Shown: positions 1-64,000 of the stretch, piece by piece | Layout of the letters: every line of letters begins with the position of its first letter | How positions within the stretch are numbered: position 1 is the first letter of the stretch | Notes under the pieces: model-generated | The model's database searches: none | The model's input: only the letters and a program-made list of their open reading frames with translations | Told to the model about the DNA's origin: nothing | Made by a program: the position numbers and the translations under genes | DNA from: Escherichia phage Killian | Reading direction: 5' to 3' (one strand) | Sequence record: OQ446694.1 | Length of the DNA: 64,000 nt

Positions 1-2
1 CG

Positions 3-2966
3 GGGGAAAATCTCCCGAGTAATCAATATAGATGGATTAACTTAGGATATACTGCAAATAACAGCTTCTTTTTTGACGATGCTGACCCATTGACATCATA
101 CATTATTAGAGTAGCTACAGCTGCACAAGATTTTGAGCAGTCTGATTGGATTTATACCGAAGAGTTTGAAACTTTTGCTACAAATGCTTATACATTTCAA
201 AACATGATTGAAATGCAATTAGCTAATAAATTCATTCAGGAAAAATTTACTCTTAATAATTCTGACTATGTTAATTTTAATAATGACACTATAATGGCTG
301 CATTGATGAATGAATCATTCCAATTCAGCCCATCATATGCTGATGTTTCATCAATAAGTAATTTTATTATTGGTGAAAATGAGTATCATGAAATACAAGG
401 TTCTATTCAGCAAGTATGTAAGGATATTAATCGAGTTTATTTGATGGAATCAGAAGGGATTCTATATCTTTTTGAGCGTTATCAACCTGTAGTTAAAGTA
501 TCCAATGATAAAGGTCAAACCTGGAAAGCTGTAAAGCTCTTCAATGACCGTGTAGGATATCCTTTATCTAAGACTGTATATTACCAATCTGCGAGCACAA
601 CATATGTTCTAGGATACGACAAGATTTTCTATGGCCGCAAATCTACTGATGTTAGATGGTCAGCTGATGATGTCAGATTTAGTTCGCAGGACATAACATT
701 CGCTAAACTTGGTGATCAACTTCATTTGGGATTTGATGTTGAAATCTTTGGTACTTATGCTACATTACCTGCAAATGTGTATCGTATAGCTGAAGCTATT
801 ACTTGCACCGATGATTACATTTACGTTGTCGCCAGAGACAAAGTTAGATACATAAAAACGAGCAATGCACCTATAGATTCTGATCCATTATCTCCAACAT
901 ATTCAGAAAGGCTATTTGAACCTGATACAATGACTATAACTGGAAATCCTAAAGCAGTATGCTATAAAATGGATTCTATTGGTGATAAAGTTTTTGCTCT
1001 TATTATCGGTGAAGTTGAAACATTAAATGCTAATCCTAGAACGTCAAAAATAATTGATTCTGCTGATAAAGGAATATATGTTTTAAATCATGACACAAAA
1101 ACGTGGAAAAGAGTTTTTGGCAACACTGAAGAAGAAAGAAGACGTATTCAACCTGGGTATGCGAATATGTCAACTGATGGTAAATTAGTTTCTCTATCTT
1201 CGAGTAATTTTAAATTTTTAAGTGATAATATTGTTAATGACCCTGAAACTGTAGCAAAATATCAGTTAATCGGTGCCGTTAAATATGAATTTCCTCGTGA
1301 ATGGTTAGCTGATAAGCATTATCATATGATGGCATTTATAGCAGATGAAAAGTCTGATTGGGAAACTTTTACGCCTCAGCCGATGAAATACTATGCAGAA
1401 CCATTCTTTAACTGGTCTAAAAAGTCTAATACACGGTGCTGGATAAACAACTCTAATAGGGCTGTGGTAGTTTATGCAGATTTAAAATATACTAAAGTTA
1501 TTGAAAATTTTCCAGAAACATCGCCAGATAGATTAGTTCATGAATACTGGGATGACGGCGATTGCACTATAGTAATGCCAAACGTTAAATTCACGGGATT
1601 TAAAAAATATGCGTCTGGGATGCTTTTTTATAAATCCTCTGGTGAAATAATTTCTTATTATGATTTTAACTATCGAGTGAGAGACACGGTTGAAATAATT
1701 TGGAAGCCAACTGGAATATTTTTAAAAGCATTTTTACAAAACCAAGAGCATGAAACTCCTTGGTCACCAGAAGAAGAGCATGGATTAGCTGACCCTGATT
1801 TAAGACCATTGATTGGCACAATGATGCCTGATTCTTATTTACTACAAGATTCGAATTTTGAGGCATTTTGCGAAGCATATATTCAATATCTTTCTGATGG
1901 ATATGGAACTCAGTATAACAATTTACGAAATTTAATTCGTAACAAATATCCACGAGAAGAGCATGCATGGGAATATTTGTGGTCAGAGATATATAAAAGA
2001 AACATTTATTTAAATGCTGACAAACGTGATGCTGTTGCAAGATTTTTTGAATCACGTAGCTATGATTTTTATTCTACTAAAGGAATTGAAGCATCATATA
2101 AATTTCTTTTTAAAGTTCTTTATAATGAAGAAGTTGAAATTGAAATTGAATCTGGTGCTGGTACTGAATACGATATAATCGTTCAATCTGATTCTTTAAC
2201 TGAAGATTTGGTAGGACAAACGATTTATACAGCTACAGGAAGATGTAATGTTACTTATATAGAAAGAAGTTATTCTAATGGTAAATTGCAATGGACCGTA
2301 ACTATTCATAATCTTTTGGGAAGATTAATTGCTGGTCAAGAAGTTAAAGCAGAAAGACTTCCGAGTTTTGAAGGCGAAATTATTCGTGGTGTTAAAGGAA
2401 AGGATTTGCTTCAAAATAATATAGACTATATTAATAGAAGCCGATCATATTATGTAATGAAAATTAAATCCAATTTACCTTCTTCTCGCTGGAAATCTGA
2501 CGTTATTCGTTTTGTTCATCCAGTAGGATTTGGATTTATAGCAATTACCCTTTTAACGATGTTTATTAATGTTGGTTTAACTCTTAAACACACAGAGACT
2601 ATAATTAATAAATACAAAAACTACAAATGGGATTCTGGATTGCCTACTGAATATGCTGATAGAGTAGCTAAATTAACTCCAACTGGTGAAATTGAACATG
2701 ATTCAGTAACAGGAGAAGCAATTTATGAACCTGGCCCAATGGCTGGTGTAAAATATCCTCTTCCTGATGACTATAATGCTGAAAATAATAATTCAATATT
2801 TCAAGGTCAATTGCCTTCTGAACGACGCAAGTTAATGAGTCCTCTATTTGACGCATCTGGAACAACATTTGCACAGTTTAGGGATTTAGTTAATAAACGT
2901 CTAAAAGATAATATAGGAAATCCAAGAGACCCTGAAAATCCAACACAGGTTAAAATAGATGAATGA
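3..2966 (+). CDS. 7: baseplate wedge protein gp7, 5'-truncated at window edge
   Basis: 958-aa ORF; frame stays open to position 3, so the TTG at 90 in the track is internal; recalled T4 gp7 is ~1032 aa. Confidence 0.9.
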   Translation, partial: GENLPSNQYRWINLGYTANNSFFFDDADPLTSYIIRVATAAQDFEQSDWIYTEEFETFATNAYTFQNMIEMQLANKFIQEKFTLNNSDYVNFNNDTIMAALMNESFQFSPSYADVSSISNFIIGENEYHEIQGSIQQVCKDINRVYLMESEGILYLFERYQPVVKVSNDKGQTWKAVKLFNDRVGYPLSKTVYYQSASTTYVLGYDKIFYGRKSTDVRWSADDVRFSSQDITFAKLGDQLHLGFDVEIFGTYATLPANVYRIAEAITCTDDYIYVVARDKVRYIKTSNAPIDSDPLSPTYSERLFEPDTMTITGNPKAVCYKMDSIGDKVFALIIGEVETLNANPRTSKIIDSADKGIYVLNHDTKTWKRVFGNTEEERRRIQPGYANMSTDGKLVSLSSSNFKFLSDNIVNDPETVAKYQLIGAVKYEFPREWLADKHYHMMAFIADEKSDWETFTPQPMKYYAEPFFNWSKKSNTRCWINNSNRAVVVYADLKYTKVIENFPETSPDRLVHEYWDDGDCTIVMPNVKFTGFKKYASGMLFYKSSGEIISYYDFNYRVRDTVEIIWKPTGIFLKAFLQNQEHETPWSPEEEHGLADPDLRPLIGTMMPDSYLLQDSNFEAFCEAYIQYLSDGYGTQYNNLRNLIRNKYPREEHAWEYLWSEIYKRNIYLNADKRDAVARFFESRSYDFYSTKGIEASYKFLFKVLYNEEVEIEIESGAGTEYDIIVQSDSLTEDLVGQTIYTATGRCNVTYIERSYSNGKLQWTVTIHNLLGRLIAGQEVKAERLPSFEGEIIRGVKGKDLLQNNIDYINRSRSYYVMKIKSNLPSSRWKSDVIRFVHPVGFGFIAITLLTMFINVGLTLKHTETIINKYKNYKWDSGLPTEYADRVAKLTPTGEIEHDSVTGEAIYEPGPMAGVKYPLPDDYNAENNNSIFQGQLPSERRKLMSPLFDASGTTFAQFRDLVNKRLKDNIGNPRDPENPTQVKIDE

Positions 2967-3963
2967 TTCAAGTGTTATCTATCGTGCGATAGTTACTTCA
3001 AAATTTAGAACAGAAAAAATGTTGAATTTTTATAATTCAATTGGGAGTGGTCCGGATAAAAACACTATCTTTATCACATTTGGAAGATCAGAACCGTGGT
3101 CATCAAATGAAAATGAGGTGGGCTTTGCTCCACCTTATCCAACTGATTCTGTATTGGGTGTAACTGACATGTGGACTCATATGATGGGAACCGTAAAGGT
3201 TCTTCCATCTATGCTTGATGCGGTTATTCCTCGTAGAGATTGGGGAGATACTAGATATCCGGATCCATACACATTTAGAATTAACGATATTGTAGTATGT
3301 AACTCAGCTCCTTACAATGCTACTGAATCAGGCGCAGGCTGGCTAGTATATCGTTGTTTAGATGTTCCTGACACAGGAACATGCTCAATAACATCTTTGA
3401 CTGACAAGGATGAATGTATTAAGTTAGGTGGAAAATGGACTCCTTCTGTTAGGTCAATGACTCCTCCTGAAGGTCGAGGAGACGCGGAAGGAACAATCGA
3501 ACCTGGAGACGGATATGTTTGGGAATATCTTTTTGAGATTCCGCCTGATGTATCTATAAATAGATGCACAAATGAATATATCGTAGTTCCTTGGCCTGAG
3601 GAATTAAAAGAAGACCCTGCTAGATGGGGGTATGAAGATAATCTCACTTGGCAACAAGATGATTTTGGATTAATTTATCGCGTTAAGGCAAATACTATCC
3701 GTTTTAAAGCATATTTAGATTCAGTTTACTTTCCTGATGCTGCATTACCGGGAAATAAAGGATTTAGACAAATATCAATAATCACCAATCCTCTTGAAGC
3801 TAAAGTTCATCCAAATGACCCAAACGTTAAAGCTGAAAAGGATTATTATGATCCGGAAGATTTAATGAGGCATTCGGGCGAAATGATTTATATGGAAAAT
3901 AGGCCACCTATTATCATGGCAATGGATCAAACAGAAGAAATCAATATTCTGTTTACATTTTAA
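2959..3963 (+). CDS. 8: baseplate wedge protein gp8
   Basis: 334 aa, matches recalled T4 gp8 length and sequence; overlaps gene 7 stop. Confidence 0.93.
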   Translation: MNDSSVIYRAIVTSKFRTEKMLNFYNSIGSGPDKNTIFITFGRSEPWSSNENEVGFAPPYPTDSVLGVTDMWTHMMGTVKVLPSMLDAVIPRRDWGDTRYPDPYTFRINDIVVCNSAPYNATESGAGWLVYRCLDVPDTGTCSITSLTDKDECIKLGGKWTPSVRSMTPPEGRGDAEGTIEPGDGYVWEYLFEIPPDVSINRCTNEYIVVPWPEELKEDPARWGYEDNLTWQQDDFGLIYRVKANTIRFKAYLDSVYFPDAALPGNKGFRQISIITNPLEAKVHPNDPNVKAEKDYYDPEDLMRHSGEMIYMENRPPIIMAMDQTEEINILFTF

Positions 3964-3968
3964 ATTAA

Positions 3969-3996
3969 GGGAGCCCATGGGCTCCCTTTTTTTTCT
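3969..3996 (+). terminator. rho-independent terminator after gene 8
   Basis: gggagccc/gggctccc stem followed by a run of 8-9 T. Confidence 0.75.
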
Positions 3997-3997
3997 T

Positions 3998-4005
3998 TAT
4001 AAATA
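3998..4005 (+). promoter_or_regulatory. T4 late promoter (TATAAATA) for gene 9
   Basis: exact TATAAATA ~25 nt upstream of the gene 9 ATG. Confidence 0.75.
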
Positions 4006-4029
4006 CTATAAACTCATAAGGAAACCGCT

Positions 4030-4896
4030 ATGTTCATTCAAGAACCAAAGAAATTGATTGATACCGGCGAAATTGGTAACGCTTCTACTGGTGATATCTT
4101 ATTCGACGGTGGTAATAAAATTAATAGTGATTTTAACGCAATTTATAATGCGTTTGGCGATCAGCGCAAAATGGCAGTAGCAAATGGCACTGGAGCAAAT
4201 GGCCAAATTATCCATGCTACTGGATATTATCAAAAGCACTCTATAGCAGAGTACGCAACTCCAGTAAAAGTTGGCACTAGACATGATATTGATACCTCTA
4301 CTGTAGGTGTTAAAGTTATCATTGAAAAAGGCGAACTTGGCGACTGTGTTGAATTTATTAACTCAAATGGATCAATATCAGTTACTAATCCTTTAACAAT
4401 TCAGGCTATTGATTCAATCAAAGGTGTTTCGGGTAATTTGGTAGTAACTAGCCCATATAGTAAAGTTACTTTACGATGTATTTCATCTGATAATTCTACA
4501 TCTGTTTGGAATTATTCTATTGAAAGTATGTTTGGACAAAAGGAATCACCAGCTGAAGGTACATGGAATATTTCTACATCTGGATCAGTTGACATTCCAC
4601 TATTTCACCGTACTGAATATAACATGGCTAAATTGTTAGTTACGTGCCAATCGATAGATGGAAGAAAAATTAAAACAGCAGAAATAAATATTCTTGTGGA
4701 TAATGTTAATTCAGAGGTCATTTCTTCTGAATATGCTGTCATGCGAGTTGGGAATGAAACTGAAGAAGACGAAATCGCTAATATTGCATTTAGTATTAAA
4801 ACAAATTATGTAACAGCGACTATAAGTTCTTCAACTGTCGGTATGAGAGCAGCAGTTAAAGTTATCGCTACGCAGAAAATCGGGGTGGCTCAATAA
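4030..4896 (+). CDS. 9: baseplate wedge / long tail fiber socket protein gp9
   Basis: 288 aa, same length as recalled T4 gp9. Confidence 0.93.
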   Translation: MFIQEPKKLIDTGEIGNASTGDILFDGGNKINSDFNAIYNAFGDQRKMAVANGTGANGQIIHATGYYQKHSIAEYATPVKVGTRHDIDTSTVGVKVIIEKGELGDCVEFINSNGSISVTNPLTIQAIDSIKGVSGNLVVTSPYSKVTLRCISSDNSTSVWNYSIESMFGQKESPAEGTWNISTSGSVDIPLFHRTEYNMAKLLVTCQSIDGRKIKTAEINILVDNVNSEVISSEYAVMRVGNETEEDEIANIAFSIKTNYVTATISSSTVGMRAAVKVIATQKIGVAQ

Positions 4897-6701
4897 TGAA
4901 ACAAAATATTAATATCGGTAATGTTGTTGATGATGGTACCGGTGACTACCTGCGTAAAGGTGGTATAAAAATAAATGAAAACTTTGATGAACTTTATTAT
5001 GAACTTGGTGATGGAGATGTTCCATATTCAGCCGGTGCCTGGAAAACTTATAATGCTTCATCCGGTCAAACATTAAAAGCTAAGTGGGGAAAATCATACG
5101 CTATTAATACCTCTTCTGGAAGAGTAACTTTACAACTTCCTAAAGGAACTGTTAATGATTATAATAAAGTAATTAGAGCTAGGGATGTATTTGCAACATG
5201 GAACATTAATCCAGTTACTTTAGTAGCTGCTTCTGGGGATACAATTAAAGGGTCGTCATCGTCAGTTGAAATTAATATTCAATTTAGTGATTTAGAGCTC
5301 GTTTATTGCGCTCCAGGACGTTGGGAGTATGTCAAAAACAAACAAATTGATAAAATTATTAGTTCAGATATTAGTAATGTAGCTCGCAAAGAATTTTTAG
5401 TAGAAGTTCAAGGACAAACTGACTTTTTAGATGTTTTCCATGGAACTAGTTATAATGTCAATAACATCAGAGTAAAACACCGCGGTAACGAATTATATTA
5501 CGGCGATGTATTTAGTGAAAACAGTGACTTTGGCTCTCCGGGGGAAAATGAAGGAGAATTAATTCCTCTTGATGGATTTAATATTAGGTTAAGACAGCCT
5601 TGTAATATTGGCGACACTGTTCAAATTGAAACGTTTATGGATGGTGTATCACAATGGAGAAGTTCATATACAAGACGCCAAATAAAAGTACTAGATTCAA
5701 AACTAACATCAAAGACTTCTTTAGAAGGAAGCATTTATGTTACTGATTTATCGGCGATGAAATCAATTCCATTCTCTGCGTTTGGATTAATTCCTGGCGA
5801 ACCCATTAATCCTAATTCTCTCGAGGTTCGTTTTAATGGAATTTTACAGCAACAGGCTGGAACAGCTGGGTATCCTCTGTTTTTGTGCGAAGGCGCTAAT
5901 TCAGATACGCAAGAAGGATGTATATCTCTTGGTGGCGAATGGAAAGAATCAAACACAGATTATTCTATAGAATATGAAGATGGAAAACCTACCAGTCTTT
6001 TATTTGATAGAAAATTTGAATCAGGCGATATAATCGTTATAACGTGGTTCAATAATGATTTAGGAACTCTTTTAGAAAAAGATGACATCATTGAATTGAC
6101 TGATGACCGTTATGTTAGCAAAGGATCGTCTACCGAAGTTACTGGCGATGTAGCTTTAACAGATTTTGATAAAATTGGTTGGCCAAATGTTGAAAAAGTT
6201 GATTCTTATACTAGAACGTATAATTCAATATCATCTATTTTCGATAGCATTTATCCTGTAGGTTCAATTTATGAAAATGCTATAAACCCAAATAATCCGG
6301 TGACTTATATGGGGTTTGGTTCATGGAAATTATTTGGTAAAGGACAAGTTTTAGTAGGATGGAATGATGATGTTACGGATCCAAACTTTGCTTTAAACAA
6401 TAATGATTTAGATTCTAGTGGAAATCCTTCACACACTGCCGGTGGAACAGTTGGAACAACATCAGTAACGCTTGAAAACGCAAATCTTCCTGCGACTAAA
6501 ACTGATGAAAGAGTTTTAATTGAAGATGAAAATGGATCAGTTATTATTGGAGGTTGTCAATATGACCCAGATGAAACTGGTCCTATATATACAAAATATC
6601 GTGAAGACTATGCAACAACAAACTCTTCACATACTCCTCCTACTAATATTAGTAATATTCAACCGTCTATTACTGTATACCGTTGGATAAGGATTGCATA
6701 A
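4896..6701 (+). CDS. 10: baseplate wedge protein gp10
   Basis: 601 aa (T4 gp10 ~602 aa); start overlaps gene 9 stop. Confidence 0.93.
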
Positions 6702-7360
6702 TGAGTTTACTTAATAATAAAGCGGGAGTTATTTCCCGCTTAGCGGATTTTCTTGGTTTTAGAACTAAGAAAAATGATATTTCGATTATGAATAATCAGC
6801 CAGTAGGCGCTGTAACAATTTCACAAATATCAAAAGGTTTTTATGATTCAAATGTAGAATCTGCTATCAATGACGTTAGAAATATGGCAGAGCAGCCGGT
6901 TGGAGCTGTATTAGTTAATATAAGCGGCGTATCTCCTACTGGCGTGCAACAAACCGACTATTGGTCATTTGAAGGAACTGTTACTGATACTTCAGTCAAA
7001 TCAGGTGACCCAGTTATTGTTAACATGTTTGGTATTCCAGTTAAAGCTACTAATGGAATGACTTCAATTGAATTTACTAGTGCCGTTAGAATAGCTCTAC
7101 AGGAAATGGTTGTAAAATTTATTGCAATTGATTCATTTGAAGACCATCCTACCATAGGAAATAAAATACAAGTTAAGTATTTAGATAACCAAGAACATAT
7201 CTTAGAACAATACTCTGATAAAGGAATTACTTTCAAACAGGAAATAATTTCTCCTTCTAAACCTGGGTATGGAACTTGGCAATTATTAGGTGCGCAAACT
7301 GTTACGCTAGATAGTCACACACAACCTACAGTATTTTATTATTTTGAGAGAGTAGCATGA
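6701..7360 (+). CDS. 11: baseplate wedge protein gp11
   Basis: ATG at 6701 overlaps gene 10 TAA (TAATG) giving 219 aa as in T4; track ORF starts 6 codons earlier. Confidence 0.9.
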
Positions 7361-8907
7361 GTAACAATACATATCAGCACGTATCAAATGAATCAAAGTA
7401 TGTTAAATTCGATCCAGTAGGATCGAATTTTCCTGGCACTGTTACGACAGTACAGTCTGCATTATCAAAAATAAGTAATATCGGCGTAAATGGTATTCCT
7501 GATGCAACTATGGAAGTTAAAGGAATAGCAATGATTGCGTCAGAACAAGAGGTTTTAGATGGAACTAATAACTCTAAAATCGTTACACCAGCTACATTAG
7601 CAACAAGATTATTGTATCCAAATGCTACTGAAACTAAATATGGTTTAACGCGTTATTCAACAAATGAAGAAACATTAAAAGGCTCAGATAATAATTCATC
7701 AATAACACCACAAAAACTGAAATACCACACTGACGATGTGTTCAAAAATAGATATTCGTCTGAGTCATCAAACGGGGTTATTAAAATATCATCTACACCT
7801 GCAGCTTTGGCTGGAGTTGATGATACTACTGCGATGACTCCGCTAAAAACCCAAAAACTTGCAATAAAATTAATTTCGCAAATAGCTCCTTCAGAAGACA
7901 CTGCAACAGAATCGGTGAGAGGAGTAGTTCAATTATCTACTGTTGCACAAATTCGTCAAGGAACTCTCCGCGAAGGATATGCAATTTCCCCGTATACCTT
8001 TATGAATTCTGTTGCAACACATGAATATAGGGGTGTTATACGTCTAGGAACGCAGACTGAAATTAATAATAATTTGGGCGGTGTTGCAGTAACAGGTGAA
8101 ACACTAAATGGTCGAGGAGCTACCGGTTCTATGCGTGGAGTAGTTAAATTAACGACGCAAGCCGGTATTGCCCCTGAAGGTGATAGCTCTGGAGCATTAG
8201 CATGGAACGCAGATGTAATTAATACTCGTGGTGGACAAACTATTAATGGTTCTTTAAATTTAGACCATCTTACAGCAAATGGAATTTGGTCACGCGGTGG
8301 AATGTGGAAAAATGGCGATCAACCTGTTGCCACTGAAAGATATGCGTCCGAAAGGGTTCCAGTTGGAACTATTATGATGTTTGCGGGTGATTCAGCACCT
8401 CCAGGTTGGATTATGTGTCACGGTGGAACCGTGTCAGGTGACCAATTTCCTGATTATAGAAACGTAGTTGGATCAAGATTTGGTGGTGATTGGAATAATC
8501 CTGGTATTCCTGATATGCGAGGTCTTTTCGTCAGAGGAGCCGGTACTGGCGGTCATATTTTAAATCAACGAGGACAAGATGGTTATGGAAAGGATAGACT
8601 TGGTGTAGGATGTGACGGAATGCATGTTGGTGGTGTCCAGGCACAACAAATGTCATACCATAAACACGCCGGTGGTTGGGGAGAATATAACAGAAGTGAA
8701 GGCCCATTTGGCGCGTCAGTTTATCAAGGATATCTTGGAACTAGAAAATATTCCGACTGGGATAATGCTTCATACTTCACTAATGATGGATTTGAATTAG
8801 GTGGACCGAGAGATGCTCATGGTACACTTAATCGTGAAGGATTAATTGGTTATGAAACTAGACCATGGAATATATCATTAAACTATATTATTAAAATTCA
8901 TTACTAA
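7357..8907 (+). CDS. 12: short tail fiber protein gp12
   Basis: 516 aa; conserved C-terminal receptor-binding region ending ...[13 protein letters not shown]. Confidence 0.92.
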
Positions 8908-8916
8908 GGATTACAA

Positions 8917-10374
8917 ATGATTGAATTAAAAGAGTTACCTTTTGTTGATAGCGCTCCTGACGAAGGTCAAGAGCGTATTTCATGGATTAAAAATGGTGAA
9001 GAAATATTAGGAGCTAGTACTAAGTATGGAAATGATGGATCAATGAATAGACCTATTGTTTCCGTGTTTAAAAATGTCGAAGTTCTTGATGAAAATGTGG
9101 GAATTCTTAAAACTGCCATTGAAACATCGCAGAAAGATATTAAAACAATTCAAGGAGTTTTAGATGTATCAGGAGATATAGAAGCACTAGCACAGATCAG
9201 TGTTAATAAAAATGACATATCAAATTTAAAGACACTTACTAATGAACACACTGATATATTAACTGGAACTAATAATACAGTTGACAAAATTATTGCTGAT
9301 ATAGGTCCATTTAATGATGAAGAAAACTCTGTTTACAGAACAATTAGAAATGATTTATTGTGGATTAAACAGGAATTAGGACAATATTCTGGTCAAGACA
9401 TTAACGGTCTTCCTGTTGTTGGTAATGCTAGCACAGGAATGAAACACAGAATAATAACAAATAGTACGTTATTATCTTCACAAGGCATTCGTTTAAGCGA
9501 ATTAGAAACTAAATTTACTGAATCTGACGTAGGATCATTAACTGTTGAAGTTGGTAAATTACGCGATGAACTTGGTAATAAACCGGTAGATTTTGGGCCA
9601 AATATTTATAATAGATTAAACACCATAGATGATAAACAAACTTTAATAAATTCTGATATAGCAGAAATTAAATCTTCTATTGGATACCCAGAAAATGTTT
9701 CTATAATAACAGAAATTAATAATAACAAAAGTAGCATTGAAGCTATTAATAATGAATTAAATCAGAGTGAAGGTGTTAAACAACGCTTAACGGCTATTGA
9801 AACTTCTATCGGTTCAGATGATATTCCTTCTAGTATTAAAGGAAAAATTAAAAATCACACAACTTCTATTGAGTCTTTAAACGGAATTGTTGGTGAAAAC
9901 ACTTCGTCTGGTTTAAGAGCGAATGTTTCGTGGTTAAATCAAATTGTTGGAACTGACTCCAGCGGAGGACAACCGTCTCCTTCTGGATCTCTATTAAATA
10001 AAGTTTCAGTGCTTGAAGGAGAAGTTTCAGTTTTAAACAATAATGTTCAAAATATACAAGTTGAAATAGGAAATAATAGAACAGGAATTAAAGGTCAAGT
10101 TATTGAACTTACTTCACTTATAAATGGAAATAATCCTGACGGATCAACTGTTGAAGAACGAGGATTAACTAATTCTGTAAAAACGAATGAAACCAACATT
10201 GCGGCAGTTACACATGAAGTAAATACAGCTAAAGACAATATATCCTCTTTACAGAGCAGCGTTCAAGCTCTACAAGAAGCAGGTTATATTCCTGAAGCTC
10301 CAAAAGATGGCCAAGCTTACGTTCGTAAAGACGGCGAATGGGTACTACTTTCTACCTTTTTATCACCAGCATAA
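8917..10374 (+). CDS. wac: fibritin (whisker antigen control)
   Basis: 485 aa; coiled-coil repeats; C-terminal foldon [27 protein letters not shown]; N-terminus differs from T4. Confidence 0.93.
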
Positions 10375-10377
10375 CAT

Positions 10378-10393
10378 GGGGCCGCAAGGCCCC
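10378..10393 (+). terminator. hairpin after wac (terminator-like)
   Basis: ggggcc-gcaa-ggcccc tetraloop hairpin; T-tract not immediately adjacent. Confidence 0.4.
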
Positions 10394-10405
10394 AAAGGAT
10401 TTTAA

Positions 10406-12107
<1,702 letters not shown>

Positions 12108-12148
12108 TAAATATTATAAACTAATTAAAGCCCAGATTAGGAGAAATC

Positions 12149-15289
<3,141 letters not shown>

Positions 15290-15317
15290 TATTAAAGCAT
15301 ATTAAAGAGGATTAAAA

Positions 15318-17297
15318 ATGACTTTATTATCTCCGGGCATTGAGCTCAAAGAAACTACGGTTCAAAGCACCGTGGTTAATAACTCTACTGGTACAGCAGC
15401 TTTGGCCGGTAAATTCCAGTGGGGTCCTGCTTTTCAAATTAAACAGGTTACAAATGAAGTAGATTTAGTTAATACTTTTGGTCAACCTACAGCTGAAACT
15501 GCTGACTATTTTATGTCTGCAATGAATTTCTTACAATATGGAAATGATTTGCGAGTCGTGCGTGCTGTCGATAGAGATACCGCTAAAAACTCATCTCCGA
15601 TTGCCGGTAATATTGAATACACTATTTCTACCCCAGGTAGTAACTACGCGGTTGGAGATAAAATCACGGTTAAGTATGTTTCAGAAGATGTTGAAACAGA
15701 ATGTAAAGTTACCGAAGTAGATGCTGATGGAAAAATTAAGAAAATTAATATTCCTACCGCAAAAATTATCGCTAAAGCAAAAGAAGTAGGCGAATATCCA
15801 GCATTAGGTTCTAATTGGACCGCGGAAATTTCTTCGTCTTCCTCTGGTTTAGCTGCAGTAATAACTCTTGGAAAAATTATTACTGATTCTGGTATTTTAT
15901 TAGCTGAAATTGAAAATGCCGAAGCTGCTATGACAGCGGTTGAATTTCAGGCAAATCTCGAAAAATATGGAATTCCAGGAGTAGTAGCTCTTTATCCAGG
16001 TGAGTTGGGCGATAAAATTGAAATTGAAATCGTATCTAAAGCTGACTACGCAAAAGGGGCTTCTGCATTACTCCCAATTTATCCAGGTGGCGGAACACGC
16101 GCATCTACTGCCAAAGCAGTGTTTGGATATGGACCACAAACTGACTCGCAATACGCTATTATAGTTCGTCGCAATGATGCTATTGTTCAAAGCGTTGTTC
16201 TTTCAACAAAGCGTGGCGAAAAAGATATTTACGATAGTAACATCTATATTGATGACTTTTTCGCAAAAGGTGGTTCAGAATATATTTTCGCAACTGCACA
16301 AAACTGGCCAGAAGGCTTCTCTGGAATTTTAACTCTGTCTGGTGGATTATCATCAAATGCTGAAGTAACAGCAGGAGATTTGATGGAAGCTTGGGACTTC
16401 TTTGCTGACCGTGAATCTGTTGATGTTCAGTTGTTTATTGCGGGTTCTTGTGCCGGTGAATCTTTAGAAACAGCATCTACTGTCCAAAAACACGTCGTTT
16501 CAATTGGAGATGCTCGCCAAGATTGCTTAGTATTGTGCTCACCACCGCGTGAAACTGTTGTTGGAATTCCTGTAACTCGCGCTGTTGATAACTTAGTCAA
16601 TTGGAGAACCGCAGCAGGTTCATACACTGATAATAACTTTAATATCAGTTCAACCTATGCAGCAATCGATGGTAACTACAAGTATCAGTATGACAAATAT
16701 AATGATGTAAATCGTTGGGTTCCATTAGCAGCTGACATTGCTGGTTTATGCGCGAGAACTGATAACGTTTCTCAGACTTGGATGTCTCCAGCTGGTTATA
16801 ATCGTGGCCAGATTCTTAACGTTATTAAACTTGCTATTGAAACTCGCCAAGCTCAGCGCGACCGTTTATATCAAGAAGCTATCAACCCAGTAACTGGTAC
16901 AGGTGGTGATGGTTACGTATTATATGGTGATAAAACAGCTACTTCTGTTCCTTCTCCATTTGATCGTATTAACGTTCGTCGTCTGTTTAATATGTTGAAA
17001 ACGAATATCGGACGTAGTTCAAAATATCGTTTGTTCGAATTAAACAACGCGTTTACTCGTTCATCGTTCCGCACAGAAACTGCCCAATACTTACAGGGAA
17101 TTAAAGCTCTCGGTGGAATTTATGAATATCGTGTAGTTTGCGATACAACAAATAACACTCCGTCAGTAATTGATAGAAATGAGTTTGTTGCAACATTCTA
17201 CATTCAACCGGCTAGAAGCATTAACTACATTACCTTAAACTTCGTAGCAACTGCTACTGGTGCAGATTTCGATGAGTTAACTGGTCTTGCAGGTTAA
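15318..17297 (+). CDS. 18: tail sheath protein gp18
   Basis: 659 aa as in T4. Confidence 0.95.
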   Translation: MTLLSPGIELKETTVQSTVVNNSTGTAALAGKFQWGPAFQIKQVTNEVDLVNTFGQPTAETADYFMSAMNFLQYGNDLRVVRAVDRDTAKNSSPIAGNIEYTISTPGSNYAVGDKITVKYVSEDVETECKVTEVDADGKIKKINIPTAKIIAKAKEVGEYPALGSNWTAEISSSSSGLAAVITLGKIITDSGILLAEIENAEAAMTAVEFQANLEKYGIPGVVALYPGELGDKIEIEIVSKADYAKGASALLPIYPGGGTRASTAKAVFGYGPQTDSQYAIIVRRNDAIVQSVVLSTKRGEKDIYDSNIYIDDFFAKGGSEYIFATAQNWPEGFSGILTLSGGLSSNAEVTAGDLMEAWDFFADRESVDVQLFIAGSCAGESLETASTVQKHVVSIGDARQDCLVLCSPPRETVVGIPVTRAVDNLVNWRTAAGSYTDNNFNISSTYAAIDGNYKYQYDKYNDVNRWVPLAADIAGLCARTDNVSQTWMSPAGYNRGQILNVIKLAIETRQAQRDRLYQEAINPVTGTGGDGYVLYGDKTATSVPSPFDRINVRRLFNMLKTNIGRSSKYRLFELNNAFTRSSFRTETAQYLQGIKALGGIYEYRVVCDTTNNTPSVIDRNEFVATFYIQPARSINYITLNFVATATGADFDELTGLAG

Positions 17298-17332
17298 TAC
17301 GGTGCATTCTAAAGGCCTGTTTCGGCAGGCCA

Positions 17333-17340
17333 TATAAATA
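17333..17340 (+). promoter_or_regulatory. T4 late promoter (first of two upstream of gene 19)
   Basis: exact TATAAATA after hairpin ggcctg-tttcgg-caggcc. Confidence 0.6.
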
Positions 17341-17391
17341 CACTATATCCTTAATTCTTTAATTCTATATGCCCTAGGTTAAACATAGGGA

Positions 17392-17399
17392 TATAAATA
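17392..17399 (+). promoter_or_regulatory. T4 late promoter (second, proximal to gene 19)
   Basis: exact TATAAATA 14 nt upstream of gene 19 ATG. Confidence 0.7.
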
Positions 17400-17413
17400 C
17401 TACAGAGGCTAAT

Positions 17414-17905
17414 ATGTTTGTAGATGATGTAACACGAGCGTTTGAATCTGGTGATTTTGCTCGACCTAACTTATTCCAAGTAGAAATTTCTTATCTTGGA
17501 CAAAATTTTACGTTTCAATGTAAAGCCACTGCTTTACCAGCTGGTATTGTAGAAAAAATTCCAGTCGGTTTTATGAACCGTAAAATTAACGTAGCAGGCG
17601 ATCGTACATTCGATGACTGGACTGTTACAGTAATGAACGATGAGGCGCATGATGCTCGCCAGAAGTTTGTTGATTGGCAAAGCATTGCTGCTGGGCAAGG
17701 GAATGAAATTACTGGTGGAAAACCAGCAGAGTATAAAAAGAGTGCTGTTGTTCGCCAATATGCTCGTGACGCTAAAACTGTAACAAAAGAAGTTGAAATT
17801 AAAGGCCTGTGGCCTACTAACGTGGGTGAACTTCAATTAGATTGGGATTCAAACAATGAAATCCAAACCTTTGAAGTAACTCTTGCTCTCGATTATTGGG
17901 AATAA
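17414..17905 (+). CDS. 19: tail tube protein gp19
   Basis: 163 aa as in T4. Confidence 0.95.
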   Translation: MFVDDVTRAFESGDFARPNLFQVEISYLGQNFTFQCKATALPAGIVEKIPVGFMNRKINVAGDRTFDDWTVTVMNDEAHDARQKFVDWQSIAAGQGNEITGGKPAEYKKSAVVRQYARDAKTVTKEVEIKGLWPTNVGELQLDWDSNNEIQTFEVTLALDYWE

Positions 17906-17937
17906 AATGAATGGGGAGAAATCCCCATCCTGCTTAA

Positions 17938-19562
<1,625 letters not shown>

Positions 19563-19563
<1 letters not shown>

Positions 19564-19802
19564 TGGAAGGTTTAATTGAAGCTATTAAATCAAACGACCT
19601 CGTAGCCGCTCGTAAATTATTTGCTGAAGCCATGGCTGCAAGAACGATTGATTTAATTAAAGAAGAAAAAATCGCTATCGCTCGTAATTTCTTAATCGAA
19701 GGTGAAGAACCTGACGATGAAGATGACGAAGATAGCGATGATAAAGACGACAAAAAAGACAAAGACTCTGATGAAGATGACGAAGACGAGGATGATGAAT
19801 AA
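19563..19802 (+). CDS. 67: prohead core protein gp67
   Basis: 79 aa with extremely acidic D/E-rich C-terminal tail; position between 20 and 68. Confidence 0.88.
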
Positions 19803-20227
19803 TGCTTCTGATCCCTGAAACTCATGAATTAGTTCTCGAGAATGTCGAAGCACTTATTCCTGAAGCACAGGGTCGCTTTGACGAATTGTCTTCTGCTTTA
19901 AATAAAGACGATATAAATACAATTGTCGAGAATATGCTTGATGATGAAACTGATTTAGCGGTTGCATTAGCTTCTATTAATGAAGATATGCCGCTAAATG
20001 AATTCATCGTTAAACATGTTTCTGCTCGTGGTGAAATTACACGTACCAAAGACCGCAAAACGCGTGAACGTAATGCATTTCAAACCACCGGGCTGTCTAA
20101 AGCAAAACGTAGACAAATTGCTCGCAAAGCTACCAAAACGAAGATTGCCAATCCAGCAGGTCAATCTCGTGCTCAGCGTAAGCGTAAAAAAGCTCTTAAA
20201 CGCCGTAAAGCATTAGGATTAAGCTAA
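19802..20227 (+). CDS. 68: prohead core protein gp68
   Basis: 141 aa, basic C-terminus, position between 67 and 21. Confidence 0.88.
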
Positions 20228-20865
20228 TGAATGAACCCCAATTACTAATTGAAACTTGGGGTCAACCTGGCGAAATTATTGATGGCGTGCCAATGCTTGA
20301 ATCTCATGATGGAAAAGACCTAGGTTTAAAACCCGGTTTATACATCGAAGGAATATTCATGCAAGCGGAAGTCGTCAATAGAAATAAACGTCTTTATCCA
20401 AAACGCATATTAGAAAAAGCGGTAAAAGACTATATCAATGAGCAAGTTTTAACTAAACAAGCTCTCGGAGAATTAAATCATCCTCCACGCGCTAATGTTG
20501 ACCCGATGCAAGCCGCTATCATTATAGAAGATATGTGGTGGAAAGGAAATGACGTATACGGACGAGCTCGTGTTATTGAAGGTGACCATGGTCCTGGAGA
20601 TAAATTAGCAGCTAATATTCGTGCCGGATGGATTCCAGGAGTTTCTTCTCGTGGATTAGGTTCATTGACTGACACAAATAAAGGTTATCGTATCGTAAAC
20701 GAAGGATTCAAATTAACTGTAGGTGTTGATGCAGTATGGGGTCCAAGTGCTCCAGATGCATGGGTAACTCCTAAGGAAATTACCGAATCACAGACGGCGG
20801 AAGCCGATACAAGTGCCGATGACGCCTATATGGCTCTCGCAGAGGCCATGAAAAAAGCGTTATAA
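20227..20865 (+). CDS. 21: prohead core protease gp21
   Basis: 212 aa as in T4. Confidence 0.93.
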   Translation: MNEPQLLIETWGQPGEIIDGVPMLESHDGKDLGLKPGLYIEGIFMQAEVVNRNKRLYPKRILEKAVKDYINEQVLTKQALGELNHPPRANVDPMQAAIIIEDMWWKGNDVYGRARVIEGDHGPGDKLAANIRAGWIPGVSSRGLGSLTDTNKGYRIVNEGFKLTVGVDAVWGPSAPDAWVTPKEITESQTAEADTSADDAYMALAEAMKKAL

Positions 20866-20868
20866 ATA
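20861..20868 (+). promoter_or_regulatory. T4 late promoter for gene 22
   Basis: TATAAATA overlapping gene 21 stop. Confidence 0.7.
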
Positions 20869-20895
20869 TTATTATCTAAACAACAGGACTACAAA

Positions 20896-21705
20896 ATGCT
20901 TAAAGAACAACTGATTGCTGAAGCGCAAAAAATTGATGCTTCCGTTGCTCTTGATAGTATTTTCGAATCAGTTAATATTTCTCCGGAAGCAAAAGAAACT
21001 TTCGGCACTGTATTCGAAGCTACCGTCAAGCAGCACGCCGTTAAATTAGCTGAATCTCATATCGCTAAAATTGCTGAAAAAGCAGAAGAAGAAGTAGAAA
21101 AAAATAAAGAAGAAGCCGAAGAAAAAGCTGAGAAGAAAATCGCTGAGCAAGCTTCTAAATTCATCGACCATCTTGCGAAAGAATGGCTCGCTGAAAATAA
21201 ATTAGCAGTTGATAAAGGCATCAAAGCCGAACTGTTTGAATCCATGCTTGGTGGATTAAAAGAGCTCTTTGTTGAACACAACGTTGTTGTTCCAGAAGAA
21301 TCAGTTGATGTTGTAGCTGAAATGGAAGAAGAGCTGCAAGAACATAAAGAAGAATCAGCTCGTCTGTTCGAAGAACTCAATAAGCGTGACGCATATATCA
21401 ATTATGTGCAGCGTGAAGTGGCATTGAGCGAAAGTACTAAAGATCTGACTGAGTCTCAAAAAGAAAAAGTCTCTGCTCTGGTCGAAGGTATGGATTATTC
21501 AGATGCATTCTCAAGTAAATTGAGTGCCATCGTAGAAATGGTGAAGAAGTCTAATAAAGATGAAAGCACTATTACTGAGGGTATAAATACTCCTGATACT
21601 GAAGCAGCCGGACTGAATTTCGTCACTGAAGCTGTAGAAGATAAAGCTGCACCTGGTGCAGAAGATATTGTAAGTGTATATGCGAAAGTCGCATCTCGTT
21701 TCTAA
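20896..21705 (+). CDS. 22: prohead core scaffold protein gp22
   Basis: 269 aa, E/K-rich coiled coil. Confidence 0.93.
   Translation: MLKEQLIAEAQKIDASVALDSIFESVNISPEAKETFGTVFEATVKQHAVKLAESHIAKIAEKAEEEVEKNKEEAEEKAEKKIAEQASKFIDHLAKEWLAENKLAVDKGIKAELFESMLGGLKELFVEHNVVVPEESVDVVAEMEEELQEHKEESARLFEELNKRDAYINYVQREVALSESTKDLTESQKEKVSALVEGMDYSDAFSSKLSAIVEMVKKSNKDESTITEGINTPDTEAAGLNFVTEAVEDKAAPGAEDIVSVYAKVASRF
21582..21589 (+). promoter_or_regulatory. T4 late promoter inside gene 22 (gene 23 promoter)
   Basis: exact TATAAATA ~135 nt upstream of gene 23 ATG, within the gene 22 ORF. Confidence 0.65.
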
Positions 21706-21723
21706 TTTTAAAGGTTAACACAA

Positions 21724-23289
21724 ATGACTATCAAAACTAAAGCTGAACTTTTGAACAAATGGAAGCCATTACTGGAAGGTGAAGGTTTACCGGAAATTGC
21801 TAATAGCAAACAAGCGATTATCGCTAAAATCTTTGAAAACCAGGAAAAAGATTTCCAGACAGCTCCAGAGTACAAAGACGAAAAAATCGCTCAGGCGTTC
21901 GGTTCTTTCTTAACAGAAGCTGAAATCGGTGGTGACCACGGTTACAACGCTACTAACATTGCTGCTGGTCAGACTTCTGGCGCAGTAACTCAGATTGGCC
22001 CAGCTGTTATGGGTATGGTACGTCGTGCTATTCCTAACCTGATTGCTTTCGATATTTGTGGTGTTCAGCCGATGAACAGCCCGACTGGTCAGGTATTCGC
22101 ACTGCGCGCAGTATATGGTAAAGACCCAATCGCTGCTGATGCTAAAGAAGCATTCCACCCAATGTATGGTCCAGATGCAATGTTCTCTGGTCAGGGTGCT
22201 GCTAAGAAATTCCCAGCTCTGGCTGCTAGCACACAAACCAAAGTAGGTGATATCTATACTCACTTCTTCCAGGAAACTGGTACTGTATATCTGCAAGCTT
22301 CTGCTCAAGTAACAATTAGTTCTACTGCAGATGATGCAGCTAAATTAGATGCTGAAATTAAGAAACAAATGGAAGCTGGCGCATTGGTAGAAATCGCTGA
22401 AGGTATGGCTACTTCTATCGCTGAACTTCAGGAAGGTTTCAACGGTTCTACCGATAACCCATGGAATGAAATGGGCTTCCGTATCGATAAACAAGTTATC
22501 GAAGCTAAATCTCGTCAGCTGAAAGCTGCTTACTCTATCGAATTAGCACAAGACCTCCGCGCTGTTCACGGTATGGATGCTGATGCTGAACTGTCTGGTA
22601 TTCTGGCTACCGAAATCATGTTGGAAATCAACCGTGAAGTTGTTGATTGGATTAACTACTCAGCTCAGGTTGGTAAATCTGGTATGACCCTGACTCCGGG
22701 TTCTAAAGCTGGTGTATTTGACTTCCAGGATCCGATTGATATTCGTGGTGCTCGCTGGGCGGGTGAATCCTTTAAAGCTCTGTTGTTCCAGATTGACAAA
22801 GAAGCAGTTGAAATTGCTCGTCAGACCGGTCGTGGTGAAGGTAACTTCATTATCGCTTCCCGTAACGTAGTTAACGTTCTGGCTTCAGTTGATACTGGCA
22901 TTTCTTATGCTGCACAGGGTCTGGCTACCGGCTTTAACACTGATACTACCAAGTCAGTATTTGCTGGTGTTCTGGGTGGTAAATACCGTGTATATATCGA
23001 CCAGTATGCTAAACAGGATTATTTCACTGTAGGTTATAAAGGTCCGAACGAAATGGATGCTGGTATTTACTACGCTCCATATGTAGCTCTGACTCCGCTG
23101 CGTGGTTCCGATCCGAAGAACTTCCAACCGGTAATGGGATTCAAAACTCGTTACGGTATCGGTATCAACCCATTTGCAGAATCCGCTGCTCAGGCTCCGG
23201 CTTCTCGCATCCAGAGCGGTATGCCTTCTATTCTGAATAGCCTTGGTAAAAACGCTTACTTCCGCCGTGTATATGTTAAAGGTATCTAA
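21724..23289 (+). CDS. 23: major capsid protein gp23
   Basis: 521 aa, starts MTIKTKAELLNKWKPLLEGEG; higher GC and codon bias of a highly expressed gene. Confidence 0.97.
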   Translation: MTIKTKAELLNKWKPLLEGEGLPEIANSKQAIIAKIFENQEKDFQTAPEYKDEKIAQAFGSFLTEAEIGGDHGYNATNIAAGQTSGAVTQIGPAVMGMVRRAIPNLIAFDICGVQPMNSPTGQVFALRAVYGKDPIAADAKEAFHPMYGPDAMFSGQGAAKKFPALAASTQTKVGDIYTHFFQETGTVYLQASAQVTISSTADDAAKLDAEIKKQMEAGALVEIAEGMATSIAELQEGFNGSTDNPWNEMGFRIDKQVIEAKSRQLKAAYSIELAQDLRAVHGMDADAELSGILATEIMLEINREVVDWINYSAQVGKSGMTLTPGSKAGVFDFQDPIDIRGARWAGESFKALLFQIDKEAVEIARQTGRGEGNFIIASRNVVNVLASVDTGISYAAQGLATGFNTDTTKSVFAGVLGGKYRVYIDQYAKQDYFTVGYKGPNEMDAGIYYAPYVALTPLRGSDPKNFQPVMGFKTRYGIGINPFAESAAQAPASRIQSGMPSILNSLGKNAYFRRVYVKGI

Positions 23290-23304
23290 TCTTTGACGAT
23301 TTAA

Positions 23305-23335
23305 GGGACCTTCGGGTCCCTTTAGTTGTTTTTAT
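23305..23335 (+). terminator. rho-independent terminator after gene 23
   Basis: gggacc-ttcg-ggtccc then T-rich tract. Confidence 0.75.
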
Positions 23336-23337
23336 GG

Positions 23338-23345
23338 TATAAATA
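23338..23345 (+). promoter_or_regulatory. T4 late promoter for gene 24
   Basis: exact TATAAATA 27 nt upstream of gene 24 ATG. Confidence 0.7.
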
Positions 23346-23372
23346 AATCATATAAACCAAAAGGAAAGCGCA

Positions 23373-24656
23373 ATGGCTAAAATCAACGAACTTCTGCGCG
23401 AATCAACCACAACGAATAGCAACTCAATCGGTCGCCCAAATCTCGTTGCTTTGACTCGCGCTACCACTAAATTAATATATTCTGACATTGTAGCAACGCA
23501 AAGAACTAATCAACCTGTTGCTGCTTTTTATGGTATCAAATACCTTAACCCAGATAACGAATTTACATTTAAAACTGGTGCTACTTACGCCGGCGAAGCT
23601 GGGTATGTAGACCGAGAACAAATCACAGAATTAACAGAAGAGTCTAAATTAACTCTCAATAAAGGCGATTTATTCAAATATAATAATATCGTTTATAAAG
23701 TATTAGAAGATACACCATTTGCTGATATTGAAGAAAGCGATTTAGAATTAGCTCTTCAGATTGCAATTGTTCTTTTAAAGGTTCGTCTATTTTCTGATGC
23801 TGCAGTAACAAGCAAATTTGAAAGCTCTGATAGTGAAATTGCGGATGCTAGATTCCAGATTAATAAATGGCAAACCGCAGTTAAATCTCGTAAACTTAAA
23901 ACTGGCATCACAGTCGAATTAGCACAAGATTTAGAAGCAAATGGATTCGATGCTCCTAATTTCTTGGAAGATTTGCTTGCAACTGAAATGGCGGATGAAA
24001 TCAATAAAGATATTCTACAGTCTTTGATTACAGTATCAAAACGCTATAAAGTTACAGGAATTACTGATACTGGATTCATTGATTTGAGTTATGCATCTGC
24101 ACCTGAAGCTGGTCGTTCATTATACCGAATGGTGTGTGAAATGGTTTCACATATTCAGAAAGAATCAACTTATACAGCAACGTTCTGTGTTGCTTCAGCT
24201 CGTGCCGCTGCGATTCTTGCTGCATCAGGTTGGTTAAAACATAAACCAGAAGATGACAAATATCTTTCACAAAATGCCTACGGGTTCTTAGCTAATGGTT
24301 TACCGCTTTATTGCGATACCAACAGTCCATTAGATTATGTAATCGTTGGCGTAGTAGAAAATATTGGTGAAAAAGAAATTGTTGGATCAATTTTCTATGC
24401 TCCGTATACAGAAGGTCTTGACTTAGATGACCCTGAACATGTAGGTGCATTTAAAGTTGTAGTTGATCCAGAAAGTTTGCAGCCATCTATCGGTTTATTA
24501 GTTAGATATGCTTTATCTGCAAATCCTTACACTGTAGCAAAAGATGAAAAAGAAGCAAGAGTAATTGATGGTGGAGACATGGATAAAATGGCGGGTCGTT
24601 CAGATTTGTCTGTTTTATTAGGTGTTAAGTTACCAAAAATTATCATTGATGAATAA
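23373..24656 (+). CDS. 24: capsid vertex protein gp24
   Basis: 427 aa; paralog of gp23. Confidence 0.93.
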   Translation: MAKINELLRESTTTNSNSIGRPNLVALTRATTKLIYSDIVATQRTNQPVAAFYGIKYLNPDNEFTFKTGATYAGEAGYVDREQITELTEESKLTLNKGDLFKYNNIVYKVLEDTPFADIEESDLELALQIAIVLLKVRLFSDAAVTSKFESSDSEIADARFQINKWQTAVKSRKLKTGITVELAQDLEANGFDAPNFLEDLLATEMADEINKDILQSLITVSKRYKVTGITDTGFIDLSYASAPEAGRSLYRMVCEMVSHIQKESTYTATFCVASARAAAILAASGWLKHKPEDDKYLSQNAYGFLANGLPLYCDTNSPLDYVIVGVVENIGEKEIVGSIFYAPYTEGLDLDDPEHVGAFKVVVDPESLQPSIGLLVRYALSANPYTVAKDEKEARVIDGGDMDKMAGRSDLSVLLGVKLPKIIIDE

Positions 24657-24660
24657 AACA

Positions 24661-24688
24661 AAGGGACCGAAAGGTCCCTTTTTATTTA
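24661..24688. terminator. bidirectional terminator between convergent genes 24 and rnlB
   Basis: agggacc-gaaa-ggtccct hairpin flanked by A-run on one side and T-run on the other. Confidence 0.75.
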
Positions 24689-25690
24689 ACTTACCAATTC
24701 AATCCAAGCCGGACGAAGTACATCTTGTACCATTTTAACTAATTCCTTCTTAATCAAAGAAGGATTATCCGCTTGAGTTAGAGTAATACCTTCACGAGAA
24801 GTTTCTTCCAAAATATCTTGAACCGTTAGTCCCATCACCTTTCCAAAATCTTTTGGACCGATTTCGCCAATTTTAGAAATAACGTTATTTACTCGGTTCA
24901 GTGTAACGTAACAAGCTAAAATTCCAACCAATTTGTTATCAGCTTCTGACAGTTCAACTTTAGCTTTAATAGGCTTATCAGACTTTTTCTTTTCACTAAA
25001 TTTAGAGTTCTTGCATTTGATAGCTACGCGATTGCCATTAGGCATCCAAGAAGGATAACAAGGTTTCAATACATATCCTTCAGCGGTAAATACTTCGCCT
25101 TTTACTTCAGCATTCCAAACGCATTTATTCGCATCAACTAATCCAGCATGGTCTACTGTAAAATTATAATCTTGGACGACAGAATCTAAATCATTTGGCA
25201 ATTTAATAAGCTCTTCAAATTTACCGCGACCTAAAAGTGGAGCCATTTTAAATTTAAATGTATTACAGAATGATTCCATCATATAATCATCGACATAAGT
25301 CACATCACCACTTTCTGTAGTAACAATAATGTCAAATACATAAAAATCTTTATCGCCATAATCGACATTCTTCTGAATGCCAGGTCCGGCAAATTCACCG
25401 AAGACTTGATAAGATACAACCGCTGAAGTTTCCATAATATCTTGTACTGCTTTAATGGAATCAGCGTAATTCTTCAAAATAATTTCATACCCAAAGAAAT
25501 CTTCAGCAGGAAGAATAGGACCAGTTCGTTTAGCACAAGTTACTTTATCACGCTCAATAATCAATGAGAAATTTGTGCCATGAATCTTTTCACGAGCTAC
25601 CCATTCGCCACCAGTCAATCCTAAACTATAAAGTTTTTCAATGAATTTAGAATTGTAATGATTTTCAAGACTGCTATACTTTTTAAACAT
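24686..25690 (-). CDS. rnlB: RNA ligase 2
   Basis: 334 aa, starts [16 protein letters not shown], contains ligase KIHG lysine motif. Confidence 0.93.
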
Positions 25691-25699
25691 AATTAATCC

Positions 25700-25978
25700 T
25701 CAAAATGTAATTTCTAACCAATCACCATCACGCTGATCACTATTGACTTTAAAGCTAAATCCTTCTTTTCTCAGCCAATCACCAATTTCTTCAGTAATCA
25801 ATTTATCGCGAGCAGTACAATAATAACTAAAATATGTTTTACCTTGTTCAGCTGCTTTATTAGCAAGTTCCGAAAAATCTTTAATAAAACACTCTAACTT
25901 AAACTGTTTACTTTTAAGTGCTTTTTCACGTAATTGATTAGCAAAAGATTCATTTTCATAAAGATCATACTGTTCCAT
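25700..25978 (-). CDS. hypothetical protein (T4 24.2-like)
   Basis: 92-aa ORF in the T4 24.2 position. Confidence 0.6.
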   Translation of the reverse strand: MEQYDLYENESFANQLREKALKSKQFKLECFIKDFSELANKAAEQGKTYFSYYCTARDKLITEEIGDWLRKEGFSFKVNSDQRDGDWLEITF

Positions 25979-25981
25979 TTT

Positions 25982-26167
25982 TCACCTTTTATTAATATGT
26001 CTTTTTCTATAGACAACTTTTTCTCGAGTTTCAAATTTATTCTTAGCAGTCATAGCTCGAGCCCATAATACAGCCACTTCTTTCGCCTGTAAGTTTAATT
26101 CACGAGCAATTTCAATGAATGACTTTCCAGACTCATGAAGAGTAAACACCACAACCTCAGTTCTCAT
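25982..26167 (-). CDS. hypothetical small protein, possible HTH (T4 24.3-like)
   Basis: 61-aa ORF; helix-turn-helix-like segment SFIEIARELNLQAKEVA. Confidence 0.55.
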   Translation of the reverse strand: MRTEVVVFTLHESGKSFIEIARELNLQAKEVAVLWARAMTAKNKFETREKVVYRKRHINKR

Positions 26168-26245
26168 ATCAATCTCACGTTATCGAGTTGATGCCATTAT
26201 ATACATCATTTTCTGAGTATGTTTTGTGTGCTTTCAAAATGAAGA

Positions 26246-26263
26246 AAGGGGCCGAAGCCCCTT
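26246..26263 (-). terminator. terminator downstream of hoc
   Basis: aggggc-cgaa-gcccct hairpin; on the - strand followed by a T-rich tract. Confidence 0.6.
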
Positions 26264-26273
26264 ATGATTATGA

Positions 26274-27692
26274 TTATGGATAGGTATAGATGATACCAGT
26301 TTCTAAAGCAGTTTTATGAATGATGTATCCATTACGTGATTCTTGAACATCAACTTCTGGATAGTCTTTCATCATCTTCTGAAGAGTGTAACGATGCAGG
26401 TAGTATTTACTGTCTGGATCTTCAGTTTTCCAATCTTTACCTTCTTCGGTCATTTTTTGGATTTCATCCATAACCCACCAACCGCACCAGATATAAGCTG
26501 AAGTACGATGTGGAAGAGGATGAACATAAGGCAATTCACCTTCTGGTTCCGGAGCAACTTTATCAGTTACCTGAACTTGGCCTGTTGCTTTAACTGTTTT
26601 ACTATCATAGTCGGTTGCTGTAACGACAGCAGTAACTTCAATAGTTTGACTTCCAATAGATGAGGTGTCAACGGTGTATACGTTAGTTGACCCTTCTACA
26701 GGAGAAGAATCTTTCTTCCATGAGTATTCGATTTGTGCTTCTTCTGGAGCATCAGTGACATTAGCCGTAAATGTAGCCGAAGCATCTTGCTGAACGTTAA
26801 TAGAAGGAGGAGTCAATGTAACCTGCGGATTCATTGTCTTCTTATTAACTGTCAATGATACTTCATTAGAAGTAACTTCCTTTTCATTGTAATTTTCAGC
26901 CGTTACTTGGGCTACACACTTAACTGTTTTAGCTCCAACTGTGGTAGGAGTATAGTTAAATGTAGTAGTAGTTTCTCCATCGACCAGAGAACCGTCAACA
27001 TACCACTGATACGTAGCAGACGCTCCTGGTGGCTGTGAATCCAAGGCAGCAGTAAATTGAACTGGGGTTCCAATTACTCCGGCAGCAGGATTAGCAGGAG
27101 TTACGGCTAACGTAGTTGTCTGTGTTTTCTTATTAACTGTTAATGATACTTCATTAGAAGTAACTGTTTTTGCGTCATAATCTGTTGCTGTTACTTGAGC
27201 TACACACTTGATTTTTTTAACTCCGCTTGTGTCAGGAGTGTAATTGAATGTAGCGTCAGTTGCTTCGTCTACAGGAGAACCGTCAACGTGCCATTGATAC
27301 GTAGCGTTTGCACCTGATGGCTGTGAAGCTAAGGCAGCGGTAAATTCAATTGGAGTTCCAATCACTCCAGCATCAGGGCTACCAGGAGTTACAGCTAAAG
27401 TAGTTGTTTGTGTTTTATTTTTGACTGTGATAGTTGTCGTAGTTTCTGCTGTTTCAGGATCAGCTTCTGGAACTGTATTTGTTGCAACCACCTTAATAGT
27501 CTTTTGACCTGCAGGTCCTTTTAGTACATAGCTAAAAGTTGCTTCAGCTCCATCCTGTGGAACATTATCTACACTCCAAGCATAGGTAATAGTTCCACCT
27601 TCAGTTTGACCACTGGGTGTAGCAGTAAACTGCTTGGTTTCATCAATAACTCCTGTTGGGGTTTTAGGAGTTATATCAACTGTAAAAGTCAT
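26274..27692 (-). CDS. hoc: head outer capsid protein Hoc, with an extra tandem Ig-like domain
   Basis: 472 aa (recalled T4 Hoc 376 aa); two ~96-aa near-identical internal repeats. Confidence 0.88.
   Translation of the reverse strand: MTFTVDITPKTPTGVIDETKQFTATPSGQTEGGTITYAWSVDNVPQDGAEATFSYVLKGPAGQKTIKVVATNTVPEADPETAETTTTITVKNKTQTTTLAVTPGSPDAGVIGTPIEFTAALASQPSGANATYQWHVDGSPVDEATDATFNYTPDTSGVKKIKCVAQVTATDYDAKTVTSNEVSLTVNKKTQTTTLAVTPANPAAGVIGTPVQFTAALDSQPPGASATYQWYVDGSLVDGETTTTFNYTPTTVGAKTVKCVAQVTAENYNEKEVTSNEVSLTVNKKTMNPQVTLTPPSINVQQDASATFTANVTDAPEEAQIEYSWKKDSSPVEGSTNVYTVDTSSIGSQTIEVTAVVTATDYDSKTVKATGQVQVTDKVAPEPEGELPYVHPLPHRTSAYIWCGWWVMDEIQKMTEEGKDWKTEDPDSKYYLHRYTLQKMMKDYPEVDVQESRNGYIIHKTALETGIIYTYP
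26841..27416 (-). repeat. tandem direct duplication (2 x ~288 bp) inside hoc
   Basis: 26841-27128 and 27129-27416 are near-identical in DNA and encode repeats TQTTTLAVTP...SLTVNKK. Confidence 0.85.
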
Positions 27693-27701
27693 AAGTTATC
27701 C

Positions 27702-28382
27702 TTATTTTAATGTTACGAAAGAAGAATTGCGTGTTTCACGAATTAGAACTGATCCGTCACGATTAATGTAGTAAATTAAGCTAAATAAAGTTTGATGCGC
27801 AGACGCATGTTCAAAACTGGTTGGGCGAGATTTCCAATCTGGAGTTTCAGCAATCCATTGGTAAATCCACCAAGGAACAGTGCAGAATCCTGGATTTTTT
27901 CCAATCAGCTGAAGATTTGGGCTAAAGTTTTCCGGAAGAGTAAATACAGACGGCTTTTCAGATTCAATAATCTCAGCTACAGCCTGTTCGAATTTTTCTT
28001 CAACAAAAGGAGTATCTTCAATCAAAACATCGGTATTTTCAGGAATTTTATCCGTTTCTACTACTTCAATTTTAATGTCAGATTTAACCGGAGAATCAAT
28101 CAGAAGTGCTGCCTCTGGATTGACTTCTTCATCGTCATATTTTAATCCGTCTGCGGCATCAGCAGCATCGATTAAGTCTTTAATAGATAACCCATCAGTC
28201 TCTGGCATAGGTTCACTAGCGAGCTTCTGGAGGGCTTCTTCAATATCATTAACGATATTATCAAAAGATTTATTCTTTTTGACCTTTATACCAAACTGTT
28301 CAGCATATTCAGCTAATTTAGCTTTAGCTTCTTTATTATCATCAAGAGCCTTCAGCTTTGCAATATAATCTTTATCTATCAT
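27702..28382 (-). CDS. inh: inhibitor of prohead protease
   Basis: 226 aa as in T4 Inh; position between hoc and uvsW. Confidence 0.85.
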   Translation of the reverse strand: MIDKDYIAKLKALDDNKEAKAKLAEYAEQFGIKVKKNKSFDNIVNDIEEALQKLASEPMPETDGLSIKDLIDAADAADGLKYDDEEVNPEAALLIDSPVKSDIKIEVVETDKIPENTDVLIEDTPFVEEKFEQAVAEIIESEKPSVFTLPENFSPNLQLIGKNPGFCTVPWWIYQWIAETPDWKSRPTSFEHASAHQTLFSLIYYINRDGSVLIRETRNSSFVTLK

Positions 28383-28395
28383 AATATTTCCTCAG

Positions 28396-28403
28396 TATAA
28401 ATA
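28396..28403 (+). promoter_or_regulatory. T4 late promoter for uvsW
   Basis: exact TATAAATA 30 nt upstream of uvsW ATG. Confidence 0.65.
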
Positions 28404-28432
28404 TAGATATATTTATTACATGGTATTTAAAC

Positions 28433-29944
28433 ATGACTGACATTAAAGTACATTTTTATGATTTTAGTCACGTGAGAATTGATTGCGAAGAAAGTACATT
28501 TCATGAACTCCGTGATTTCTTTAGCTTTGAAGCTGATGGGTATCGTTTTAATCCGAAATACAAATATGGCCACTGGGATGGACGAATTCGTCTTTTAGAT
28601 TATAATCGCCTTCTTCCATTCGGTTTAGTCGGGCAAATTAAAAAGTTCTGTGATAACTTTGGCTATAAAGCCTGGATTGACCCGCAAATTAACGAAAAAG
28701 AAGAATTATCAAGAAAAGATTTTGATGAATGGCTTTCTAAATTAGAAATCTATTCAGGAAATAAAAGAATTGAACCGCATTGGTATCAAAAAGATGCAGT
28801 GTTCGAAGGATTAGTTAATCGTCGTAGAATTCTTAATCTTCCAACATCCGCAGGTAAATCTTTAATTCAAGCTTTGCTCGCTCGGTATTATTTGGAAAAT
28901 TATGAAGGCAAAATTCTTATCATTGTTCCAACAACTGCTCTGACAACTCAGATGGCTGATGACTTTGTTGACTATCGTTTATTCAGTCATGCAATGATAA
29001 AGAAAATCGGCGGTGGAGCATCAAAAGATGATAAATATAAAAATGATGCACCGGTCGTTGTTGGTACATGGCAAACTGTAGTAAAACAACCAAAAGAATG
29101 GTTCTCACAGTTTGGAATGATGATGAATGATGAATGTCATCTTGCTACAGGAAAAAGTATTTCATCTATCATATCAGGTTTAAATAACTGTATGTTTAAA
29201 TTTGGTTTGTCTGGTTCATTGCGCGATGGCAAAGCTAATATCATGCAGTATGTTGGAATGTTCGGTGAAATATTTAAGCCAGTAACGACCTCTAAATTAA
29301 TGGAAGATGGACAAGTAACTGAGTTAAAAATTAATAGTATTTTTCTTCGCTATCCCGATGAGTTCACTACTAAATTAAAGGGAAAAACTTACCAAGAAGA
29401 AATAAAAATTATTACTGGGCTCAGTAAAAGAAATAAATGGATCGCTAAATTAGCTATTAAGCTTGCGCAAAAAGATGAAAATGCTTTTGTCATGTTTAAA
29501 CACGTATCGCACGGTAAAGCTATTTTCGATTTAATTAAAAATGAATACGATAAAGTTTATTACGTATCAGGGGAAGTTGATACCGAAACCCGCAATATAA
29601 TGAAAACCTTAGCTGAAAACGGTAAAGGAATAATTATAGTAGCTAGTTATGGTGTATTTTCTACCGGTATTTCAGTTAAAAATCTGCATCACGTTGTTTT
29701 AGCACACGGTGTTAAATCTAAAATTATTGTATTGCAAACAATAGGTCGCGTATTACGTAAGCATGGTTCTAAAACAATCGCAACAGTCTGGGACCTCATA
29801 GATGACGCGGGCGTAGTTTCTAAATCAAAAACATCTTCTAAAAAATACTCGCATTTAAACTATCTTTTAAAACATGGACTTGATCGTATTCAGCGTTATG
29901 CTGATGAGAAGTTTAATTATGTGATGAAAGAGGTTAAACTTTGA
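28433..29944 (+). CDS. uvsW: UvsW DNA/RNA helicase (SF2)
   Basis: 503 aa; Walker A PTSAGKS and DECH box. Confidence 0.95.
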   Translation: MTDIKVHFYDFSHVRIDCEESTFHELRDFFSFEADGYRFNPKYKYGHWDGRIRLLDYNRLLPFGLVGQIKKFCDNFGYKAWIDPQINEKEELSRKDFDEWLSKLEIYSGNKRIEPHWYQKDAVFEGLVNRRRILNLPTSAGKSLIQALLARYYLENYEGKILIIVPTTALTTQMADDFVDYRLFSHAMIKKIGGGASKDDKYKNDAPVVVGTWQTVVKQPKEWFSQFGMMMNDECHLATGKSISSIISGLNNCMFKFGLSGSLRDGKANIMQYVGMFGEIFKPVTTSKLMEDGQVTELKINSIFLRYPDEFTTKLKGKTYQEEIKIITGLSKRNKWIAKLAIKLAQKDENAFVMFKHVSHGKAIFDLIKNEYDKVYYVSGEVDTETRNIMKTLAENGKGIIIVASYGVFSTGISVKNLHHVVLAHGVKSKIIVLQTIGRVLRKHGSKTIATVWDLIDDAGVVSKSKTSSKKYSHLNYLLKHGLDRIQRYADEKFNYVMKEVKL

Positions 29945-30633
29945 ATTATAAATTAATATATGATAATTTAATTAATAGAGCCCAGAATCGGGCTCGCCTT
30001 AATGGATACACTGAAACTCATCATATAATTCCTAGATGTATGGGTGGTACAGATGATAAGTGTAATTTGGTAGAACTAACAGCTGAAGAGCATTTTATAG
30101 CTCATAAACTTTTAGCTAAAATTCATCCAAACCATTACGGTATAATTAAAGCCGTTATATGTATGGGAATGAATTCAAATACTCATGAAAGACACGTTAA
30201 TAAATCTTACGCCTGGGAACGTCGTAAAATGGCAAAACTTCAATCAGGTGAAGGTAATCCATTTTACGGAAAACACCATACGGAAGAACATAAACAATAT
30301 ATGTCAAAACTCATGAAAAATCGTCCAATTACGTGGGGAAGTAAAATTAGTAAAACTAAAAGAATGAACCCAACAAAATGGACTGAAGAAGCTAAAAGAT
30401 TGCATTCTATCAATCAATCAGGTAAAAATAATGGCATGTATGGAAGGAAACATTCCGCTAAATCTATTCAGAAAATTAAAGATAACATGCCAGATAATTC
30501 AGGAGCTAATAACCCAGCTGCTAAACCTATAGAAGTAAATGGTGTTAAGTATAAATGCATGAAAGATGCTTCTAAAGCTACTGGATTATCAATGTACAAA
30601 CTAAGAATACTTAGAAAAACAGTTAATTTATAA
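29941..30633 (+). CDS. free-standing HNH homing endonuclease (NUMOD3 repeats, C-terminal HTH)
   Basis: 230 aa; ETHHIIPRCMGG...NLVELTAEEHFIAH HNH motif; start is TTG overlapping the uvsW stop. Confidence 0.8.
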   Translation: MNYKLIYDNLINRAQNRARLNGYTETHHIIPRCMGGTDDKCNLVELTAEEHFIAHKLLAKIHPNHYGIIKAVICMGMNSNTHERHVNKSYAWERRKMAKLQSGEGNPFYGKHHTEEHKQYMSKLMKNRPITWGSKISKTKRMNPTKWTEEAKRLHSINQSGKNNGMYGRKHSAKSIQKIKDNMPDNSGANNPAAKPIEVNGVKYKCMKDASKATGLSMYKLRILRKTVNL

Positions 30634-30658
30634 GGGCTTCGGCCCTTTGGAGAAAAAG

Positions 30659-30889
30659 ATGTTACTAGAATTTAAACAATTTCTTTATGAAGCTTCTATT
30701 GATGAATTTATGGGTAAAATTGCCTCTTGTCAAACAATAGAAGGTCTAGAAGAACTTGAAGCTTATTATAAGAAAAGAGTTAAAGAAACTGAATTAAAAG
30801 ATACTGATGACATCTCAGTCAGAGATGCTTTGGCAGGAAAAAGAGCTGAATTAGAAGATTCAGACGATGAAGTAGAAGAAAACTTTTAA
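30659..30889 (+). CDS. uvsW.1: UvsW.1 small acidic protein
   Basis: ATG at 30659 preceded by GGAG gives 76 aa starting MLLEFKQFLYEASIDEF; track start 30647 is a TTG. Confidence 0.85.
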   Translation: MLLEFKQFLYEASIDEFMGKIASCQTIEGLEELEAYYKKRVKETELKDTDDISVRDALAGKRAELEDSDDEVEENF

Positions 30890-30944
30890 ATTAAAAAAGG
30901 CCCAACCAAAAAGGAAGGGCCAAAACTATAGACTAAAGGTCACA

Positions 30945-31112
30945 CTATAGCAAAAGTTGAGTTTCATTTAATTGTTCTTCCGAACTTTCTGAAACTGGTA
31001 GTTCTTTAATGTAATTATAACAAGGCCCAGGATGTACAGGACCTTTGTCTGTTTCAACAACCAATGCAGAATCGATTGGAGTTTTACAGACAACGCAAAT
31101 CTTATCTGACAT
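30945..31112 (-). CDS. small zinc-ribbon-like protein (T4 uvsY.-2-like)
   Basis: 55-aa ORF absent from the track, found by hand: MSDKICVVCKTPIDS...PGPCYNY; AGGAG 6 nt upstream. Confidence 0.65.
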   Translation of the reverse strand: MSDKICVVCKTPIDSALVVETDKGPVHPGPCYNYIKELPVSESSEEQLNETQLLL

Positions 31113-31140
31113 GATTGTCTCCTCTAAATTATATATCTAT

Positions 31141-31365
31141 TTATATAACTCTCATATGCATATCAATGCCCATATCTTTAGAATAAAAATATTCATCAAG
31201 ATATCCGGCAAATTTTCCTTTAACATAAAGTACATCTTCACCACATGGATGATCGGCCAGGATACGAATATCCTGACGCTTGAGATTATACTTTTTCATT
31301 AAGAATTGAATTTCCGTTTCGAATTCTTCTTCATAATTAAAAGCATCATCAATGCTATATTTCAT
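31141..31365 (-). CDS. hypothetical protein (T4 uvsY.-1-like)
   Basis: 74 aa; start overlaps uvsY stop. Confidence 0.75.
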   Translation of the reverse strand: MKYSIDDAFNYEEEFETEIQFLMKKYNLKRQDIRILADHPCGEDVLYVKGKFAGYLDEYFYSKDMGIDMHMRVI

Positions 31366-31778
31366 TATTTTCCAGCCTCAAATGCTCGCATGTCTTGAAT
31401 ATGCTTAATAGCAAATCCGCGTGATTTAATAGCATCAAGAGCTCCGCTACAGAAATCCAATAAAATTCCCCAATACTGCAATGAAGTATCAACTTTTAAA
31501 ACATCCTTATCAGCTGATAGAACTGTCTTCATTTCTGATTTCTCATAACGGTCCATACTAAATTCATCACCATCTCCTCGTCCCGAGTAGTAGTCTAATT
31601 TAGCTTTAAGAGCAACTTTTTTCTGTGCTTCAATTCTAAGCATTTCCTTTTTAATACTTGAATGCTTATTGAGCCATTTACTATATAACATCACATTATT
31701 AGCTGCTTCATACTGTAATTTAGTCGAATCTATAAACACATCTTTCTTCAATTCTTCTTGAAGATCTTCTAATTTCAT
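31365..31778 (-). CDS. uvsY: UvsY recombination mediator
   Basis: 137 aa as in T4 UvsY. Confidence 0.93.
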   Translation of the reverse strand: MKLEDLQEELKKDVFIDSTKLQYEAANNVMLYSKWLNKHSSIKKEMLRIEAQKKVALKAKLDYYSGRGDGDEFSMDRYEKSEMKTVLSADKDVLKVDTSLQYWGILLDFCSGALDAIKSRGFAIKHIQDMRAFEAGK

Positions 31779-31818
31779 ATTGTTCTCTATTCAATTGTTA
31801 TTGGATGGACTTAGATTC

Positions 31819-31846
31819 ATTATACCACGTTTATACGTGAAGCATT
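31819..31846 (-). promoter_or_regulatory. MotA-dependent middle promoter for uvsY
   Basis: on - strand: TGCTTCA MotA box, 13 nt, TATAAT, ~40 nt upstream of uvsY ATG. Confidence 0.6.
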
Positions 31847-32243
31847 ATACTCTGTTACTGGAAGCCAGTTGTAGTTTTATCTGCTCAATATCATCAGGGT
31901 TATCAATGACTGAAAAGCGTATTTCTACTATCAGAGTATAATCATCATAAACCGGTATTACATTAACTGCTAATTTATCAATACGTGGCTCGTAGTTTCT
32001 TACTGCGCTTTCAATGTTACGCTCAACAGTATCAGCAGTAAGAGGAGTCATATTCTCAAAAAGCTGATCAGATAAATCGCATCCAAATTCTGGGTCAAAT
32101 GGCCTTGACCCTTTCCTGGTTGTAATAATTCCTAAAAGGCTATTTTTAATTGACCTTAATCCAAGGGATCTAGAAACATCTTTATCCCAATCCATTTTCA
32201 TTTCTGGGTCAATGTCAGAATAAAGCTTATTAATATTTGCCAT
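31845..32243 (-). CDS. 25: baseplate wedge protein gp25
   Basis: 132 aa as in T4. Confidence 0.92.
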   Translation of the reverse strand: MANINKLYSDIDPEMKMDWDKDVSRSLGLRSIKNSLLGIITTRKGSRPFDPEFGCDLSDQLFENMTPLTADTVERNIESAVRNYEPRIDKLAVNVIPVYDDYTLIVEIRFSVIDNPDDIEQIKLQLASSNRV

Positions 32244-32869
32244 TACAATAGCTCAAAGAATTCTTTGAGTCCTCTTATTACATGAGCGTGAGTTTTTCCA
32301 CACTCTGGACACTTAATTGGAACAGCCAAATAAACAGTAGGCTTTAAAAGCATATCTTTTATAGCTACAATATCTGACTCTGTGATGATAGAATATAAAT
32401 CTTCCAGTTCTTTTTCATTTAAGTCTTCAACTGGAATGCTTTCACCGTTAGCATGAATCGTTTCTATACATGATACTATCATGTGGGCTATATTTTTATC
32501 ATCAAAAATTTTAGGGTAATGGAACTTAATTTTAATGTCACCCAGTGTATACCAGAGGTCTTCTGGTGCATCTATTTGTGTATGTAATAGATTTATATGG
32601 GTTGGTATTTCAGCTCCACAGGTGCACTTCCAGGAGTTTTCATGATTAACTTCTCCAAGAGAATGCGCCCATAAATGAATCAGCAGTAGTTCTGATTCTT
32701 GACGGTTTAAATCTTTTGCATTTGTGCATTCTTTGATTAGCTTTTTAACGATCTCTTCTACTGAACCGTTCTTTTTAGCAGTAATAAGCTCTAGATATTC
32801 TTTAAGAGTAAATGCGCGACAGTTGATTATTTTAGAACCAACTCTCACATCAAATTTGTATTCATACAT
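32243..32869 (-). CDS. 26: baseplate hub protein gp26
   Basis: 208 aa as in T4. Confidence 0.9.
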
Positions 32870-32890
32870 ATTTAGCTCCTTTATTTATCA

Positions 32891-32902
32891 TATTTATAAA
32901 TA
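32891..32902. promoter_or_regulatory. overlapping divergent late promoters for genes 26 and 51
   Basis: TATTTATAAATA: TATAAATA on + (32895-32902) and on - (32891-32898). Confidence 0.65.
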
Positions 32903-32919
32903 GAATAAAAGGAGCATCT

Positions 32920-33672
32920 ATGGCAAACATTATTCGTTGTAAATTACCAGATGGTGTTCATCGTTTTAAACCATTTACGGTAGAAGATTATCGAGATTTT
33001 TTGTTAGTTCGAAACGATATAGAACATCGGTCACCACAAGAACAAAAAGAAATAATTGCTGATTTAATTGCCGATTATTTTGGAGACTATCCGAAGACTT
33101 GGCAACCATTTATATTTTTGCAGGTATTTGTAGGGTCAATAGGTAAAACTAAAGTACCGGTCACATTTGCATGTCCAAAATGCAAAAAAGAAAAGACAGT
33201 TCCATTTGAAATATATCAAAAAGAATTAAAGGAACCTGTTTTTGATGTAGCTAATGTTAAAATTAAATTAAAGTTTCCTTCTGAGTTTTATGAAAATAAA
33301 GCAAAGATGATTACTGAAAATATTCATTCCGTTCAAGTAGATGAAATGTGGTATGATTGGAAGGAAATTAGCGAATCGAGTCAAATAGAACTTGTTGATG
33401 CCATCGAGATAGAAACATTAGAAAAAATTCTCGATGCAATGAATCCTATTAATTTAACATTGCATATGTCGTGTTGTAATAAGTATGTAAAAAAATACAC
33501 TGATATAGTAGATGTGTTTAAGCTATTAGTTAATCCAGATGAGATATTTACTTTTTATCAAATTAATCACACACTTGTAAAAAGTAATTATAGCTTAAAT
33601 TCAATAATGAAAATGATTCCTGCTGAGCGCGGATTCGTATTAAAACTGATTGAGAAGGATAAACAACAATGA
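32920..33672 (+). CDS. 51: baseplate hub assembly catalyst gp51
   Basis: 250 aa (T4 gp51 ~249 aa). Confidence 0.9.
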
Positions 33673-34844
33673 GTATGTTGCAACGCCCCGGATATCCAAA
33701 TCTCAGCGTTAAATTATTTGAGAGTTATGACGCTTGGAGTAATAATAGATTTGTTGAATTAGCTGCTACTATTACCACATTAACTATGCGGGATTCTCTT
33801 TATGGTCGAAATGAAGGAATGCTGCAGTTTTATGATTCTAAAAATATCCATACAAAAATGGATGGAAATGAAATAATTCAGATTTCTGTAGCTAATGCAA
33901 ACGATATTAATAATGTTAAAACACGAATTTATGGATGTAAGCACTTTTCCGTATCGGTAGATTCAAAGGGTGATAACATCATTGCTATTGAATTGGGAAC
34001 TATTCATTCTATAGAAAATCTTAAATTTGGCAGACCGTTTTTCTCTGATGCAGGTGAATCTATAAAGGAAATGCTTGGTGTCATTTATCAGGATCGCACG
34101 TTATTAACTCCAGCAATAAATGCCATAAATGCCTATGTTCCTGATATTCCATGGACTAGCACATTTGAAAACTATTTGTCGTATGTCAGAGAAGTTGCTC
34201 TAGCTGTAGGAAGTGACAAATTTGTATTTGTATGGCAAGACATCATGGGAGTTAACATGATGGACTATGATATGATGATAAATCAAGAACCATATCCAAT
34301 GATTGTCGGTGAGCCATCTTTAATAGGTCAATTCATCCAAGAATTAAAATATCCATTAGCATATGATTTCGTTTGGTTGACTAAATCGAATCCTCATAAA
34401 CGCGACCCAATGAAAAATGCTACTATTTATGCTCATTCATTTTTAGATTCTTCATTGCCAATGATTACTACAGGAAAGGGCGAAAACTCTATTGTAGTGT
34501 CAAGGTCAGGTGCTTATTCTGAAATGACTTATAGGAATGGCTATGAAGAAGCTATTCGTCTTCAAACTATGGCACAATACGATGGCTATGCTAAATGTTC
34601 TACTGTCGGTAATTTTAACTTGACTCCTGGCGTTAAAATTATTTTTAATGATAGTAAAAACCAATTTAAAACAGAATTTTACGTTGATGAAGTTATCCAT
34701 GAATTATCCAATAATAATTCAGTAACTCATCTATATATGTTCACTAATGCAACGAAACTGGAAACAATAGACCCAGTTAAGGTTAAAAATGAATTTAAAT
34801 CTGATACTACCACTGAAGAAAGTAGTTCTTCCAATAAGCAATAA
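33669..34844 (+). CDS. 27: baseplate hub protein gp27
   Basis: 391 aa as in T4. Confidence 0.93.
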
Positions 34845-35322
34845 AGAAGTTTCTATTCCTAAAATGGGTCTTAAACATTATAACATTTTAAAAGATGTTA
34901 AAGGTCCTGATGAAAATTTAAAACTTCTTATTGATTCTATTTGTCCGAATTTATCACCGGCAGAAGTTGATTTCGTTTCTATTCATTTATTGGAATTTAA
35001 TGGAAAGATTAAATCTCGTAAAGAAATAGATGGTTATACTTATGACATTAATGATGTTTATGTATGCCAAAGATTAGAATTTCAATACCAAGGAAATACA
35101 TTTTATTTTAGACCTCCTGGAAAATTTGAGCAATTTTTGACAGTAAGCGATATGTTATCTAAATGCTTGCTTAAGGTCAATGATGAAGTTAAAGAAATTA
35201 ATTTTCTTGAGATGCCAGCATTTGTATTAAAATGGGCAAATGATATTTCTACAACTTTAGCAATTCCTGGCCCTAATGGTCCAATAACTGGAATTGGCAA
35301 TATTATTGGATTATTTGAATGA
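34789..35322 (+). CDS. 28: baseplate hub distal protein gp28
   Basis: 177 aa; ATG start overlapping the 3' end of gene 27. Confidence 0.88.
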
Positions 35323-37091
35323 AAAAGCCACAAGAAATGCAAACGATGCGTAGAAAAGTTATTTCAGATAATAAACCAGTTCAGGAAGCGGCTAAATCCG
35401 CTTCTAACACTTTATCTGGGCTTAATGACATTTCTACAAAATTGGATGATGCTCAAGCTGCTTCTGAATTAATAGCTCAAACCGTTGAAGAAAAATCGAA
35501 TGAAATAATTGGAGCAATTGACAATGTAGAAAGCGCAGTGAGTGATACTACTGCTGGTTCTGAGTTAATTGCTGAAACTGTAGAAATTGGCAACAATATT
35601 AATAAAGAAATCGGTGAATCACTCGGAAGTAAATTAGATAAATTAACGAGTTTACTAGAACAAAAAATTCAAACAGCTGGAATTCAACAGACAGGAACCA
35701 GCTTAGCTGTAGTCGAAAGTGCTATTCCCGTTAAAGTTGTCGAGGATGATACAGCTGAATTTGTTGGTCCATTATTACCAGCTCCTGAAGCAGTTAATAA
35801 TGATCCTGACGCTGATTTTTTCCCTGCCCCTCAACCAGTTGAACCTAAGCGAGAGTCACCGGAAGAAAAACAGAAAAAAGAAGCATTTAATTTAAAATTA
35901 TCTCAAGCTTTAGATAAATTAACAAAGACTGTTGATTTTGGATTTAAAAAATCCATTTCAATTACTGATAAAATATCAAGCATGCTATTTAAGTATACTG
36001 TCAGTGCTGCTATTGAAGCTGCTAAAATGGTTGCATTAATAATGGCTGTTGTTATTGGAATAGACCTACTGATGGTTCATTTTAAATATTGGTCAGATAA
36101 ATTTTCAAAAGCCTGGGATTTGTTTAGCACTGATTTTAAAACTTTTTCAAGCGAAACCGGAACTTGGGGTCCTTTATTACAGAGCATCTTTGAATCTATT
36201 GATGAAATTAAAAAGTTCTGGGAAGCGGGAGATTGGGGCGGTTTGACGGTAGCTATTGTAGAAGGGCTTGGAAAGGTTCTTTATAATTTAGGAGAACTTA
36301 TTCAGCTTGGAATGGCTAAATTATCAGCAGCAATTCTTCGAGTTATTCCTGGTATGAAAGATACTGCTGACGAAGTAGAAGGAAGAGCACTAGAAAATTT
36401 CCAAAATTCTACTGGAGCATCTCTCAATAAAGAAGACCAGGAAAAAGTTGCAAATTATCAAGATAAACGAATGAACGGAGACCTTGGTCCGATAGCAAAA
36501 GGATTAGATAAAATTGCTAATTGGAAAACTCGTGCATCTAACTGGATTCGTGGCGTTGATAATAAAGAAGCACTAACTACCGATGAAGAACGCGCAGCAG
36601 AAGAAGAAAAATTAAAGCAACTTTCACCTGAAGAAAGAAAAAATGCTTTAATGAAGGCTAATGAAGCGCGCGCCGCGATGATTCGCTTTGAAAAATATGC
36701 TGATTCGGCTGATATGAGTAAAGACTCAACAGTTAAATCAGTTGAAGCTGCCTATGAAGACCTTAAAAAACGGATGGATGACCCGGATTTAAATAATTCA
36801 CCGGCAGTTAAAAAAGAACTTGCTGCTAGATTTTCTAAAATTGATGCTACTTATCAAGAGCTCAAGAAAAATCAGCCTAATGCCAAACCTGAAACTTCTG
36901 CTAAATCGCCAGAAGCAAAACAAGTCCAGGTAATAGAAAAGAACAAAGCACAGCAAGCTCCTGTTCAACAAGCATCTCCTTCAATCAATAATACTAATAA
37001 TGTTATTAAGAAAAATACTGTCGTTCATAATATGACACCCGTAACGAGCACAACTGCTCCTGGTGTATTTGGCGCGACTGGAGTTAATTAA
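35319..37091 (+). CDS. 29: tail tape measure / baseplate hub protein gp29
   Basis: 590 aa as in T4. Confidence 0.92.
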   Translation: MKKPQEMQTMRRKVISDNKPVQEAAKSASNTLSGLNDISTKLDDAQAASELIAQTVEEKSNEIIGAIDNVESAVSDTTAGSELIAETVEIGNNINKEIGESLGSKLDKLTSLLEQKIQTAGIQQTGTSLAVVESAIPVKVVEDDTAEFVGPLLPAPEAVNNDPDADFFPAPQPVEPKRESPEEKQKKEAFNLKLSQALDKLTKTVDFGFKKSISITDKISSMLFKYTVSAAIEAAKMVALIMAVVIGIDLLMVHFKYWSDKFSKAWDLFSTDFKTFSSETGTWGPLLQSIFESIDEIKKFWEAGDWGGLTVAIVEGLGKVLYNLGELIQLGMAKLSAAILRVIPGMKDTADEVEGRALENFQNSTGASLNKEDQEKVANYQDKRMNGDLGPIAKGLDKIANWKTRASNWIRGVDNKEALTTDEERAAEEEKLKQLSPEERKNALMKANEARAAMIRFEKYADSADMSKDSTVKSVEAAYEDLKKRMDDPDLNNSPAVKKELAARFSKIDATYQELKKNQPNAKPETSAKSPEAKQVQVIEKNKAQQAPVQQASPSINNTNNVIKKNTVVHNMTPVTSTTAPGVFGATGVN

Positions 37092-37099
37092 GGAATAAT

Positions 37100-38194
37100 A
37101 TGGCAATTGTTAAAGAAATAACTGCTGATTTAATTAAAAAGTCCGGTGAGAAAATTTCAGCCGGACAGAGTACTAAATCAGAAGTAGGAACTAAAACATA
37201 CACAGCCCAGTTTCCAACTGGGCGTGCTAGTGGTAATGACACTACAGGGGACTTCCAGGTAACAGATCTATATAAGAATGGATTATTATTTACTGCATAC
37301 AATATGTCATCTAGGGATTCTGGAAGTCTTAGATCGATGAGATCTAACTACTCTTCTTCATCTTCGAGTATTTTAAGTACAGCTAGAAACACTATTAGTA
37401 GTACAGTATCAAAACTATCAAATGGATTAATATCAAACAATAATTCAGGAACAATAAGTAAAGCTCCTGTCGCAAACATTCTTTTACCGAGATCTAAATC
37501 TGATGTTGATACATCATCACATAGATTTAATGATGTTCAAGAAAGTCTTATCAGCAGAGGCGGAGGTACTGCTACTGGTGTGTTAAGTAATATTGCTTCA
37601 ACTGCAGTATTTGGGGCACTGGAAAGTATAACACAAGGTATAATGGCTGATAATAATGAACAGATTTATACGACAGCCAGAAGTATGTATGGCGGTGCTG
37701 AGAATAGAACTAAAGTGTTTACATGGGATTTGACGCCACGTTCAACAGAAGATTTGATGGCTATTATTAATATCTATCAATATTTTAACTATTTTTCTTA
37801 TGGTGAAACGGGCAAATCTCAATATGCTGCTGAAATAAAGGGGTATTTAGATGATTGGTATCGTTCTACGTTAATTGAACCTTTATCTCCGGAAGACGCA
37901 GCTAAAAATAAAACACTATTTGAGAAAATGACATCGAGTTTAACTAACGTTCTAGTAGTTTCAAACCCGACAATTTGGATGGTGAAAAACTTTGGTGCAA
38001 CATCTAAGTTTGATGGAAAAACGGAAATATTTGGCCCATGCCAAATACAAAGCATCAGATTTGATAAAACACCTAATGGTAACTTTAACGGATTAGCTAT
38101 TGCTCCAAACCTCCCTAGTACATTTACTCTCGAGATTACTATGAGAGAAATTATCACGTTAAACCGTGCTTCTTTATATGCGGGGACTTTTTAA
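37100..38194 (+). CDS. 48: baseplate tail tube cap gp48
   Basis: 364 aa as in T4. Confidence 0.92.
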   Translation: MAIVKEITADLIKKSGEKISAGQSTKSEVGTKTYTAQFPTGRASGNDTTGDFQVTDLYKNGLLFTAYNMSSRDSGSLRSMRSNYSSSSSSILSTARNTISSTVSKLSNGLISNNNSGTISKAPVANILLPRSKSDVDTSSHRFNDVQESLISRGGGTATGVLSNIASTAVFGALESITQGIMADNNEQIYTTARSMYGGAENRTKVFTWDLTPRSTEDLMAIINIYQYFNYFSYGETGKSQYAAEIKGYLDDWYRSTLIEPLSPEDAAKNKTLFEKMTSSLTNVLVVSNPTIWMVKNFGATSKFDGKTEIFGPCQIQSIRFDKTPNGNFNGLAIAPNLPSTFTLEITMREIITLNRASLYAGTF

Positions 38195-39159
38195 TGTATT
38201 CTTTAGAGGAATTTAATAATCAAGCAATAAACGCAGATTTTCAACGTAATAATATGTTTAGCTGCGTTTTTGCGACAACTCCATCAACTAAAAGCTCTTC
38301 GTTGATAAGTTCAATTAGCAACTTTTCTTATAATAATTTGGGTCTAAATTCAGACTGGTTAGGATTGTCTCAAGGCGATATTAATCAGGGAATTACCACG
38401 CTAATTACTGCTGGCACACAAAAACTGATAAGAAAATCAGGGGTTAGTAAATATCTTATTGGTGCCATGAGTCAACGTACAGTTCAAAGTTTATTGGGCT
38501 CATTTACAGTTGGTACATATTTAATTGACTTCTTTAACATGGCATATAACTCGTCTGGATTGATGATATATTCTGTAAAAATGCCAGAGAATAGATTATC
38601 CTATGAAACTGACTGGAACTATAACTCTCCTAATATTCGTATAACTGGGAGAGAATTAGACCCTTTGGTTATTTCATTTAGAATGGATTCAGAAGCTTGT
38701 AACTATCGTGCAATGCAAGACTGGGTTAACGCTGTTCAAGACCCAGTAACTGGACTGCGTGCTTTGCCACAAGATGTCGAGGCAGATATTCAGGTTAATC
38801 TTCATGCTCGTAATGGATTACCTCATACTGCAGTGATGTTCACCGGATGCATTCCAGTGTCAGTGAGCGCTCCTGAGTTATCATATGATGGAGATAACCA
38901 AATAACTACATTTGATGTTACTTTTGCGTATAGAGTCATGCAGGCTGGAGCAGTTGATAGACAAGCTGCCCTTGAATGGCTTGAATCTGCTGCTATAAAC
39001 GGTATTCAAAGCGTTCTCGGAAATAGTGGAGGTGTCACTGGATTATCTAATTCGCTTTCACGACTTAGTAGATTAGGGGGAACTGCTGGAAGCATTTCAA
39101 ACATTAATACTATGACGGGAATTATCAACTCGCAAAGTAAAATATTAGGAGCAATATAA
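38194..39159 (+). CDS. 54: baseplate tail tube initiator gp54
   Basis: 321 aa (T4 gp54 ~320 aa). Confidence 0.92.
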   Translation: MYSLEEFNNQAINADFQRNNMFSCVFATTPSTKSSSLISSISNFSYNNLGLNSDWLGLSQGDINQGITTLITAGTQKLIRKSGVSKYLIGAMSQRTVQSLLGSFTVGTYLIDFFNMAYNSSGLMIYSVKMPENRLSYETDWNYNSPNIRITGRELDPLVISFRMDSEACNYRAMQDWVNAVQDPVTGLRALPQDVEADIQVNLHARNGLPHTAVMFTGCIPVSVSAPELSYDGDNQITTFDVTFAYRVMQAGAVDRQAALEWLESAAINGIQSVLGNSGGVTGLSNSLSRLSRLGGTAGSISNINTMTGIINSQSKILGAI

Positions 39160-39163
39160 CAAT

Positions 39164-39193
39164 GGGGACCTTTCGGTCCCCATGTTTTTATTT
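39164..39193 (+). terminator. rho-independent terminator after gene 54
   Basis: ggggacc-tttc-ggtcccc then T-rich tract. Confidence 0.75.
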
Positions 39194-39478
39194 ACGGAAT
39201 GAAATAAAAGCAGCAACTGAAGCAACTAAACTGTCTTCAATATAAACTTCAATTTTTACCGGAGCTTCTGATTCAAATTTACCTGTTACTACACCCTGGA
39301 AAATGCTTTCAGTCTGTTCTGGCTTTGAAAAATTTTCAGAAGGAAAAATTCCGAACTTTTTATCTGTTCCAAAAATTTTGATAAATTCATCATAAACTGC
39401 TTCATTAAAAGCGTTATCAGCAGGAATAACGCCTTCAACTACAAGTTCTTGACCTAAAAAGCGTAAAGAAGATTTCAT
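39188..39478 (-). CDS. hypothetical protein downstream of the alt genes (T4 alt.-x-like)
   Basis: 96-aa ORF with GAGG RBS, directly downstream of an early-type promoter. Confidence 0.65.
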   Translation of the reverse strand: MKSSLRFLGQELVVEGVIPADNAFNEAVYDEFIKIFGTDKKFGIFPSENFSKPEQTESIFQGVVTGKFESEAPVKIEVYIEDSLVASVAAFISFRK

Positions 39479-39509
39479 TTTGTGTTCCTCATGTTATGTC
39501 AGTAAGATT

Positions 39510-39539
39510 ATTATAACACAGCACGAGGGACTTGTAAAC
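39510..39539 (-). promoter_or_regulatory. T4 early-type promoter (GTTTAC -35, TATAAT -10)
   Basis: on - strand GTTTAC, 18 nt, TATAAT; second copy of this cassette at 55028-55057. Confidence 0.6.
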
Positions 39540-41596
39540 TACATCTTGAACTTTTTAGACATTCCGTTGATGTTAACCAAAGAAGCCAAGATTTGAGAAA
39601 CTTCGTTTTCCTCTTCTTTTGATTCTTCTACAAGGAATTGATTAAATCCAGCCATTGGACGAACTTCACCAGTTTCCATCAGATGATCGCCATCATATAC
39701 CGATTCTTCTAATTGTTCAGAAGGAGGAACGATTGTACCTTCGATTAAATACTTGTTATAAGCAGTTTCTTTCATCATGTACGTGCTCACTTTATTAATC
39801 TTCAGCAAAATTCCACGTGGTAAAATAACTTCAGCTTCTGACGGAAATCCTGATAAATGACCCGGAACGATAACTTTGATTCGCTCAGCTCCTTTTATTA
39901 CCATACCTACGCTAGTTTCAGCATCTTCATTCGCATAAGCAGAGTGACTGCCCATATGCATCAAATCTTCTGCGTCAACAGAACCTTCTCCTTCACCAGA
40001 AAATACTGCACTGGAATCATCTAGAGCCATATAGTTTTTACCATACTCACCGAAGATATTTGGTTTAAGCGATGTGGATACGAAGTTCTTAAAATAGAAC
40101 ATTTTATTTTCAATATTATGACGTAAAGTTTTAAAGGTAACTTCTTGGCCACGGTAAAGCGTAGTTCCTGGAGGAAGAACTGATCCTTTGGCAAAAGCAG
40201 AATCCATCGTCTCGATGTGTTTAATAGCTCGTTCCATATATTCTTCACGAGTAGAATCCGGTTTACCTAAAAGGAACGAGTTCATTTCAACATATGAATC
40301 CGCGCAATAATCTTCAATTACATCAGACTCAGCCTGAGTTAATCCTTTTGGGGGTACTTCAGTACTTGCATATTCATACGCTTGAGAAGCAGACTCATTA
40401 ATCAATTTATAAATGCCATTCATGACAAATTGAACAATAGCTACCTTTTCGTCTGGCGTGGCTTTAGAACCTTTAACTAAATCATTGATAATTTTCTTAA
40501 TAACATCAAAGCTATTAGAAATATTAATGTCAGCGAGATCGCTCAAAATTTTATCGGTTTTATAATCAAAGAATTCTTTATTCTTTAAATATTCTTGAGA
40601 ACCTTGATATGTTATATCGCTCTGCAGTCTGATAGACGGATCACGTAAACGTGCATGGGCCAATGCAATATGATTTCGGAAGCTTTCTAGTTCATAATCG
40701 TTAGATTTAAAACGAGAAGCACTTCTCATACCACCGATAGCTCCTTTGCTGAAGTTTGAACCAATCTGAATAACGCCAGAGTTCATTGGTCCTTCTGCTT
40801 TATATACCGGAACTTTAGATTCAAACTCTTGATATTTCTTGGCAGCGAAGCTATCACCCTGTAGCGAAGCATCGACAGTAGAATATTGAGCTTGTGCTGC
40901 TAATCGACGACTAATTTTAGTTTTCTGAATAACAGCTTGATCCGTGCGCTTATCATTTTCTAAAGCAATAGAAGCAGCAACAGCAACAGCTTTAGGAACA
41001 GCATTACCTGTTTTAACATCTACATAAACATCACCAACCTTTGATTCAACTTTTGTGAATAACTCAGTTGAAATAGGAGGTACACCTGGAATGTCTTCTA
41101 AATTGGCATTTTTACGGTAAACCATAATATATGCATACTTTTTATCATAGTCCCAGATTTCCTTTAAAAGAACATATCGACCTGCTCCTTTAGTACGTAC
41201 TAAACGGTCAGCAATAACTTGCATTTGACGAGCAGCGCCATTTGTTTTACTTTTTAGTACGCGGAATAGGCATGCGTCAATTTTATACTGTTTCATTGTT
41301 TGAAGAGCAGTATCAAAAACCGCATTAATGACACCAATTGGATTTCCACCCAAGTTTTTAAGTTTAACTAATGATAGTTTCTCATTGACACCTATCATTA
41401 CGATATGCATCATTTTATCGCCTGGCTTAACGTTTTTATTTGTATCACCACCGGAGGTGTATGTACAAAATCTAAATCCAGGAAGCACGCTTTCTTCACC
41501 GGCTTGAATAGCAAAAATTTGAGGTATTTTATGCTTAGGATTTAAGTTAACAACCGGCGCCGAAGCGCCGTCAAATAATTCTGTAATAAGTTCCAT
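39539..41596 (-). CDS. Alt-family ADP-ribosyltransferase, copy 1
   Basis: 685 aa; R-S-ExE ART motifs (YRG, FVSTSL, SEAEVILPRG); paralog of the adjacent ORF. Confidence 0.85.
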   Translation of the reverse strand: MELITELFDGASAPVVNLNPKHKIPQIFAIQAGEESVLPGFRFCTYTSGGDTNKNVKPGDKMMHIVMIGVNEKLSLVKLKNLGGNPIGVINAVFDTALQTMKQYKIDACLFRVLKSKTNGAARQMQVIADRLVRTKGAGRYVLLKEIWDYDKKYAYIMVYRKNANLEDIPGVPPISTELFTKVESKVGDVYVDVKTGNAVPKAVAVAASIALENDKRTDQAVIQKTKISRRLAAQAQYSTVDASLQGDSFAAKKYQEFESKVPVYKAEGPMNSGVIQIGSNFSKGAIGGMRSASRFKSNDYELESFRNHIALAHARLRDPSIRLQSDITYQGSQEYLKNKEFFDYKTDKILSDLADINISNSFDVIKKIINDLVKGSKATPDEKVAIVQFVMNGIYKLINESASQAYEYASTEVPPKGLTQAESDVIEDYCADSYVEMNSFLLGKPDSTREEYMERAIKHIETMDSAFAKGSVLPPGTTLYRGQEVTFKTLRHNIENKMFYFKNFVSTSLKPNIFGEYGKNYMALDDSSAVFSGEGEGSVDAEDLMHMGSHSAYANEDAETSVGMVIKGAERIKVIVPGHLSGFPSEAEVILPRGILLKINKVSTYMMKETAYNKYLIEGTIVPPSEQLEESVYDGDHLMETGEVRPMAGFNQFLVEESKEEENEVSQILASLVNINGMSKKFKM

Positions 41597-41599
41597 GAT

Positions 41600-43696
41600 T
41601 TATCCTTGAATGAACTTGTAAGGCATGTTTGCAATATCTATGCAAGATGCAATAATTCCAAGAGATGATTCTACTTTTTGTTTAACATTTGATGAAACAA
41701 ATGATGCAAAGTCAACTCTGTCTTCTATTTCAATATCACCTGCCATTGCAACTACTTCACCAGTTTCCATTAGACGGTCACCGTCATAAATTACTGATTC
41801 AGTGAGTTCTTCCGTAGTCATAACTTCAGCTTGAATGAGTTTTGTATTATTAGATGTTGTTCCGTCATTATTAGAAGCATCAGTTATTTTATTAACTTTG
41901 ACCATCAATCCGCGTGGTAGAATAACTTCAGCTTCTGTTGCTATTCCGAGGCTTCCTGGATATACAACATTAACTTTATGAGCTCCATCAATTGCCCATC
42001 CTATTTGAACTTTAACGTATTCGGGATTTTCTTTATACGCTCTTATTTCGTTTGAATTAATAGTTATTCCTTCTTCATTTTTATCAACTGTCAATTCATT
42101 ACGAGCTTCTGGTTCTAAAAGACCAATACCAGCATGTGTAATTCCAAAACGTCCAAAAATGATAGGAGTTAAAGAAGTAGATACAAAATTTCTGAAATAG
42201 AACACTTTATTTTTAACTAGTGCTTCGTATATAGGAGCAGTCATGCTTTGAGCACGATAAACTGTAATGCCTTCTGGTATACGGTCACCATTTTCAAAGG
42301 CTGAATCTAAATTATTTATCGCAGATTCAATTTCTTTTTCACTCATTACCTCATATCGTTCTGGATTGTAGCGACCTAAAAGAAGATTATTGATGTCAGT
42401 ATATCCTGAACCACAATACTCTCTAATGCCGCGCTTTTGTGATGGAGTATATTTAGAACCATCACGAGCAATAGTAATATCAATCATTGGACCTGCACCA
42501 ATTCCAGAAAAACTATAAATCATTCTTTTGAGGAATTTAGTTTTTGCTGCGTTCCAGGAATTTTTAGTTATTTCTTCCCAGACTTCATCTGGCTGTCCTT
42601 TACGGGTTTTATTATGTTTATCAAGCCAATTATCTTTATATTCTTCAAATAATTGATTAACAGCTGCTGCGTATTTCTCTAAACATTTTATTGAAGTAGT
42701 TGGTTCATTTTTAATCGCATTAAGAATTACATCTTTAATTTTTTCAGAAACTTCATTAACCTCACTTTTTGAAAAGAATTTATAGTCATAATGAAGTTCA
42801 TCTGCAGTTCCTTCAGCAATAATTTTTGCTGCCTTAGTTTTAGAAGCTAATGAATTAATTCCAAGCTTCATTTCTTCCGCTTCGGGAATTAAAGGAGCGG
42901 TAGCAGGTTTATTGAAATTAGCTGCGGTAGATTCATACTTCTGGAATAATTCACTTTCAAATCTAGAAGATTCTAATGACTGACTTTGCGCAATTGCTCT
43001 ACGGGAAATTTTAACTTTAACGATTACAGCTTGGTCAGAACGTTTATCATTTTCTTGTGCAATAGATGCTGCAATTGCCTCATTTTTAGTTACTTGAGCT
43101 CCAGTATCTTTATTGATATAAACATCACCGACTTTCGATTCAACTTTAGTAAAGAGCTCGGTACTAATTTCTGGAACTCCTGGAATGTCTTCTAATGATA
43201 CATTTTTGCGATGTATAAGAATATATGCGTACTTTTTATCGTAATCCCAGAGTTCCTTAAGAAGGACGTATCTGCCACCTGAACGACTGCGGATAAGTCT
43301 ATCAGCAATAAGTTGAATTTGTCGAGCTTGACCAGCAGTTTTAGACTTAAGAATACGGAGCATGCAGGCATCAATTTTATACTGACGCATCGTTTGCATT
43401 GCAACTGTAAAAACTGAATTGATATAATTAATTGGGCTTGGACCGAGACCTTTTAATTTAGCAATTGAACCTTTAGCAGTTAATGTAAAAGGAACAATAT
43501 GCATCATTTTATCGCCCATCTTTAAATCGCGATTAGTATCACCTCCAGATGTATAGGTACATAAACGAAAGCCTGGTTGTTCAATTGCGTCATCAACGTG
43601 AACTGAAAAAATTTGCGGTATTTTCTTCTTTGGATTTAAGTTTGTAATCGGAAGAGTAGTATCTTCGTCAAATAATTCTGTAATGAGTTCCATCAT
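41600..43696 (-). CDS. alt: Alt-family ADP-ribosyltransferase, copy 2
   Basis: 698 aa; same N-terminus MELITELFD and ART motifs; late promoter immediately upstream. Confidence 0.8.
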   Translation of the reverse strand: MMELITELFDEDTTLPITNLNPKKKIPQIFSVHVDDAIEQPGFRLCTYTSGGDTNRDLKMGDKMMHIVPFTLTAKGSIAKLKGLGPSPINYINSVFTVAMQTMRQYKIDACMLRILKSKTAGQARQIQLIADRLIRSRSGGRYVLLKELWDYDKKYAYILIHRKNVSLEDIPGVPEISTELFTKVESKVGDVYINKDTGAQVTKNEAIAASIAQENDKRSDQAVIVKVKISRRAIAQSQSLESSRFESELFQKYESTAANFNKPATAPLIPEAEEMKLGINSLASKTKAAKIIAEGTADELHYDYKFFSKSEVNEVSEKIKDVILNAIKNEPTTSIKCLEKYAAAVNQLFEEYKDNWLDKHNKTRKGQPDEVWEEITKNSWNAAKTKFLKRMIYSFSGIGAGPMIDITIARDGSKYTPSQKRGIREYCGSGYTDINNLLLGRYNPERYEVMSEKEIESAINNLDSAFENGDRIPEGITVYRAQSMTAPIYEALVKNKVFYFRNFVSTSLTPIIFGRFGITHAGIGLLEPEARNELTVDKNEEGITINSNEIRAYKENPEYVKVQIGWAIDGAHKVNVVYPGSLGIATEAEVILPRGLMVKVNKITDASNNDGTTSNNTKLIQAEVMTTEELTESVIYDGDRLMETGEVVAMAGDIEIEDRVDFASFVSSNVKQKVESSLGIIASCIDIANMPYKFIQG

Positions 43697-43716
43697 ATCC
43701 TCTCTAGTGTTTATTC

Positions 43717-43724
43717 TATTTATA
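43717..43724 (-). promoter_or_regulatory. T4 late promoter for the alt genes
   Basis: TATAAATA on - strand ~20 nt upstream of the alt ATG, followed by GAGAGGA RBS. Confidence 0.6.
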
Positions 43725-43730
43725 AAATTA

Positions 43731-43746
43731 AAGGCCCGAAGGCCTT
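43731..43746 (-). terminator. hairpin between the 62-aa ORF and alt
   Basis: aggcc-cgaa-ggcct tetraloop hairpin. Confidence 0.45.
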
Positions 43747-43934
43747 TAATAATCTATTGGTAAGAGAGTACGATATATTTCAAACTTTGGGCCTTTTTCA
43801 TAGGCATCAAATGTTTCTGTGAATTTATTATAAGCATATGCATCTATAAATTCAATCATAATTTGTGATACAGAAGTAGAAACATCTCCACCTTCTTTTT
43901 GAGCCACGACAATTGTTTCTAAGTAAGCTTTCAT
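43746..43934 (-). CDS. hypothetical small protein
   Basis: 62-aa ORF; start overlaps ligase stop. Confidence 0.55.
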   Translation of the reverse strand: MKAYLETIVVAQKEGGDVSTSVSQIMIEFIDAYAYNKFTETFDAYEKGPKFEIYRTLLPIDY

Positions 43935-45391
43935 AGACCAGTTACCTCATGAAAATCACCAAATACATCCTCGAATGTATTAGCTTTAGTTTTATCTTCA
44001 CGCAAACGAATCGCAATCGGAAGAAATAATTTAACGTAATCAGTGCGGCCATCAGATTTTAACCAACCATTACATTCGCACTCTAGAATTTTTCCAATAT
44101 AATAATTTTGGTTTTCCATAATGCGAGTACGGTCAAGTTCATGCGATTTTACACCGGCTTTATCTTTTAAGCCTGAACCAGCATTTACTTTAATTTTTCC
44201 ACATTCTGATTCAAGAATAAATCCACCCGCTTTAGTAGGGTCTTTACGGTGAGGATAAATTCCTACAATTTTTAAATCAACATCAATTACTTCTTTAAAT
44301 TTATAGAGATTTTTTGAACGAGCATTTTCCCATAATCCATCGATATTTTTGAGAATAATACCTTCAAGACCTTGGTCAATATACTTTTTATAAATTACCT
44401 TAGCTTCATCTAGGTTATTTACTATCTGGTTTTCAATTAAAATTACTTTATCATATCCTGATGTCATTTGTTCTAGTTTAGAAAAACGTACATCATATTT
44501 TAAACGAAATGCTGGAAGACCGTATATTTCTACCAACGGGACATAATCCCAGACCTGAAACTTCATGCATTTGGCTTCTTTTTCTGAAATAGTTCCCTTT
44601 AAAGATTTATTGGCGATTCCATTAGAAGCAGTACGCGATTCAGCTACTTCGGAAAACTCTTTAGCTTTACTGATTTCAGGAGCATCAAAAAGAAAATCTA
44701 GGCCTTCTGGCTCCTTTTCAACTTGCTCATGGTATACCAATTCGCCATCAATTAACACGCCTTCTGGATGAATCTGGCGAGCTTCAGCAGTCATTTTGAT
44801 TAACTCTTCCTTAAGAAGATCTAATCCTAGATATTCATTACCAGCTCGTGATAAAAGACGAACATCATCTAATTCATCGCCTCGGACTTCAGCAAAACAC
44901 CGAGCTCCATCTGCTTTTAACTGTGCAAAAGCTGGAAATTTGATATTCTTACTAATGCCTTTTTCATCATAAGAACTTGCCAGCATTTGAGGTTGTTCAG
45001 GAATTAAACCTGGCCAAACTTTATTTGCGATAGATACTGAAGCACCGCATTCAAGATCTCGCATCATAACTCGACGCAAAACTTCAACATCATCCTTTTT
45101 ACCATCAGTGATATATCCAGTTAATTCCTCAATTGCAGCATTTCCAGTCAATTTCCGAGTAGCTAACGTGAATTCAATGAAGTCAAGCATATCGGTAATA
45201 GTCAGCATTCCAAAACTCTGGGTAGCAATACCAGGTTTAGGCCATTTCTTGATATAATACTGTAACCCACGAGAATAAGTCAGACGATATACTCGTTTAA
45301 GCAATTCATTATCTTTATTCTTTTCAAGAATTGCTTGCTTCTGCTTAGTTGATCCAATAGATGCTATTTCATTCAGAATTTTAAGAATCAT
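43931..45391 (-). CDS. 30: ATP-dependent DNA ligase
   Basis: 486 aa; near-identical to recalled T4 DNA ligase (MILKILNEIASIGSTKQKQAIL...; KADG adenylation lysine motif). Confidence 0.97.
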   Translation of the reverse strand: MILKILNEIASIGSTKQKQAILEKNKDNELLKRVYRLTYSRGLQYYIKKWPKPGIATQSFGMLTITDMLDFIEFTLATRKLTGNAAIEELTGYITDGKKDDVEVLRRVMMRDLECGASVSIANKVWPGLIPEQPQMLASSYDEKGISKNIKFPAFAQLKADGARCFAEVRGDELDDVRLLSRAGNEYLGLDLLKEELIKMTAEARQIHPEGVLIDGELVYHEQVEKEPEGLDFLFDAPEISKAKEFSEVAESRTASNGIANKSLKGTISEKEAKCMKFQVWDYVPLVEIYGLPAFRLKYDVRFSKLEQMTSGYDKVILIENQIVNNLDEAKVIYKKYIDQGLEGIILKNIDGLWENARSKNLYKFKEVIDVDLKIVGIYPHRKDPTKAGGFILESECGKIKVNAGSGLKDKAGVKSHELDRTRIMENQNYYIGKILECECNGWLKSDGRTDYVKLFLPIAIRLREDKTKANTFEDVFGDFHEVTGL

Positions 45392-45657
45392 TGCTCATCC
45401 TTCAAGGTTTGGTTTACAGCTCTATTATAAATCAATTCATCATTAAGCTCAGGCAAAGACCTATGATATGTAGTTCTAACTTTATTTCCTTGCATCCAGT
45501 GCTTAACGTAAATGAAACCTTGCTCTACACATTTTTTAAAAATTCGTTCGTCTTTTTGAGCTCGGAATTTTGGATTACATCTAAAAAATTGATTTACGTG
45601 ACCGTAATCACGTGTAGTATTACCTTCATTTTCATAAATAGTGTGAACGACAAACAT
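45388..45657 (-). CDS. hypothetical protein (T4 30.1-like)
   Basis: 89-aa ORF in 30.1 position. Confidence 0.6.
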   Translation of the reverse strand: MFVVHTIYENEGNTTRDYGHVNQFFRCNPKFRAQKDERIFKKCVEQGFIYVKHWMQGNKVRTTYHRSLPELNDELIYNRAVNQTLKDEQ

Positions 45658-46496
45658 TAGAATGCTCCTTGGAAAATATTATCACCGCTAGTAGGTCTAT
45701 TATACAAATACTCTATGCCACCAGGTTTAATATAGTTCCATGTCTGAAATGGATGTGTCTGATATGGATGATATAGATGATTATAAGGATTAAATCCAGG
45801 CGTTCTCCAGGTAGTGTTCCAAGGAAAAGAATCGTTTTTAACCATCTTCTCAATTAAATCTTTTACAGCTTTTTCACTATCAAAACTTTCTTTATTTTCC
45901 TTCGGCGAAAAAAGCTTATTTTCTACATCATTCCATGTATAAACTCGCTGAGCAGTTTTTGGAATATTGTCACGCTCTCCTCGAGCCATCCAATAAACAG
46001 GAACATTTAATATTTCACTCGCATGATCGCAGTGATGAGCGAGATCGTCAATATAACAAATTACGTTATATTTCTCTTTTGCCTTTTTAAACAACTCTTC
46101 TTTTGAAGAATCATGACCACACATCATTACTTCTGAGAAGGCACCAGGAAAAAGAGCATTCAAATTAAATTGACGATTCAACAGAGCGTCAATAGAATCA
46201 CCCAATGCTGTGACAGCTACAAAATTATAATCTTCTTTTAATTTGTTAATTACACACAGTGCATCTTTATATGGAGACAAGTAACGAATAAAATCTGATC
46301 GATTATATTTTTCAATTAGCTTGACACCGAGTTCTTCATCACAATTAAAGAGTTTACCTGGAGAAATAAATTTCTCATCTTGGATCATTTTTAAAATATG
46401 TTCTAACGGAAGATTATATTTCTGAGCAAAATAAGGAAGACCTGATTGCCAGCTTAAACATACTCCATCAATATCAGTTAAAATAGTAGGCTTCAT
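45657..46496 (-). CDS. HAD-superfamily hydrolase-like protein (T4 30.2-like)
   Basis: 279 aa; N-terminal ILTDIDGV resembles HAD motif I (DxDG). Confidence 0.65.
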   Translation of the reverse strand: MKPTILTDIDGVCLSWQSGLPYFAQKYNLPLEHILKMIQDEKFISPGKLFNCDEELGVKLIEKYNRSDFIRYLSPYKDALCVINKLKEDYNFVAVTALGDSIDALLNRQFNLNALFPGAFSEVMMCGHDSSKEELFKKAKEKYNVICYIDDLAHHCDHASEILNVPVYWMARGERDNIPKTAQRVYTWNDVENKLFSPKENKESFDSEKAVKDLIEKMVKNDSFPWNTTWRTPGFNPYNHLYHPYQTHPFQTWNYIKPGGIEYLYNRPTSGDNIFQGAF

Positions 46497-46957
46497 AGAG
46501 AGTCTCTTAATAGGTTTAACACATCAATAAATTCAGCTTCGGTTAGTATTGTATCATCTTTTGTTAGACCACTAGCCATGCTGTGCTTCAAAACTTTTCC
46601 TTTCGAGGCTTGTAATGCATCACGAAAGCCCCTGTTTTGGAACGCTGCTTCAAAATATGCATTTGTGTATAATTCTTTCCACGCTGGAGAGTATCTTGAA
46701 AACTGAACTCCAAGCCAGAAGAGGGTCCCACGGTCCTGAGCTCTAGCATAAGCTCGTCCAGCTTGTTGGGCGGCAAGCCCGGATAACCCAAATATACGAT
46801 GTTGCTGTTCAACATTTTTCACCTTGCATCCTTGGAGGAATCCTTCGAGACCTCCAAATTGGATACCATCCATAACAAAAGGCCATTGGGCGAAATTACT
46901 TAATGCACATGATGGCCATCTAAAATTGCTTCTAATCTCTAACTCAGACATTTTCAA
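46493..46957 (-). CDS. NADAR/YbiA-family protein (T4 30.3-like)
   Basis: 154 aa; LSNFAQWPF..DG..F...EGFLQGCK resembles the NADAR (DUF1768) core. Confidence 0.65.
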   Translation of the reverse strand: MKMSELEIRSNFRWPSCALSNFAQWPFVMDGIQFGGLEGFLQGCKVKNVEQQHRIFGLSGLAAQQAGRAYARAQDRGTLFWLGVQFSRYSPAWKELYTNAYFEAAFQNRGFRDALQASKGKVLKHSMASGLTKDDTILTEAEFIDVLNLLRDSL

Positions 46958-47159
46958 TACTTATAATTTCAACATCAGCCCAATGACCGTAACTTGGTAA
47001 ACGGTCTTCAATAGATAATCCGCCATCATATTTAAGCATTTTAATTGTCATAATATATGGCTCTAAATGGTCTTCAGTGAGCGGAGAGACATCAGTCACA
47101 CGATAAGTAACTTCGACCATTTCCGTGCCCAGTAATTTCTTGATTAATTTCTTAAACAT
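46944..47159 (-). CDS. hypothetical protein (T4 30.4-like)
   Basis: 71-aa ORF. Confidence 0.55.
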   Translation of the reverse strand: MFKKLIKKLLGTEMVEVTYRVTDVSPLTEDHLEPYIMTIKMLKYDGGLSIEDRLPSYGHWADVEIISIENV

Positions 47160-47163
47160 TTTA

Positions 47164-47451
47164 TTAGAACCTCATCTGAAAACCGTGCGATTTAACACTA
47201 CCGCCGCCAATATCAGAAATATTAATTTCACGCGCAATTGAAGGGTCAATGTCAATTTCACGATTGAGTTTAGTGATAGCTAAAGTATCGCGGCCATTTA
47301 CAGTACGGAACTCTAAAGGGCAGACTACATTAACATAGTTTTTAATCGATTCACTGGTAGGTTGCAAATGAGCAGGAAGGTCTTTAGGCGCCTTAGAGAA
47401 AACCACTTCACAGAAATTTTTGCGGGTATCAAAATAAGTAGTCATAAACAT
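47164..47451 (-). CDS. hypothetical protein (T4 30.5-like)
   Basis: 95-aa ORF with GAGG RBS. Confidence 0.6.
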   Translation of the reverse strand: MFMTTYFDTRKNFCEVVFSKAPKDLPAHLQPTSESIKNYVNVVCPLEFRTVNGRDTLAITKLNREIDIDPSIAREINISDIGGGSVKSHGFQMRF

Positions 47452-47468
47452 AGTATTTTCCTCAGTAA

Positions 47469-47482
47469 GGGGCCGAAGCCCC
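47469..47482. other. GC-rich tetraloop hairpin between 30.6 and 30.5
   Basis: ggggc-cgaa-gcccc; T-tract follows on the + strand although flanking genes are on -. Confidence 0.6.
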
Positions 47483-47492
47483 TCATTTTATT

Positions 47493-47858
47493 TTAAATAT
47501 CAAATTCGTTAAGAACTACATCAAAGATTGCTTCAAGATGCTCAGGTTTAGCTCTGTTACTCAGAATATGACGAATCCAAGTTTTAACCAGAAGCTTGCG
47601 ATTAACACCATTCCAGCAAGGATGAGTCCCTAAATCGCGTTGACGAAAATCATCATCCAAAGCGATTTTGAAGTTGGAACCTTCCATTGTGATTGAAACC
47701 GTGATGCCATTTTCAAATCGCATATAAACGTAGTTAGGAGTCATATACTGTTCAATTTCGCATACTGATCCATTTTGATGTTTCCAAAGGCAAATAGTAT
47801 CAATAGAACCTGCAATACCATTAGAAACATATTTACGTTCAAAGTTGATGTAGTTCAT
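47493..47858 (-). CDS. hypothetical protein (T4 30.6-like)
   Basis: 121-aa ORF. Confidence 0.6.
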   Translation of the reverse strand: MNYINFERKYVSNGIAGSIDTICLWKHQNGSVCEIEQYMTPNYVYMRFENGITVSITMEGSNFKIALDDDFRQRDLGTHPCWNGVNRKLLVKTWIRHILSNRAKPEHLEAIFDVVLNEFDI

Positions 47859-47926
47859 TTTTATTCTCCGAGCTGTTTAATTGCGGTACAGGTATATAAT
47901 ATCATATCCTGTACCAAAGTAAACAA

Positions 47927-48259
47927 TTATTTTACTACTTTCCAGTGCTGCATGTCAAGTTTACCAACTTTTTTCATCTTCTCAATTAAGCGTTCGGCGC
48001 GTTGGCGAGCTGTAACATAATACCATTCACCCAATTCATTTTGTTCAATTTTTCCAACGATTACTGTATTCAATTCATAAATCCAACCAGTAAAGAAATT
48101 ATGAACTTGAATTGTAAAGGTGAAATCTGTTCCCATACCTTCTGTTGTTTCTACTTCAATAATATCACCTTCAACTGCCATTAAGAACCACATAGTTTCA
48201 TCATATTTACCATTGAAGCATTTAGTTTTAACTGCAGCGTTCAGATTAATCGTTTTCAT
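47927..48259 (-). CDS. hypothetical protein (T4 30.7-like)
   Basis: 110-aa ORF. Confidence 0.6.
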   Translation of the reverse strand: MKTINLNAAVKTKCFNGKYDETMWFLMAVEGDIIEVETTEGMGTDFTFTIQVHNFFTGWIYELNTVIVGKIEQNELGEWYYVTARQRAERLIEKMKKVGKLDMQHWKVVK

Positions 48260-48345
48260 TTTATTCTCCTTTGTTTGTGTAAGATAATACTATCACAAAG
48301 GAACCATACTGTAAACAACTTTGTGCAGTCTTTGGAAAATAAAAA

Positions 48346-48363
48346 AGGACTCCCGAAGGAGTC
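48346..48363 (-). terminator. rho-independent terminator (- strand)
   Basis: ggactcc-cgaa-ggagtcc; on - strand followed by TTTTTT. Confidence 0.7.
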
Positions 48364-48369
48364 CTCAAC

Positions 48370-48588
48370 TTATGCTTTCTGCTTACCAAAACGAGAAGCA
48401 TCATCTCGAAGAACCGCACGTGCTCGGCGCATGATCTTCTCAACAGTTTGATTGATACGAGAGTTCGACCCACGCTTGTAACCAGCGCGTTTAGAATCAC
48501 CAACTTTCTTTTCAACTGCTTTCTTTGCTTTAGCTTGTTTTGCCATTATAAATTCTCTTTTAAATGAAAATGCAGGACTTATTGGCAT
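48370..48588 (-). CDS. small basic protein (T4 30.8/30.9-like)
   Basis: 72-aa Lys/Arg-rich ORF, possibly starting at internal MAKQAKAKK; terminator immediately downstream. Confidence 0.55.
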   Translation of the reverse strand: MPISPAFSFKREFIMAKQAKAKKAVEKKVGDSKRAGYKRGSNSRINQTVEKIMRRARAVLRDDASRFGKQKA

Positions 48589-48666
48589 TGCCTGCGCAAG
48601 CCCTCAAGGGGAACATAGGTTTTTGAATATTTAACGACCAGGATAACCATAAACCCGTCATCATAC

Positions 48667-48915
48667 TTACTTCAGTGTTACCACAAAATGACGAACTGCT
48701 TTTCGTGCAGCAGAAGCCAGTGGCTTAGCATATTTAAGTTCATCTTTTTCCTGAAGCTCAGCAGCTAATGCAGTTTGAGCAGGATTTAGATGTTTGAAAT
48801 AACGCAGGATTTCAAGAGCTTCGGCTTCAACATCAATAGATGCGCCATAGTTTTCGTGACCATTATTCCATGCGTTTCGTTGCAGTTCAAGAGCGTGTTG
48901 TAATTGTTTAATCAT
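48667..48915 (-). CDS. rIII: rIII lysis inhibition accessory protein
   Basis: 82 aa as in T4 rIII; position next to gene 31. Confidence 0.85.
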   Translation of the reverse strand: MIKQLQHALELQRNAWNNGHENYGASIDVEAEALEILRYFKHLNPAQTALAAELQEKDELKYAKPLASAARKAVRHFVVTLK

Positions 48916-49054
48916 TTAAAAATTCTCGTTAGAGATTAAAACTCGGTAGTCACGTTCTTCTGAATTTCATCTTCTTTCGACAGATCTCTCAGTTGTAGAC
49001 TACCACATAGAATTGTTCGGTTAACTTATTATTCCGACACCCAATTCATATTAT

Positions 49055-49062
49055 TATTTATA
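49055..49062 (-). promoter_or_regulatory. T4 late promoter upstream of rIII
   Basis: TATAAATA on - strand abutting the gene 31 stop, ~140 nt upstream of rIII. Confidence 0.5.
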
Positions 49063-49398
49063 TCACTTATAAAGACACGGAATAGCTTTATAGTGACAGG
49101 TAACGAATTTTTGTTTAATTTCTTTTGGCTGCTTAAGACCCAGAGCTACAAAAGGATGCGGAACGTTTCGAATTTGACCAACTGGAAGAGAAGTCAAATC
49201 ACCAACTTCACAGAAACCTTCAGGAACATCAGGACCAACAGAGTGAACTACACACAGTTCAGGAACTTCACCTTGAACACGTTTACCGATAATAAGTCCT
49301 GATTCTGTAACTTCTTCATCACCGGCTTGTGCAGGTTCAGAAACTAAAATAACATATTCACCGACAGCACGAATTGGTAGCTGTTGTACTTCAGACAT
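49063..49398 (-). CDS. 31: co-chaperonin gp31 (GroES-like)
   Basis: 111 aa, starts [22 protein letters not shown]. Confidence 0.93.
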
Positions 49399-49428
49399 CG
49401 TTTTTCCTTTTTGTTAACAGATGAATTA

Positions 49429-49455
49429 ATAATAACAAATAATTCTTAAAGCATT
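49429..49455 (-). promoter_or_regulatory. candidate MotA-dependent middle promoter for gene 31
   Basis: on - strand aaTGCTTtA, 12 nt, TATTAT, ~30 nt upstream of gene 31 ATG. Confidence 0.4.
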
Positions 49456-49763
49456 TATTTACCAATAAATTGAAGCAAATGCTCAGCTTTCATACCATTA
49501 ACGGAAATCAATTTGTCAATAGAAAAACCTCGCCATGCACCAAGCTCAACATCAAATACTGGAATCATATCAGTAGATTCTTTCCGAGCAGATTCAGTCA
49601 ATTTACCAGTTTGCATGGTTGGCATAAAGTCCGCATCACGAGTGCCTTTCATAGTACGAATAGTACCATCAGACTTTTCAAAAACTACGTTTGAAATCCC
49701 CATGGACAATTTAGTTTTCAAAATTTCACGAATTGCTACTTTTTGTTCAGTCGTTAGTTTCAT
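49455..49763 (-). CDS. hypothetical protein (T4 31.1-like)
   Basis: 102-aa ORF. Confidence 0.6.
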   Translation of the reverse strand: MKLTTEQKVAIREILKTKLSMGISNVVFEKSDGTIRTMKGTRDADFMPTMQTGKLTESARKESTDMIPVFDVELGAWRGFSIDKLISVNGMKAEHLLQFIGK

Positions 49764-50000
49764 TTATTTACCTATTACAGTTTTAATATGGGTTGTTCCA
49801 CGTTCTTTAAGAGTGGAAAGCAATTTTTGGCATTTTTCTAAATCAGATTTCCAACTATACGGCCTATCAATACAAACCCATTCTGACTTATAATACTGCT
49901 TCCATTTAGAGAAAAAATATTTCTTATACTCTACAGCAAATGAAATGTTCTCGTTAGAATAAGAACTAATTGCTGTGAGCTGTACCAAACGAAATTTCAT
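49764..50000 (-). CDS. hypothetical protein (T4 31.2-like)
   Basis: 78-aa ORF. Confidence 0.55.
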   Translation of the reverse strand: MKFRLVQLTAISSYSNENISFAVEYKKYFFSKWKQYYKSEWVCIDRPYSWKSDLEKCQKLLSTLKERGTTHIKTVIGK

Positions 50001-50581
50001 TATTCACCACAGAATTCGTTGATGTTTTCCCAGTTTAACTTATTCAAGTTTTTCTTAGGAACATTAAACACTTCAATACCTGCATTTCGCAGAATATCAT
50101 CCCAGCCAGGTTTATTTTTATCGTATGTTTCGCAATAAACCAGCTTTTTAATACCAGATTGAGCTATCGCTTTTGCGCAATCTGGGCAAGGAGAAAGTGT
50201 TACATACATAGTAGCACCTTCAATTGAAGAACCATTTCGTGCAGCAAACAAAATCGCATTTAGTTCAGCATGAATTTCATTTTTAGACGACCATTCAGAG
50301 TGAGCACTACGGTGTTCTTTCGCTAAGACAAAACGATCAGTTGAACCAAACGATACACATTCAGGCTTATGGCCTTGAATGATAGTATGTTTAGGCTTAT
50401 TCAGCAACCAACCTTGCTCAGCAGCATAATCACAACAGTTCACACCCCCGGCAGGTGAACCATTATATCCGGTAGAAATAATACGTCCATTCTTTTCAAT
50501 TACTGCTCCTACCTTCCAGGAGCAACATTTTGATTCTTGCGATACTAAATATGCAATTTGAAGTACTGTACTCGCTTTCAT
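50000..50581 (-). CDS. cd: dCMP deaminase
   Basis: 193 aa; zinc-binding cytidine/dCMP deaminase motifs (H-x-E ... CPDCAKAI). Confidence 0.93.
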   Translation of the reverse strand: MKASTVLQIAYLVSQESKCCSWKVGAVIEKNGRIISTGYNGSPAGGVNCCDYAAEQGWLLNKPKHTIIQGHKPECVSFGSTDRFVLAKEHRSAHSEWSSKNEIHAELNAILFAARNGSSIEGATMYVTLSPCPDCAKAIAQSGIKKLVYCETYDKNKPGWDDILRNAGIEVFNVPKKNLNKLNWENINEFCGE

Positions 50582-50916
50582 TTCATAATCACCAGATAAG
50601 CAGATTTAGCAGTTTCAACACGATAAATTTCGTGACGAAGTTTAGTTATACTTTTAATAACAGAACTAATTATATTCTGCCCATCTTTAAAGCGGTTTTT
50701 CTTATCAATAAAAATTGCGCCAACAATCTTTTTGTGAAGCTCAACTGGATACTTCGTCACAATAATAGCATCATACACAGAAGGATGAATACTATTCACT
50801 AGAGTGTCATTCATTAAAGTTATTCTAATGAACTGTGCTGTTTCAGAATCAAGCGCTCTATGATCGCCAGTATCATTTTCAAGACAATTATCAATTATAT
50901 CAGTTAAATTCATCAT
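50578..50916 (-). CDS. hypothetical protein (cd.1-like)
   Basis: 112-aa ORF. Confidence 0.55.
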   Translation of the reverse strand: MMNLTDIIDNCLENDTGDHRALDSETAQFIRITLMNDTLVNSIHPSVYDAIIVTKYPVELHKKIVGAIFIDKKNRFKDGQNIISSVIKSITKLRHEIYRVETAKSAYLVIMK

Positions 50917-51149
50917 AGTACGCCATACACCCTTTGTGCTTCAACTAATCCATCAAAATCCAGTTTAAGATGTGTTATTTGGTCACCATCACCTGGATTC
51001 ACAATTACTAATACTGAACGAGGAGTTTCGGTAATAACACGAACCGATGTTTCAGGAAATCGTTCAGAAACCTTATTTACCAATTCCTGAGCAAATAGTT
51101 TAACTTTTTCTTGGAATTCTTTAACAGTAATTGGTTTTTCACTTAGCAT
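50913..51149 (-). CDS. hypothetical protein (cd.2-like)
   Basis: 78-aa ORF. Confidence 0.55.
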   Translation of the reverse strand: MLSEKPITVKEFQEKVKLFAQELVNKVSERFPETSVRVITETPRSVLVIVNPGDGDQITHLKLDFDGLVEAQRVYGVL

Positions 51150-51673
51150 GTTGATCCCAGCTCCTTACTTTCAACGTTTTTAACTAATTTGACAGAAACT
51201 AATTCAGCATCTTGTGTAATCATTACCGGGCCTTCTTCATACTCTTCAAGATATTCTAGAGCTTTCTTTTTAGCTTCTTCCTTCGTATCAGTTTGAGCAT
51301 AGATATAAAACATGCAACCACCAGTAATACCTACTACTTTCCACTTAATTTCTTTATCAGTTTTAATTTCAAATTTACTGACAGAATCATCTTTTTGAAC
51401 TTCTTCGAAAAAAGAATATTCTAACATATAAGCAATTGAAAATAGCGGGCTAACTTTATAGGATTCGCCCATTACATCAACAGCTTTATACCAGCGGTCA
51501 TCAATTTCGCGTTTAATGCTAATAACATTTTTCGCAGGATCTATTTTTACTTTAAATGAATTTTCCCCAATAAACTGGGCAATTCGTTTATTAGCCCCGC
51601 AAGTTTCATTAAAAATATCTTTATATCCAGCTTTAAAGCGATAAACCTTATCTTCTTCAAACCATTCGCTCAT
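51143..51673 (-). CDS. hypothetical protein (cd.3-like)
   Basis: 176-aa ORF. Confidence 0.6.
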   Translation of the reverse strand: MSEWFEEDKVYRFKAGYKDIFNETCGANKRIAQFIGENSFKVKIDPAKNVISIKREIDDRWYKAVDVMGESYKVSPLFSIAYMLEYSFFEEVQKDDSVSKFEIKTDKEIKWKVVGITGGCMFYIYAQTDTKEEAKKKALEYLEEYEEGPVMITQDAELVSVKLVKNVESKELGSTC

Positions 51674-51735
51674 TTCAATTTCCTCATTTGTTTTGGTAGA
51701 GCTATAATATCACAACTCTACCATAAAGTAAACTA

Positions 51736-52011
51736 TTAAATTGCTTTGAATTCTGATGTCTGCGATTCAAAACGAATATCACCTTTGATGACTAGCTCAG
51801 CGTCAAGACCGAATACGACAATGATATGCGCGGAACCTGGATACAGCGTAATGGCAATAGAATCCACCTGGTCTGGAAGCAAAGTGTTCAATACATGAGT
51901 CACTTGAGCATGAATTCGAAGCTCGGCAGCGTTATCAAGCTTTTCAAACATATTATTAGCAATAATTTGGCTAAACACTACTTCTACGATTTTAGAATAA
52001 GTCGGAAACAT
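51736..52011 (-). CDS. hypothetical protein (cd.4-like)
   Basis: 91-aa ORF. Confidence 0.55.
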   Translation of the reverse strand: MFPTYSKIVEVVFSQIIANNMFEKLDNAAELRIHAQVTHVLNTLLPDQVDSIAITLYPGSAHIIVVFGLDAELVIKGDIRFESQTSEFKAI

Positions 52012-52013
52012 AT

Positions 52014-52206
52014 TTACCTCACATAATTTTCTTCAAGCCAATCAATAACATCCAATGCATTATCAAAAGTTGAACCATCTACTTTATCTTCTGTTTCATA
52101 ATCAAGAACATCTAAGCCTACTCTTCCATCAACAATAGGCCATAAACAAAATAGATATTTCTTTTCTTTTTCAATTTTATCACAAAGTCGATAAATCTTT
52201 TCTATG

Positions 52207-52214
<8 letters not shown>
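52014..52214 (-). CDS. hypothetical protein (cd.5-like)
   Basis: 66-aa ORF. Confidence 0.5.
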
Positions 52215-53625
<1,411 letters not shown>

Positions 53626-53629
<4 letters not shown>

Positions 53630-53862
53630 TTATTTTTCTCAACCAATGATTGAATATAATCATGCAGGTCTTTAGATGCTTTACCCCACTTATTTTGGTA
53701 TTCATTTTTAAGATTAGCACGTGATTGAGCTAATAAAACATCATTAGTTGGAGGTAAAGATTCTAATCGTTGAATCTGGCGTCCATAAATCATTGCAGCC
53801 ATCTCAGATTCATAAATCAATCCTTTGAGATGTTCAAATTGATGCCATGAAATCATTTGCAT
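53626..53862 (-). CDS. hypothetical protein
   Basis: 78-aa ORF. Confidence 0.45.
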
Positions 53863-54152
53863 TTATCCTCTTTTAGCTCTTGACGATAATAACATATCAT
53901 AGTTTTCTGATCATGTACATATCGTTTTACATCATTAAGCCAAATACGAAATTCCTGGGAATCTTCAAATGGCATACCGACCCAAGCTTTACCATCAATA
54001 ACTTTAACTTGCCAAGATAGTTTAGCTTCATCGTATGACTTTATTTGTACTGGCCAATTAGGATGAACTGTTTCTTTCTTTACTTCTAGAGGCTTTGTCG
54101 AACAACCAACTAGAAGACCAATAGATAATATTACTGCTGATAGTTTAATCAT
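53853..54152 (-). CDS. pseT.2: outer-membrane spanin (o-spanin lipoprotein, Rz1-like)
   Basis: 99 aa; signal peptide with lipobox LLVGC; C-terminal Cys residues. Confidence 0.65.
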   Translation of the reverse strand: MIKLSAVILSIGLLVGCSTKPLEVKKETVHPNWPVQIKSYDEAKLSWQVKVIDGKAWVGMPFEDSQEFRIWLNDVKRYVHDQKTMICYYRQELKEDKCK

Positions 54153-54502
54153 TTAGAAAGGTCCTGGATGTCTTCTGCGAACTTATTGAAGGAGTTGTTG
54201 ATTTGTTTTTCAACCAATCCTGGCTTATGAGCCACCACATCCGCCTTCTTTGCGTCTTTGCGCAGTTTTTCATTTTCACGCTCAATAGCAGCAATTGCCT
54301 CACGATTTTTATTATTCATCGCATCAATATAATTATACTGAATTCGCAAATTATTTAATGCTAAAGCGTTTTCATTGGCCGTTTTTGTAATTTCAGTAAC
54401 CGATGTTTCTAATCTTTCTACCTTATTTTTTAAAATAATAGATGTTCCGCCAAATGCTATTACAAGTAATAGCAATCCAGCTGTAAAATTACTTACATGC
54501 AT
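54149..54502 (-). CDS. pseT.3: inner-membrane spanin (i-spanin, Rz-like)
   Basis: 117 aa; N-terminal TM helix then coiled coil; overlaps o-spanin gene start. Confidence 0.65.
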   Translation of the reverse strand: MHVSNFTAGLLLLVIAFGGTSIILKNKVERLETSVTEITKTANENALALNNLRIQYNYIDAMNNKNREAIAAIERENEKLRKDAKKADVVAHKPGLVEKQINNSFNKFAEDIQDLSK

Positions 54503-54999
54503 AAAGTTTTAATAACCTCTACAATATCGTCTTGAGAAAGACCGTTAATTAAAATGTGATGTTCAGCCGGAGATTTAGAAATTTTAAAGCATGCCTCAAC
54601 ATCTTCTGCCATATCTGACGCGTTACGATTTGGATTACTAATTCCAAGACGATGTTTTCCAGTTAAAGGATTAACGATGATATAGCATTTACAGTTGTTA
54701 ATATGAACATTAGGTTGAGTCTGATTAATGAATACATCACAATCATATTTCGCAAGCTGATTTTCTAAAAAGACTTTCATCTCCTCAACTGCATCAGGAA
54801 GCATATCACGGGCTTGCTCAAGACGACGATTTCGATATTCTTTAATGGTCGTTTTCCGCTTGACTTGCTTAGCTAAATCTTTCTTAAGATCGGTGATATA
54901 TCCAACTCGACGATTTCCTTTAAATACAGAAATCCCATCTGTAGTATCACCGTATGCTTCAACGACCATTTCAGTAGTAATAAGCTGTAAATCCATCAT
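54493..54999 (-). CDS. alc: Alc, inhibitor of host transcription
   Basis: 168-aa ORF (167 aa from second Met), position between spanins and rnlA; early promoter directly upstream. Confidence 0.75.
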   Translation of the reverse strand: MMDLQLITTEMVVEAYGDTTDGISVFKGNRRVGYITDLKKDLAKQVKRKTTIKEYRNRRLEQARDMLPDAVEEMKVFLENQLAKYDCDVFINQTQPNVHINNCKCYIIVNPLTGKHRLGISNPNRNASDMAEDVEACFKISKSPAEHHILINGLSQDDIVEVIKTLCM

Positions 55000-55027
55000 A
55001 AAGTCCTCATGTTATGTCAGTAAGTCT

Positions 55028-55057
55028 ACTGTAACACAACATGAGGGACTTGTAAAC
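55028..55057 (-). promoter_or_regulatory. T4 early-type promoter upstream of alc
   Basis: on - strand GTTTAC, 18 nt, TACAGT; shares -35 block and 20-nt leader with 39510-39539. Confidence 0.55.
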
Positions 55058-55060
55058 AGC

Positions 55061-56648
<1,588 letters not shown>

Positions 56649-56654
56649 AATAAA

Positions 56655-56669
56655 ATGGGCCTTGCGGCC
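56655..56669 (-). other. hairpin between nrdB stop and denA start codon
   Basis: gggcc-gcaa-ggccc located between an AAGGA Shine-Dalgarno-like element and the denA ATG. Confidence 0.55.
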
Positions 56670-56675
56670 CACTCC

Positions 56676-57854
56676 TTAAAAATATTTTTTAAAACTCATC
56701 ATAACTTTATCATCAACATCATTATCAATCTGTGCAACAAGGTAAGATGACAGTTCTACTTCTTGTGGCGCGGATTGAACATTATCAGAATTAAGATATT
56801 CACGAATCCAAGGATATGGATGTTTAACCGGAGCATCGGTAATTGGGCATGGAAGACCGCACTGTTTCATACGAGATACAGTTAAGTAATCAATAAAGCT
56901 CCGCATGCTATTTGTATTTAATCCAGGAACATCACCATCTTTAAATAAATGAACTGCCCAGTCTTTTTCTTGACGGTTAACTTCCATGAAAATATCAACT
57001 GCTTCTTGTTCACACTCTTGAGCAATTTTAACCCATTCATCGCCATCAGTACCGGATTGAAGTTGACGAATAATATATTGGGTGCCTTTAAGGTGAAGCT
57101 GCTCATCACGTGCAATGAACTTCATAATCTTGGCATTACCTTCCATGATTTCCATGTTCTTATGGAAGTTAAAGGTACATGCAAAAGATACATAAAAACG
57201 AATAGCTTCTAAGGCATTAATAACGTGCAAACAGAGGTAAAGAGATTTCATTAGTGCTCGTTTAGCTTCGGCTTCTTGTTTAATAGCTCGATTTAAACGA
57301 AAAACAGCATCAGGAGATTCTTTAGCTAGTTCTGTAAATTCTTTAGCATTTTCCCATTCACGGGTTTTAGTCAGAACATCATCATAATAGCGACCGATAG
57401 ATTCAGCACGTTTCATGATAGCTTCATCTAGTACAATCTCATCAAATACCTTCGATGGATCAGTATAAAGATTTCGCATGATATGAGTATATGAACGACT
57501 GTGAATAGTTTCACTAAAAGTCCATGTAGCAACCCATGTATCAAGACTTGGGTCTGAAATTAATGACATAAGTACAGCAGATGGCGCACGACCCTGAATG
57601 CTATCTAGAAGTGATTGATACTTCAGGTTATTAGTAAAAATATCTTGCTGATACTGAGGAAGCTTGTTAAATTGTGCAGCATCCATCATCAAGTTTACTT
57701 CTTCAGGACGCCAAAAAAATGATAAAGATTTCTCAATAAGTTCTTCAAATACTCTATGCCGTTGAATATCATATCGAGCTAAACCCAATCCAGAACCAAA
57801 AAACATCGGCTCAGTTAAAATATTAACAGGGGATGTATTAAAAACTGTACTCAT
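56676..57854 (-). CDS. nrdB: ribonucleotide reductase small subunit, uninterrupted (no intron)
   Basis: 392-aa continuous ORF. Confidence 0.93.
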   Translation of the reverse strand: MSTVFNTSPVNILTEPMFFGSGLGLARYDIQRHRVFEELIEKSLSFFWRPEEVNLMMDAAQFNKLPQYQQDIFTNNLKYQSLLDSIQGRAPSAVLMSLISDPSLDTWVATWTFSETIHSRSYTHIMRNLYTDPSKVFDEIVLDEAIMKRAESIGRYYDDVLTKTREWENAKEFTELAKESPDAVFRLNRAIKQEAEAKRALMKSLYLCLHVINALEAIRFYVSFACTFNFHKNMEIMEGNAKIMKFIARDEQLHLKGTQYIIRQLQSGTDGDEWVKIAQECEQEAVDIFMEVNRQEKDWAVHLFKDGDVPGLNTNSMRSFIDYLTVSRMKQCGLPCPITDAPVKHPYPWIREYLNSDNVQSAPQEVELSSYLVAQIDNDVDDKVMMSFKKYF

Positions 57855-58492
57855 TTAGAATCCTTAAATTTACATTTATCATAATGCCATCTTAAAGCAT
57901 TGCCTTTATTAACTTTCTTGCCACAATGCGGACAAGGCGGATACTCTGTACCTTGCTTAGTTCTCAAAGAGATCAAATCACGAGTTTCTTTAGTATGAGG
58001 AACATCTCTTGTCGGAGAGATTGTACCATACATCGGATTAAGCACGCCGACTTTAGCAGCAGCTATATTCTTTTTAGCTTCTTCGGTTTTAGGTTTTCTC
58101 ATGCGAGCTAAATGCTCTTTGGTAAATTTCCTTCCTTTAAGAGCTCTACTTATCTTTTCTCTGGTTTCTATAGAAACTTCACGTCCTATAGCAGCTTCAG
58201 ATAAACGTCGTCTACCTAATTCGTATAGTTGAGAAGAAATTTTATATGAGCGATTTTTACCAGTCAAGCACATTAAACCAAAAGCTTTCTTTAATCCTGG
58301 CGTGTCATATATTTTACATAAAAGCCAATGAGCTATAAAATGCTCTCTACCTGTTAATTCAACTAAATTTTCTTTATCATCAGAACCTCCCATACATCTA
58401 GGGATTATATGATGAGTCTCTTTATATCCTAATAAAGGTTCCCGGGTTTTAGCCCGGGAAATTAAACTATTATATACGTTTTGATAATTCAT
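57851..58492 (-). CDS. mobE: HNH homing endonuclease between nrdA and nrdB (mobE-like)
   Basis: 213 aa; ETHHIIPRCMGG HNH motif, NUMOD3-like repeats, C-terminal CPHCGKK...C zinc finger; ATG overlaps nrdA TAA. Confidence 0.7.
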   Translation of the reverse strand: MNYQNVYNSLISRAKTREPLLGYKETHHIIPRCMGGSDDKENLVELTGREHFIAHWLLCKIYDTPGLKKAFGLMCLTGKNRSYKISSQLYELGRRRLSEAAIGREVSIETREKISRALKGRKFTKEHLARMRKPKTEEAKKNIAAAKVGVLNPMYGTISPTRDVPHTKETRDLISLRTKQGTEYPPCPHCGKKVNKGNALRWHYDKCKFKDSK

Positions 58493-60756
58493 TACAATTT
58501 ACACGCTGCGCAATCTTCAGCTTTTGGAGTTTCTATTTCATAATCATCAGTACCAGAACCATCGCGGGTATTATGATAATAGAAATTTTTTCCGCCAAAA
58601 TACCAAAAGTACAAAAGGTCATCAATCATTACAGACATTGGAACCTTTCCTTTTGGAAAAATCTGCGGGTCATAATATGTATTCGCTGAAGCTGATTGAC
58701 ATACCCATTTCAGCATAATAGCTACCTGCGTAAGATAAGGTTTATTACCTTTCTTAGCTAATTTCCACGTATAATCATAGAGGTCTATGTTATGTTCAAT
58801 ATTGGGCACGACTTGATTAAAGGAACCCTCTTTTGATTCTTTAACCGAGACTGGTCCACGTGGAGGCTCGATACCGTTTGTGCTGTTAGAAACTTGGGAA
58901 GATGACTCACATGGCATAAGTGCTGATAATGTGCTATTACGGATGCCAAAGAGCTTAAGGTCTTCCCGCAGCGACGACCAGTCACAAACGTATTTTGGAG
59001 CTGCGATTTGGTCAATCTTTTTATTGTACCAGTCGATAGGTAATTCGCCTCGAGACCAACGAGTGTCTGAATAATATTCGCAAGGTCCTTTTTCTTTGGC
59101 GAGCTTAATGGATGCTTTAATGAGTCCATACTGCAATCTCTCAAATAGTTCATGTGTTAAATCGTTAGCATCTTCATAAGAAGCAAAGTTACTTGCCAGC
59201 CAAGCTGCATAGTTAGTAACACCTACGCCAAGGTTTCGACGCTTTTTAGCTTTTTCTGCTTCAGGAACTGGATATCCTTGGTAATCCAACAGATTATCAA
59301 GAGCGCGAACTTGAACTTCTGCCAATTCATTAATTTTATCTTGGTCTTGCCAATCGAAGTTATCCAACACAAATGCAGATAACGTGCACAATCCAATTTC
59401 AGCATCAGGACTATTCACATCATTTGTTGGAATAGCAATTTCACAACACAAGTTACTCTGACGAATAGGTGCCTTTTCACGAATAAACGGAGTATAGTTA
59501 TTCGTATTATCAATGAACTGTACATAAATCCTTGCTGTTCCTGATCGTTCAGTCATGAGCAATTCAAATAGTTCACGGGCTTTAATACGCTTTTTACGAA
59601 TATTAGGATCTTTTTCTGCTGCTTCGTATAATTCACGGAAACGGTCTTGGTCTTTAAAATAAGAATAATAAAGTTCGCCACCCATTTCATGCGGACTAAA
59701 CAAAGTAATGTAATCGTTCTTTCCGAATCGTTCCATCATTAGGTCATTCAGCTGAACACCATAATCCATATGACGGATACGGTTTTCTTCTACGCCTTTG
59801 TTATTTTTCAAAACGAGAAGATTTTCAACTTCCAAATGCCAAATAGGATAATAAGCAGTAGCAGCGCCGCCACGAATTCCGCCCTGTGAACATGATTTAA
59901 CAGCAGTCTGAAAATGTTTCCAAAAAGGAATAACACCAGTATGACGCACTTCACCTGTGCCAATCTTAGAACCTTCGGCACGAATCATACCAACGTTAAT
60001 ACCAGTTCCAGCGCGTTTGGAGATATATTCAACAATTGAAGCAGAAGCTTTGTTAATAGACTTCAGCGAATCACCTGCTTCAATAACAACGCATGAACTA
60101 AACTGCCGAGTTGGAGTACGGCAACCAGCCATAATAGGAGTTGGTAATGAAATCTGTCGAGTAGATACTGCTTCATAAAAACGAATAACATGTTTTAATC
60201 TATCAACAGGTTCATCTTGATGCAGTGCCATTCCAATAGTCATAAATGCAAACTGCGGAGTTTCATAAATTTGACCAGTGGTTTTATCTTTAACTAGATA
60301 TTTTTCTTTTAATTGCATTGCCCCGGAATAAGTAAATTCCATATCCCGCTCATGCTTAATTTTTGATTCTAAAAATGTAATTTCTTCGGCAGAATATTTT
60401 GACAACAATTCAGGGTCGTATTTACCTTCATTTACACAGTAAGAAATATGGTCAATAAATGAACGGGGCTCATACTGCCCGTAAACATGCTTACGAAGAG
60501 CGAACATTAAACAGCGTGCAGCTACATATTGATAATCAGGCTCTTCAACTGAAATAGAATTCGCGGCAGCCTTAATTACAATAGTTTGAATGTCATCAGT
60601 GGTCATTCCATCACGGAGATATGATTTAATATTTTCATATAATTCATAAGGATCTACAGATGTTCCTTCAGCTGCCCAAGATAAAACTTTAATAATTTTT
60701 TGCGGGTCAAAGCTCTGAGAAACACCACTACTTTTGATAACATTAATTAATTGCAT
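58492..60756 (-). CDS. nrdA: ribonucleotide reductase large subunit
   Basis: 754 aa; N-terminal ATP-cone and class I RNR catalytic region. Confidence 0.95.
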   Translation of the reverse strand: MQLINVIKSSGVSQSFDPQKIIKVLSWAAEGTSVDPYELYENIKSYLRDGMTTDDIQTIVIKAAANSISVEEPDYQYVAARCLMFALRKHVYGQYEPRSFIDHISYCVNEGKYDPELLSKYSAEEITFLESKIKHERDMEFTYSGAMQLKEKYLVKDKTTGQIYETPQFAFMTIGMALHQDEPVDRLKHVIRFYEAVSTRQISLPTPIMAGCRTPTRQFSSCVVIEAGDSLKSINKASASIVEYISKRAGTGINVGMIRAEGSKIGTGEVRHTGVIPFWKHFQTAVKSCSQGGIRGGAATAYYPIWHLEVENLLVLKNNKGVEENRIRHMDYGVQLNDLMMERFGKNDYITLFSPHEMGGELYYSYFKDQDRFRELYEAAEKDPNIRKKRIKARELFELLMTERSGTARIYVQFIDNTNNYTPFIREKAPIRQSNLCCEIAIPTNDVNSPDAEIGLCTLSAFVLDNFDWQDQDKINELAEVQVRALDNLLDYQGYPVPEAEKAKKRRNLGVGVTNYAAWLASNFASYEDANDLTHELFERLQYGLIKASIKLAKEKGPCEYYSDTRWSRGELPIDWYNKKIDQIAAPKYVCDWSSLREDLKLFGIRNSTLSALMPCESSSQVSNSTNGIEPPRGPVSVKESKEGSFNQVVPNIEHNIDLYDYTWKLAKKGNKPYLTQVAIMLKWVCQSASANTYYDPQIFPKGKVPMSVMIDDLLYFWYFGGKNFYYHNTRDGSGTDDYEIETPKAEDCAACKL

Positions 60757-61073
60757 AAGTCCTCAACTTGAAAATCGTCTTTAAACAATCGGTTAACTAT
60801 ATGAGCTATTATATCACCATGACACGGCTTTGGTTTACATGTGCATCCTAGCCTCATTCCACGTAAAGGCTCTAAATGTGCTTTAGTTATTTCTCCGGAT
60901 TTAATTCGACGTATAAAATCTTTTTTGAATAATTCAATGGCAGCCTCCCGGCTGCCAGCATCTTTACCGACGTAATTTCCCCAAAATGTACCACGGTGAA
61001 TATTAACATCAAAGTCGGATTTATATTTATTCACTACCTGGCATAGACGGCCCGCGCGGTGATAATTCGTCAT
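60747..61073 (-). CDS. hypothetical Cys-rich protein (nrdA.1-like)
   Basis: 108-aa ORF with [13 protein letters not shown]. Confidence 0.6.
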
Positions 61074-61290
61074 ATTGTTTTTCCGTTAAAACAGTAATAT
61101 CATAGTAACAATCTGAAGAAGTTTTAACTGTAGAAATTTTATTATCAAAATACTCACGAGTCATTTTATGAGTATAATATTTTTTGCCGTAAATGATAAT
61201 AGGCTGATTTGGTCCTGGAACTTCTAACTCACTTGGGTTAGGAAGTGTAAAAAGAACTGCACCAGAAGTATCTTTAAATCGTAAAATCAT
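61027..61290 (-). CDS. hypothetical protein (nrdA.2-like)
   Basis: 87-aa ORF. Confidence 0.55.
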
Positions 61291-61313
61291 ATATCCTCAC
61301 AATTGATAATTAA

Positions 61314-62174
61314 TTACACCGCCATTTTTCCTTTAATAGGAGGGTGTGATTCGTAACCTTTAAGAACGAAATCTTTAGGCCTGAGTTTAAGAACATATTC
61401 CAATTGTTCTTTAGTAGAAAGATAGCGGAATTTATAAGGCAATCCGCCTATTACCAGTTCACAAAGCTCTTTAGGTTCACGACGTAAAATTTCTTTACAT
61501 TGTTCTACGTGATTCATATAGATATGAGTATTACCACCAGAAAATATCAAATCTCCTGGAATAAGATTACACATCTTAGCTACAATATGAACTAACGCAG
61601 CATATGATGCAATATTAAATGGAAGACCGAGGAAAACATCTACTGATCGTTGATACCACTGCAAATCCAAATAGCCATTACGCACATTAAACTGATAGAA
61701 CATATGACAAGGCGGTAATGCCATATATTTAAGTTCAGCTGGATTCCATGCTGAAACAATTTGACGTCTATCATTTGGCAGTTTTTTAATACGATTAACA
61801 ACTTCTACAATTTGGTCTACACCGCCAAAATCACGCCATTGTTTTCCATAAATTGGACCAAGTTCACCGCTATGATATCCTAAATCTTTTGCTTGATTTT
61901 CGTAATTTTCGTCCCAGACTGTTTTGCCTTGAATTAATGAATCATGCTGAATTAATCGTAAATCATTGACATTTGTGCTTCCTGATAAAAACCAAAGTAG
62001 CTCAGCAATGCAAGCTTTCCAGGCGAGCTTCTTAGTTGTTACTGCAGGAAAACCTTTACTTAAATCCCAACGTAATTTAGTACCGAACAAAGCAATTGTT
62101 CCTGTGCCTGTTCGGTCATCAGTTTCATAGCCATTTTCAAAAATGTCTTTAATTAAATCTTGGTATTGTTTCAT
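61314..62174 (-). CDS. td: thymidylate synthase, uninterrupted (no group I intron)
   Basis: 286-aa continuous ORF; T4 td intron position maps to 61625/61626 and is unoccupied. Confidence 0.95.
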   Translation of the reverse strand: MKQYQDLIKDIFENGYETDDRTGTGTIALFGTKLRWDLSKGFPAVTTKKLAWKACIAELLWFLSGSTNVNDLRLIQHDSLIQGKTVWDENYENQAKDLGYHSGELGPIYGKQWRDFGGVDQIVEVVNRIKKLPNDRRQIVSAWNPAELKYMALPPCHMFYQFNVRNGYLDLQWYQRSVDVFLGLPFNIASYAALVHIVAKMCNLIPGDLIFSGGNTHIYMNHVEQCKEILRREPKELCELVIGGLPYKFRYLSTKEQLEYVLKLRPKDFVLKGYESHPPIKGKMAV

Positions 62175-62219
62175 TTAGTACCTTATATAAATTATAATAC
62201 ATTTTATGAAGCTAAATAA

Positions 62220-62582
62220 TCAATACGGTTTAGCGTCAAATTTTCTTTCAATTTCAGGCGTAAAATACAATTCTTTACCACGCTTGGAAAAGCGACCAAT
62301 AATATGATAATTATTCTCATCAAACGTGATATTGCCAATATCCATAGCTTTCAACCAAATATCGATATTTCTATCCAGCTTTATATCAAAATTCCAATAC
62401 GGAGAACTATTACCAAAAATACTGCAAGCGGATTCAGTGCAATAACTGCTGCTATAAATCTTGTCTTTGGGAACTACTAATTGATAGACGCCTTTAATAA
62501 ACTGAGGACCCTGCCATTTTGGTTGTTTCGCGTCTTTTTCTAATAGAATAGGGTAATAATTAAAGTTCATATTTTCCGCCAC
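62220..62582 (-). CDS. hypothetical protein between frd and td
   Basis: 120-aa ORF with no recognisable motif, filling a position where T4 frd and td overlap. Confidence 0.6.
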   Translation of the reverse strand: MAENMNFNYYPILLEKDAKQPKWQGPQFIKGVYQLVVPKDKIYSSSYCTESACSIFGNSSPYWNFDIKLDRNIDIWLKAMDIGNITFDENNYHIIGRFSKRGKELYFTPEIERKFDAKPY

Positions 62583-62590
62583 GCGTTATT

Positions 62591-63175
<585 letters not shown>

Positions 63176-63418
63176 TCAAAACCCCCTTTCAATAAACCAT
63201 TCAGTGGCTTTATTAGCATCAAAGAATAATTCTTCATATGTCTTTTCTTTGTTTTCAAAGACTGTCACACAAACGCGTTGACATTCTCCGCAGTATTCTT
63301 CTGACATACTCAAAGCGTCAGAAAACATTTCATTAAATTCATTTAAATCAGGATTATACAAAGCGTTAAAAATTGCATAATCGAATTCATCATTCATAAA
63401 TTCAAATACAAAAATCAT
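63176..63418 (-). CDS. hypothetical protein (frd.1-like)
   Basis: 80-aa ORF. Confidence 0.55.
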   Translation of the reverse strand: MIFVFEFMNDEFDYAIFNALYNPDLNEFNEMFSDALSMSEEYCGECQRVCVTVFENKEKTYEELFFDANKATEWFIERGF

Positions 63419-63426
63419 ATTATCTC

Positions 63427-63762
63427 CTAATATAAAGGATCGGGAACATATCCACTGGCTTTAATCATTTTAATTAACGTTAACATTCCTTTATTAACTG
63501 CTCGTGAGATTTCATCAAAAACTTCATCACTAAAAAGTTCTAACACACCCTTCTGAACTTTTAATTTACATCCAACAATTTCGTCATCACCTATAGTAAA
63601 TTCGTTTCCGCCAATTCCACCGAAAAACTTAATTACGCCAGTTAACTGTCTTCCACGAGAATATGGGTCGTGTGATAAAGTAATATGAGTCACCCCAGGT
63701 ACAGTTTTAAATTGGCAGCGGATATTTACTTGGGCAATTCCAGTTACGTGAATGTCAGACAT
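63427..63762 (-). CDS. hypothetical protein (frd.2-like)
   Basis: 111-aa ORF with GAGG RBS. Confidence 0.6.
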   Translation of the reverse strand: MSDIHVTGIAQVNIRCQFKTVPGVTHITLSHDPYSRGRQLTGVIKFFGGIGGNEFTIGDDEIVGCKLKVQKGVLELFSDEVFDEISRAVNKGMLTLIKMIKASGYVPDPLY

Positions 63763-63772
63763 AATATTTTCC

Positions 63773-64000
63773 TCAAACAGACTTTTTCACAATTTTCCAA
63801 TCAGCTTTAAACTGATTGACGTCAGAATGGTAAATCCAGAATCCTGCGCTTTCTCCATCCTCATAAAGAGGGCATCCATCGCATTCATCTTCCCATCCCA
63901 TATCACGTAAAAGTTGTTCAGCTTTTTCAACAAGTTCAGAATCTTTACCGATGATATTAAAATACCACTTACCTCTAACTTCTGAATCTTTAATGCTCTG
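63773..64000 (-). CDS. hypothetical protein, 3' part only (5' end beyond window; frd.3-like)
   Basis: hand translation of - strand gives an open frame ending ...DWKIVKKSV-stop at 63773-63775. Confidence 0.45.
   Translation of the reverse strand, partial: QSIKDSEVRGKWYFNIIGKDSELVEKAEQLLRDMGWEDECDGCPLYEDGESAGFWIYHSDVNQFKADWKIVKKSV

Follow-up and report, generated by a model that had tools for sequence, protein, structure and literature searches.

The hoc gene of Escherichia phage Killian carries, in tandem, two copies of a domain that is single in phage T4, and the question raised by this locus is how old the repeat is and how it came about. The window analysed here is the whole stretch of 64,000 nucleotides from sequence record OQ446694.1. 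Within it hoc occupies positions 26274-27692 of the minus strand, as an open reading frame of 1,419 nt that is intact over 472 codons and ends in a stop codon at 26274-26276. We refer to this form of the gene, which encodes a head decoration protein of 472 aa, as the long allele. All features described below are likewise on the minus strand.

The gene product can be identified from its sequence as a T4-type Hoc, the highly immunogenic outer capsid or head decoration protein: it has C-terminal homology to the capsid-binding domain, a string of Ig-like domains of the PKD / I-set type and a conserved position in the genome. The order of the flanking reading frames, rnlB - 24.2 - 24.3 - hoc - inh - uvsW, is that of the T4 annotation and is also found in Shigella phage vB_SsoM_113, and the spacing of 9 nt between inh and the start of hoc is the same in T4. 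Shigella phage sb1 has a hoc gene that shares 95.3% nucleotide identity with it, and hundreds of matching records carry a Hoc annotation. A phmmer comparison with the T4 Hoc chains in the PDB (5VF3 and others) gave E = 2.2e-215, the best stretch pairing residues 273-472 with residues 177-376 of T4. The exact 472-aa protein is present in the database as WEU67952.1 (Escherichia phage Killian, 'putative head outer capsid protein').

The N-terminal Ig-like domain 1 (D1, aa 1-93, 27414-27692) shares 94% aa identity with D1 of T4 and was confidently modelled as a beta-sandwich. It is followed by the two repeat units, D2a (domain 2 copy 1, aa 94-189, 27126-27413), which is A-type and belongs to clade A of the tree described below, and D2b (domain 2 copy 2, aa 190-285, 26838-27125), which is B-type and belongs to group B. 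Domain 3 (D3, aa 286-379, 26556-26837), also modelled as a beta-sandwich, is 86% identical to T4 D3 in amino acids, and the protein ends with a linker and, at its C terminus, the domain that binds the capsid (aa 380-472, 26277-26555), recognised by homology to T4. This last domain corresponds to T4 Hoc residues ~281-376 and matches T4 with 95.3% nucleotide and ~98% amino acid identity, with 2 non-synonymous differences; nearly all of its columns are invariant in an alignment of 28 Hoc proteins.

When the two proteins are aligned globally, a single clean gap of 96 aa, equivalent to one entire domain 2, separates Killian Hoc from the 376-aa T4 protein, so that the length difference given in a preliminary description of this locus holds. 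The corresponding masses are 50.8 kDa and 40.4 kDa, a difference of ~10.4 kDa. The Pfam PKD model scored 37.4 bits (cut-off 23.5), with its best stretch in D2b (aa 196-265), and stretches matching Ig_3 and I-set were located in D3 (aa 289-374), both with scores below the cut-offs. An AlphaFold2 model, for which the 28 Hoc sequences served as input, contains four beta-sandwiches (mean pLDDT 84; block pLDDT ~83-96 across residues 1-370), of which D2a and D2b share the same pattern of strands, and a helical C-terminal domain of lower confidence. Foldseek matched the model to four-Ig fragments (Dscam1, ICAM-5) and to the crystal structure of RB49 Hoc (3SHS, E = 2.8e-10). The 96-aa insertion and the Pfam, AlphaFold2 and Foldseek evidence therefore all point to four Ig-like domains in the 472-aa Hoc against three in T4 Hoc, the extra one being a whole domain 2, in agreement with what had been presumed.

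Tandem Repeats Finder reported an array of 2.1 copies at 26835-27428, with a period of 288 nt, matches of 79% and no indels (0%), and a direct-repeat search returned 288-nt copies at 26835-27122 and 27123-27410 with 79% identity. Random pairs of 288-nt segments from the window reached a mean identity of 27.0% (sd 2.8) and a maximum of 39.9% in ~20,000 pairs, compared with 78.8% for D2a and D2b, so the repeat is real. The preliminary description was thus right about a head-to-tail, in-frame repeat inside hoc, and the two peptides that it quoted are exactly those given by translation; its boundaries, 26841-27128 and 27129-27416, lie 3 nt off the codon register, a shift of no consequence where the units are in tandem. 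Its characterisation of the copies as near-identical does not stand. D2a and D2b differ at 61 of 288 nucleotides and at 24 of 96 residues (75% protein identity), and at third codon positions the identity falls to 67.7%. This is still well above the ordinary level for the protein, since D1, D2 and D3 share 29-40% aa identity with one another.

The best-conserved DNA of the repeat lies at the 3′ ends of the units, where 38 of 39 nt are identical between D2a (27127-27165, encoding VTSNEVSLTVNKK) and its partner tract in D2b (26839-26877), a pair that is a candidate substrate for unequal recombination. Both tracts include an SLT motif, at 27138-27146 (aa 183-185) in D2a and at 26850-26858 (aa 279-281) in D2b.

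The synonymous divergence between the two copies is considerable. The dS of D2a against D2b is 0.64, larger than that between Killian and T4 for any of the nearby sequences compared (D1 0.42, D3 0.46, C-terminal domain 0.24, inh 0.14, rnlB 0.24). The omega value for the pair is 0.24, and within clades mean dN is 0.07 and mean dS 0.40; both copies are maintained by purifying selection. The relationships of the copies were examined in a bootstrapped NJ tree of 29 D2 units (288 nt) from 18 hoc genes picked from BLAST rows, namely those of Killian, T4, RB14, vB_SsoM_113, Elenatom, APCEc01, SF, moskry, ime09, pSs-1, Sf23, NHEP11, sb1, UGKSEcP1 and four IMG/VR contigs. The slur14 gene (L035), which has three D2 units (3x), was left out of the tree, and IMG_L004 (378 aa) was included in the tree and left out of the dS tables. 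All first copies from the alleles with two (2x) or three units fall in clade A (bootstrap 91), which also takes in the single D2 of RB14, vB_SsoM_113 and an IMG/VR contig (IMG_L005). Group B contains all later copies, and it is also where the unit falls in T4, Elenatom, APCEc01, SF and two IMG/VR phages, which have only one D2. D2a is accordingly grouped with first copies from other phages (bootstrap 91-100) and D2b is placed elsewhere, and in none of the 18 genes do the gene's own D2 copies pair with each other in the tree.

Mean dS between A and B is 0.90 (minimum 0.55), compared with 0.40 within A and 0.41 within B, although the lineages of the tree are approximate and ages derived from dS may be distorted by recombination, because the single-copy D2 domains are mosaics of segments. 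For the same set of genes mean dS is 0.28 in D1, 0.28 in D3 and 0.17 in the C-terminal domain. A similar picture emerges from 29 database proteins with two units: first and second copies are 79.1% identical within the same gene (range 74-85%) and 80.2% identical between different genes, whilst first copies from different genes share 88.4% identity. There was no excess of within-gene identity, and neither concerted evolution nor a fresh duplication was seen in any sampled allele. Since four independent lines of evidence agree (the dS of D2a and D2b, the NJ tree, the A/B dS and the identities between first and second copies), the D2 duplication is not recent, and D2a and D2b are members of two old, separately evolving lineages, A and B, which have diverged, and not a recent duplicate.

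The long allele is one member of a series. Hoc proteins retrieved from a collection of 5.8 billion proteins fall into length classes of 376-379, 468-472 and 567-570 aa, which correspond to 1, 2 and 3 D2 units, and the steps between alleles are whole units of exactly 288 nt, or 96 aa, giving 376, 472 and 568 aa. The arrangements represented in the tree are a single A or B (376 aa), A-B (472 aa) and A-B-B (one 568-aa allele), and A precedes B in every multi-unit allele of the tree (eight 2x and one 3x). Hoc thus shares with copy-number-variable tandem domain arrays, such as those of bacterial surface adhesins, the whole-unit steps between alleles, and lacks their near-identical units, which permit frequent slippage or recombination, and their concerted evolution: the units of an array are 74-85% identical in amino acids within genes.

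The long form is also common. In the phage collection 680 records match the gene, and of the full-length alleles in an evenly spaced sample of these, 24 were long and 27 short, so that long hoc accounts for about half of the full-length alleles sampled. A 44-nt probe for the D2-to-D2 junction identified tandem D2 in at least 49 records, a count that is only a lower bound because the junctions are too variable for E <= 1e-5, and we prefer the evenly spaced sample as the estimate of prevalence. Among the matches listed, the 3x form was represented by one full-length tblastn piece in 23 records. The long A-B allele recurs across many Tequatrovirus records and is present in one Mosigvirus, moskry, whose GenBank record carries a 533-nt repeat_region annotation within hoc.

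Evidence that these alleles move between genomes comes from the closest relative over positions 20000-40000, Shigella phage vB_SsoM_113, which is 97.7% identical overall and 98-99% identical in the flanks of hoc. Its hoc encodes a 376-aa protein with a single A-type D2 that is 87.5% identical to D2a and with a D3 that is 92.6% identical, and hoc therefore has the appearance of a recombination island, diverged amid otherwise near-identical genomes. Furthermore, almost all combinations of A-like and B-like segments are found in single-copy D2 domains. Together with the divergence of the vB_SsoM_113 gene, this mosaicism indicates that both hoc alleles and segments of D2 are exchanged between similar genomes.

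We consider it highly probable that the long hoc allele class is built from the old A and B lineages, with unequal recombination as the likely source of changes in copy number. In the most likely scheme, unequal homologous recombination at the conserved ends of D2 units, during mixed infection or replication, would alter the copy number between 1, 2 and 3. Entire hoc alleles are also transferred among near-identical genomes by recombination. Unequal recombination is the simplest route to a gain or loss of units, given that the alleles differ by multiples of 288 nt and the unit ends are conserved. Gain of Ig-like domains is a recurrent event in the Hoc family, since more distant Hoc lineages have independent duplications. 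In the protein of IMG/VR locus L007 (471 aa) a stretch of 80 residues shares 81% identity with the one that lies 94 residues downstream of it, whereas the same comparison in its 377-aa relatives gives at most 31/80 (39%).

The longest exact runs shared by D2a and D2b are 24 nt and 14 nt, both inside the 39-nt unit ends. Exact tracts of this size are short, which counts against a recombination mechanism, and the argument for that mechanism draws solely on the integer length classes and the conserved ends.

Two explanations for the first appearance of the A-B tandem are about equally likely. The first, to which we give a little less than an even chance, is that one ancient duplication produced A and B before the hoc genes of Tequatrovirus and Mosigvirus diverged from an ancestral allele. 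The long form would in that case be ancestral, the short T4-like alleles secondary deletions in which either A or B was retained, and the 3x alleles later re-expansions. The constant order of A then B in the tree is consistent with a single origin, as is the first copy's middle segment, which is A-type in 29 of 30 2x proteins and 8 of 8 3x proteins. Deletions crossing over in the conserved ends are expected to leave single-copy units that are purely A or purely B, and these are found, as are single-copy units whose segments run from A to B (ABB 4, AAB 2, -AB 4). Harder to accommodate are the single-copy units that run from B to A or are otherwise mosaic (B-A 4, -BA 1, ABA 1), so that general recombination blurs the signal. 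Moreover, proteins of distant Hoc lineages are mostly ~375 aa long, which suggests that three Ig-like domains are the older state.

The second explanation, which we would also place below even odds though not far below, is that A and B were divergent alleles of a single-copy D2 and that one unequal crossover between them in a co-infection made A-B, which then spread. Single-copy A and single-copy B are both present in Tequatrovirus, T4-like phages recombine freely, and the island of divergence at hoc lies in genomes that are 98-99% identical. A tandem that was ~20% diverged at birth would also account for the fact that near-identical copies are found in no allele. However, this origin requires that a dS of ~0.9 was reached in one domain when D1, D3 and the C-terminal domain show only 0.17-0.28, and by itself it leaves the independent duplications of distant Hoc lineages unexplained.

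By comparison, a recent tandem duplication of domain 2 in situ, which would have left young and barely diverged paralogues and which the preliminary description had favoured, is very improbable. The exact 288-nt period, the lack of indels, the perfect register with the domains and the 75% protein identity of the copies, against 29-40% for other pairs of Hoc Ig-like domains, would all fit such an event. But with 61 of 288 nucleotides changed and a dS exceeding every nearby value against T4, the copies are not near-identical; nor are they closest relatives, since D2a joins first copies from other phages and not D2b, and two copies from one gene show no higher identity than two from different genes. 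The arrangement is also not limited to one shallow lineage, as it spans two genera and a large fraction of the records. An assembly or annotation artefact, such as a mis-assembled repeat or the collapsed mixture of two phage genotypes, is scarcely conceivable: repeats are a classical cause of assembly errors, and hoc is split or frameshifted in some records (BYEP02, Ec_YwIITB1), but with 21% of positions differing between the copies each read has a unique placement, the 472-codon frame is intact, and the architecture recurs in genomes sequenced independently of one another and in metagenome contigs, hundreds in all.

T4 Hoc (NP_049793, 376 aa; PDB 5VF3, 8T1X and others) is encoded at the same locus and shares D1, D3 and the C-terminal domain with Killian Hoc, but has one D2, mostly B-type, in place of the A-B pair of Killian, which accounts for the additional 96 aa. 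In a three-way comparison the first two thirds of T4 D2 resembled B and the last third resembled A, and we therefore considered whether it is a deletion chimera, or the long form a duplicated T4-like unit. We rejected this reading, because second copies of the B clade, such as those of moskry and NHEP11, likewise have the A-like C-terminal motif (TATDYDA..), and the AENYNEKE motif is the derived state of one B subclade.

Other known Hoc proteins are closer to that of Killian. The 472-aa proteins of sb1, ime09, HP3, pSs-1 and Sf23 (Tequatrovirus) and of moskry (Mosigvirus) have an identical architecture and length, and their genes are 89-95% identical to Killian hoc in nucleotides, differing only by point changes and by mosaicism of D2 and D3 segments. 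The 568-aa proteins of UGKSEcP1/2, YUEEL01, slur03/14 and ESh16 have three D2 units and hence five Ig-like domains, with D1, D3 and the C-terminal domain as in Killian and an additional B-type unit between the outer D2 units. The UGKSEcP1 gene matches D2a with its first D2 (95.5% nucleotide identity) and D2b with its last (99.3%), and its C-terminal domain is 100% identical; judged by these identities, the protein is essentially Killian Hoc with one inserted B unit. The likeness to the N-terminal Ig domains of RB49 Hoc (PDB 3SHS) is at the level of the fold, with ~15% sequence identity and three domains.

More widely, Hoc homologues are known to have a conserved C-terminal anchor that bears between 1 and 10 Ig-like domains (PMC10385173), and the number and arrangement of domains vary among T4-like phages (PMC11150434). 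PhiPNJ-9 Hoc is without D3, that of Serratia phage Muldoon has 10 Ig domains in 1174 aa and that of Enterobacter phage PG7 has 1 (PMC10385173; PMC11853027; PMC11150434). These proteins likewise combine a C-terminal anchor with a variable number of Ig domains, but differ from Killian Hoc in copy number or in the domains concerned. A literature search returned only general statements of this kind about domain number, and no description of the Tequatrovirus 2x/3x D2 alleles or of the A and B lineages. The 472-aa allele itself is abundant in GenBank, where its annotations read Hoc or PKD-domain protein, and is already known and ordinary. The A and B lineages and the series of one, two and three units are a modest population-genetic refinement and not a new kind of feature.

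Hoc is a model protein for the adherence of phages to mucus and a common display scaffold on T4 capsids. In T4 its C-terminal domain binds the centre of gp23 hexamers, one monomer on each and 155 per capsid, and its Ig-like domains form a fibre ~180 Å long; the protein is dispensable for infectivity (PMC10385173). By analogy with T4, the C-terminal domain of Killian Hoc would seat one molecule centrally on each gp23 hexamer, from which the four Ig-like domains would extend to form a fibre that exceeds the T4 fibre by one domain. A lengthening by about one Ig domain is a reasonable expectation from the modelled architecture.

Effects on adhesion are less easily predicted. Hoc adheres to mucin glycans (PMC11150434, PMC11853027), and residues S183, L184 and T185 in domain 2 of PhiPNJ-9 Hoc were reported to be essential for its binding to MUC2/fucose (PMC11853027). 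The SLT motif is part of the invariant end of D2, and it occurs twice in the 472-aa protein. Any functional consequence of this doubling is speculative, because the critical residues of PhiPNJ-6 Hoc were located in domain 1 (PMC11150434).

A bolder reading, which we think unlikely, is that D2 is a recombining copy-number cassette under balancing or diversifying selection, in which the ancient A and B lineages differ in glycan or mucin specificity and the number of copies tunes reach and adherence. If this were true, the long allele would not only double the SLT motif but also unite two specificities in one fibre, and the split between A and B (dS ~0.9 vs 0.17-0.28) would reflect long-term selection at the interface between phage and animal. 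The natural range of 1-3 D2 copies matters when therapeutic phages are chosen by mucosal retention. The occurrence of extra D2 copies in nature also suggests that the Hoc fibre tolerates added internal Ig modules, which would be useful for engineering.

Downstream of the gene, a terminator-like GC-rich hairpin at 26246-26263 on the minus strand lies 11 nt 3′ of the hoc stop codon. It has 7 pairs, 5 of them G-C, followed by the T-run TCTTCATTTT, and is a candidate terminator by consensus match only.

Compared with Shigella phage vB_SsoM_113, the closest genome over window positions 20000-40000 and one that carries a short 376-aa Hoc with a single A-type D2 (the second Ig-like domain), the window contains two local islands of divergence, one within hoc (26498-27497) and a second at 36248-38247. 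Identity falls to about 91-94% in both islands, against 98-99% to vB_SsoM_113 in the rest of the region around them, and the pattern suggests mosaic recombination at hoc and at 36.2-38.2 kb.

In T4 the GIY-YIG homing endonuclease gene segE lies between inh and uvsW, whereas the window has a gap of only 50 nt at this place (28383-28432), and comparison of the ORFs with the T4 annotation found no segE there. On the plus strand, a 230-aa ORF at 29941-30633 (NUMOD3, E = 1.3e-13, with a weak HNH match) is a predicted homing-endonuclease-like gene squeezed in between uvsW (28433-29944) and uvsW.1 (30647-30889; Pfam UvsW-1). A homing endonuclease is annotated in the equivalent place in vB_SsoM_113.

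Among more distant Hoc proteins, the 471-aa homologue at 1501-2907 of the IMG/VR locus IMGVR_UViG_2974546015_000001 (48% identical) has its own internal Ig-domain repeat, with 65 of 80 residues identical at an offset of 94, starting from residue 186. No such repeat was found in its 377-aa relatives at three further loci (L008, L009 and L013), and the duplication is apparently independent and younger. The observation also takes in the locus L006.

Two alleles in the protein collection are outliers: the two D2 copies of P0038 (472 aa) share only 56% identity, and P0040 (567 aa) has only 54% identity to the query by BLASTP. These point to D2-like lineages besides the two old ones, A and B. The name of 'Escherichia phage T4_ev151' (LR597660.1) points to a T4 derivative, yet its hoc (107091-108794) is a three-unit allele encoding 568 aa.

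Immediately past the hoc stop codon, on the minus strand, lies a terminator-like hairpin, AAGGGGCTTCGGCCCCTT, with a T-run (within 26246-26278), and a short repeat, TTATGA x2.8, spans the stop codon in the same interval. The 61-aa 24.3 homologue (25982-26167, minus strand) matches DUF2774 (E = 1.4e-29); its similarity to GerE/LuxR-type helix-turn-helix domains is weak and under the cut-off.

The 32-kb record MG010123.1, titled 'Staphylococcus phage SAJK-IND', is probably mislabelled or contaminated: at 19517-19558 it has a D2-D2 junction of T4-type hoc, where the annotation reads 'capsid and scaffold protein'.

Follow-up and report, generated by a model that had tools for sequence, protein, structure and literature searches.

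A Mob-type HNH homing endonuclease gene and a recoded uvsW 3' end as a probable mobile cassette in T4-like phages

Homing endonuclease genes influence recombination and marker exclusion among the T-even phages and, to our knowledge, MobE alone has been shown to act among the members of the Mob (HNH) group. In Escherichia phage Killian (OQ446694.1; the window analysed is a stretch of 64,000 nucleotides read on one strand), an open reading frame of 230 aa lies between the helicase gene uvsW and its neighbour uvsW.1. The best match to the source phage is vB_SsoM_113 (97.8% over 14 kb), and none of the records matched is identical. Annotations of the product already exist for phage T6 and for about one in ten T4-like coliphages, yet the protein is uncharacterised in the literature and has never been studied. 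What is this gene, how has it been accommodated at the end of uvsW, and is uvsW its target?

A free-standing gene of the T4 Mob family

The endonuclease ORF (29941-30633, + strand, as are all the features described below) is flanked by uvsW (28433-29944), which codes for 503 aa and whose product matches the Pfam family UvsW_N (E = 3.9e-43) as well as ResIII, DEAD and Helicase_C, and by uvsW.1 (30659-30889; 76 aa; Pfam UvsW-1, 7.3e-30), whose true ATG is at 30659. The gap between the end of inh at 28382 and the start of uvsW is indeed the 50 bp given in the initial annotation. The TTG start of the endonuclease (29941-29943) shares bases with the TGA of uvsW (29942-29944), and a Shine-Dalgarno sequence, GAGG (29930-29933), is placed 7 nt 5' of it. 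Upstream of the HH in the HNH motif there is no alternative in-frame ATG, GTG or TTG, and an ATG first occurs at codon 34, in agreement with the earlier view that this TTG is the sole possible start. Orthologues use either ATG or TTG at the same codon, and every time overlap the uvsW stop as NTGA.

The predicted protein consists of an HNH motif (aa 23-55, YTETHHIIPRCMGGTDDKCNLVELTAEEHFIAH, 30007-30105), a first NUMOD3 repeat detected by Pfam (aa 94-122, 30220-30306), a second NUMOD3-like repeat that aligns with the I-TevI DNA-binding domain (aa ~160-180, GKNNGMYGRKHSAKSIQKIK, 30418-30480) and a predicted C-terminal I-TevI-type helix-turn-helix DNA-binding module (aa 193-218, 30517-30594). The two NUMOD3 copies pass the Pfam cut-off (E = 1.3e-13); the Pfam HNH match (PF01844; 16.7 bits, E = 0.008) falls under the gathering score of 21.4, and most homologues have NUMOD3 alone among their precomputed Pfam hits. 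A profile of 60 sequences matches the HNH domains of McrA (9.6e-5), a group II intron maturase and Cas8f-HNH, and also recovers the I-TevI DNA-binding domain (1.4e-6). In the underlying alignment H28, N42, H51 and H55 are invariant and the H27-H28 pair is present, so that loss of the HNH catalytic residues, which would have spoken against a homing endonuclease, is absent. The protein further matches PHROG 655, 'homing endonuclease' (4e-61), and tblastn searches relate it to RB59 mobE (42% identity over aa 1-168, 3e-26) and to T4 mobB (orf D of X01804; 44% over 136 aa, 9e-24), positions 30010-30059 being nearly identical to the latter. An AF2 model (pLDDT 90) places a beta-beta-alpha core at residues 25-61, with weak structural matches of the HNH part. 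The ORF listing, Pfam and the 60-sequence profile together confirm the predicted product, as initially annotated, as an HNH protein with two NUMOD3 repeats and an I-TevI-like helix-turn-helix, belonging to the T4 Mob family.

Some GenBank names for this protein ('group I intron endonuclease', as in vB_EcoM-G28 and G2540-3) imply that it is encoded by an intron splitting a once-continuous uvsW, and there is a weak match to TIGR01453. However, that match scores 29.9 bits, far short of the 56.05-bit cut-off, and covers the NUMOD/HTH part only, and positions 29500-31000 have no match to any Rfam family at E <= 1. Furthermore, the ORF and uvsW are linked in translation, and uvsW and uvsW.1 are separate ORFs both in the literature and in all 31 of the T4-like loci that we fetched, which also rejects the insertion as the cause of their separation. 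We accordingly discard the intron reading, whose chances we regard as negligible. By these sequence comparisons the gene is found to be free-standing, that is, to lie outside any intron or intein.

Insertion into the last codons of uvsW

Comparison with T4, T2 and RB55 defines a segment of 689 bp (29930-30618) that is missing from these phages, whose empty allele runs from ATGAAA directly into ACAGTTAATTTATAA. Thus, the initial placement of the gene exactly between uvsW and uvsW.1 was right as to the junction; the insertion point itself lies inside the end of uvsW, after codon 498 and ahead of the last five codons. The 5' end of the insertion brings a replacement uvsW tail (EVKL-stop), the GAGG Shine-Dalgarno sequence and the TTG overlapping the new uvsW stop, such that the final five codons of the Killian uvsW come from the inserted cassette. 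This surrogate tail, AAAGAGGTTAAACTTTGA (K E V K L stop; 29927-29944), is the left, diverged copy of a uvsW-terminus repeat, and includes both the GAGG and the TTGA overlap. The right copy, AAAACAGTTAATTTATAA (K T V N L stop; 30616-30633), is the original uvsW terminus, the same as the end of uvsW in T4 and T2; it marks where the right homology arm begins and now serves as the C-terminus of the endonuclease. The hairpin GGGCTTCGGCCC (30634-30645), which trails uvsW in empty genomes, is unaltered here behind the endonuclease ORF; a GGAG Shine-Dalgarno sequence (30649-30652) comes after it, and uvsW.1 thereby retains its own hairpin, Shine-Dalgarno sequence and ATG.

Across about 500 Tequatrovirus records this site is filled in 48 (~10%), including T6, where the gene is intact, and empty in about 450, with identical junctions. 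The gene is absent from the uvsW/uvsW.1 site in T4, T2, RB51, RB27 and AR1. In RB55, a T4 record and T2, uvsW.1 begins 25 nt after uvsW with no gene in between, as initially stated for T4, and the presence/absence polymorphism foreseen among the T-even relatives is seen at exactly this site. The same junction is occupied by orthologues with 55-70% aa identity in at least four other T4-like lineages, and all ten orthologous loci examined show the gene at the uvsW/uvsW.1 junction with the NTGA overlap. The element, taken at first to be lineage-specific, is therefore not so: it occurs in T6, in about a tenth of Tequatrovirus records and in other T4-like genera, and it has probably moved among these genera, each time into the uvsW/uvsW.1 junction.

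A T4-type late promoter, TATAAATA (28396-28403, a perfect match), is situated 30 nt 5' of uvsW. Because it is the only perfect + strand match from there to the end of uvsW.1, the transcript carrying the endonuclease gene probably originates there. The octamer TATAAATT at 29946-29953 was considered as an embedded late promoter and rejected, since it is an inexact match that comes after the start codon and encodes N-Y-K-L. The endonuclease gene would thus have no promoter of its own and would be transcribed late from the uvsW promoter, with low-level translation probably depending on re-initiation coupled to termination of uvsW. Within the ORF, a hairpin (GAGCCC-AGAATC-GGGCTC, 29978-29995) starts at nt +38. 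By folding each sequence separately, scanning all 30-nt windows and tallying the stem positions, we found a hairpin at +32 to +38 in all ten orthologues; its stem sequences differ, with two to four pair types per stem position, and in nine of the ten no 30-nt window elsewhere in the ORF is as stable. RNAalifold returned no structure for this hairpin from a MAFFT alignment, because the stems are misaligned there. This hairpin, maintained by compensatory change, is a candidate regulatory element common to mobE, and may lower expression further in the manner of the internal terminator of T4 mobE; no U-tract follows it, so that a terminator role is putative. Separately, a hairpin sequestering the Shine-Dalgarno sequence and start is predicted in Tequatrovirus (-9.4 kcal/mol, z = -2.5) and is weak or absent in nine orthologues; start sequestration by a conserved hairpin was dropped as a general mechanism, the prediction being confined to Tequatrovirus.

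A linked patch of uvsW and the case for homing

Twelve filled and ten empty Tequatrovirus genomes show 29 fixed differences, all of them within 115 nt of uvsW (29809-29923), with 0 in 500 random splits. They define a recoded patch at the 3' end of uvsW (29809-29929) that is linked to the endonuclease and is a candidate target and immunity region; in the protein, the motif GVKPKSANTKKKYVH of empty genomes becomes GVVSKSKTSSKKYSH in filled ones. In the 200 nt upstream of the insertion, dxy between filled and empty genomes reaches 0.19-0.21 and Fst 0.72-0.95, over a background of 0.02-0.04 and Fst ~0. The same scan detected no differentiation downstream of the insertion, and none linked to the endonuclease in uvsW.1. 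Such a one-sided patch recurs in two other genera, a Klebsiella-phage lineage and a third lineage; its length and position vary by lineage (about 117, 145 and 211 nt), and the filled patches of different genera have no clear relationship to each other. Import of the patch from a sampled genus was rejected, as no donor was found: identity to every other lineage, filled or empty, is 73% or less. The patch could nevertheless represent foreign uvsW sequence brought by the element, as opposed to changes selected for immunity. Chimeric uvsW alleles that lack the endonuclease gene occur in LH2, which carries the distal patch only, and in OES_C-1/2/3. A co-inherited patch of uvsW is the signature expected for homing into this gene; the data support this reading, with a putative target inside the patch.

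Purifying selection acts on the endonuclease ORF: copies within Tequatrovirus give a dN/dS of 0.04-0.18 and comparisons between genera one of 0.10-0.32, and 36 of 43 variable sites fall at third codon positions. Eleven of the twelve copies sampled are intact; the remaining one, in BF15, is frameshifted by a 4-bp deletion that truncates the ORF, and decay of the element therefore does occur. This copy, along with the weak TTG start and the persistence in T4 of defunct endonucleases such as I-TevIII (PMC2790892), would be compatible with an inactive passenger, a former homing gene that no longer cuts and is kept since it is embedded in the uvsW/uvsW.1 translation unit, from which its loss needs a precise deletion. 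We consider this unlikely in view of the low dN/dS within and between genera, the conservation of every catalytic residue, the preponderance of intact copies and the retention across genera of the start codon, the uvsW stop overlap and the hairpin. Purifying selection and long retention at one junction in several genera would also suit a nuclease or DNA-binding protein domesticated to the benefit of the phage, for example in excluding competitor phages or satellites or in tuning the ratio of UvsW to UvsW.1. Phage-satellite conflicts are reported to involve domains related to homing endonucleases (PMC10448857), and in lineages with overlapping uvsW and uvsW.1 the insertion re-wires how translation of uvsW.1 is coupled. 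The distribution of the gene, however, is sporadic, reaching only about a tenth of Tequatrovirus, and is independent of segE (the two genes assort independently, all four combinations being found), which is typical of a selfish element and not of a beneficial gene; moreover, the data give no hint of a second function. Hence, we rate domestication as quite improbable, below even the inactive passenger.

We therefore favour homing: on the sequence evidence, the Mob-type HNH endonuclease gene and the recoded 3' end of uvsW very probably constitute one mobile cassette of ~810 bp (~29809-30618) that homes into uvsW. In a mixed infection, the protein would bind the uvsW 3' end of genomes lacking the gene by means of its NUMOD3 repeats and helix-turn-helix. 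The HNH domain would then nick or cut this empty end, nicking being the activity reported for T4 mob enzymes; the cleavage itself, its position and its form, nick or double-strand break, are what we infer for this step. Recombinational repair off the carrier genome would copy the gene together with the adjacent recoded patch, and the carrier would be protected because its own site has been rewritten, split by the insertion, or both.

More tentatively, and with somewhat less than even chances in our estimation, all these features might be read jointly as a genus-hopping cassette of three parts, namely the recoded uvsW tail, the conserved 5' RNA hairpin and the endonuclease ORF, a cassette that has inserted itself into two translationally coupled genes. 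Its first codons would lie within the surrogate uvsW terminus and its last codons would be the resident terminus, which might act at once as protein tail, right homology arm and, where the genes overlap, the signal that couples uvsW.1. On this reading MobE-like genes would share the hairpin as a dedicated attenuator, and the chimeric alleles of LH2 and OES_C-1/2/3 would stem from aborted homing and would locate the cut 80-115 bp away from the insertion point, within the distal patch.

As a kind of element this cassette is ordinary, an uncharacterised member whose anatomy is partly instructive, and the general picture of phage homing endonucleases is unchanged. The gene is intact in the classical phage T6 and missing in T2 and T4, and could account for local exclusion of uvsW-region markers.

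uvsW cassettes and the known T4 endonucleases

The gene at the other end of uvsW was initially given as segD. In T4 it is segE that lies between inh and uvsW, segD being located between genes 23 and 24 (Edgell et al. 2010, PMC2988022), and SegE is a proven endonuclease with uvsW as its target (PMC2988022). As a positive control, segE+ and segE- genomes were compared over uvsW nt 1-150, yielding dxy of 0.22-0.26 and Fst of 0.83-1.0. The two elements thus share a putative victim gene, a sporadic distribution and a sharply bounded uvsW patch of 115-150 nt, ~25-30% diverged, that abuts each endonuclease gene in full linkage. In contrast, SegE belongs to the GIY-YIG family, catalytically unrelated to the present HNH protein, and its gene sits at the opposite (5') end of uvsW; segE is not in this window. 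uvsW hence appears as a gene with independent endonuclease cassettes on both sides, each with its own recoded patch, and as a compact natural case of elements that rewrite an important gene at its ends and leave it unbroken.

Bonocora et al., in 2011, reportedly described the T4 MobA gene and the gene 60 bypass element as moving as one cassette, in which the alteration is said to protect the carrier from cleavage. Likewise, a Mob-type gene and altered neighbour sequence travel together here; the alteration there is a 50-nt untranslated insertion, whereas here it is a 115-nt recoding with a replaced C-terminal tail, and its protective role is putative. I-HmuI (PDB 1U3E) and I-TevI, the source of the DNA-binding domain used in comparison (PDB 1I3J/1T2T), differ in being intron-encoded, and the catalytic domain of I-TevI is GIY-YIG in place of HNH.

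A close parallel is T4 mobE, which lies between nrdA and nrdB. It lacks a promoter, it overlaps the stop codon of nrdA, and an internal terminator hairpin is found 27 nt past its AUG; the protein nicks nrdB, with co-conversion of flanking DNA (PMC2790892; PMC2988022). The N-terminal HNH domains of the two proteins are 42% identical over 168 aa, both genes have a start overlapping the stop of the upstream gene and, by prediction for the present one, lack a promoter, both have a stable hairpin ~30 nt inside the ORF, and in both the flanking DNA is co-inherited. They differ in locus and target (nrdB for MobE, putatively uvsW here), in the start codon (AUG in mobE, TTG here) and in the hairpin, which lacks a U-tract here. 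The C-terminal half of the present protein, with its two NUMOD3 repeats and I-TevI-type helix-turn-helix, is unalignable with MobE past aa ~168, and its gene, unlike mobE, is inserted within the coding end of its neighbour, to which it supplies a surrogate tail.

A homing endonuclease gene at the end of uvsW

The ORF at 29941-30633 (+ strand) encodes a 230-aa protein and lies, as the initial annotation had proposed, between uvsW upstream (28433-29944, + strand; Pfam UvsW_N 3.9e-43, along with ResIII, DEAD and Helicase_C) and uvsW.1 downstream (UvsW-1, 7.3e-30; + strand, with its real ATG at 30659). Its TTG start (29941-43) overlaps the TGA of uvsW (29942-44), with a GAGG 7 nt 5' of it. This start, also proposed at the outset, is sound because there is no other in-frame start in the stretch before the HNH histidines, and orthologues in other phages begin with ATG or TTG at the same codon, in every case as an NTGA that overlaps the uvsW stop. 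In W143 the annotated ORF is truncated, beginning from an internal ATG.

The suggested HNH motif and paired NUMOD3-like repeats are likewise upheld. Pfam searches with the protein recovered two NUMOD3 repeats (1.3e-13), a sub-threshold HNH match (16.7 vs 21.4 bits) and a weak match to the I-TevI DNA-binding domain, and PHROG 655, 'homing endonuclease', was matched at 4e-61. In an alignment with 59 homologues H28, N42, H51 and H55 are invariant, and a profile derived from it matched the HNH domain of McrA (9.6e-5) and the DNA-binding domain of I-TevI (1.4e-6). An AlphaFold model (pLDDT 90) predicts a beta-beta-alpha unit spanning residues 25-61, with a strand-helix module at the C-terminus. T4-type MobE and MobB are 42-44% identical to the N-terminal half. 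The label 'group I intron endonuclease' in the public record of vB_EcoM-G28 is wrong, as no intron is present (no Rfam match at the locus at E <= 1). Over the HNH motif, 30010-30059 is nearly identical to T4 mobB (orf D between genes 55 and a-gt; 51/53, 96%). Outside this 50-nt stretch the proteins share only 44% identity, and within it orthologues of other genera differ at synonymous sites, which suggests gene conversion between paralogous mob genes.

The gene is under purifying selection, with dN/dS of 0.04-0.18 among Tequatrovirus copies (36/43 variable sites being third positions) and 0.10-0.32 between genera. One of 12 copies, that of Escherichia phage BF15 (L039 2501-3189), is an example of decay, having a 4-bp deletion and a stop at codon 196.

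Anatomy and distribution of the insertion

The empty allele reads ATGAAA ACAGTTAATTTATAA GGGCTTCGGCCC, giving the uvsW tail K T V N L stop. In the window uvsW ends ATGAAA GAGGTTAAACTTTGA (K E V K L stop) and the endonuclease ORF ends AAAACAGTTAATTTATAA GGGCTTCGGCCC. Comparison of these ends places the extra DNA at 29930-30618 (689 bp), inside uvsW; the initial placement at the uvsW.1 junction thus stands, but the gene is not 'exactly between' its neighbours. The insertion supplies the start codon and SD as well as a surrogate tail for uvsW, whose resident tail, stop codon included, now closes the endonuclease ORF. Two other lineages likewise have the local uvsW tail as the endonuclease C-terminus: that at locus L052 ends KQVDL-stop and that at L056, where there is a 19/21 direct repeat, ends KQVEI-stop. 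Some lineages have an ATGA overlap of uvsW with uvsW.1, and in these the endonuclease ORF overlaps each neighbour by ATGA.

Megablast recovered the ORF beside uvsW in 48 phage records (97-100% identity), and uvsW has matches of at least 90% in about 500 Tequatrovirus records; in those without the ORF the flanks match in two pieces. The anticipated presence/absence polymorphism is therefore real: T6 carries the gene intact, differing at five amino acids, and T2, AR1 and the T4-type RB55, RB51 and RB27 are empty. The element is not lineage-specific as first thought, given these 48 records and its orthologues in other genera. All ten orthologous loci examined (proteins 55-70% identical; Roth16, P0002, P0004, P0006, P0007, P0009, P0011, P0012 and P0013 among them, and including Escherichia phage PSD2002 and Morganella phage Rgz1) lie between uvsW and uvsW.1, showing site fidelity across genera. 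Overall, the window is best matched by vB_SsoM_113 (97.8% over 14 kb). The gene appears in GenBank as 'homing endonuclease', 'mobD/MobE' (PST) or 'mobile endonuclease E', and a literature search found no published description of it. The initial reading was essentially right. The gene belongs to a well-known class, of which it is an uncharacterised member, and public genomes, including that of T6, already carry its annotation.

Among the records consulted, segE is mislabelled 'tail tape measure protein' in T6 (AP018814), and uvsW 'U3 small nucleolar RNA-associated SSU processome protein 25' in Klebsiella phage Roth16 (PQ657790). The hoc product (26274-27692, - strand) has 472 aa, with Ig-like segments repeated internally, against 376 aa in T4-type RB55; the related genomes fetched include examples of each length.

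Recoded patches in uvsW linked to endonucleases

For 12 filled and 10 empty Tequatrovirus genomes, we aligned uvsW together with the 1.3 kb that follow it. Divergence between the two groups is 0.19-0.21 (Fst 0.72-0.95) in the 200 nt directly 5' of the insertion, vs 0.02-0.04 (Fst about 0) elsewhere and 0.003 in the first 100 nt 3' of it. All 29 fixed differences fall at 29809-29923; 500 random 12/10 splits yielded none. In this patch GVKPKSANTKKKYVH, conserved in every other T4-like lineage sampled, is replaced by GVVSKSKTSSKKYSH. The same one-sided patch occurs in a Klebsiella-phage lineage (Roth16 vs loci L010/L012; 34-36% diverged, almost all synonymous) and in a third lineage (L052/L053 vs L017/L018/L031; last 200 nt 73% identical, body 96-98%). 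The analysis thus adds to the initial annotation an in-gene insertion with a surrogate tail and a linked recoded patch in three genera.

As a positive control, the same genomes were partitioned by segE, the gene for an endonuclease known to cleave uvsW. In T4 segE, rather than segD as initially stated, lies between inh and uvsW (PMC2988022 Table 1); it is absent from the window. Differentiation between segE+ and segE- genomes (dxy 0.22-0.26, Fst 0.83-1.0) spans uvsW nt 1-150 (28433-28582, + strand, of the segE-less type in the window), with none beyond nt 150. All four segE/mob combinations occur. Hence uvsW is flanked by two independent endonuclease-linked patches and bracketed by two endonuclease cassettes.

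In the model we propose, the endonuclease would nick or cleave the 3' end of HEG-less uvsW and spread through recombinational repair, the patch being carried along, and the carrier would be protected by having its own site rewritten or split. With the patch alone as query, megablast matched the 48 filled records and four HEG-less phages, LH2 and OES_C-1/2/3. Of these four, LH2 (L051 2468-2632) was the phage inspected, and the 3' end of its uvsW is chimeric. The distal portion of the patch, where divergence is highest (VVSKSKTSSKKYS), is of the filled type, the proximal 60 nt and tail are of the empty type, and the crossover lies within a 23-nt identical island. OES_C-1/2/3 match the same part at the same identity in megablast. 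These phages are possibly products of aborted homing. Such chimeras would favour a cut in the distal patch, at about 29815-29852; all five filled lineages have an altered GTAATGAAA at the insertion point, which would favour a proximal site.

Expression and comparison with known endonuclease genes

The only exact late promoter on the + strand from inh to the end of uvsW.1 is TATAAATA at 28396-28403, 30 nt 5' of uvsW; the endonuclease gene is hence promoterless and presumably late, and its expression would be coupled and low-level. An 11-bp hairpin is predicted at 29908-29942, in which GAAGUUUAAUU (in uvsW) pairs with GGUUAAACUUU (-9.4 kcal/mol, z = -2.5), covering the first two nucleotides of the TTG and some of the SD. 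Orthologues of other genera do not conserve this structure.

A further addition is a conserved, covarying GC-rich hairpin inside the gene, which begins at ORF nt +32 to +38 in 10/10 orthologues and in nine of them is more stable than any other 30-nt window in the ORF. Its stems are of 6-9 bp, often with a GAAA loop, and comprise at least six different sequences with 2-4 pair types per stem position, the encoded peptide being variable there. T4 mobE is similarly promoterless and overlaps the stop of the upstream nrdA; 27 nt past its AUG lies an internal hairpin terminator (PMC2790892; PMC2988022). The hairpin of the present gene has no U-tract; it might act as an attenuator, stability element or pause site. 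SegE resembles this endonuclease in its linked uvsW patch, but at the 5' end of that gene.

Follow-up and report, generated by a model that had tools for sequence, protein, structure and literature searches.

Two near-identical 54-nt cassettes lie on the minus strand of the window, a 64,000-nucleotide stretch of the Tequatrovirus Escherichia phage Killian (record OQ446694.1), one upstream of alt.-3 and the other upstream of alc. We judge the chances slightly better than even that these cassettes have a dual role, as early promoters and as carriers of a hairpin that masks the Shine-Dalgarno sequence in read-through RNA, and that the cassette was copied from alc to alt.-3, with continued exchange between the two sites. 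The sequence, the promoter match, the predicted hairpin stability, the conservation, the covariation and the polymorphism pattern were computed; from these we infer where transcription starts, that translation is blocked, and how and in which direction the cassette was copied.

Two near-identical cassettes precede alt.-3 and alc

The cassettes were delimited by sequence, repeat search and covariance model, and the downstream genes were assigned using Pfam.

39486..39539, minus strand: cassette copy A, 54 nt (covariance model, 78.6 bits)
55004..55057, minus strand: cassette copy B, 54 nt (covariance model, 85.9 bits)
39188..39478, minus strand: alt.-3, 96 aa, DUF5498, served by copy A
39539..41596, minus strand: second alt paralog, 685 aa, ADP-ribosyltransferase, upstream of copy A
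54493..54999, minus strand: alc, 168 aa, PF17527, served by copy B
55061..56221, minus strand: rnlA, RNA ligase 1, gene 63, upstream of copy B (stop codon 55063..55061)

The minus-strand sequence is GTTTACAAGTCCCTCGTGCTGTGTTATAATAATCTTACTGACATAACATGAGGA for copy A (39539..39486) and GTTTACAAGTCCCTCATGTTGTGTTACAGTAGACTTACTGACATAACATGAGGA for copy B (55057..55004). The two agree at 48 of 54 positions and differ at cassette positions 16, 19, 27, 29, 32 and 33. An earlier note on this DNA had described a duplicated early-promoter and leader cassette before two unrelated genes, and both the repeat search and the match to the promoter consensus bear this out. The repeat that it placed at 39487-39539 and 55005-55057 is real but one base longer, as both copies share an A after GAGG. 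Its gene assignments, a 96-aa ORF downstream of alt in one case and alc in the other, are also correct, the 96-aa ORF corresponding to alt.-3 of T4.

The pair stands apart within the window. Searching the rest of the sequence for the shared motif, as had been proposed, returned exactly two places, both at the cassettes: the 20-nt leader occurs twice even with up to three mismatches allowed (zero in shuffles), the 15-nt block occurs twice, and the 54-nt cassette occurs only at these two sites. A covariance-model scan gave no score above 14 bits beyond the two sites and their reverse-strand images, which, the cassettes being palindromic, score 30.1 and 18.3 bits. Ordinary T4 early promoters share the consensus only, and the other early-promoter cassettes in the window have 23–38 of 55 positions in common with the pair or with each other, whereas the pair agrees at 48 of 55, spacer and leader included. 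Looser relatives, with stem-loops over the -10 element, are found on the minus strand at 51733, 48316 and 47924.

Copy A fills the space between the alt paralog and alt.-3, with the G of the paralog's TAG stop codon forming cassette position 1, and copy B occupies the intergenic space between rnlA and alc. The alt paralog beside copy A is full length here, whereas T4 has only the remnants alt.-1 and alt.-2; in Gaprivervirus an extra ORF lies between rnlA and alc. In a T4 omics supplement, both downstream genes, alt.-3 and alc, are classed as early in RNA and in protein, alt as late, and rnlA as early in RNA and late in protein, which lends indirect support to an early promoter at each cassette. 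Transcripts of the alt paralog would read into copy A, and those of rnlA into copy B.

Each cassette contains a predicted T4-type early promoter

The promoter elements of the two copies are as follows.

39533..39538, minus strand: copy A -35 hexamer TTTACA (within the T4-type GTTTACA)
39510..39515, minus strand: copy A -10 hexamer TATAAT, preceded by TGn (TG at 39518..39517); spacer 17 bp
39503, minus strand: copy A predicted transcription start, an A seven bases past the -10
55051..55056, minus strand: copy B -35 hexamer TTTACA
55028..55033, minus strand: copy B -10 hexamer TACAGT, preceded by TGn; spacer 17 bp
55021, minus strand: copy B predicted transcription start

As in T4 early promoters (Pe), which lie directly upstream of early genes, both copies combine a -35 of the form GTTTAC(A/T), a 17-bp spacer, TGn and a TAnnnT -10. 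Copy A matches the consensus at 11 of 12 positions and copy B at 9 of 12, each with TGn in addition. The 18-nt spacing reported earlier is the distance from GTTTAC to the -10 and is indeed the same in both copies; counted in the sigma-70 manner, from TTTACA, it becomes 17 bp. The -35 is without variation in 47 cassette copies. Judged by sequence, each cassette is thus a strong sigma-70-type T4 early promoter. The start sites given above are predicted from the rule of thumb that sigma-70 promoters initiate about 7 nt past the -10.

The sequence upstream of each cassette is coding DNA of the preceding gene, ending in ...AAAAGTTCAAGATGTA for copy A and ...GAAGGATACTAAGCT for copy B. A look for UP-like elements found a short A-run near -50 in copy A and a clear A-tract at -40 to -44 in neither copy. 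The alc copy is annotated as a "predicted early promoter" in the record of phage fPS-90. Our literature search found no genome-wide T4 start-site map, and no measurement of transcription start, RNA structure or translation for either site; alc and alt.-3 are both absent from the DksA paper, and searches with the cassette sequence strings returned chance primer matches only.

The promoter spacer can pair with the leader and its Shine-Dalgarno sequence

Folded as RNA, each cassette is predicted to form a hairpin whose arms are located as follows.

39509..39529, minus strand: copy A hairpin 5' arm, positions 11-31, promoter spacer and -10
39486..39504, minus strand: copy A hairpin 3' arm, positions 36-54, leader including the Shine-Dalgarno GAGG at 39490..39487
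55027..55051, minus strand: copy B hairpin 5' arm, positions 7-31
55001..55022, minus strand: copy B hairpin 3' arm, positions 36-57, leader including the Shine-Dalgarno GAGG at 55008..55005

The hairpin comprises 18–19 pairs with one 2-nt bulge, so that the imperfect inverted repeat of roughly 13 bp previously noted between leader and promoter region is real but longer than thought. The 5' arm of copy B reaches further outward than that of copy A because AAGUCC pairs with GGACUU. RNA folding, suggested as a check, gave stable and significant structures, with a minimum free energy of -18.7 kcal/mol for copy A (z -3.75) and -29.0 kcal/mol for copy B (z -5.66), which are also the limits of the range covered by the window and T4 cassettes together. 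Copy A of the window carries two pair-breaking changes (T19C and G29A) and has the weakest hairpin. The spacer–leader duplex itself amounts to -16.5 to -21.2 kcal/mol, compared with about -7 kcal/mol for shuffled spacers.

The predicted start falls at position 37, the second base of the 3' arm and past the loop; the promoter thus lies in the DNA encoding the 5' strand, and the cassette's own transcripts would lack that strand. For such own-promoter RNA, the predicted cost of opening the stretch from the Shine-Dalgarno to the AUG is 1.9–3.2 kcal/mol at both sites. For read-through RNA, it rises to 11.3–12.2 kcal/mol, and the predicted probability that GAGG is unpaired is 0.00; in transcripts started upstream, the Shine-Dalgarno sequence is predicted to be paired.

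We propose the following sequence of events. Unmodified host RNA polymerase would use the cassette promoter in the first minutes of infection, and the resulting RNA would begin with the conserved leader ACUGACAUAACAUGAGGA, with its Shine-Dalgarno sequence free, allowing alc and alt.-3 to be translated. The spacer and -10 would be transcribed only by polymerase arriving from upstream, that is, from rnlA and beyond in the case of alc and on the late alt message in the case of alt.-3. Because such read-through RNA would carry the leader-complementary spacer, it would fold into the 18–19-bp hairpin and bury the Shine-Dalgarno sequence. Translation of alc and alt.-3 would therefore depend on the early promoter of each cassette and be independent of transcription of the genes upstream. 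On this folding model, pairing between the spacer and the Shine-Dalgarno sequence probably lets only cassette-started RNA be translated.

The cassette pair is conserved in Tequatrovirus, and the pairing at alc in other T4-like phages

The pair is present genus-wide in Tequatrovirus, including T4, where the two copies are 53/54 identical. Among 499 related phage records we located 997 cassette places, at the same two sites, and almost every genome therefore has two copies. Metagenome and IMG/VR scans for the leader added only about ten further contigs.

At alc, the pairing extends across T4-like phages. Of 24 distinct alc upstream regions in IMG/VR T4-like contigs, 22 have a 17-nt spacer that pairs with the leader; these duplexes end 1–7 nt before the AUG and have energies of -15 to -24 kcal/mol, matched by at most 0.4% of spacer shuffles. 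A manual structural alignment of five genera reveals double-sided compensatory changes at five pairs of the alc hairpin, for example CCTC/GAGG to CTCC/GGAG and interchanges among TTC/GAA, TTG/CAA and CAG/CTG, as well as a coordinated 3-bp indel common to both hairpin arms. From this alignment, selection on the pairing is evident in the compensatory evolution of the alc region in other lineages. Together with the predicted masking of the Shine-Dalgarno sequence, these changes support the shared post-transcriptional control that had been suggested from the identical leaders, although they fall short of proof. Outside Tequatrovirus, alt.-3 is preceded by a cassette of a different type, with the hairpin inside the spacer and the Shine-Dalgarno sequence free. 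RNAalifold run on a MAFFT alignment of the five genera returned a 5-pair helix that was spurious because the alignment was out of register; it was replaced by the manual alignment and by per-sequence duplex tests.

Tequatrovirus cassettes display no double-sided covariation, which is uninformative at the divergence found within the genus. Here the case for pairing rests on hairpin stability and on the common variants, which are mostly pair-compatible in that they keep G-U, A-U or G-C pairs. Nucleotide diversity is 0–0.0097 in the leader, compared with 0.005 at the first two codon positions and 0.08 at the third; the upper value belongs to the copy A site, and at the alc site the leader is invariant in the 14 copies analysed. 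The 5' arm of the hairpin varies at almost the silent-site rate (0.057–0.060), and cassette positions 8-36 as a whole at a near-silent rate of 0.057–0.095. We also considered a five-codon mini-ORF within the leader (AUG AGG to UGA, its stop overlapping the real start as AUGA), and rejected it: it has no Shine-Dalgarno sequence of its own and is absent from Karamvirus, Jiaodavirus and Dhakavirus.

Polymorphisms point to copying and continued exchange

The consensus sequences at the alt.-3 and alc sites are identical, with zero fixed differences. Across 26 genomes, there are 11 variants at alt.-3 and 10 at alc, of which six are common to both sites; the P value for this overlap lies between 4e-6 and 0.07, according to how many variants are assumed to be possible. 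Some variants travel together. T6 and one IMG/VR contig carry the haplotype C11T+C15T+G16A at alt.-3, and ph0021 carries it at alc; seven genomes have the haplotype G29A+G32A at alt.-3, and PP01 has it at both sites. The absence of fixed differences and the six shared polymorphisms point to copying and continued exchange, as read from the variant pattern, and with the multi-base haplotypes they lend substance to the earlier hint of a recombination hotspot, which is nonetheless unproven. Some of the shared single-site polymorphisms could stem from repeated mutation at a small number of tolerant positions.

Copies within one genome are not unusually alike: they differ on average at 2.43 positions, compared with 2.34 when an alt.-3 copy is set against an alc copy from another genome, and with 2.30 and 2.11 for copies at the same site. 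Recent conversion within a genome is therefore undemonstrated, PP01 excepted. A cross-genera matrix of pairwise identities was too noisy (baseline 0.6–0.8) to prove that the alc cassette of Mosigvirus is of the alt.-3 type, and its assignment to that type on sequence likeness is suggestive only.

We propose that the alc cassette is ancient in T4-like phages, that an alc-type copy would have been placed before alt.-3 in the Tequatrovirus lineage, and that the two 54-bp copies may since have been exchanging by homologous recombination or gene conversion. A fuller version of this history is possible, at somewhat less than even chances. The 17-bp spacer would serve the gene behind its promoter as an anti-Shine-Dalgarno strand, limiting translation to promoter-proximal transcripts, and compensatory evolution would have kept this arrangement at alc across many T4-like lineages. 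The spacer would be part of a portable module, which would have been copied from alc to alt.-3 in the ancestor of Tequatrovirus; in Mosigvirus, a module of the alt.-3 type would possibly have replaced that of alc, and conversion between the two Tequatrovirus copies would be continuing across 15 kb of mostly conserved genes.

Relation to known elements of T4-type phages

The cassettes add a member to device types known from T4 and do not constitute a novel class of element. One such device, from T4-type phages, is the promoter-early stem-loop (PeSL) cassette (Arbiol et al. 2010, PMC2839356; Comeau et al. 2014, PMC4122927), whose consensus in the PST/T4 pair was given as TTTACW-N17-TAYWAT. Like PeSLs, both of our cassettes combine a short intergenic early promoter, a stable stem-loop and the Shine-Dalgarno sequence and start of the next gene, and they form a repeated family within one genome, here of two near-identical copies. 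The stem-loop of a PeSL can also sit between or over the -35 and -10, and PeSLs are a proposed site of homologous exchange. In the figure legend for the PST/T4 PeSLs, however, the stem-loops are placed just upstream of the promoter, whereas the hairpin here extends over spacer, -10 and leader. PeSLs have been interpreted as terminators, whereas the constant feature here is the predicted masking of the Shine-Dalgarno sequence, and they surround a single variable ORF, whereas the present pair flanks 15.5 kb of mostly conserved genes. Excision of a mini-circle would probably be lethal here, which would leave only conversion to be seen. Repeated early promoters with AT-rich stem-loops before different genes have also been described, with proposed shuffling, at T-even IP loci (Repoila et al. 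1994, as cited in PMC2839356); as described there, those elements flank highly variable genes, unlike the conserved genes flanked here.

The second device is the masking hairpin of the T4 genes e, soc, 49 and I-TevI, in whose long upstream transcripts the Shine-Dalgarno or AUG is buried in a hairpin; a promoter in the DNA for the 5' strand produces shorter transcripts that lack this strand and are translated (PMC3014915). Our cassettes share the promoter embedded in the 5' arm and the masking predicted for upstream transcripts. The embedded promoters of e, soc, 49 and I-TevI are late promoters (TATAAATA), with late translation, whereas the present ones are of the early sigma-70 type with predicted early translation, a mirror image; TATAAATA is absent from both cassettes. 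Neither alc nor alt.-3 is among the known masking-hairpin cases in that review (PMC3014915).

Alternative explanations

The hairpin might instead act mainly on transcription or RNA ends, as a terminator, an attenuator or a 3'-end stabiliser along the lines of the PeSL model, with inclusion of the Shine-Dalgarno sequence being incidental. Each hairpin does lie directly 3' of the upstream gene's stop codon, the SA20RB record labels the alt.-3 copy a rho-independent terminator, and a phi1 PeSL stem-loop equalled the rrnB T1 terminator in how strongly it lowered expression of a downstream lacZ. We nevertheless consider this reading unlikely. Neither stem is followed by a T-run, the tails being AACACAAAAUG and UAUGAUGG, and a terminator scan that does flag a true bidirectional terminator at 39162-39183 flags neither cassette; on these sequence grounds we reject an intrinsic terminator. 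What is constant at alc across lineages is pairing of the spacer with the Shine-Dalgarno stretch shortly before the AUG, which a pure terminator does not need, and in other early-promoter cassettes the hairpins lie elsewhere. It is far less probable still that the element works as DNA, as a cruciform palindrome or a hotspot of recombination or replication initiation, with promoter activity secondary. Copy B does form a stable DNA hairpin (-15.1 kcal/mol, z -5.8), but that of copy A (-4.5 kcal/mol, z 0) is no better than shuffled sequence, and its RNA fold is significant nonetheless because of G-U pairs. This significance of copy A as RNA only, together with variants that keep G-U, A-U and G-C pairs, argues for RNA rather than DNA. 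As for recombination, PeSL cassettes are proposed recombination sites, and homology of at most 50 bp is said to be enough in T4; recombination between direct repeats would nevertheless delete 15.5 kb including DNA ligase and gene 31, both of which are essential.

Two further readings, each of which we regard as improbable, take the constraint on the leader as their starting point. The 20-nt leader could be an operator at which a trans-acting factor, be it a phage protein, a host protein or a small RNA, regulates alc and alt.-3 together, with the spacer complementarity secondary. An almost invariant leader that is identical before two unrelated genes would suit such a site, and T4 translational repressors bind initiation regions (PMC3014915). 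Between genera, however, the leader sequence differs and its complementarity to the spacer is kept, which argues for an intramolecular helix and against a fixed binding site. The leader also lacks GGAG, which we take to be the RegB cleavage motif, and Rfam gave no family match anywhere in the window. Alternatively, the likeness of the copies could reflect purifying selection on an optimal promoter and leader after one old duplication, with no continuing exchange and the hairpin as a by-product. This would be consistent with the strong constraint on the -35 and leader and with copies being no closer within than between genomes, and if the universe of tolerated variants is small the six shared polymorphisms have only P = 0.07. 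It would leave unexplained that positions 8-36, evolving at a near-silent rate, have yet accumulated zero fixed differences between the sites, that linked two- and three-base haplotypes recur at both, and that compensatory evolution at alc elsewhere indicates selected pairing.

Implications

Alc stops host transcription and needs the right timing. If the proposed masking of the Shine-Dalgarno sequence is true, it would help explain how alc and alt.-3 proteins are strictly early although their genes lie directly downstream of genes with late products, and the late-promoter cases e, soc, 49 and I-TevI would gain a counterpart that uses an early promoter. The promoter spacer, usually thought to be unconstrained, can then carry a second code. 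The pair would also be a clear case from nature in which distant loci of T4-like phages share a regulatory cassette through copying and homogenisation, which bears on the PeSL shuffling model. For annotation, it is an example of one element that two records label differently, as a promoter and as a terminator. In its general outline, T4 biology is unchanged.

A repeated promoter–leader cassette precedes alt.-3 and alc

The window derives from a Tequatrovirus, a close relative of T4 (top match phage vB_EcoM_P8, 99.1%), and carries two copies of a 54-nt cassette:

39539..39486, minus strand, copy A, before alt.-3: GTTTACAAGTCCCTCGTGCTGTGTTATAATAATCTTACTGACATAACATGAGGA
55057..55004, minus strand, copy B, before alc: GTTTACAAGTCCCTCATGTTGTGTTACAGTAGACTTACTGACATAACATGAGGA

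The copies are identical at 48 of 54 positions, differing at cassette positions 16, 19, 27, 29, 32 and 33. The earlier note had described an early promoter and leader duplicated before two unrelated genes, and this description is borne out, with promoter elements present at both copies. The motif search that it proposed returned these two sites only: the 15-nt block forming the −35 region occurs exactly twice in the window, and the 20-nt leader, a transcribed stretch ending in the Shine-Dalgarno sequence (SD), was found at only two places with up to three mismatches and at none in shuffled sequences. A covariance model trained on 22 distinct versions of the cassette scored 85.9 bits at copy B and 78.6 bits at copy A. 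Apart from the reverse-strand images of these palindromic elements (30.1 and 18.3 bits), the rest of the 64 kb scored at most 14 bits. Other early-promoter-like cassettes of the same region share 23–38 of 55 positions with the pair or with one another, compared with 48 of 55 within the pair. The repeat is far above chance expectation.

Copy A fills the space from a second full-length alt paralog, encoding a 685-aa ADP-ribosyltransferase, to a 96-aa ORF corresponding to T4 alt.-3 (Pfam DUF5498); the first cassette base, a G, is also the last base of the paralog's TAG stop. Copy B likewise fills the space that separates rnlA (gene 63) from alc (PF17527). T4 carries both copies at the identical two sites, alike at 53 of 54 positions. 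A 63-nt query around copy B matched 997 places in 499 phage records, which indicates exactly two copies in essentially every Tequatrovirus genome. A 54-nt match of 92.6% also lies at the extreme end (31824-31877) of the 32-kb record of Staphylococcus phage SAJK-IND (MG010123.1), where T4-like contamination or misassembly seems likely.

Two further features lie around copy A:

39539-41596 and 41600-43696, tandem full-length alt paralogs of 685 and 698 aa, both ADPrib_exo_Tox
39162-39183, candidate bidirectional terminator, a perfect 9-bp G+C-rich palindrome ATGGGGACC TTTC GGTCCCCAT with T-rich tails on both strands

Both paralogs are present in every retrieved non-T4 Tequatrovirus record with intact annotation there; T4 has a single alt, with alt.-1 and alt.-2 as remnants, described in its record as an old partial duplication. 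Gene 54 (+) and alt.-3 (−) converge on the palindrome, which resembles a bidirectional terminator, and a terminator is annotated at the equivalent place in related phage records.

Promoter and predicted hairpin overlap

In sigma-70 terms, both cassettes comprise TTTACA, a 17-bp spacer, TGn and a −10 element, which is TATAAT in copy A (11 of 12 consensus matches) and TACAGT in copy B (9 of 12). This layout agrees with the T4 early promoter as described in reviews (−35 GTTTAC, TGn, strong −10), and it is close to certain that the cassettes are early promoters. The spacer and −10 (positions 11–31, the 5′ arm) are complementary to positions 36–54 (the 3′ arm), which form the transcribed leader with the SD, GAGG, at its end. 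The pairing of leader and promoter region put forward in the earlier note holds, and the note's interpretation as a whole is essentially right. The predicted RNA hairpins have energies of −18.7 (copy A) and −29.0 kcal/mol (copy B), and of −23.0 and −26.2 kcal/mol for the T4 copies, with z scores between −3.75 and −5.66; G-U pairs make up a large share of the pairing. As DNA, copy B folds significantly (−15.1 kcal/mol, z −5.8) and copy A does not (−4.5 kcal/mol, z 0).

A terminator scan of both sites found neither hairpin to resemble an intrinsic terminator, and Rfam returned no family match. Existing annotations label the element differently: the alc copy is a "predicted early promoter" in LR215723.1 (fPS-90), and the alt.-3 copy a rho-independent terminator in OL960581.1 (SA20RB). 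The leader also contains a five-codon mini-ORF (AUG AGG .. UGA; 39494..39474 and 55012..54995, minus strand), whose stop forms an AUGA overlap with the true start codon, here at both sites as well as at Winklervirus alc. It is probably a chance occurrence, since it has no SD of its own and is missing in Karamvirus, Jiaodavirus and Dhakavirus.

Predicted masking of the ribosome-binding site in read-through RNA

Transcription is predicted to start about 7 nt past the −10, at position 37 (39503 and 55021 in the window). This is the second base of the 3′ arm, past the loop, so RNA started at the cassette would lack the 5′ arm; read-through RNA, arriving from rnlA or alt, includes it. Opening the region from the SD through the AUG was calculated to cost 1.9–3.2 kcal/mol of free energy in RNA starting at position 37 and 11.3–12.2 kcal/mol in RNA starting 120 nt upstream, a gap of approximately 8–10 kcal/mol at both sites. 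The spacer of the early promoter would thus mask the ribosome-binding site in read-through RNA, a prediction well supported by computation and comparison.

The same test was applied to three further early-promoter cassettes in the window, at 48316, 51733 and 47924. The SD would also be masked at 48316..48262 (−), with opening costs of 0.3 kcal/mol for own-promoter and 7.5 kcal/mol for read-through RNA; there, a spacer unrelated in sequence to the alc and alt.-3 cassettes (TTCCTTTG) pairs with its own SD (CAAAGGAG). No SD masking was found at 51733 and 47924. The device is therefore recurrent without being universal, and not exclusive to alc and alt.-3. The cassettes at 51733..51679 and 48316..48262 (both −) share 38 of 55 positions and the pattern GTTTAC..TATGGT....TTGTGATA.TAT; these two are a further, less similar pair of related cassettes.

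Conservation of the spacer–leader pairing

Our Tequatrovirus sample comprised 47 copies from 26 genomes or contigs, with 22 distinct sequences.

Diversity by region in Tequatrovirus
−35: 0
Leader: 0–0.0097
Spacer arm: 0.057–0.060
−10 and loop: 0.088–0.095
Third codon positions, downstream genes: 0.08
First and second codon positions: 0.005

Within the genus, 93.5% of cells are paired. Four pairs vary, each on one side only, and the absence of double-sided changes among these copies makes within-genus covariation uninformative in either direction. The common variants G16A, T27C, C11T and C15T preserve or strengthen pairing, and the remaining common ones lie in the loop, except for G29A, the sole common pair-breaking change, which makes the −10 a perfect TATAAT; every other change that breaks a pair occurs just once.

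The decisive evidence on selection for pairing comes from other lineages. The rnlA–alc spacers of Karamvirus, Jiaodavirus, Dhakavirus and Winklervirus share the design with different sequence. Manual structural alignment across lineages revealed double-sided compensatory changes at five pairs, including CCTC/GAGG to CTCC/GGAG where the SD itself is altered and interchange of TTC/GAA, TTG/CAA and CAG/CTG. A coordinated 3-bp insertion or deletion is also common to both arms. IMG/VR supplied 24 distinct regions upstream of alc; in 22 of them the 17-nt spacer pairs with the leader, the duplex ending 1–7 nt before the AUG. Duplex energies are −15 to −24 kcal/mol. Shuffled spacers reach −6 to −8 kcal/mol, and no more than 0.4% of them equal the real duplex. 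The compensatory changes and the prevalence of pairing indicate that the spacer–leader pairing at alc is old and maintained by selection. In Gaprivervirus EAWsc9, an extra 77-aa ORF (annotated PRC domain), preceded by a terminator-like GGGG..CCCC hairpin, is inserted between rnlA and alc at precisely the position of the cassette in other genera; alc there has just a 13-nt spacer and a free SD.

Origin of the pair and exchange between the two sites

Outside Tequatrovirus, alt.-3 also has an early promoter, with the alt stop codon as its starting point (TAGTTTACA). In this position, Mosigvirus, Marfavirus, Karamvirus and an unclassified coliphage have the hairpin within the spacer and a free SD, and the Kanagawavirus example shows neither spacer hairpin nor SD pairing. 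These different designs mark the Tequatrovirus alt.-3 cassette as one of alc type. It most likely arose through copying, and we infer the direction to be from alc to alt.-3. The Mosigvirus alc cassette resembles the alt.-3 type, and its top match, at 0.78 in an identity matrix too noisy for proof, is its own alt.-3 cassette, which hints at a reverse transfer in that genus.

In Tequatrovirus, the two sites act as a single allele pool. Their consensus sequences are identical, and there are no fixed differences between them, though positions 8–36 evolve near the silent rate. Copies within one genome differ by a mean of 2.43 and are no more alike than alt.-3 and alc copies from different genomes (2.34); same-site copies differ by 2.30 and 2.11, so that the means are similar throughout. 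Of the 11 variants at alt.-3 and the 10 at alc, six are common to both sites, with a probability between 4e-6 and 0.07 depending on the assumed number of possible variants. Recurrent mutation could account for part of this single-site sharing. Multi-site haplotypes are also shared: T6 and one IMG/VR contig carry C11T+C15T+G16A at alt.-3, and ph0021 carries it at alc; seven genomes have G29A+G32A at alt.-3, and PP01 has it at both sites. The polymorphism pattern is that expected for occasional inter-locus conversion in a freely recombining phage population, and such conversion is moderately supported. We propose that in Tequatrovirus one cassette came to serve both alc and alt.-3 through duplication and that occasional exchange may maintain the likeness of the copies.

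Relation to known systems and expression timing

The closest published concept is the promoter-early stem-loop (PeSL) cassette of T4-type phages, an intergenic composite of early promoter, stem-loop, and SD and start of the next gene (PMC2839356, PMC4122927). PeSL cassettes are repeated within a genome, are described for the PST/T4 pair as well, and have been proposed to end upstream transcription and to serve as recombination sites (PMC2839356, PMC4122927). The closest mechanism is that of the T4 genes e, soc, 49 and I-TevI, where long transcripts fold into hairpins that hide the ribosome-binding site, and promoters inside the hairpin DNA, all late, yield short translatable transcripts (PMC3014915). 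The alc and alt.-3 cassettes show the structural features that define both groups. However, their embedded promoter is early, unlike the late promoters of e, soc, 49 and I-TevI; they flank 15.5 kb of mostly conserved genes rather than a variable ORF, as in PeSL; and they differ from known systems in that the spacer itself is the masking strand. Among the papers searched, none describes the alc/alt.-3 pair or SD masking at alc; an earlier description may exist in older work on T4 or in its 2003 genome review.

A time-resolved T4 transcriptome and proteome reports early RNA and early protein for alt.-3 and alc, and early RNA with late protein for rnlA (PMC9697503 supplement); alt is a late gene (PMC9697503 main text). 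The timing of alt.-3 and alc is thus independent of the gene immediately upstream of each, which is the pattern that an early promoter of their own, together with a block on read-through translation, would give.

Follow-up and report, generated by a model that had tools for sequence, protein, structure and literature searches.

A two-gene alt locus in Escherichia phage Killian encodes two divergent Alt-family ADP-ribosyltransferases

Organization of the alt locus

The alt locus of Escherichia phage Killian (OQ446694.1; the window analysed here spans 64,000 nt) consists of two ORFs on the minus strand, denoted copy A (41600..43696, 698 aa) and copy B (39539..41596, 685 aa). The regulatory elements and protein segments described below are located on this strand as well. 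The ORF list and the sequence bear out the adjacency and the 3-nt gap reported in a first-pass annotation of this DNA, the intervening nucleotides being ATC. The order gene 30, alt.1, alt, second alt, alt.-3, gene 54 is common to Killian, T4, T2 and RB14, and the two-gene locus as such is already known and annotated. Database names for the second gene vary, including hypothetical protein, Alt-like, and NAD(+)--arginine ADP-ribosyltransferase. Base composition is uniform across the region, without sign of a foreign insert, and plus-strand ORFs within the alt genes are short (at most 69 aa).

Upstream of copy A, a terminator hairpin AAAGGCC-TTCG-GGCCTTT (43730..43747), read from the sequence and identical in T2 and T4, shares two bases with the alt.1 stop codon, is followed by a T tract, and closes the upstream gene 30/alt.1 unit. 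A simple terminator scan did not return this hairpin, though it is plain in the sequence. The late promoter claimed earlier at about 20 nt upstream of the first ORF was found as a T4-type box TATAAATA (43717..43724) that is conserved in T4 and T2; its distance to the first ATG of copy A is 20 nt. No further copy occurs on the minus strand from window position 32898 to 49055, and none precedes copy B. The motif alone is weak evidence, because similar 8-mers are common in the AT-rich window (17 versus 9.3 expected, with 2 of 100 shuffles reaching 17); it gains weight from lying directly after the terminator hairpin, from being conserved in both T4 and T2, and from the fact that T4 alt is expressed late (PMC9697503).

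Two adjacent ATGs, at 43696 and 43693, could start copy A. The Shine-Dalgarno sequence GAGAGGA (43698..43704) lies 1 nt before the first and 4 nt before the second, a spacing that suits the latter, and the annotated orthologs in T2, T4 and RB14 begin with MELITE. The length of copy A is therefore most likely 697 aa instead of the 698 aa proposed earlier. The Shine-Dalgarno sequence of copy B, AAGGA (41603..41607), falls within the final codons of copy A and is separated from the copy B ATG by 6 nt. Given the 3 nt between the stop of copy A and the start of copy B, translational coupling of the two genes is plausible. No RNA families were found by Rfam in 38500-44500.

Two Alt-family ADP-ribosyltransferases

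Both ORFs encode Alt-family ADP-ribosyltransferases (ARTs) of the R-S-E type (C3/iota/VIP2/Alt clade). The Pfam family PF03496 (ADPrib_exo_Tox, curated cut-off 23.4 bits) matches copy A at 3e-37 (128.2 bits) and copy B at 2.8e-20 (72.9 bits), and PHROG 802 matches both over their full length (copy A: 2e-271, residues 1-696; copy B: 4.9e-255, residues 1-685). All C-terminal ART motifs named in the first-pass annotation are present, namely YRA in copy A, YRG in copy B, and FVSTSL as well as EAEVILPRG in both. By alignment, the catalytic residues of copy A are R480 (YRA, 42251-42259), STS (42173-42181) and EAE (41927-41935); those of copy B are R482 (YRG, 40148-40156), STS (40070-40078) and EAE (39830-39838). 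The columns of the arginine, of STS (both serines) and of ExE are invariant across 20 homologs, including R482, S507, S509, E587 and E589 of copy B, and the ExE motif is E587-A-E589 in both copies. The catalytic glutamate, whose loss from one copy had been considered, is thus present and invariant in either protein. The E-x-E motif, a catalytic glutamate together with an upstream glutamate, is the signature of arginine-specific ARTs.

The relationship extends to bacterial toxins. The Alt arginine and ExE align with the YR of iota toxin and CDTa and the EYE of CDTa, and with the QYE of C3. In Foldseek, an AlphaFold model of full-length copy B, of moderate confidence (pLDDT 72), retrieved Vis, C3, Certhrax, VIP2 and CDTa (E from 4e-7). 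The target TM-scores were 0.54-0.70 for single-domain ARTs and 0.28-0.37 for larger multidomain toxins. For copy A, support for the fold consists of sequence matches to CDTa and iota only. Copy B alone gave no match against the sequences of solved structures; only a family profile reached C3 and the binary toxins. NCBIfam has no model for either copy, and the N-terminal modules and central regions had no match in a local Pfam search even at E = 10; precomputed Pfam assignments of homologs list PF26846 and PF03496. The Alt proteins share the ART fold and the R / STS / (E/Q)xE active site with C3 exoenzyme, iota toxin Ia, CDTa, VIP2, Vis and Certhrax, but are only 14-20% identical to them. In addition, they carry a phage-specific N-terminal module, a helical region and a propeptide that is cleaved off, STS and ExE are separated by a large acidic insert, and delivery relies on phage ejection rather than on a toxin B component.

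Copy A (41600..43693, 697 aa and stop) is the Alt ortholog by position and belongs to the RB51/PP01/T2 allele type. It shares with T4 Alt (gpAlt, NP_049811; PHROG 802) the position, the late promoter, the catalytic motifs and both sites for the prohead protease gp21. Its N-terminal module (aa 1-240, 42974..43693) contains ITE-6 (43676-43684) and is 99% identical to T4 Alt, and the C-terminal tail is 89% identical. Identity is lower in the variable central region (aa 241-414, 42452..42973), with 35% to T4 Alt (~32-35%, alignment-dependent, compared to 13-18% to copy B), and in the ART domain (aa 415-632, 41798..42451), with 62%. The latter ends at the gp21 motif LTE-632 (41798-41806) and is followed by an acidic propeptide (aa 633-697, pI 4.2, 41603..41797) that begins SVIYDGDRLMETG and whose homolog in T4 Alt is a 63-aa propeptide that is cleaved off (PMC5694885). 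Relative to T4 Alt, dS amounts to ~1.2-1.3 in the central/ART segment versus 0.14 in the N-terminal module, and we therefore conclude that this segment has been replaced.

Copy B (39539..41596, 685 aa and stop) exhibits the architecture and all motifs of T4 Alt at 42% identity, yet is a separate paralog. Its N-terminal module (aa 1-238, 40883..41596) contains ITE-6 (41579-41587), and a compact alpha/beta fold is predicted for aa 1-240 (pLDDT 84, pTM 0.82). The all-helical central region (aa 239-414, 40355..40882) is unrelated in sequence to that of copy A; a HMMER search of this region against 1.8 billion representative proteins gave zero matches and also missed the B-type proteins themselves. 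The ART domain (aa 415-631, 39704..40354) ends at a gp21-type motif, LEE-631 (39704-39712), and the acidic C-terminal propeptide (aa 632-685, pI 4.6, 39542..39703), which begins SVYDGDHLMETGE, is disordered in the model.

Overall, copies A and B are 41% identical (BLASTP, E = 1e-158), with dS above 1. Both start with MELITELFD as described before, but the shared N-terminus is a module of ~238 aa with 67.5% identity and not a tag of nine residues. Likewise, the divergence ascribed to the central ~250 residues is found there (18% identity), but is not confined to them, as identity is 39% in the ART domain and 40% in the C-terminal tail. The residue three positions before ExE is F584 in copy B, aromatic as in C3 and iota toxin, compared to isoleucine in copy A and alanine in T4 Alt. 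Because the central domains are unrelated and the ARTT loops differ, different targets of the two enzymes are plausible.

Processing and packaging

T4 Alt is cut by gp21 at ITE-6 and LTE-619, as mapped by mass spectrometry (PMC5694885), and motifs are located at homologous positions in both Killian proteins (ITE-6 and LTE-632 in copy A, ITE-6 and LEE-631 in copy B). The glutamates of these motifs are invariant alignment columns, and the model confidence of copy B falls at residue 629. The synteny with T4 and T2 and the retention of the gp21 motifs in both copies support the earlier reading of late-expressed, head-packaged and injected enzymes. By analogy to T4 Alt, which ADP-ribosylates Arg265 of the RNA polymerase alpha subunit (PMC2988021), we infer that both Killian proteins are packaged, cleaved, injected and enzymatically active, and likewise infer their targets. 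The arrangement resembles that of the IP proteins, which are likewise non-essential, head-packaged, processed by gp21 and injected, and which combine a conserved delivery part with variable cargo at loci that are polymorphic among T-even phages (PMC9026906, PMC12373910). The IP targeting sequence, however, is a 10-residue peptide, whereas Alt carries a folded module of ~238 aa and a second, C-terminal propeptide.

Distribution and selection

The first-pass annotation had left open whether the second copy is a conserved T4 paralog or a lineage-specific duplication. Alignment to T4 Alt and its neighbours shows that T4 retains only a remnant, annotated as alt.-1/alt.-2 (NP_049810, NP_049809; PHROGs 23015 and 15247, matched by copy B at 1e-38 to 1e-40). 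The remnant joins codons 1-116 to codon 680 and is 96% identical to copy B in nucleotides over codons 1-116 and 95% from codon 680 to the stop. It differs from the intact Killian gene by a 1-nt indel causing a frameshift and an internal deletion of ~1.69 kb. Intact copy B is found at an identity of at least 95% in 401 phage records, with T2, RB14 and AR1 among the carriers, and the T4-type deletion in ~91 records, such that copy B is lost in ~18% of the records with the locus. Since T4 holds only the remnant and the intact gene is widespread, copy B does not count as a T4 gene, and it is not a recent duplication specific to one lineage either. Its orthologs in T2 (AYD82791.1, 'alt.-1'), RB14 (ACP30838.1, 'alt.-2') and AR1 (BAI83209.1) all comprise 685 aa; those of T2 and RB14 are 96-100% identical to copy B per module, and the AR1 gene was placed by position, without alignment. 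The number of alt genes varies among relatives, from one hybrid gene in ECML-134 to three in tandem in Dhakavirus AnYang.

Both copies are under strong purifying selection (dN/dS ~0.05). Relative to the T2 and RB14 orthologs, dN/dS is 0.044-0.047 for copy B and 0.06-0.07 for copy A, at a dS of 0.16-0.25, and is lowest in the ART domain (0.02-0.04 in copy B). Both genes are predicted to be functional, and we reject pseudogene status for copy B on the grounds of dN/dS and motif conservation. We know of no reported T4 defect attributed to the loss of copy B. Growth on laboratory hosts thus apparently does not require the gene, which could be partly redundant.

Interpretation

We consider it probable that Killian carries the common two-gene alt locus of a Tequatrovirus, encoding two injected arginine-type ARTs with different target ranges. 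A single late transcript from TATAAATA would give rise to two R-S-ExE mono-ADP-ribosyltransferases, each built from four parts: a ~238-aa N-terminal module, a variable helical region, a C3/iota-like ART domain and an acidic C-terminal propeptide. As with T4 Alt, both proteins would be incorporated into the prohead core, trimmed by gp21 after ITE-6 and after the L-x-E near residue 631, retained in the DNA-filled head and ejected together with the DNA. Using host NAD+, they would then modify arginines of host proteins by ADP-ribosylation, ahead of all phage gene expression. The main target of copy A is expected to be Arg265 of RNA polymerase alpha, in addition to other proteins, and copy B would act as a second, non-redundant warhead with another target range.

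It is unlikely that copy B, though packaged and active, shares its modification sites with Alt (RNA polymerase alpha Arg265 and others) and merely supplies more enzyme. The common family, catalytic motifs and frame of N-terminal module and propeptide would fit such a role, as would the loss from T4 with no known reported defect; the central regions, however, are only 13-18% identical, the ARTT loops differ, and the split between A and B is old (dS above 1), yet the orthologs of each are tightly conserved. A duplicate kept purely for dosage should either have remained similar or be missing from more than ~18% of records. That copy B is not injected at all, and acts either as a head-assembly factor or at a late stage in the cell that produces the phage, for example on host or phage proteins while particles assemble, appears very unlikely. 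Expression from a late promoter is consistent with such a role, and the literature searched contained no proteomic or biochemical report on the protein (virion presence or activity), but copy B retains the Alt N-terminal module as well as ITE-6 and the C-terminal L-x-E at the homologous position. Moreover, the only alt gene of ECML-134 is a natural hybrid of an A-type N-terminus and a B-type body, which implies that the N-terminal modules are interchangeable.

T4 ModB, a related R-S-E ART, performs RNAylation (bioRxiv 10.1101/2021.06.04.446905, PMC10468400), and copy B might by analogy act on something other than protein arginine with plain NAD+, for example by attachment of NAD-capped RNA or modification of nucleic acids. 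The arginine-type E-x-E and the protein-modifying toxins as nearest folds argue against this role, no positive evidence for it was found, and we regard it as highly improbable. That copy B is a duplicate in decay, or a structural protein devoid of catalysis, is scarcely credible: the deleted remnant in T4 and the ~91 records would suit decay, but the ORF is intact in ~400 records, dN/dS is ~0.045 and lower still in the ART domain, and all five catalytic positions are invariant.

Knowledge of injected phage ADP-ribosyltransferases derives almost entirely from T4, which has deleted the second gene, whereas this gene is intact and strongly constrained in about four fifths of the locus-carrying records of the phage collection searched. 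Given this wide retention and constraint, the second enzyme probably enters the cell just as infection begins. The literature searched yielded just two items on the second paralog, a comparative note of 2006 and a genome description of 2026. It contained no report on substrates of the enzyme, and finding such substrates would widen the view of how T-even phages take over the host or counter its defences. The locus does not represent a new type of system; it is of value because it draws attention to a common, little-studied paralog and to modular exchange of effectors.

Going beyond the two-enzyme reading, we tentatively propose that the alt locus may be a recombining array of injected-effector cassettes, with copy B aimed at a target other than RNA polymerase. 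The N-terminal module and the C-terminal propeptide would form a phage-specific delivery frame that is kept matched to its own head, and warheads consisting of central region plus ART domain would be exchanged between phages, even between genera, with copy numbers of 1 to 3 or more arising via unequal crossover. Copy B might then be a dedicated effector, for example against a host defence or toxin protein, that was overlooked because the model phage T4 deleted it. Several observations support this proposal, without proving it. Between copy A and T4 Alt, dS jumps ~10-fold at the module borders. The ART domain is 93% identical between Killian and AnYang, the N-terminal modules only 46%. Further support is provided by the ECML-134 hybrid and the three-gene array of AnYang, and by the N-terminal module fold, which precedes other predicted effector domains in unrelated phages.

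Two tandem genes for intact Alt-type enzymes

The locus consists of two long ORFs on the minus strand within 39539-43724, namely 41600..43696 (698 aa) and 39539..41596 (685 aa). The trinucleotide ATC is all that separates the stop codon of the first ORF from the ATG of the second, confirming the adjacent genes and 3-nt gap reported in the first-pass annotation. The first gene is denoted copy A (41600-43693), the second copy B. The two proteins share 41% identity in a protein comparison (E = 1e-158), with 67.5% in the N-terminal module (N-module), 18% in the central region, 39% in the ADP-ribosyltransferase (ART) domain and 40% in the acidic C-terminal tail. Both start with MELITELFD, and this common N-terminus as well as the YRA/YRG, FVSTSL and EAEVILPRG motifs are present as first described.

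Both copies score far above threshold for the Pfam family ADPrib_exo_Tox. Across 20 aligned homologs, R482, S507, S509, E587 and E589 (copy B numbering) are invariant, so that careful alignment finds the catalytic glutamate, whose absence from one copy would have refuted the first-pass reading, in both copies. The Arg and ExE residues of copy A align with those of CDTa and iota toxin, and in the family profile the ExE motif aligns to the QxE of C3 exoenzyme. At the level of sequence, both copies are shown to be intact R-S-ExE ARTs with the architecture and the processing motifs of Alt.

Operon structure

As in T4, the locus reads DNA ligase (gene 30), alt.1, alt, the second alt, alt.-3 and, on the other strand, gene 54. 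The late promoter TATAAATA that had been proposed about 20 nt upstream of the first ORF is indeed found at 43717-43724 (minus strand), 20 nt before the first ATG of copy A. The 8-mer as such is common in the AT-rich window (17 observed versus 9.3 expected), and the motif gains weight only from its placement here and from being conserved in T4 and T2, alt being expressed late in T4 (PMC9697503). No other TATAAATA occurs on the minus strand between 32898 and 49055, hence there is no separate box ahead of the second gene. The ribosome-binding site of copy B lies inside the last codons of copy A, a bicistronic arrangement behind the late promoter box. In T4, the stretch from the late promoter to the ribosome-binding site of alt contains an additional GAATA repeat.

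Copy A starts with adjacent ATGATG codons (43691-43696, minus strand), as do its counterparts in T4 and T2. Since the spacing of the Shine-Dalgarno sequence GAGAGGA suits the second ATG, and since MELITE... is the annotated start in T4, T2 and RB14, a protein of 697 aa is the likelier product. Immediately before the promoter box lies a hairpin (AAAGGCC-TTCG-GGCCTTT, 43730-43747, minus strand) that shares two bases with the stop codon of alt.1. The latter gene (43746-43934, minus strand) encodes 62 aa matching Pfam PF24647, 'Phage blade protein' (7.5e-29), and shares 4 nt with the end of the DNA ligase gene. Downstream of copy B, alt.-3 (39188-39478, minus strand; Pfam DUF5498, 1.4e-64) has its own strong early-type promoter at 39510-39538 (minus strand; TTTACA, a 17-nt spacer and TATAAT with TG, 11/12 matches) and is therefore placed outside the late alt operon. 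Mutants of T4 Alt.-3 with C-terminal extensions escape the CmdTAC defence system (PMC11618068). Between gene 54 (plus strand) and alt.-3, a GC-rich 9-bp hairpin with T runs on each side (39162-39183, both strands) looks like a bidirectional terminator.

Processing, packaging and predicted structure

In T4 Alt, the prohead protease gp21 cuts after ITE-6 and after LTE-619, as determined by mass spectrometry (PMC5694885; also PMC9026906), thereby taking off 63 C-terminal residues (PMC5694885); GenBank record X15811 carries a note on this cleavage. The homologous motifs are ITE-6 and LTE-632 in copy A, and ITE-6 and LEE-631 in copy B. The glutamates of both motifs are invariant in the family alignment. 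The predicted mature proteins have masses of 70.1 kDa (copy A) and 69.2 kDa (copy B), and the removed tails are acidic. Directly after the C-terminal site, both copies and 20/20 aligned homologs contain the motif Y-D-G-D-x-(L/F)-(M/L)-E-(T/S)-G-E, in which Y, DGD, E and GE are invariant (39665-39703 in copy B and 41759-41797 in copy A, minus strand). The conserved Alt architecture and gp21 motifs provide good indirect evidence that copy B, like Alt, enters the prohead core, is processed and stays in the head. A literature search found no virion proteomics covering copy B. We note that the propeptide motif encloses a second protease-type site, L-M-E.

The AlphaFold model of copy B (mean pLDDT 72) consists of an alpha/beta N-module (residues 12-227), a linker of low confidence (228-240), a helical region (250-411), the ART domain (421-628) and a tail that is mostly of low confidence (629-685). 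Foldseek hits of this model (E from 4e-7) include Vis toxin, C3, Certhrax, VIP2 and CDTa; against the single-domain ARTs, target TM-scores are 0.54-0.70. Structure searches with both copies and the family profile found no solved structure of an Alt protein. Modelled alone, the N-module reaches a pLDDT of 84 and a pTM of 0.82, and comparison of this model with solved structures gave no convincing relative. Among predicted viral structures, Foldseek finds its fold also in large uncharacterised proteins of unrelated myoviruses (9-15% identity), some of which carry names for zeta-toxin, deaminase or ParB/Srx domains. These matches hint that the N-module might be a general delivery module.

Relation to T4, distribution and selection

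A 4.9-kb stretch of the locus matches Escherichia phage vB_EcoM_P8 at 98.2% identity and is covered to at least 80% in 342 phage records, nearly all of them Tequatrovirus, many of which annotate two 'Alt-like RNA polymerase ADP-ribosyltransferase' genes. Copy A is the positional ortholog of T4 Alt, albeit a mosaic one. Identity to T4 Alt is 99% over the N-terminal 240 aa (dS of the N-module 0.14), 35% in the central region (dS 1.30), 62% in the ART domain (dS 1.16) and 89% in the C-terminal tail (dS 0.22); the jump in dS at the module borders implies that the middle of the gene was replaced by recombination. About 305 records, among them RB10, RB51 and PP01, have the copy A allele at an identity of at least 95%. 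T4 represents another allele type, with 55-57% identity over the same stretch.

Copy B shares 42% identity with T4 Alt, and its remnant in T4 consists of the small ORFs alt.-1 and alt.-2. The T4 record annotation traces these to an ancient duplication of the beginning of alt. Their translation, MELITELFDGASAPVV..., is of the B type, and their PHROGs are matched far better by copy B than by copy A. The T4 DNA aligns with codons 1-116 of copy B (one indel) and resumes at codon 680, with about 1.69 kb deleted in between. In phage AR1, copy A is of the T4 type, and the second gene, at the same position, is intact. An intact copy B with at least 95% identity is present in 401 phage records, T2, RB14 and AR1 among them, with almost none between 95% and 50%; the T4-type deletion junction occurs in 91 of 499 records. 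The second copy is thus an old, widely conserved paralog that was lost in the T4 lineage, which settles the point raised in the first-pass annotation as to whether it is a conserved T4 paralog or a lineage-specific duplication. Compared with the T2 and RB14 orthologs (dS 0.16-0.25), dN/dS is 0.044-0.047 for copy B and 0.06-0.07 for copy A, with the tightest constraint in the ART domain. The low values indicate that both genes are functional.

The pair as such is already known as an annotated feature, since the T4 GenBank record notes the duplication, a full-length alt duplicate has been described in phage 44RR (Nolan et al. [quoted passage not shown] The paired genes are no surprise to a specialist. 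A literature search turned up no experiments that address the second paralog. It is worth noting that an enzyme conserved in most relatives of T4, and probably injected, is missing from this model phage.

Putative function of the second copy

About 40 molecules of T4 Alt go into the scaffolding core, are trimmed by gp21 and are ejected with the DNA; the enzyme ADP-ribosylates one of the RNA polymerase alpha subunits at Arg265, as well as various other host proteins, raising the transcriptional output of some early promoters about 2-fold (PMC2988021, PMC9958956). Copies A and B would both follow this route of core entry, trimming and ejection. We infer that copy B differs in its substrate range, given that its central region is unrelated and its ARTT loop different. 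Three residues before ExE, copy B has Phe, copy A Ile and T4 Alt Ala. In structures of C3 and iota toxin, a turn-1 aromatic at the position of this Phe contributes to substrate recognition.

Other, less probable readings have to be weighed against a distinct substrate range of an injected copy B. The two copies could be redundant and serve dosage alone, as their common catalytic residues would allow; the central region and the ARTT loop, in which they differ, argue for separate substrates. The shared late promoter would also suit a late function of copy B without injection, to be set against the gp21 sites and the N-module it has in common with Alt. Copy B might use an unusual donor or acceptor, on the pattern of RNAylation by the related enzyme ModB; its E-x-E motif, the signature of arginine-type enzymes, argues against this. 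A dead or decaying copy B is contradicted by the data in hand.

Plasticity of the alt locus

The alt locus is plastic in both copy number and content. Escherichia phage ECML-134 has a single hybrid alt gene (2508-4568 in its sequence L004) that consists of A sequence to about codon 150 (~nt 450) and B sequence thereafter, and evidently arose by unequal crossover inside the shared N-module. Three proteins from metagenome assemblies (P0004, P0005 and P0007) are similar hybrids with other crossover points. Dhakavirus AnYang harbors three tandem Alt-like genes (1165-7425 in its sequence L005) of 694, 681 and 707 aa, separated by gaps of 3 nt. The first of these shares 93% identity with copy A in the ART domain although the N-modules share only 46%, which indicates cassette exchange. 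The three AnYang N-modules are 66-89% identical to each other, more than to any Tequatrovirus N-module. This pattern fits a delivery part that is kept matched to the phage's own head. Some Aeromonas phages have 3-4 matching places per genome.

What the first reader, a model, noticed from the sequence alone, without database searches (positions are those of the whole stretch)
45657..46957. NADAR-family gene next to a HAD-like hydrolase gene and DNA ligase
The 154-aa ORF (46493-46957) has the NADAR/YbiA-like core (LSNFAQWPF..DG..F...EGFLQGCK). NADAR domains are known to reverse guanine ADP-ribosylation of DNA made by DarT-type toxins. The overlapping upstream gene (45657-46496) has an N-terminal HAD motif I (ILTDIDGV), and both lie directly upstream of ligase. 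This could be a phage module for removing ADP-ribose-type nucleic acid modifications, that is, a candidate counter-defence function. The genes may be T4 30.2/30.3 homologs whose function is uncharacterised.
Basis: partly seen in the sequence, partly recalled or inferred. Interest (0 to 1): 0.55.

Follow-up and report, generated by a model that had tools for sequence, protein, structure and literature searches.

The report
T4 AdfN anti-DarT gene plus HAD phosphatase
The 152-aa gene is the T4-type phage enzyme AdfN, already shown by experiment to strip ADP-ribose off phage DNA and defeat the bacterial DarTG1 defence. The neighbouring gene is an uncharacterised phosphatase that published transposon data show is not needed for that job.

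Summary
The window is a Tequatrovirus (T4-like) genome. The genes are real, on the minus strand, in the order 30.4, 30.3, 30.2, 30.1, ligase.

- **gp30.3** (46493-46951, 152 aa from its ATG) is 96% identical to T4 gp30.3/AdfN. It is full length and keeps E36, K43 and the phage-type H123. Its model matches only the three solved NADAR structures.
- **Prior work.** T4 AdfN is a published guanine-ADP-ribosyl-DNA glycohydrolase that counters DarTG1 (PMC11825919, PMC11125620).
- **gp30.2** (45657-46496) has all four HAD motifs and a confident HAD fold. Its cap domain is homologous to 5'(3')-deoxyribonucleotidases. It is uncharacterised.
- **The module idea is not supported.** In a T4 transposon screen under DarTG1, 30.3 insertions are lost (log2FC -7.25) while 30.2 insertions are neutral (-0.12). 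Across phage loci, 30.2 stays with ligase (71/77) rather than with the NADAR gene (20/80 NADAR loci).

Interest is low: the finding is essentially already explained.

The parts
46493..46951 (-). Gene 30.3 = adfN.
   Evidence: It matches Pfam PF08010 with E = 9.7e-68 and is 96% identical to T4 gp30.3 with no gaps. E36, K43 and H123 are conserved. The AlphaFold2 model has pLDDT 94.6. Its only meaningful PDB matches are YbiA 2b3w, G. lovleyi NADAR 8bat and P. nicotianae NADAR 8bau. The family profile hits YbiA with E = 0.0026.
45657..46496 (-). Gene 30.2. It encodes a HAD-superfamily phosphatase (279 aa) with a C1 cap related to 5'(3')-deoxyribonucleotidases and a disordered aromatic/Pro/Asn-rich C-terminal tail (about residues 200-279).
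45388..45657 (-). Gene 30.1 (DUF3045, 89 aa). It lies between 30.2 and ligase and its function is unknown.
   Evidence: It matches Pfam PF11243 with E = 7.5e-63. It is present in only some phage lineages between the HAD gene and ligase.
43931..45391 (-). Gene 30, ATP-dependent DNA ligase.
   Evidence: It matches Pfam PF01068 with E = 3.9e-32 and corresponds to the T4 annotation. A ligase gene lies downstream of a 30.2 homologue on the same strand in 71 of 77 viral loci.
46944..47159 (-). Gene 30.4 (71 aa). It lies immediately upstream of adfN and overlaps its start by 8 nt.
   Evidence: It is 54% identical to T4 30.4. In T4 it is the only other gene significantly depleted under DarTG1 (log2FC -1.79, adjusted p = 0.014).
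46588..46815 (-). Internal ORF 30.3' (75 aa), in another frame inside adfN. T4 annotates it as hypothetical.
   Evidence: The ORF is listed and the T4 annotation is. It was not evaluated further.

Best explanation
The locus is the 30.4-30.3-30.2-30.1-30 early-gene cluster of a T4-like phage.

**gp30.3 is AdfN.** When the host toxin DarT1 ADP-ribosylates guanine N2 in phage DNA and blocks replication, AdfN hydrolyses the ribosyl-guanine N-glycosidic bond. It uses the conserved Glu36 and Lys43, with His123 at the third catalytic position that is typical of phage NADARs. The reaction releases ADP-ribose and restores intact DNA. The activity and the protection are shown for the 96%-identical T4 protein and are inferred here by orthology.

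**gp30.2 is a separate enzyme.** It is a Mg2+-dependent HAD phosphomonoesterase. Asp8 is the predicted nucleophile and Asp10 the general acid/base, with Thr96, Lys132 and Asp150/151 completing the active site. Its helical cap is homologous to that of the cytosolic and mitochondrial 5'(3')-deoxyribonucleotidases. Its most likely substrate is therefore a (deoxy)nucleoside monophosphate; this is inference.

**It is not required for AdfN's anti-DarTG1 function.** Its stable genomic partner is the ligase gene, not the NADAR gene.

My confidence is about 0.95 for AdfN identity, about 0.9 for gp30.2 being a HAD phosphatase, about 0.5 for gp30.2 being a nucleotidase, and about 0.8 for gp30.2 not being part of the AdfN mechanism.
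For: **AdfN identity**
- It is 96% identical to T4 gp30.3 and full length, so it lacks the RB69-type truncation.
- E36, K43 and H123 are conserved across the family.
- The model has pLDDT 94.6 and its top three PDB matches are the three NADAR structures, with nothing else below E = 1.
- The family profile hits YbiA, and some relatives match both PF08010 and PF08719.
- Published experiments report that adfN is needed for T4 resistance to DarTG1, that ectopic adfN rescues RB69, that the E36A and K43A mutants and the C-terminal truncation lose activity, and that the protein de-ADP-ribosylates DNA in vitro (PMC11825919). In vitro guanine-ADPr hydrolysis is also reported in PMC11125620.

**gp30.2 as a HAD enzyme**
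- All four HAD motifs are present.
- The cap is homologous to cdN, and some homologues give weak NT5C or HAD Pfam hits.

**Independence of the two genes**
- In the T4 HIDEN-SEQ sheet 'Control vs DarTG1' only 2 genes are significant.
- The log2 fold changes are -7.25 for 30.3, -1.79 for 30.4, -0.12 for 30.2 (p = 0.61, 71 TA sites) and -0.01 for 30.1.
- Ligase lies downstream in 71 of 77 HAD-centred loci, while a NADAR gene is within 6 kb in only 37 of 77.
- Only 20 of 80 NADAR-centred loci carry the HAD gene.
Against: - The AdfN function of this particular allele rests on orthology; there are 6 substitutions, none at catalytic positions.
- The gp30.2 substrate is unknown. The window protein itself gives no Pfam or NCBIfam hit.
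- Structure searches rank generic HAD-IA enzymes as high as the deoxyribonucleotidases.
- 30.2 mutants showed no phenotype in LB, M9 or DarTG1 conditions, so nothing constrains its role.
- A pooled transposon fitness assay could miss a small or redundant contribution of 30.2 to ADP-ribose handling.
- The 4-nt ATGA overlap shows the two genes are co-expressed in T-even phages.
Confidence: 0.85

Rival explanations
1. gp30.3 and gp30.2 would act together to remove ADP-ribose-type nucleic-acid modifications. For example, the HAD enzyme might process a phosphoribosyl remnant or the released ADP-ribose or AMP, and be needed for effective counter-defence.
For: - The two genes overlap by 4 nt (ATGA) and are co-transcribed.
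- They are adjacent in Tevenvirinae and in Acinetobacter T4-like phages.
- AdfN works fully only in T-even infections, so the authors suggest a further T-even protein is needed.
- Couplings of ADPr-glycohydrolases with phosphatases, including a HAD 5'-nucleotidase, have been proposed bioinformatically in bacteria (PMC9503650).
Against: - T4 insertions in 30.2 are neutral under DarTG1 (log2FC -0.12, p = 0.61) while 30.3 insertions are lost.
- 60 of 80 NADAR-centred viral loci lack the HAD gene within 6 kb.
- 40 of 77 HAD-centred loci lack a NADAR gene within 6 kb.
- In Aeromonas and Vibrio T4-like phages the HAD gene sits by ligase without a NADAR neighbour.
- NADAR hydrolysis leaves an intact base, so no phosphatase step is chemically required.
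Confidence: 0.08
2. gp30.2 would be a DNA-end 3'-phosphatase that prepares nicks for the downstream DNA ligase, in a heal-and-seal pair analogous to Pnkp with RNA ligase.
For: - Ligase lies downstream on the same strand in 71 of 77 loci, within 700 nt in 67 of them, across several Straboviridae lineages.
Against: - gp30.2 has a C1 helical cap between motifs I and II. In HAD enzymes such caps generally close over small substrates, whereas the polynucleotide phosphatases are capless; this is established HAD knowledge, not tested here.
- The cap is specifically homologous to that of the nucleotidase cdN.
- The synteny may simply reflect the conserved T4 replication-gene order.
- T4 already has the Pnkp 3'-phosphatase.
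Confidence: 0.1
3. gp30.3 would act mainly on soluble substrates rather than on DNA. Candidates are ADP-ribose-derived immune signals, or riboflavin intermediates as for E. coli YbiA.
For: - YbiA is the closest solved structure.
Against: Direct experiments on T4 gp30.3 show DNA de-ADP-ribosylation in vitro and a DarTG1-specific requirement in vivo. A secondary soluble substrate is not excluded.
Confidence: 0.05

Closest known systems
T4 gp30.3 / AdfN (anti-DarT factor NADAR; Johannesman et al. 2025, PMC11825919)
   Same: The window protein is the orthologue. It is 96% identical over all 152 residues and sits in the same flanking gene order. It keeps E36, K43 and H123 and has an intact C-terminal helix.
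   Different: It has six substitutions, none at catalytic positions. The upstream neighbour 30.4 is only 54% identical to T4 30.4, and T4 30.5 has no counterpart.
DarG1-type NADAR antitoxins and E. coli YbiA (PDB 8bat, 8bau, 2b3w)
   Same: They share the fold (Foldseek TM 0.68 to YbiA) and the Glu/Lys catalytic pair. Guanine-ADPr hydrolysis has been shown in vitro for all of them.
   Different: - It belongs to the phage subfamily PF08010, with His instead of Glu or Asp at the third catalytic position.
- It is not encoded next to a DarT gene.
- It does not neutralise DarT1 in uninfected cells.
- The window protein gives no direct PF08719 hit.
Cytosolic and mitochondrial 5'(3')-deoxyribonucleotidases (cdN/NT5C, mdN/NT5M; Pfam PF06941), for gp30.2
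   Same: - Both have a HAD core with the DxDGV motif I.
- The cap is homologous (hhalign 93.9%, E = 1.6e-7, 32% identity over 88 columns).
- The aromatic residues W16, F43 and Y64 align with cdN residues that, as I recall, line the nucleoside pocket.
   Different: - The window protein gets no Pfam NT5C hit.
- It has an extra disordered tail of about 80 aa.
- As far as these searches reached, the family is restricted to T4-like phages.
- Its substrate has not been tested.
Phage T5 Dmp (deoxynucleoside-5'-monophosphatase)
   Same: It is a precedent for a phage-encoded early enzyme with the DxDG motif I that dephosphorylates dNMPs (annotation).
   Different: There is no specific relationship. hhalign probability is 1.5% and only motif I aligns.

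Membership tests
NADAR superfamily (gp30.3) | An alpha+beta NADAR fold. | tested here: met
   The model has pLDDT 94.6. Its three best PDB matches are YbiA, G. lovleyi NADAR and P. nicotianae NADAR. The next match has E = 4.
NADAR superfamily (gp30.3) | A conserved catalytic Glu and Lys (E88/K95 in E. coli C7 NADAR; E36/K43 in T4 AdfN). | tested here: met
   E36 is invariant and K43 is at least 90% conserved in the family alignments. Both are identical to T4.
NADAR superfamily (gp30.3) | Sequence-profile relationship to YbiA / PF08719. | tested here: met
   The window protein alone hits only PF08010. The family profile hits YbiA with E = 0.0026 across the SNF...EGFLQ...K motif. Several relatives carry both PF08010 and PF08719.
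Phage NADAR subfamily (gp30.3 / PF08010) | A histidine at the third catalytic position, where YbiA-type proteins have Glu and BC4488-type proteins have Asp. | tested here: met
   H123 is invariant. The definition of the subfamily comes from PMC11125620 and PMC11543638.
AdfN (functional anti-DarTG1 factor) | A full-length protein with the C-terminal helix, which the inactive RB69 allele lacks over its last 15 residues. | tested here: met
   The alignment to T4 covers all 152 aa without gaps. A helix is modelled at residues 138-151.
AdfN (functional anti-DarTG1 factor) | Removes guanine-linked ADP-ribose from DNA and protects the phage from DarTG1. | not testable with these tools
   This has been shown for the 96%-identical T4 protein.
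HAD superfamily (gp30.2) | Four catalytic motifs: I DxDx[TV], II [ST], III K, IV DD. | tested here: met
   The motifs are D8-I-D10-G-V, T96, K132 and D150-D151. All are invariant or at least 90% conserved in 43 homologues.
HAD superfamily (gp30.2) | A Rossmann-like HAD core fold with a cap inserted after motif I (C1 type). | tested here: met
5'(3')-deoxyribonucleotidase family (NT5C, PF06941) (gp30.2) | A match to the family model at Pfam's threshold. | tested here: not met
   The window protein gives no Pfam hit even at E <= 10. Only 9 of 43 homologues give weak NT5C hits, the best with E = 1.2e-4.
5'(3')-deoxyribonucleotidase family (NT5C, PF06941) (gp30.2) | A homologous cap domain with the aromatic nucleoside pocket. 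| tested here: met
   hhalign against cdN residues 5-104 gives 93.9% probability and E = 1.6e-7. The PDB profile search gives cdN 2jao as best hit at E = 0.041; the only other match (an amidase, E = 1.2) is not meaningful. The role of the aligned aromatic residues rests on my memory of the cdN and mdN structures.
5'(3')-deoxyribonucleotidase family (NT5C, PF06941) (gp30.2) | dNMP phosphatase activity. | not testable with these tools
   I found no published assay for gp30.2 in the held library.
Two-gene ADP-ribose-removal module (NADAR + HAD) | Both genes are required for the counter-defence phenotype. | tested here: not met
   In published T4 transposon data under DarTG1, 30.3 has log2FC -7.25 and 30.2 has -0.12 (p = 0.61).
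Two-gene ADP-ribose-removal module (NADAR + HAD) | Conserved co-localisation beyond shared ancestry. | tested here: not met
   The HAD gene is present in 20 of 80 NADAR-centred loci. A NADAR gene is present in 37 of 77 HAD-centred loci, whereas ligase is present in 71 of 77.

The most novel reading that the evidence does not exclude
The cluster may still hide an unrecognised helper function.

- **30.4 as cofactor.** The small gene 30.4 is the only other T4 gene significantly depleted under DarTG1. It could be the T-even-specific cofactor that explains why AdfN fails outside T-even infections.
- **gp30.2 as clean-up enzyme.** The NT5C-like phosphatase gp30.2 could dispose of AMP or ADP-ribose-derived products, or of a nucleotide immune signal, in a defence context not yet assayed.
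Probability: 0.12. Interest if true: 0.5.

Novelty: already known. Interest (0 to 1): 0.15.

Why it matters
The central claim, a phage NADAR that reverses DarT-type DNA ADP-ribosylation, is correct. It has already been published and verified genetically and biochemically for the T4 orthologue, so this window adds only another allele.

What remains open is modest:
- the substrate and role of gp30.2, a widely conserved, phage-restricted, NT5C-like HAD phosphatase that almost always sits just upstream of DNA ligase in T4-like phages;
- why AdfN works only during T-even infection.

The data gathered here argue that gp30.2 is not the answer to the second question.

Tried and rejected
- **Direct database hits.** Single-sequence searches of both proteins against PDB sequences gave nothing useful. 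gp30.2 gave no hit in Pfam. Neither protein gave a hit in NCBIfam. PHROGs lists both families as 'unknown function'.
- **T5 Dmp as a relative of gp30.2.** Rejected; hhalign probability is 1.5%.
- **Promoter and terminator scan of 43.5-49.5 kb.** Counts equal the shuffled expectation, so the scan is not informative.
- **Bacterial homologues of gp30.2.** There is one hit, on a 178-kb contig that is probably a T4-like phage in a Flagellimonas assembly. No bacterial context was obtained.
- **Literature on gp30.2.** No paper in the held library characterises it.
- **Residue-level confirmation of the cdN/mdN nucleoside pocket.** I could not find it in the library, so that point rests on memory.
- **gp30.2 as the 'additional T-even protein' needed by AdfN.** Rejected on the transposon data.
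- **Unused tool.** The representative-protein HMMER search was not used because it returns no annotation or context.

Full report
**1. What is there**

The window is a Tequatrovirus (T4-like) genome. The 1.9-kb region around the finding is 99.3% identical to Escherichia phage UGKSEcP2, and it matches 688 phage records. All genes in the region are on the minus strand. Matched to the T4 annotation, they are:
- alt (41600-43696)
- alt.1 (43746-43934)
- gene 30, DNA ligase (43931-45391)
- 30.1, DUF3045 (45388-45657)
- 30.2 (45657-46496)
- 30.3 (46493-46951 from its ATG)
- 30.4 (46944-47159)
- 30.6, 30.7 and 30.8

The reading frames overlap in a chain: 8 nt for 30.4/30.3, ATGA for 30.3/30.2, TAATG for 30.2/30.1, and 4 nt for 30.1/30. 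The cluster therefore looks co-transcribed and translationally coupled.

Its ORF begins at a TTG two codons upstream of the ATG used in T4.

**2. gp30.3 is AdfN, a NADAR enzyme**

- The protein matches Pfam Phage_30_3 with E = 9.7e-68.
- It is 96% identical to T4 gp30.3 over all 152 residues, with no gaps.
- In alignments of diverse relatives, E36, G37, Q40, H123 and the T-x-LT-x-x-E segment (T134, L136, T137, E140) are invariant. K43 and I135 are at least 90% conserved.
- A profile of the family hits E. coli YbiA in the PDB with E = 0.0026, aligning the SNF...DG...E-x-F-x-Q...K core.
- A profile search of the large protein collection finds at least 5,955 relatives. Some carry both PF08010 and the NADAR model PF08719.
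- The AlphaFold2 model is confident (pLDDT 94.6, pTM 0.89).
- Foldseek against the PDB returns exactly the three solved NADAR proteins at the top: YbiA 2b3w (E = 6.5e-5, TM 0.68), G. lovleyi NADAR 8bat and P. nicotianae NADAR 8bau. Nothing else scores below E = 4.

**3. This is already known**

Johannesman et al. (Nat Commun 2025, PMC11825919) mapped DarTG1 resistance of T-even phages to gene 30.3 and renamed it adfN. They reported the following:
- Ectopic adfN rescues RB69.
- RB69's own allele is frameshifted and lacks the last 15 residues.
- E36A, K43A and the truncation impair function.
- Purified protein removes ADP-ribose from DarT1-modified DNA.

Guanine-specific ADP-ribosyl hydrolysis by gp30.3 in vitro was also reported in PMC11125620. 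The NADAR mechanism and the His variant of phage NADARs are described in PMC11543638.

Both groups found that gp30.3 does not rescue DarT1 toxicity in uninfected E. coli.

The window allele has the intact C-terminal helix (residues 138-151 in the model) and all catalytic residues. By orthology it should be an active AdfN.

**4. gp30.2 is a HAD phosphatase with a deoxyribonucleotidase-like cap**

- The window protein gives no hit in Pfam or NCBIfam. Its PHROG family (phrog_420) has no assigned function.
- An alignment of 43 homologues shows the four HAD motifs as invariant or nearly so: D8-x-D10-G-V, T96, K132 and D150-D151.
- The presence of the second Asp marks a phosphoryl-transfer HAD rather than a dehalogenase. 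This is established HAD knowledge, not tested here.
- The model is confident for residues 1-200 and disordered from about residue 225 onward.
- Foldseek gives 108 PDB matches at E <= 1e-3; all of the 50 listed are HAD-superfamily entries, including cdN, mdN and the S. epidermidis deoxyribonucleotidase-like protein 3bwv.
- Sequence evidence does point to one subfamily. The family profile's best hit in the PDB is mouse cdN (2jao, E = 0.041). The only other match, an amidase at E = 1.2, is not meaningful.
- hhalign of the family against cdN residues 5-104 (motif I, cap, motif II) gives 93.9% probability, E = 1.6e-7 and 32% identity. T5 Dmp, another phage HAD nucleotidase, gives 1.5%.
- The conserved W16, F43 and Y64 align with cdN aromatic residues. 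From memory of the cdN and mdN structures, these stack on the nucleoside. I could not confirm this in the library.
- 9 of 43 homologues give weak NT5C hits and 12 of 43 give weak generic HAD hits.

The family is found in 1,439 phage records with a host distribution like that of gp30.3. A scan of 185,579 bacterial and archaeal genomes gave one hit, on a 178-kb contig that is probably a phage.

**5. Is it a NADAR + HAD module?**

Two lines of evidence say no.

*Context.*
- In 77 IMG/VR loci centred on a gp30.2 homologue, DNA ligase lies downstream on the same strand in 71, and within 700 nt in 67.
- A gp30.3-type NADAR gene is within 6 kb in only 37 of those loci, and directly adjacent in 21.
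- Conversely, only 20 of 80 NADAR-centred loci carry the HAD gene within 6 kb.
- In an Aeromonas T4-like phage and a Vibrio T4-like phage the HAD gene sits by ligase with no NADAR neighbour.
- In a Rhizobium phage and a Brevundimonas phage the NADAR gene sits next to a helicase or an RNA ligase, with no HAD gene annotated nearby.

*Genetics.* The T4 HIDEN-SEQ transposon screen (bioRxiv 10.1101/2025.11.20.689424, Extended Data Table 6) gives these results:

| Gene | Condition | log2FC | Significance |
|---|---|---|---|
| 30.3 | DarTG1 | -7.25 | adjusted p = 0 |
| 30.4 | DarTG1 | -1.79 | adjusted p = 0.014 |
| 30.2 | DarTG1 | -0.12 | p = 0.61 (71 TA sites) |
| 30.1 | DarTG1 | -0.01 | not significant |
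| 30.2 | M9 versus LB | -0.10 | not significant |

- Exactly two genes are significant under DarTG1.
- 30.2 is also dispensable on K-12, where 72 of 72 TA sites were hit.

gp30.2 is therefore not required for AdfN's function. It is not the 'additional T-even protein' that Johannesman et al. suspected.

**6. Mechanism**

*Shown for the T4 orthologue and inferred here.* DarT1 ADP-ribosylates guanine N2 in phage DNA. AdfN hydrolyses the ribose-guanine bond using Glu36, Lys43 and His123, which frees ADP-ribose and restores the template.

*Inferred.* gp30.2 forms an aspartyl-phosphate on Asp8 and hydrolyses a phosphomonoester, most likely a (deoxy)nucleoside monophosphate held under the cdN-like cap. 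Its physiological role is unknown. Its tight linkage to ligase may be functional or may be inherited synteny.

**7. Verdict**

- The NADAR and counter-defence interpretation is right but already published.
- The HAD call is right.
- The joint-module idea is not supported.
- The novelty class is 'already known', with a minor open question about gp30.2 and a small lead on 30.4.

Noticed in passing
window 46944-47159 (-), gene 30.4: In the published T4 transposon screen, 30.4 is the only gene besides adfN that is significantly depleted under DarTG1 (log2FC -1.79, adjusted p = 0.014). It overlaps the adfN start by 8 nt, and adfN has no obvious Shine-Dalgarno sequence, so a polar or translational-coupling effect is the simplest reading. 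A real accessory role is not excluded. Homologues of 30.4 occur only directly upstream of the NADAR gene in close T-even relatives (14 of 80 loci).
   Followed up: partly
window 46944-47451 (-): The window's 30.4 is only 54% identical to T4 30.4, although the last 19 residues are identical. T4 gene 30.5 has no counterpart: 30.4 is followed directly by 30.6. This is a small mosaic difference within an otherwise 96-97% identical cluster.
   Followed up: partly
window 45657-45900 (-), C-terminal ~80 residues of gp30.2: The tail is disordered (pLDDT below 50), rich in Trp, Tyr, Pro and Asn, and varies in length between phages or is absent. A [YW]-x-x-[NRK]-x-P-[TRK] motif recurs near the C-terminus in divergent homologues and could be a docking motif.
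   Followed up: no
window 46588-46815 (-), ORF 30.3': A 75-aa ORF in another frame inside adfN is retained, as annotated in T4 ('internal translation'). I did not assess whether it is expressed or conserved beyond what the adfN frame itself would constrain.
   Followed up: no
L085 (NZ_JBHSCL010000010.1, Flagellimonas marina assembly), 6001-6636: The only 'bacterial' hit for gp30.2 lies on a 178-kb contig. The size and the 48% identity resemble the T4-like phages of enterobacteria, so it is probably a phage contig within the assembly.
   Followed up: no
L005 (Brevundimonas phage Papperlapapp) 4001-6018; L004 (Rhizobium phage RL38J1) 4001-6089: Outside the Straboviridae, gp30.3-type NADAR genes sit next to an RNA ligase or an ATP-dependent helicase rather than a HAD gene or a DNA ligase.
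   Followed up: no
L002 (Acinetobacter phage Meroveus) 423-4636: In this Acinetobacter T4-like phage, a putative ADP-ribose pyrophosphatase (nudE) and pseT lie about 3 kb upstream of the 30.3-30.2-ligase trio, and 30.1 is absent.
   Followed up: no
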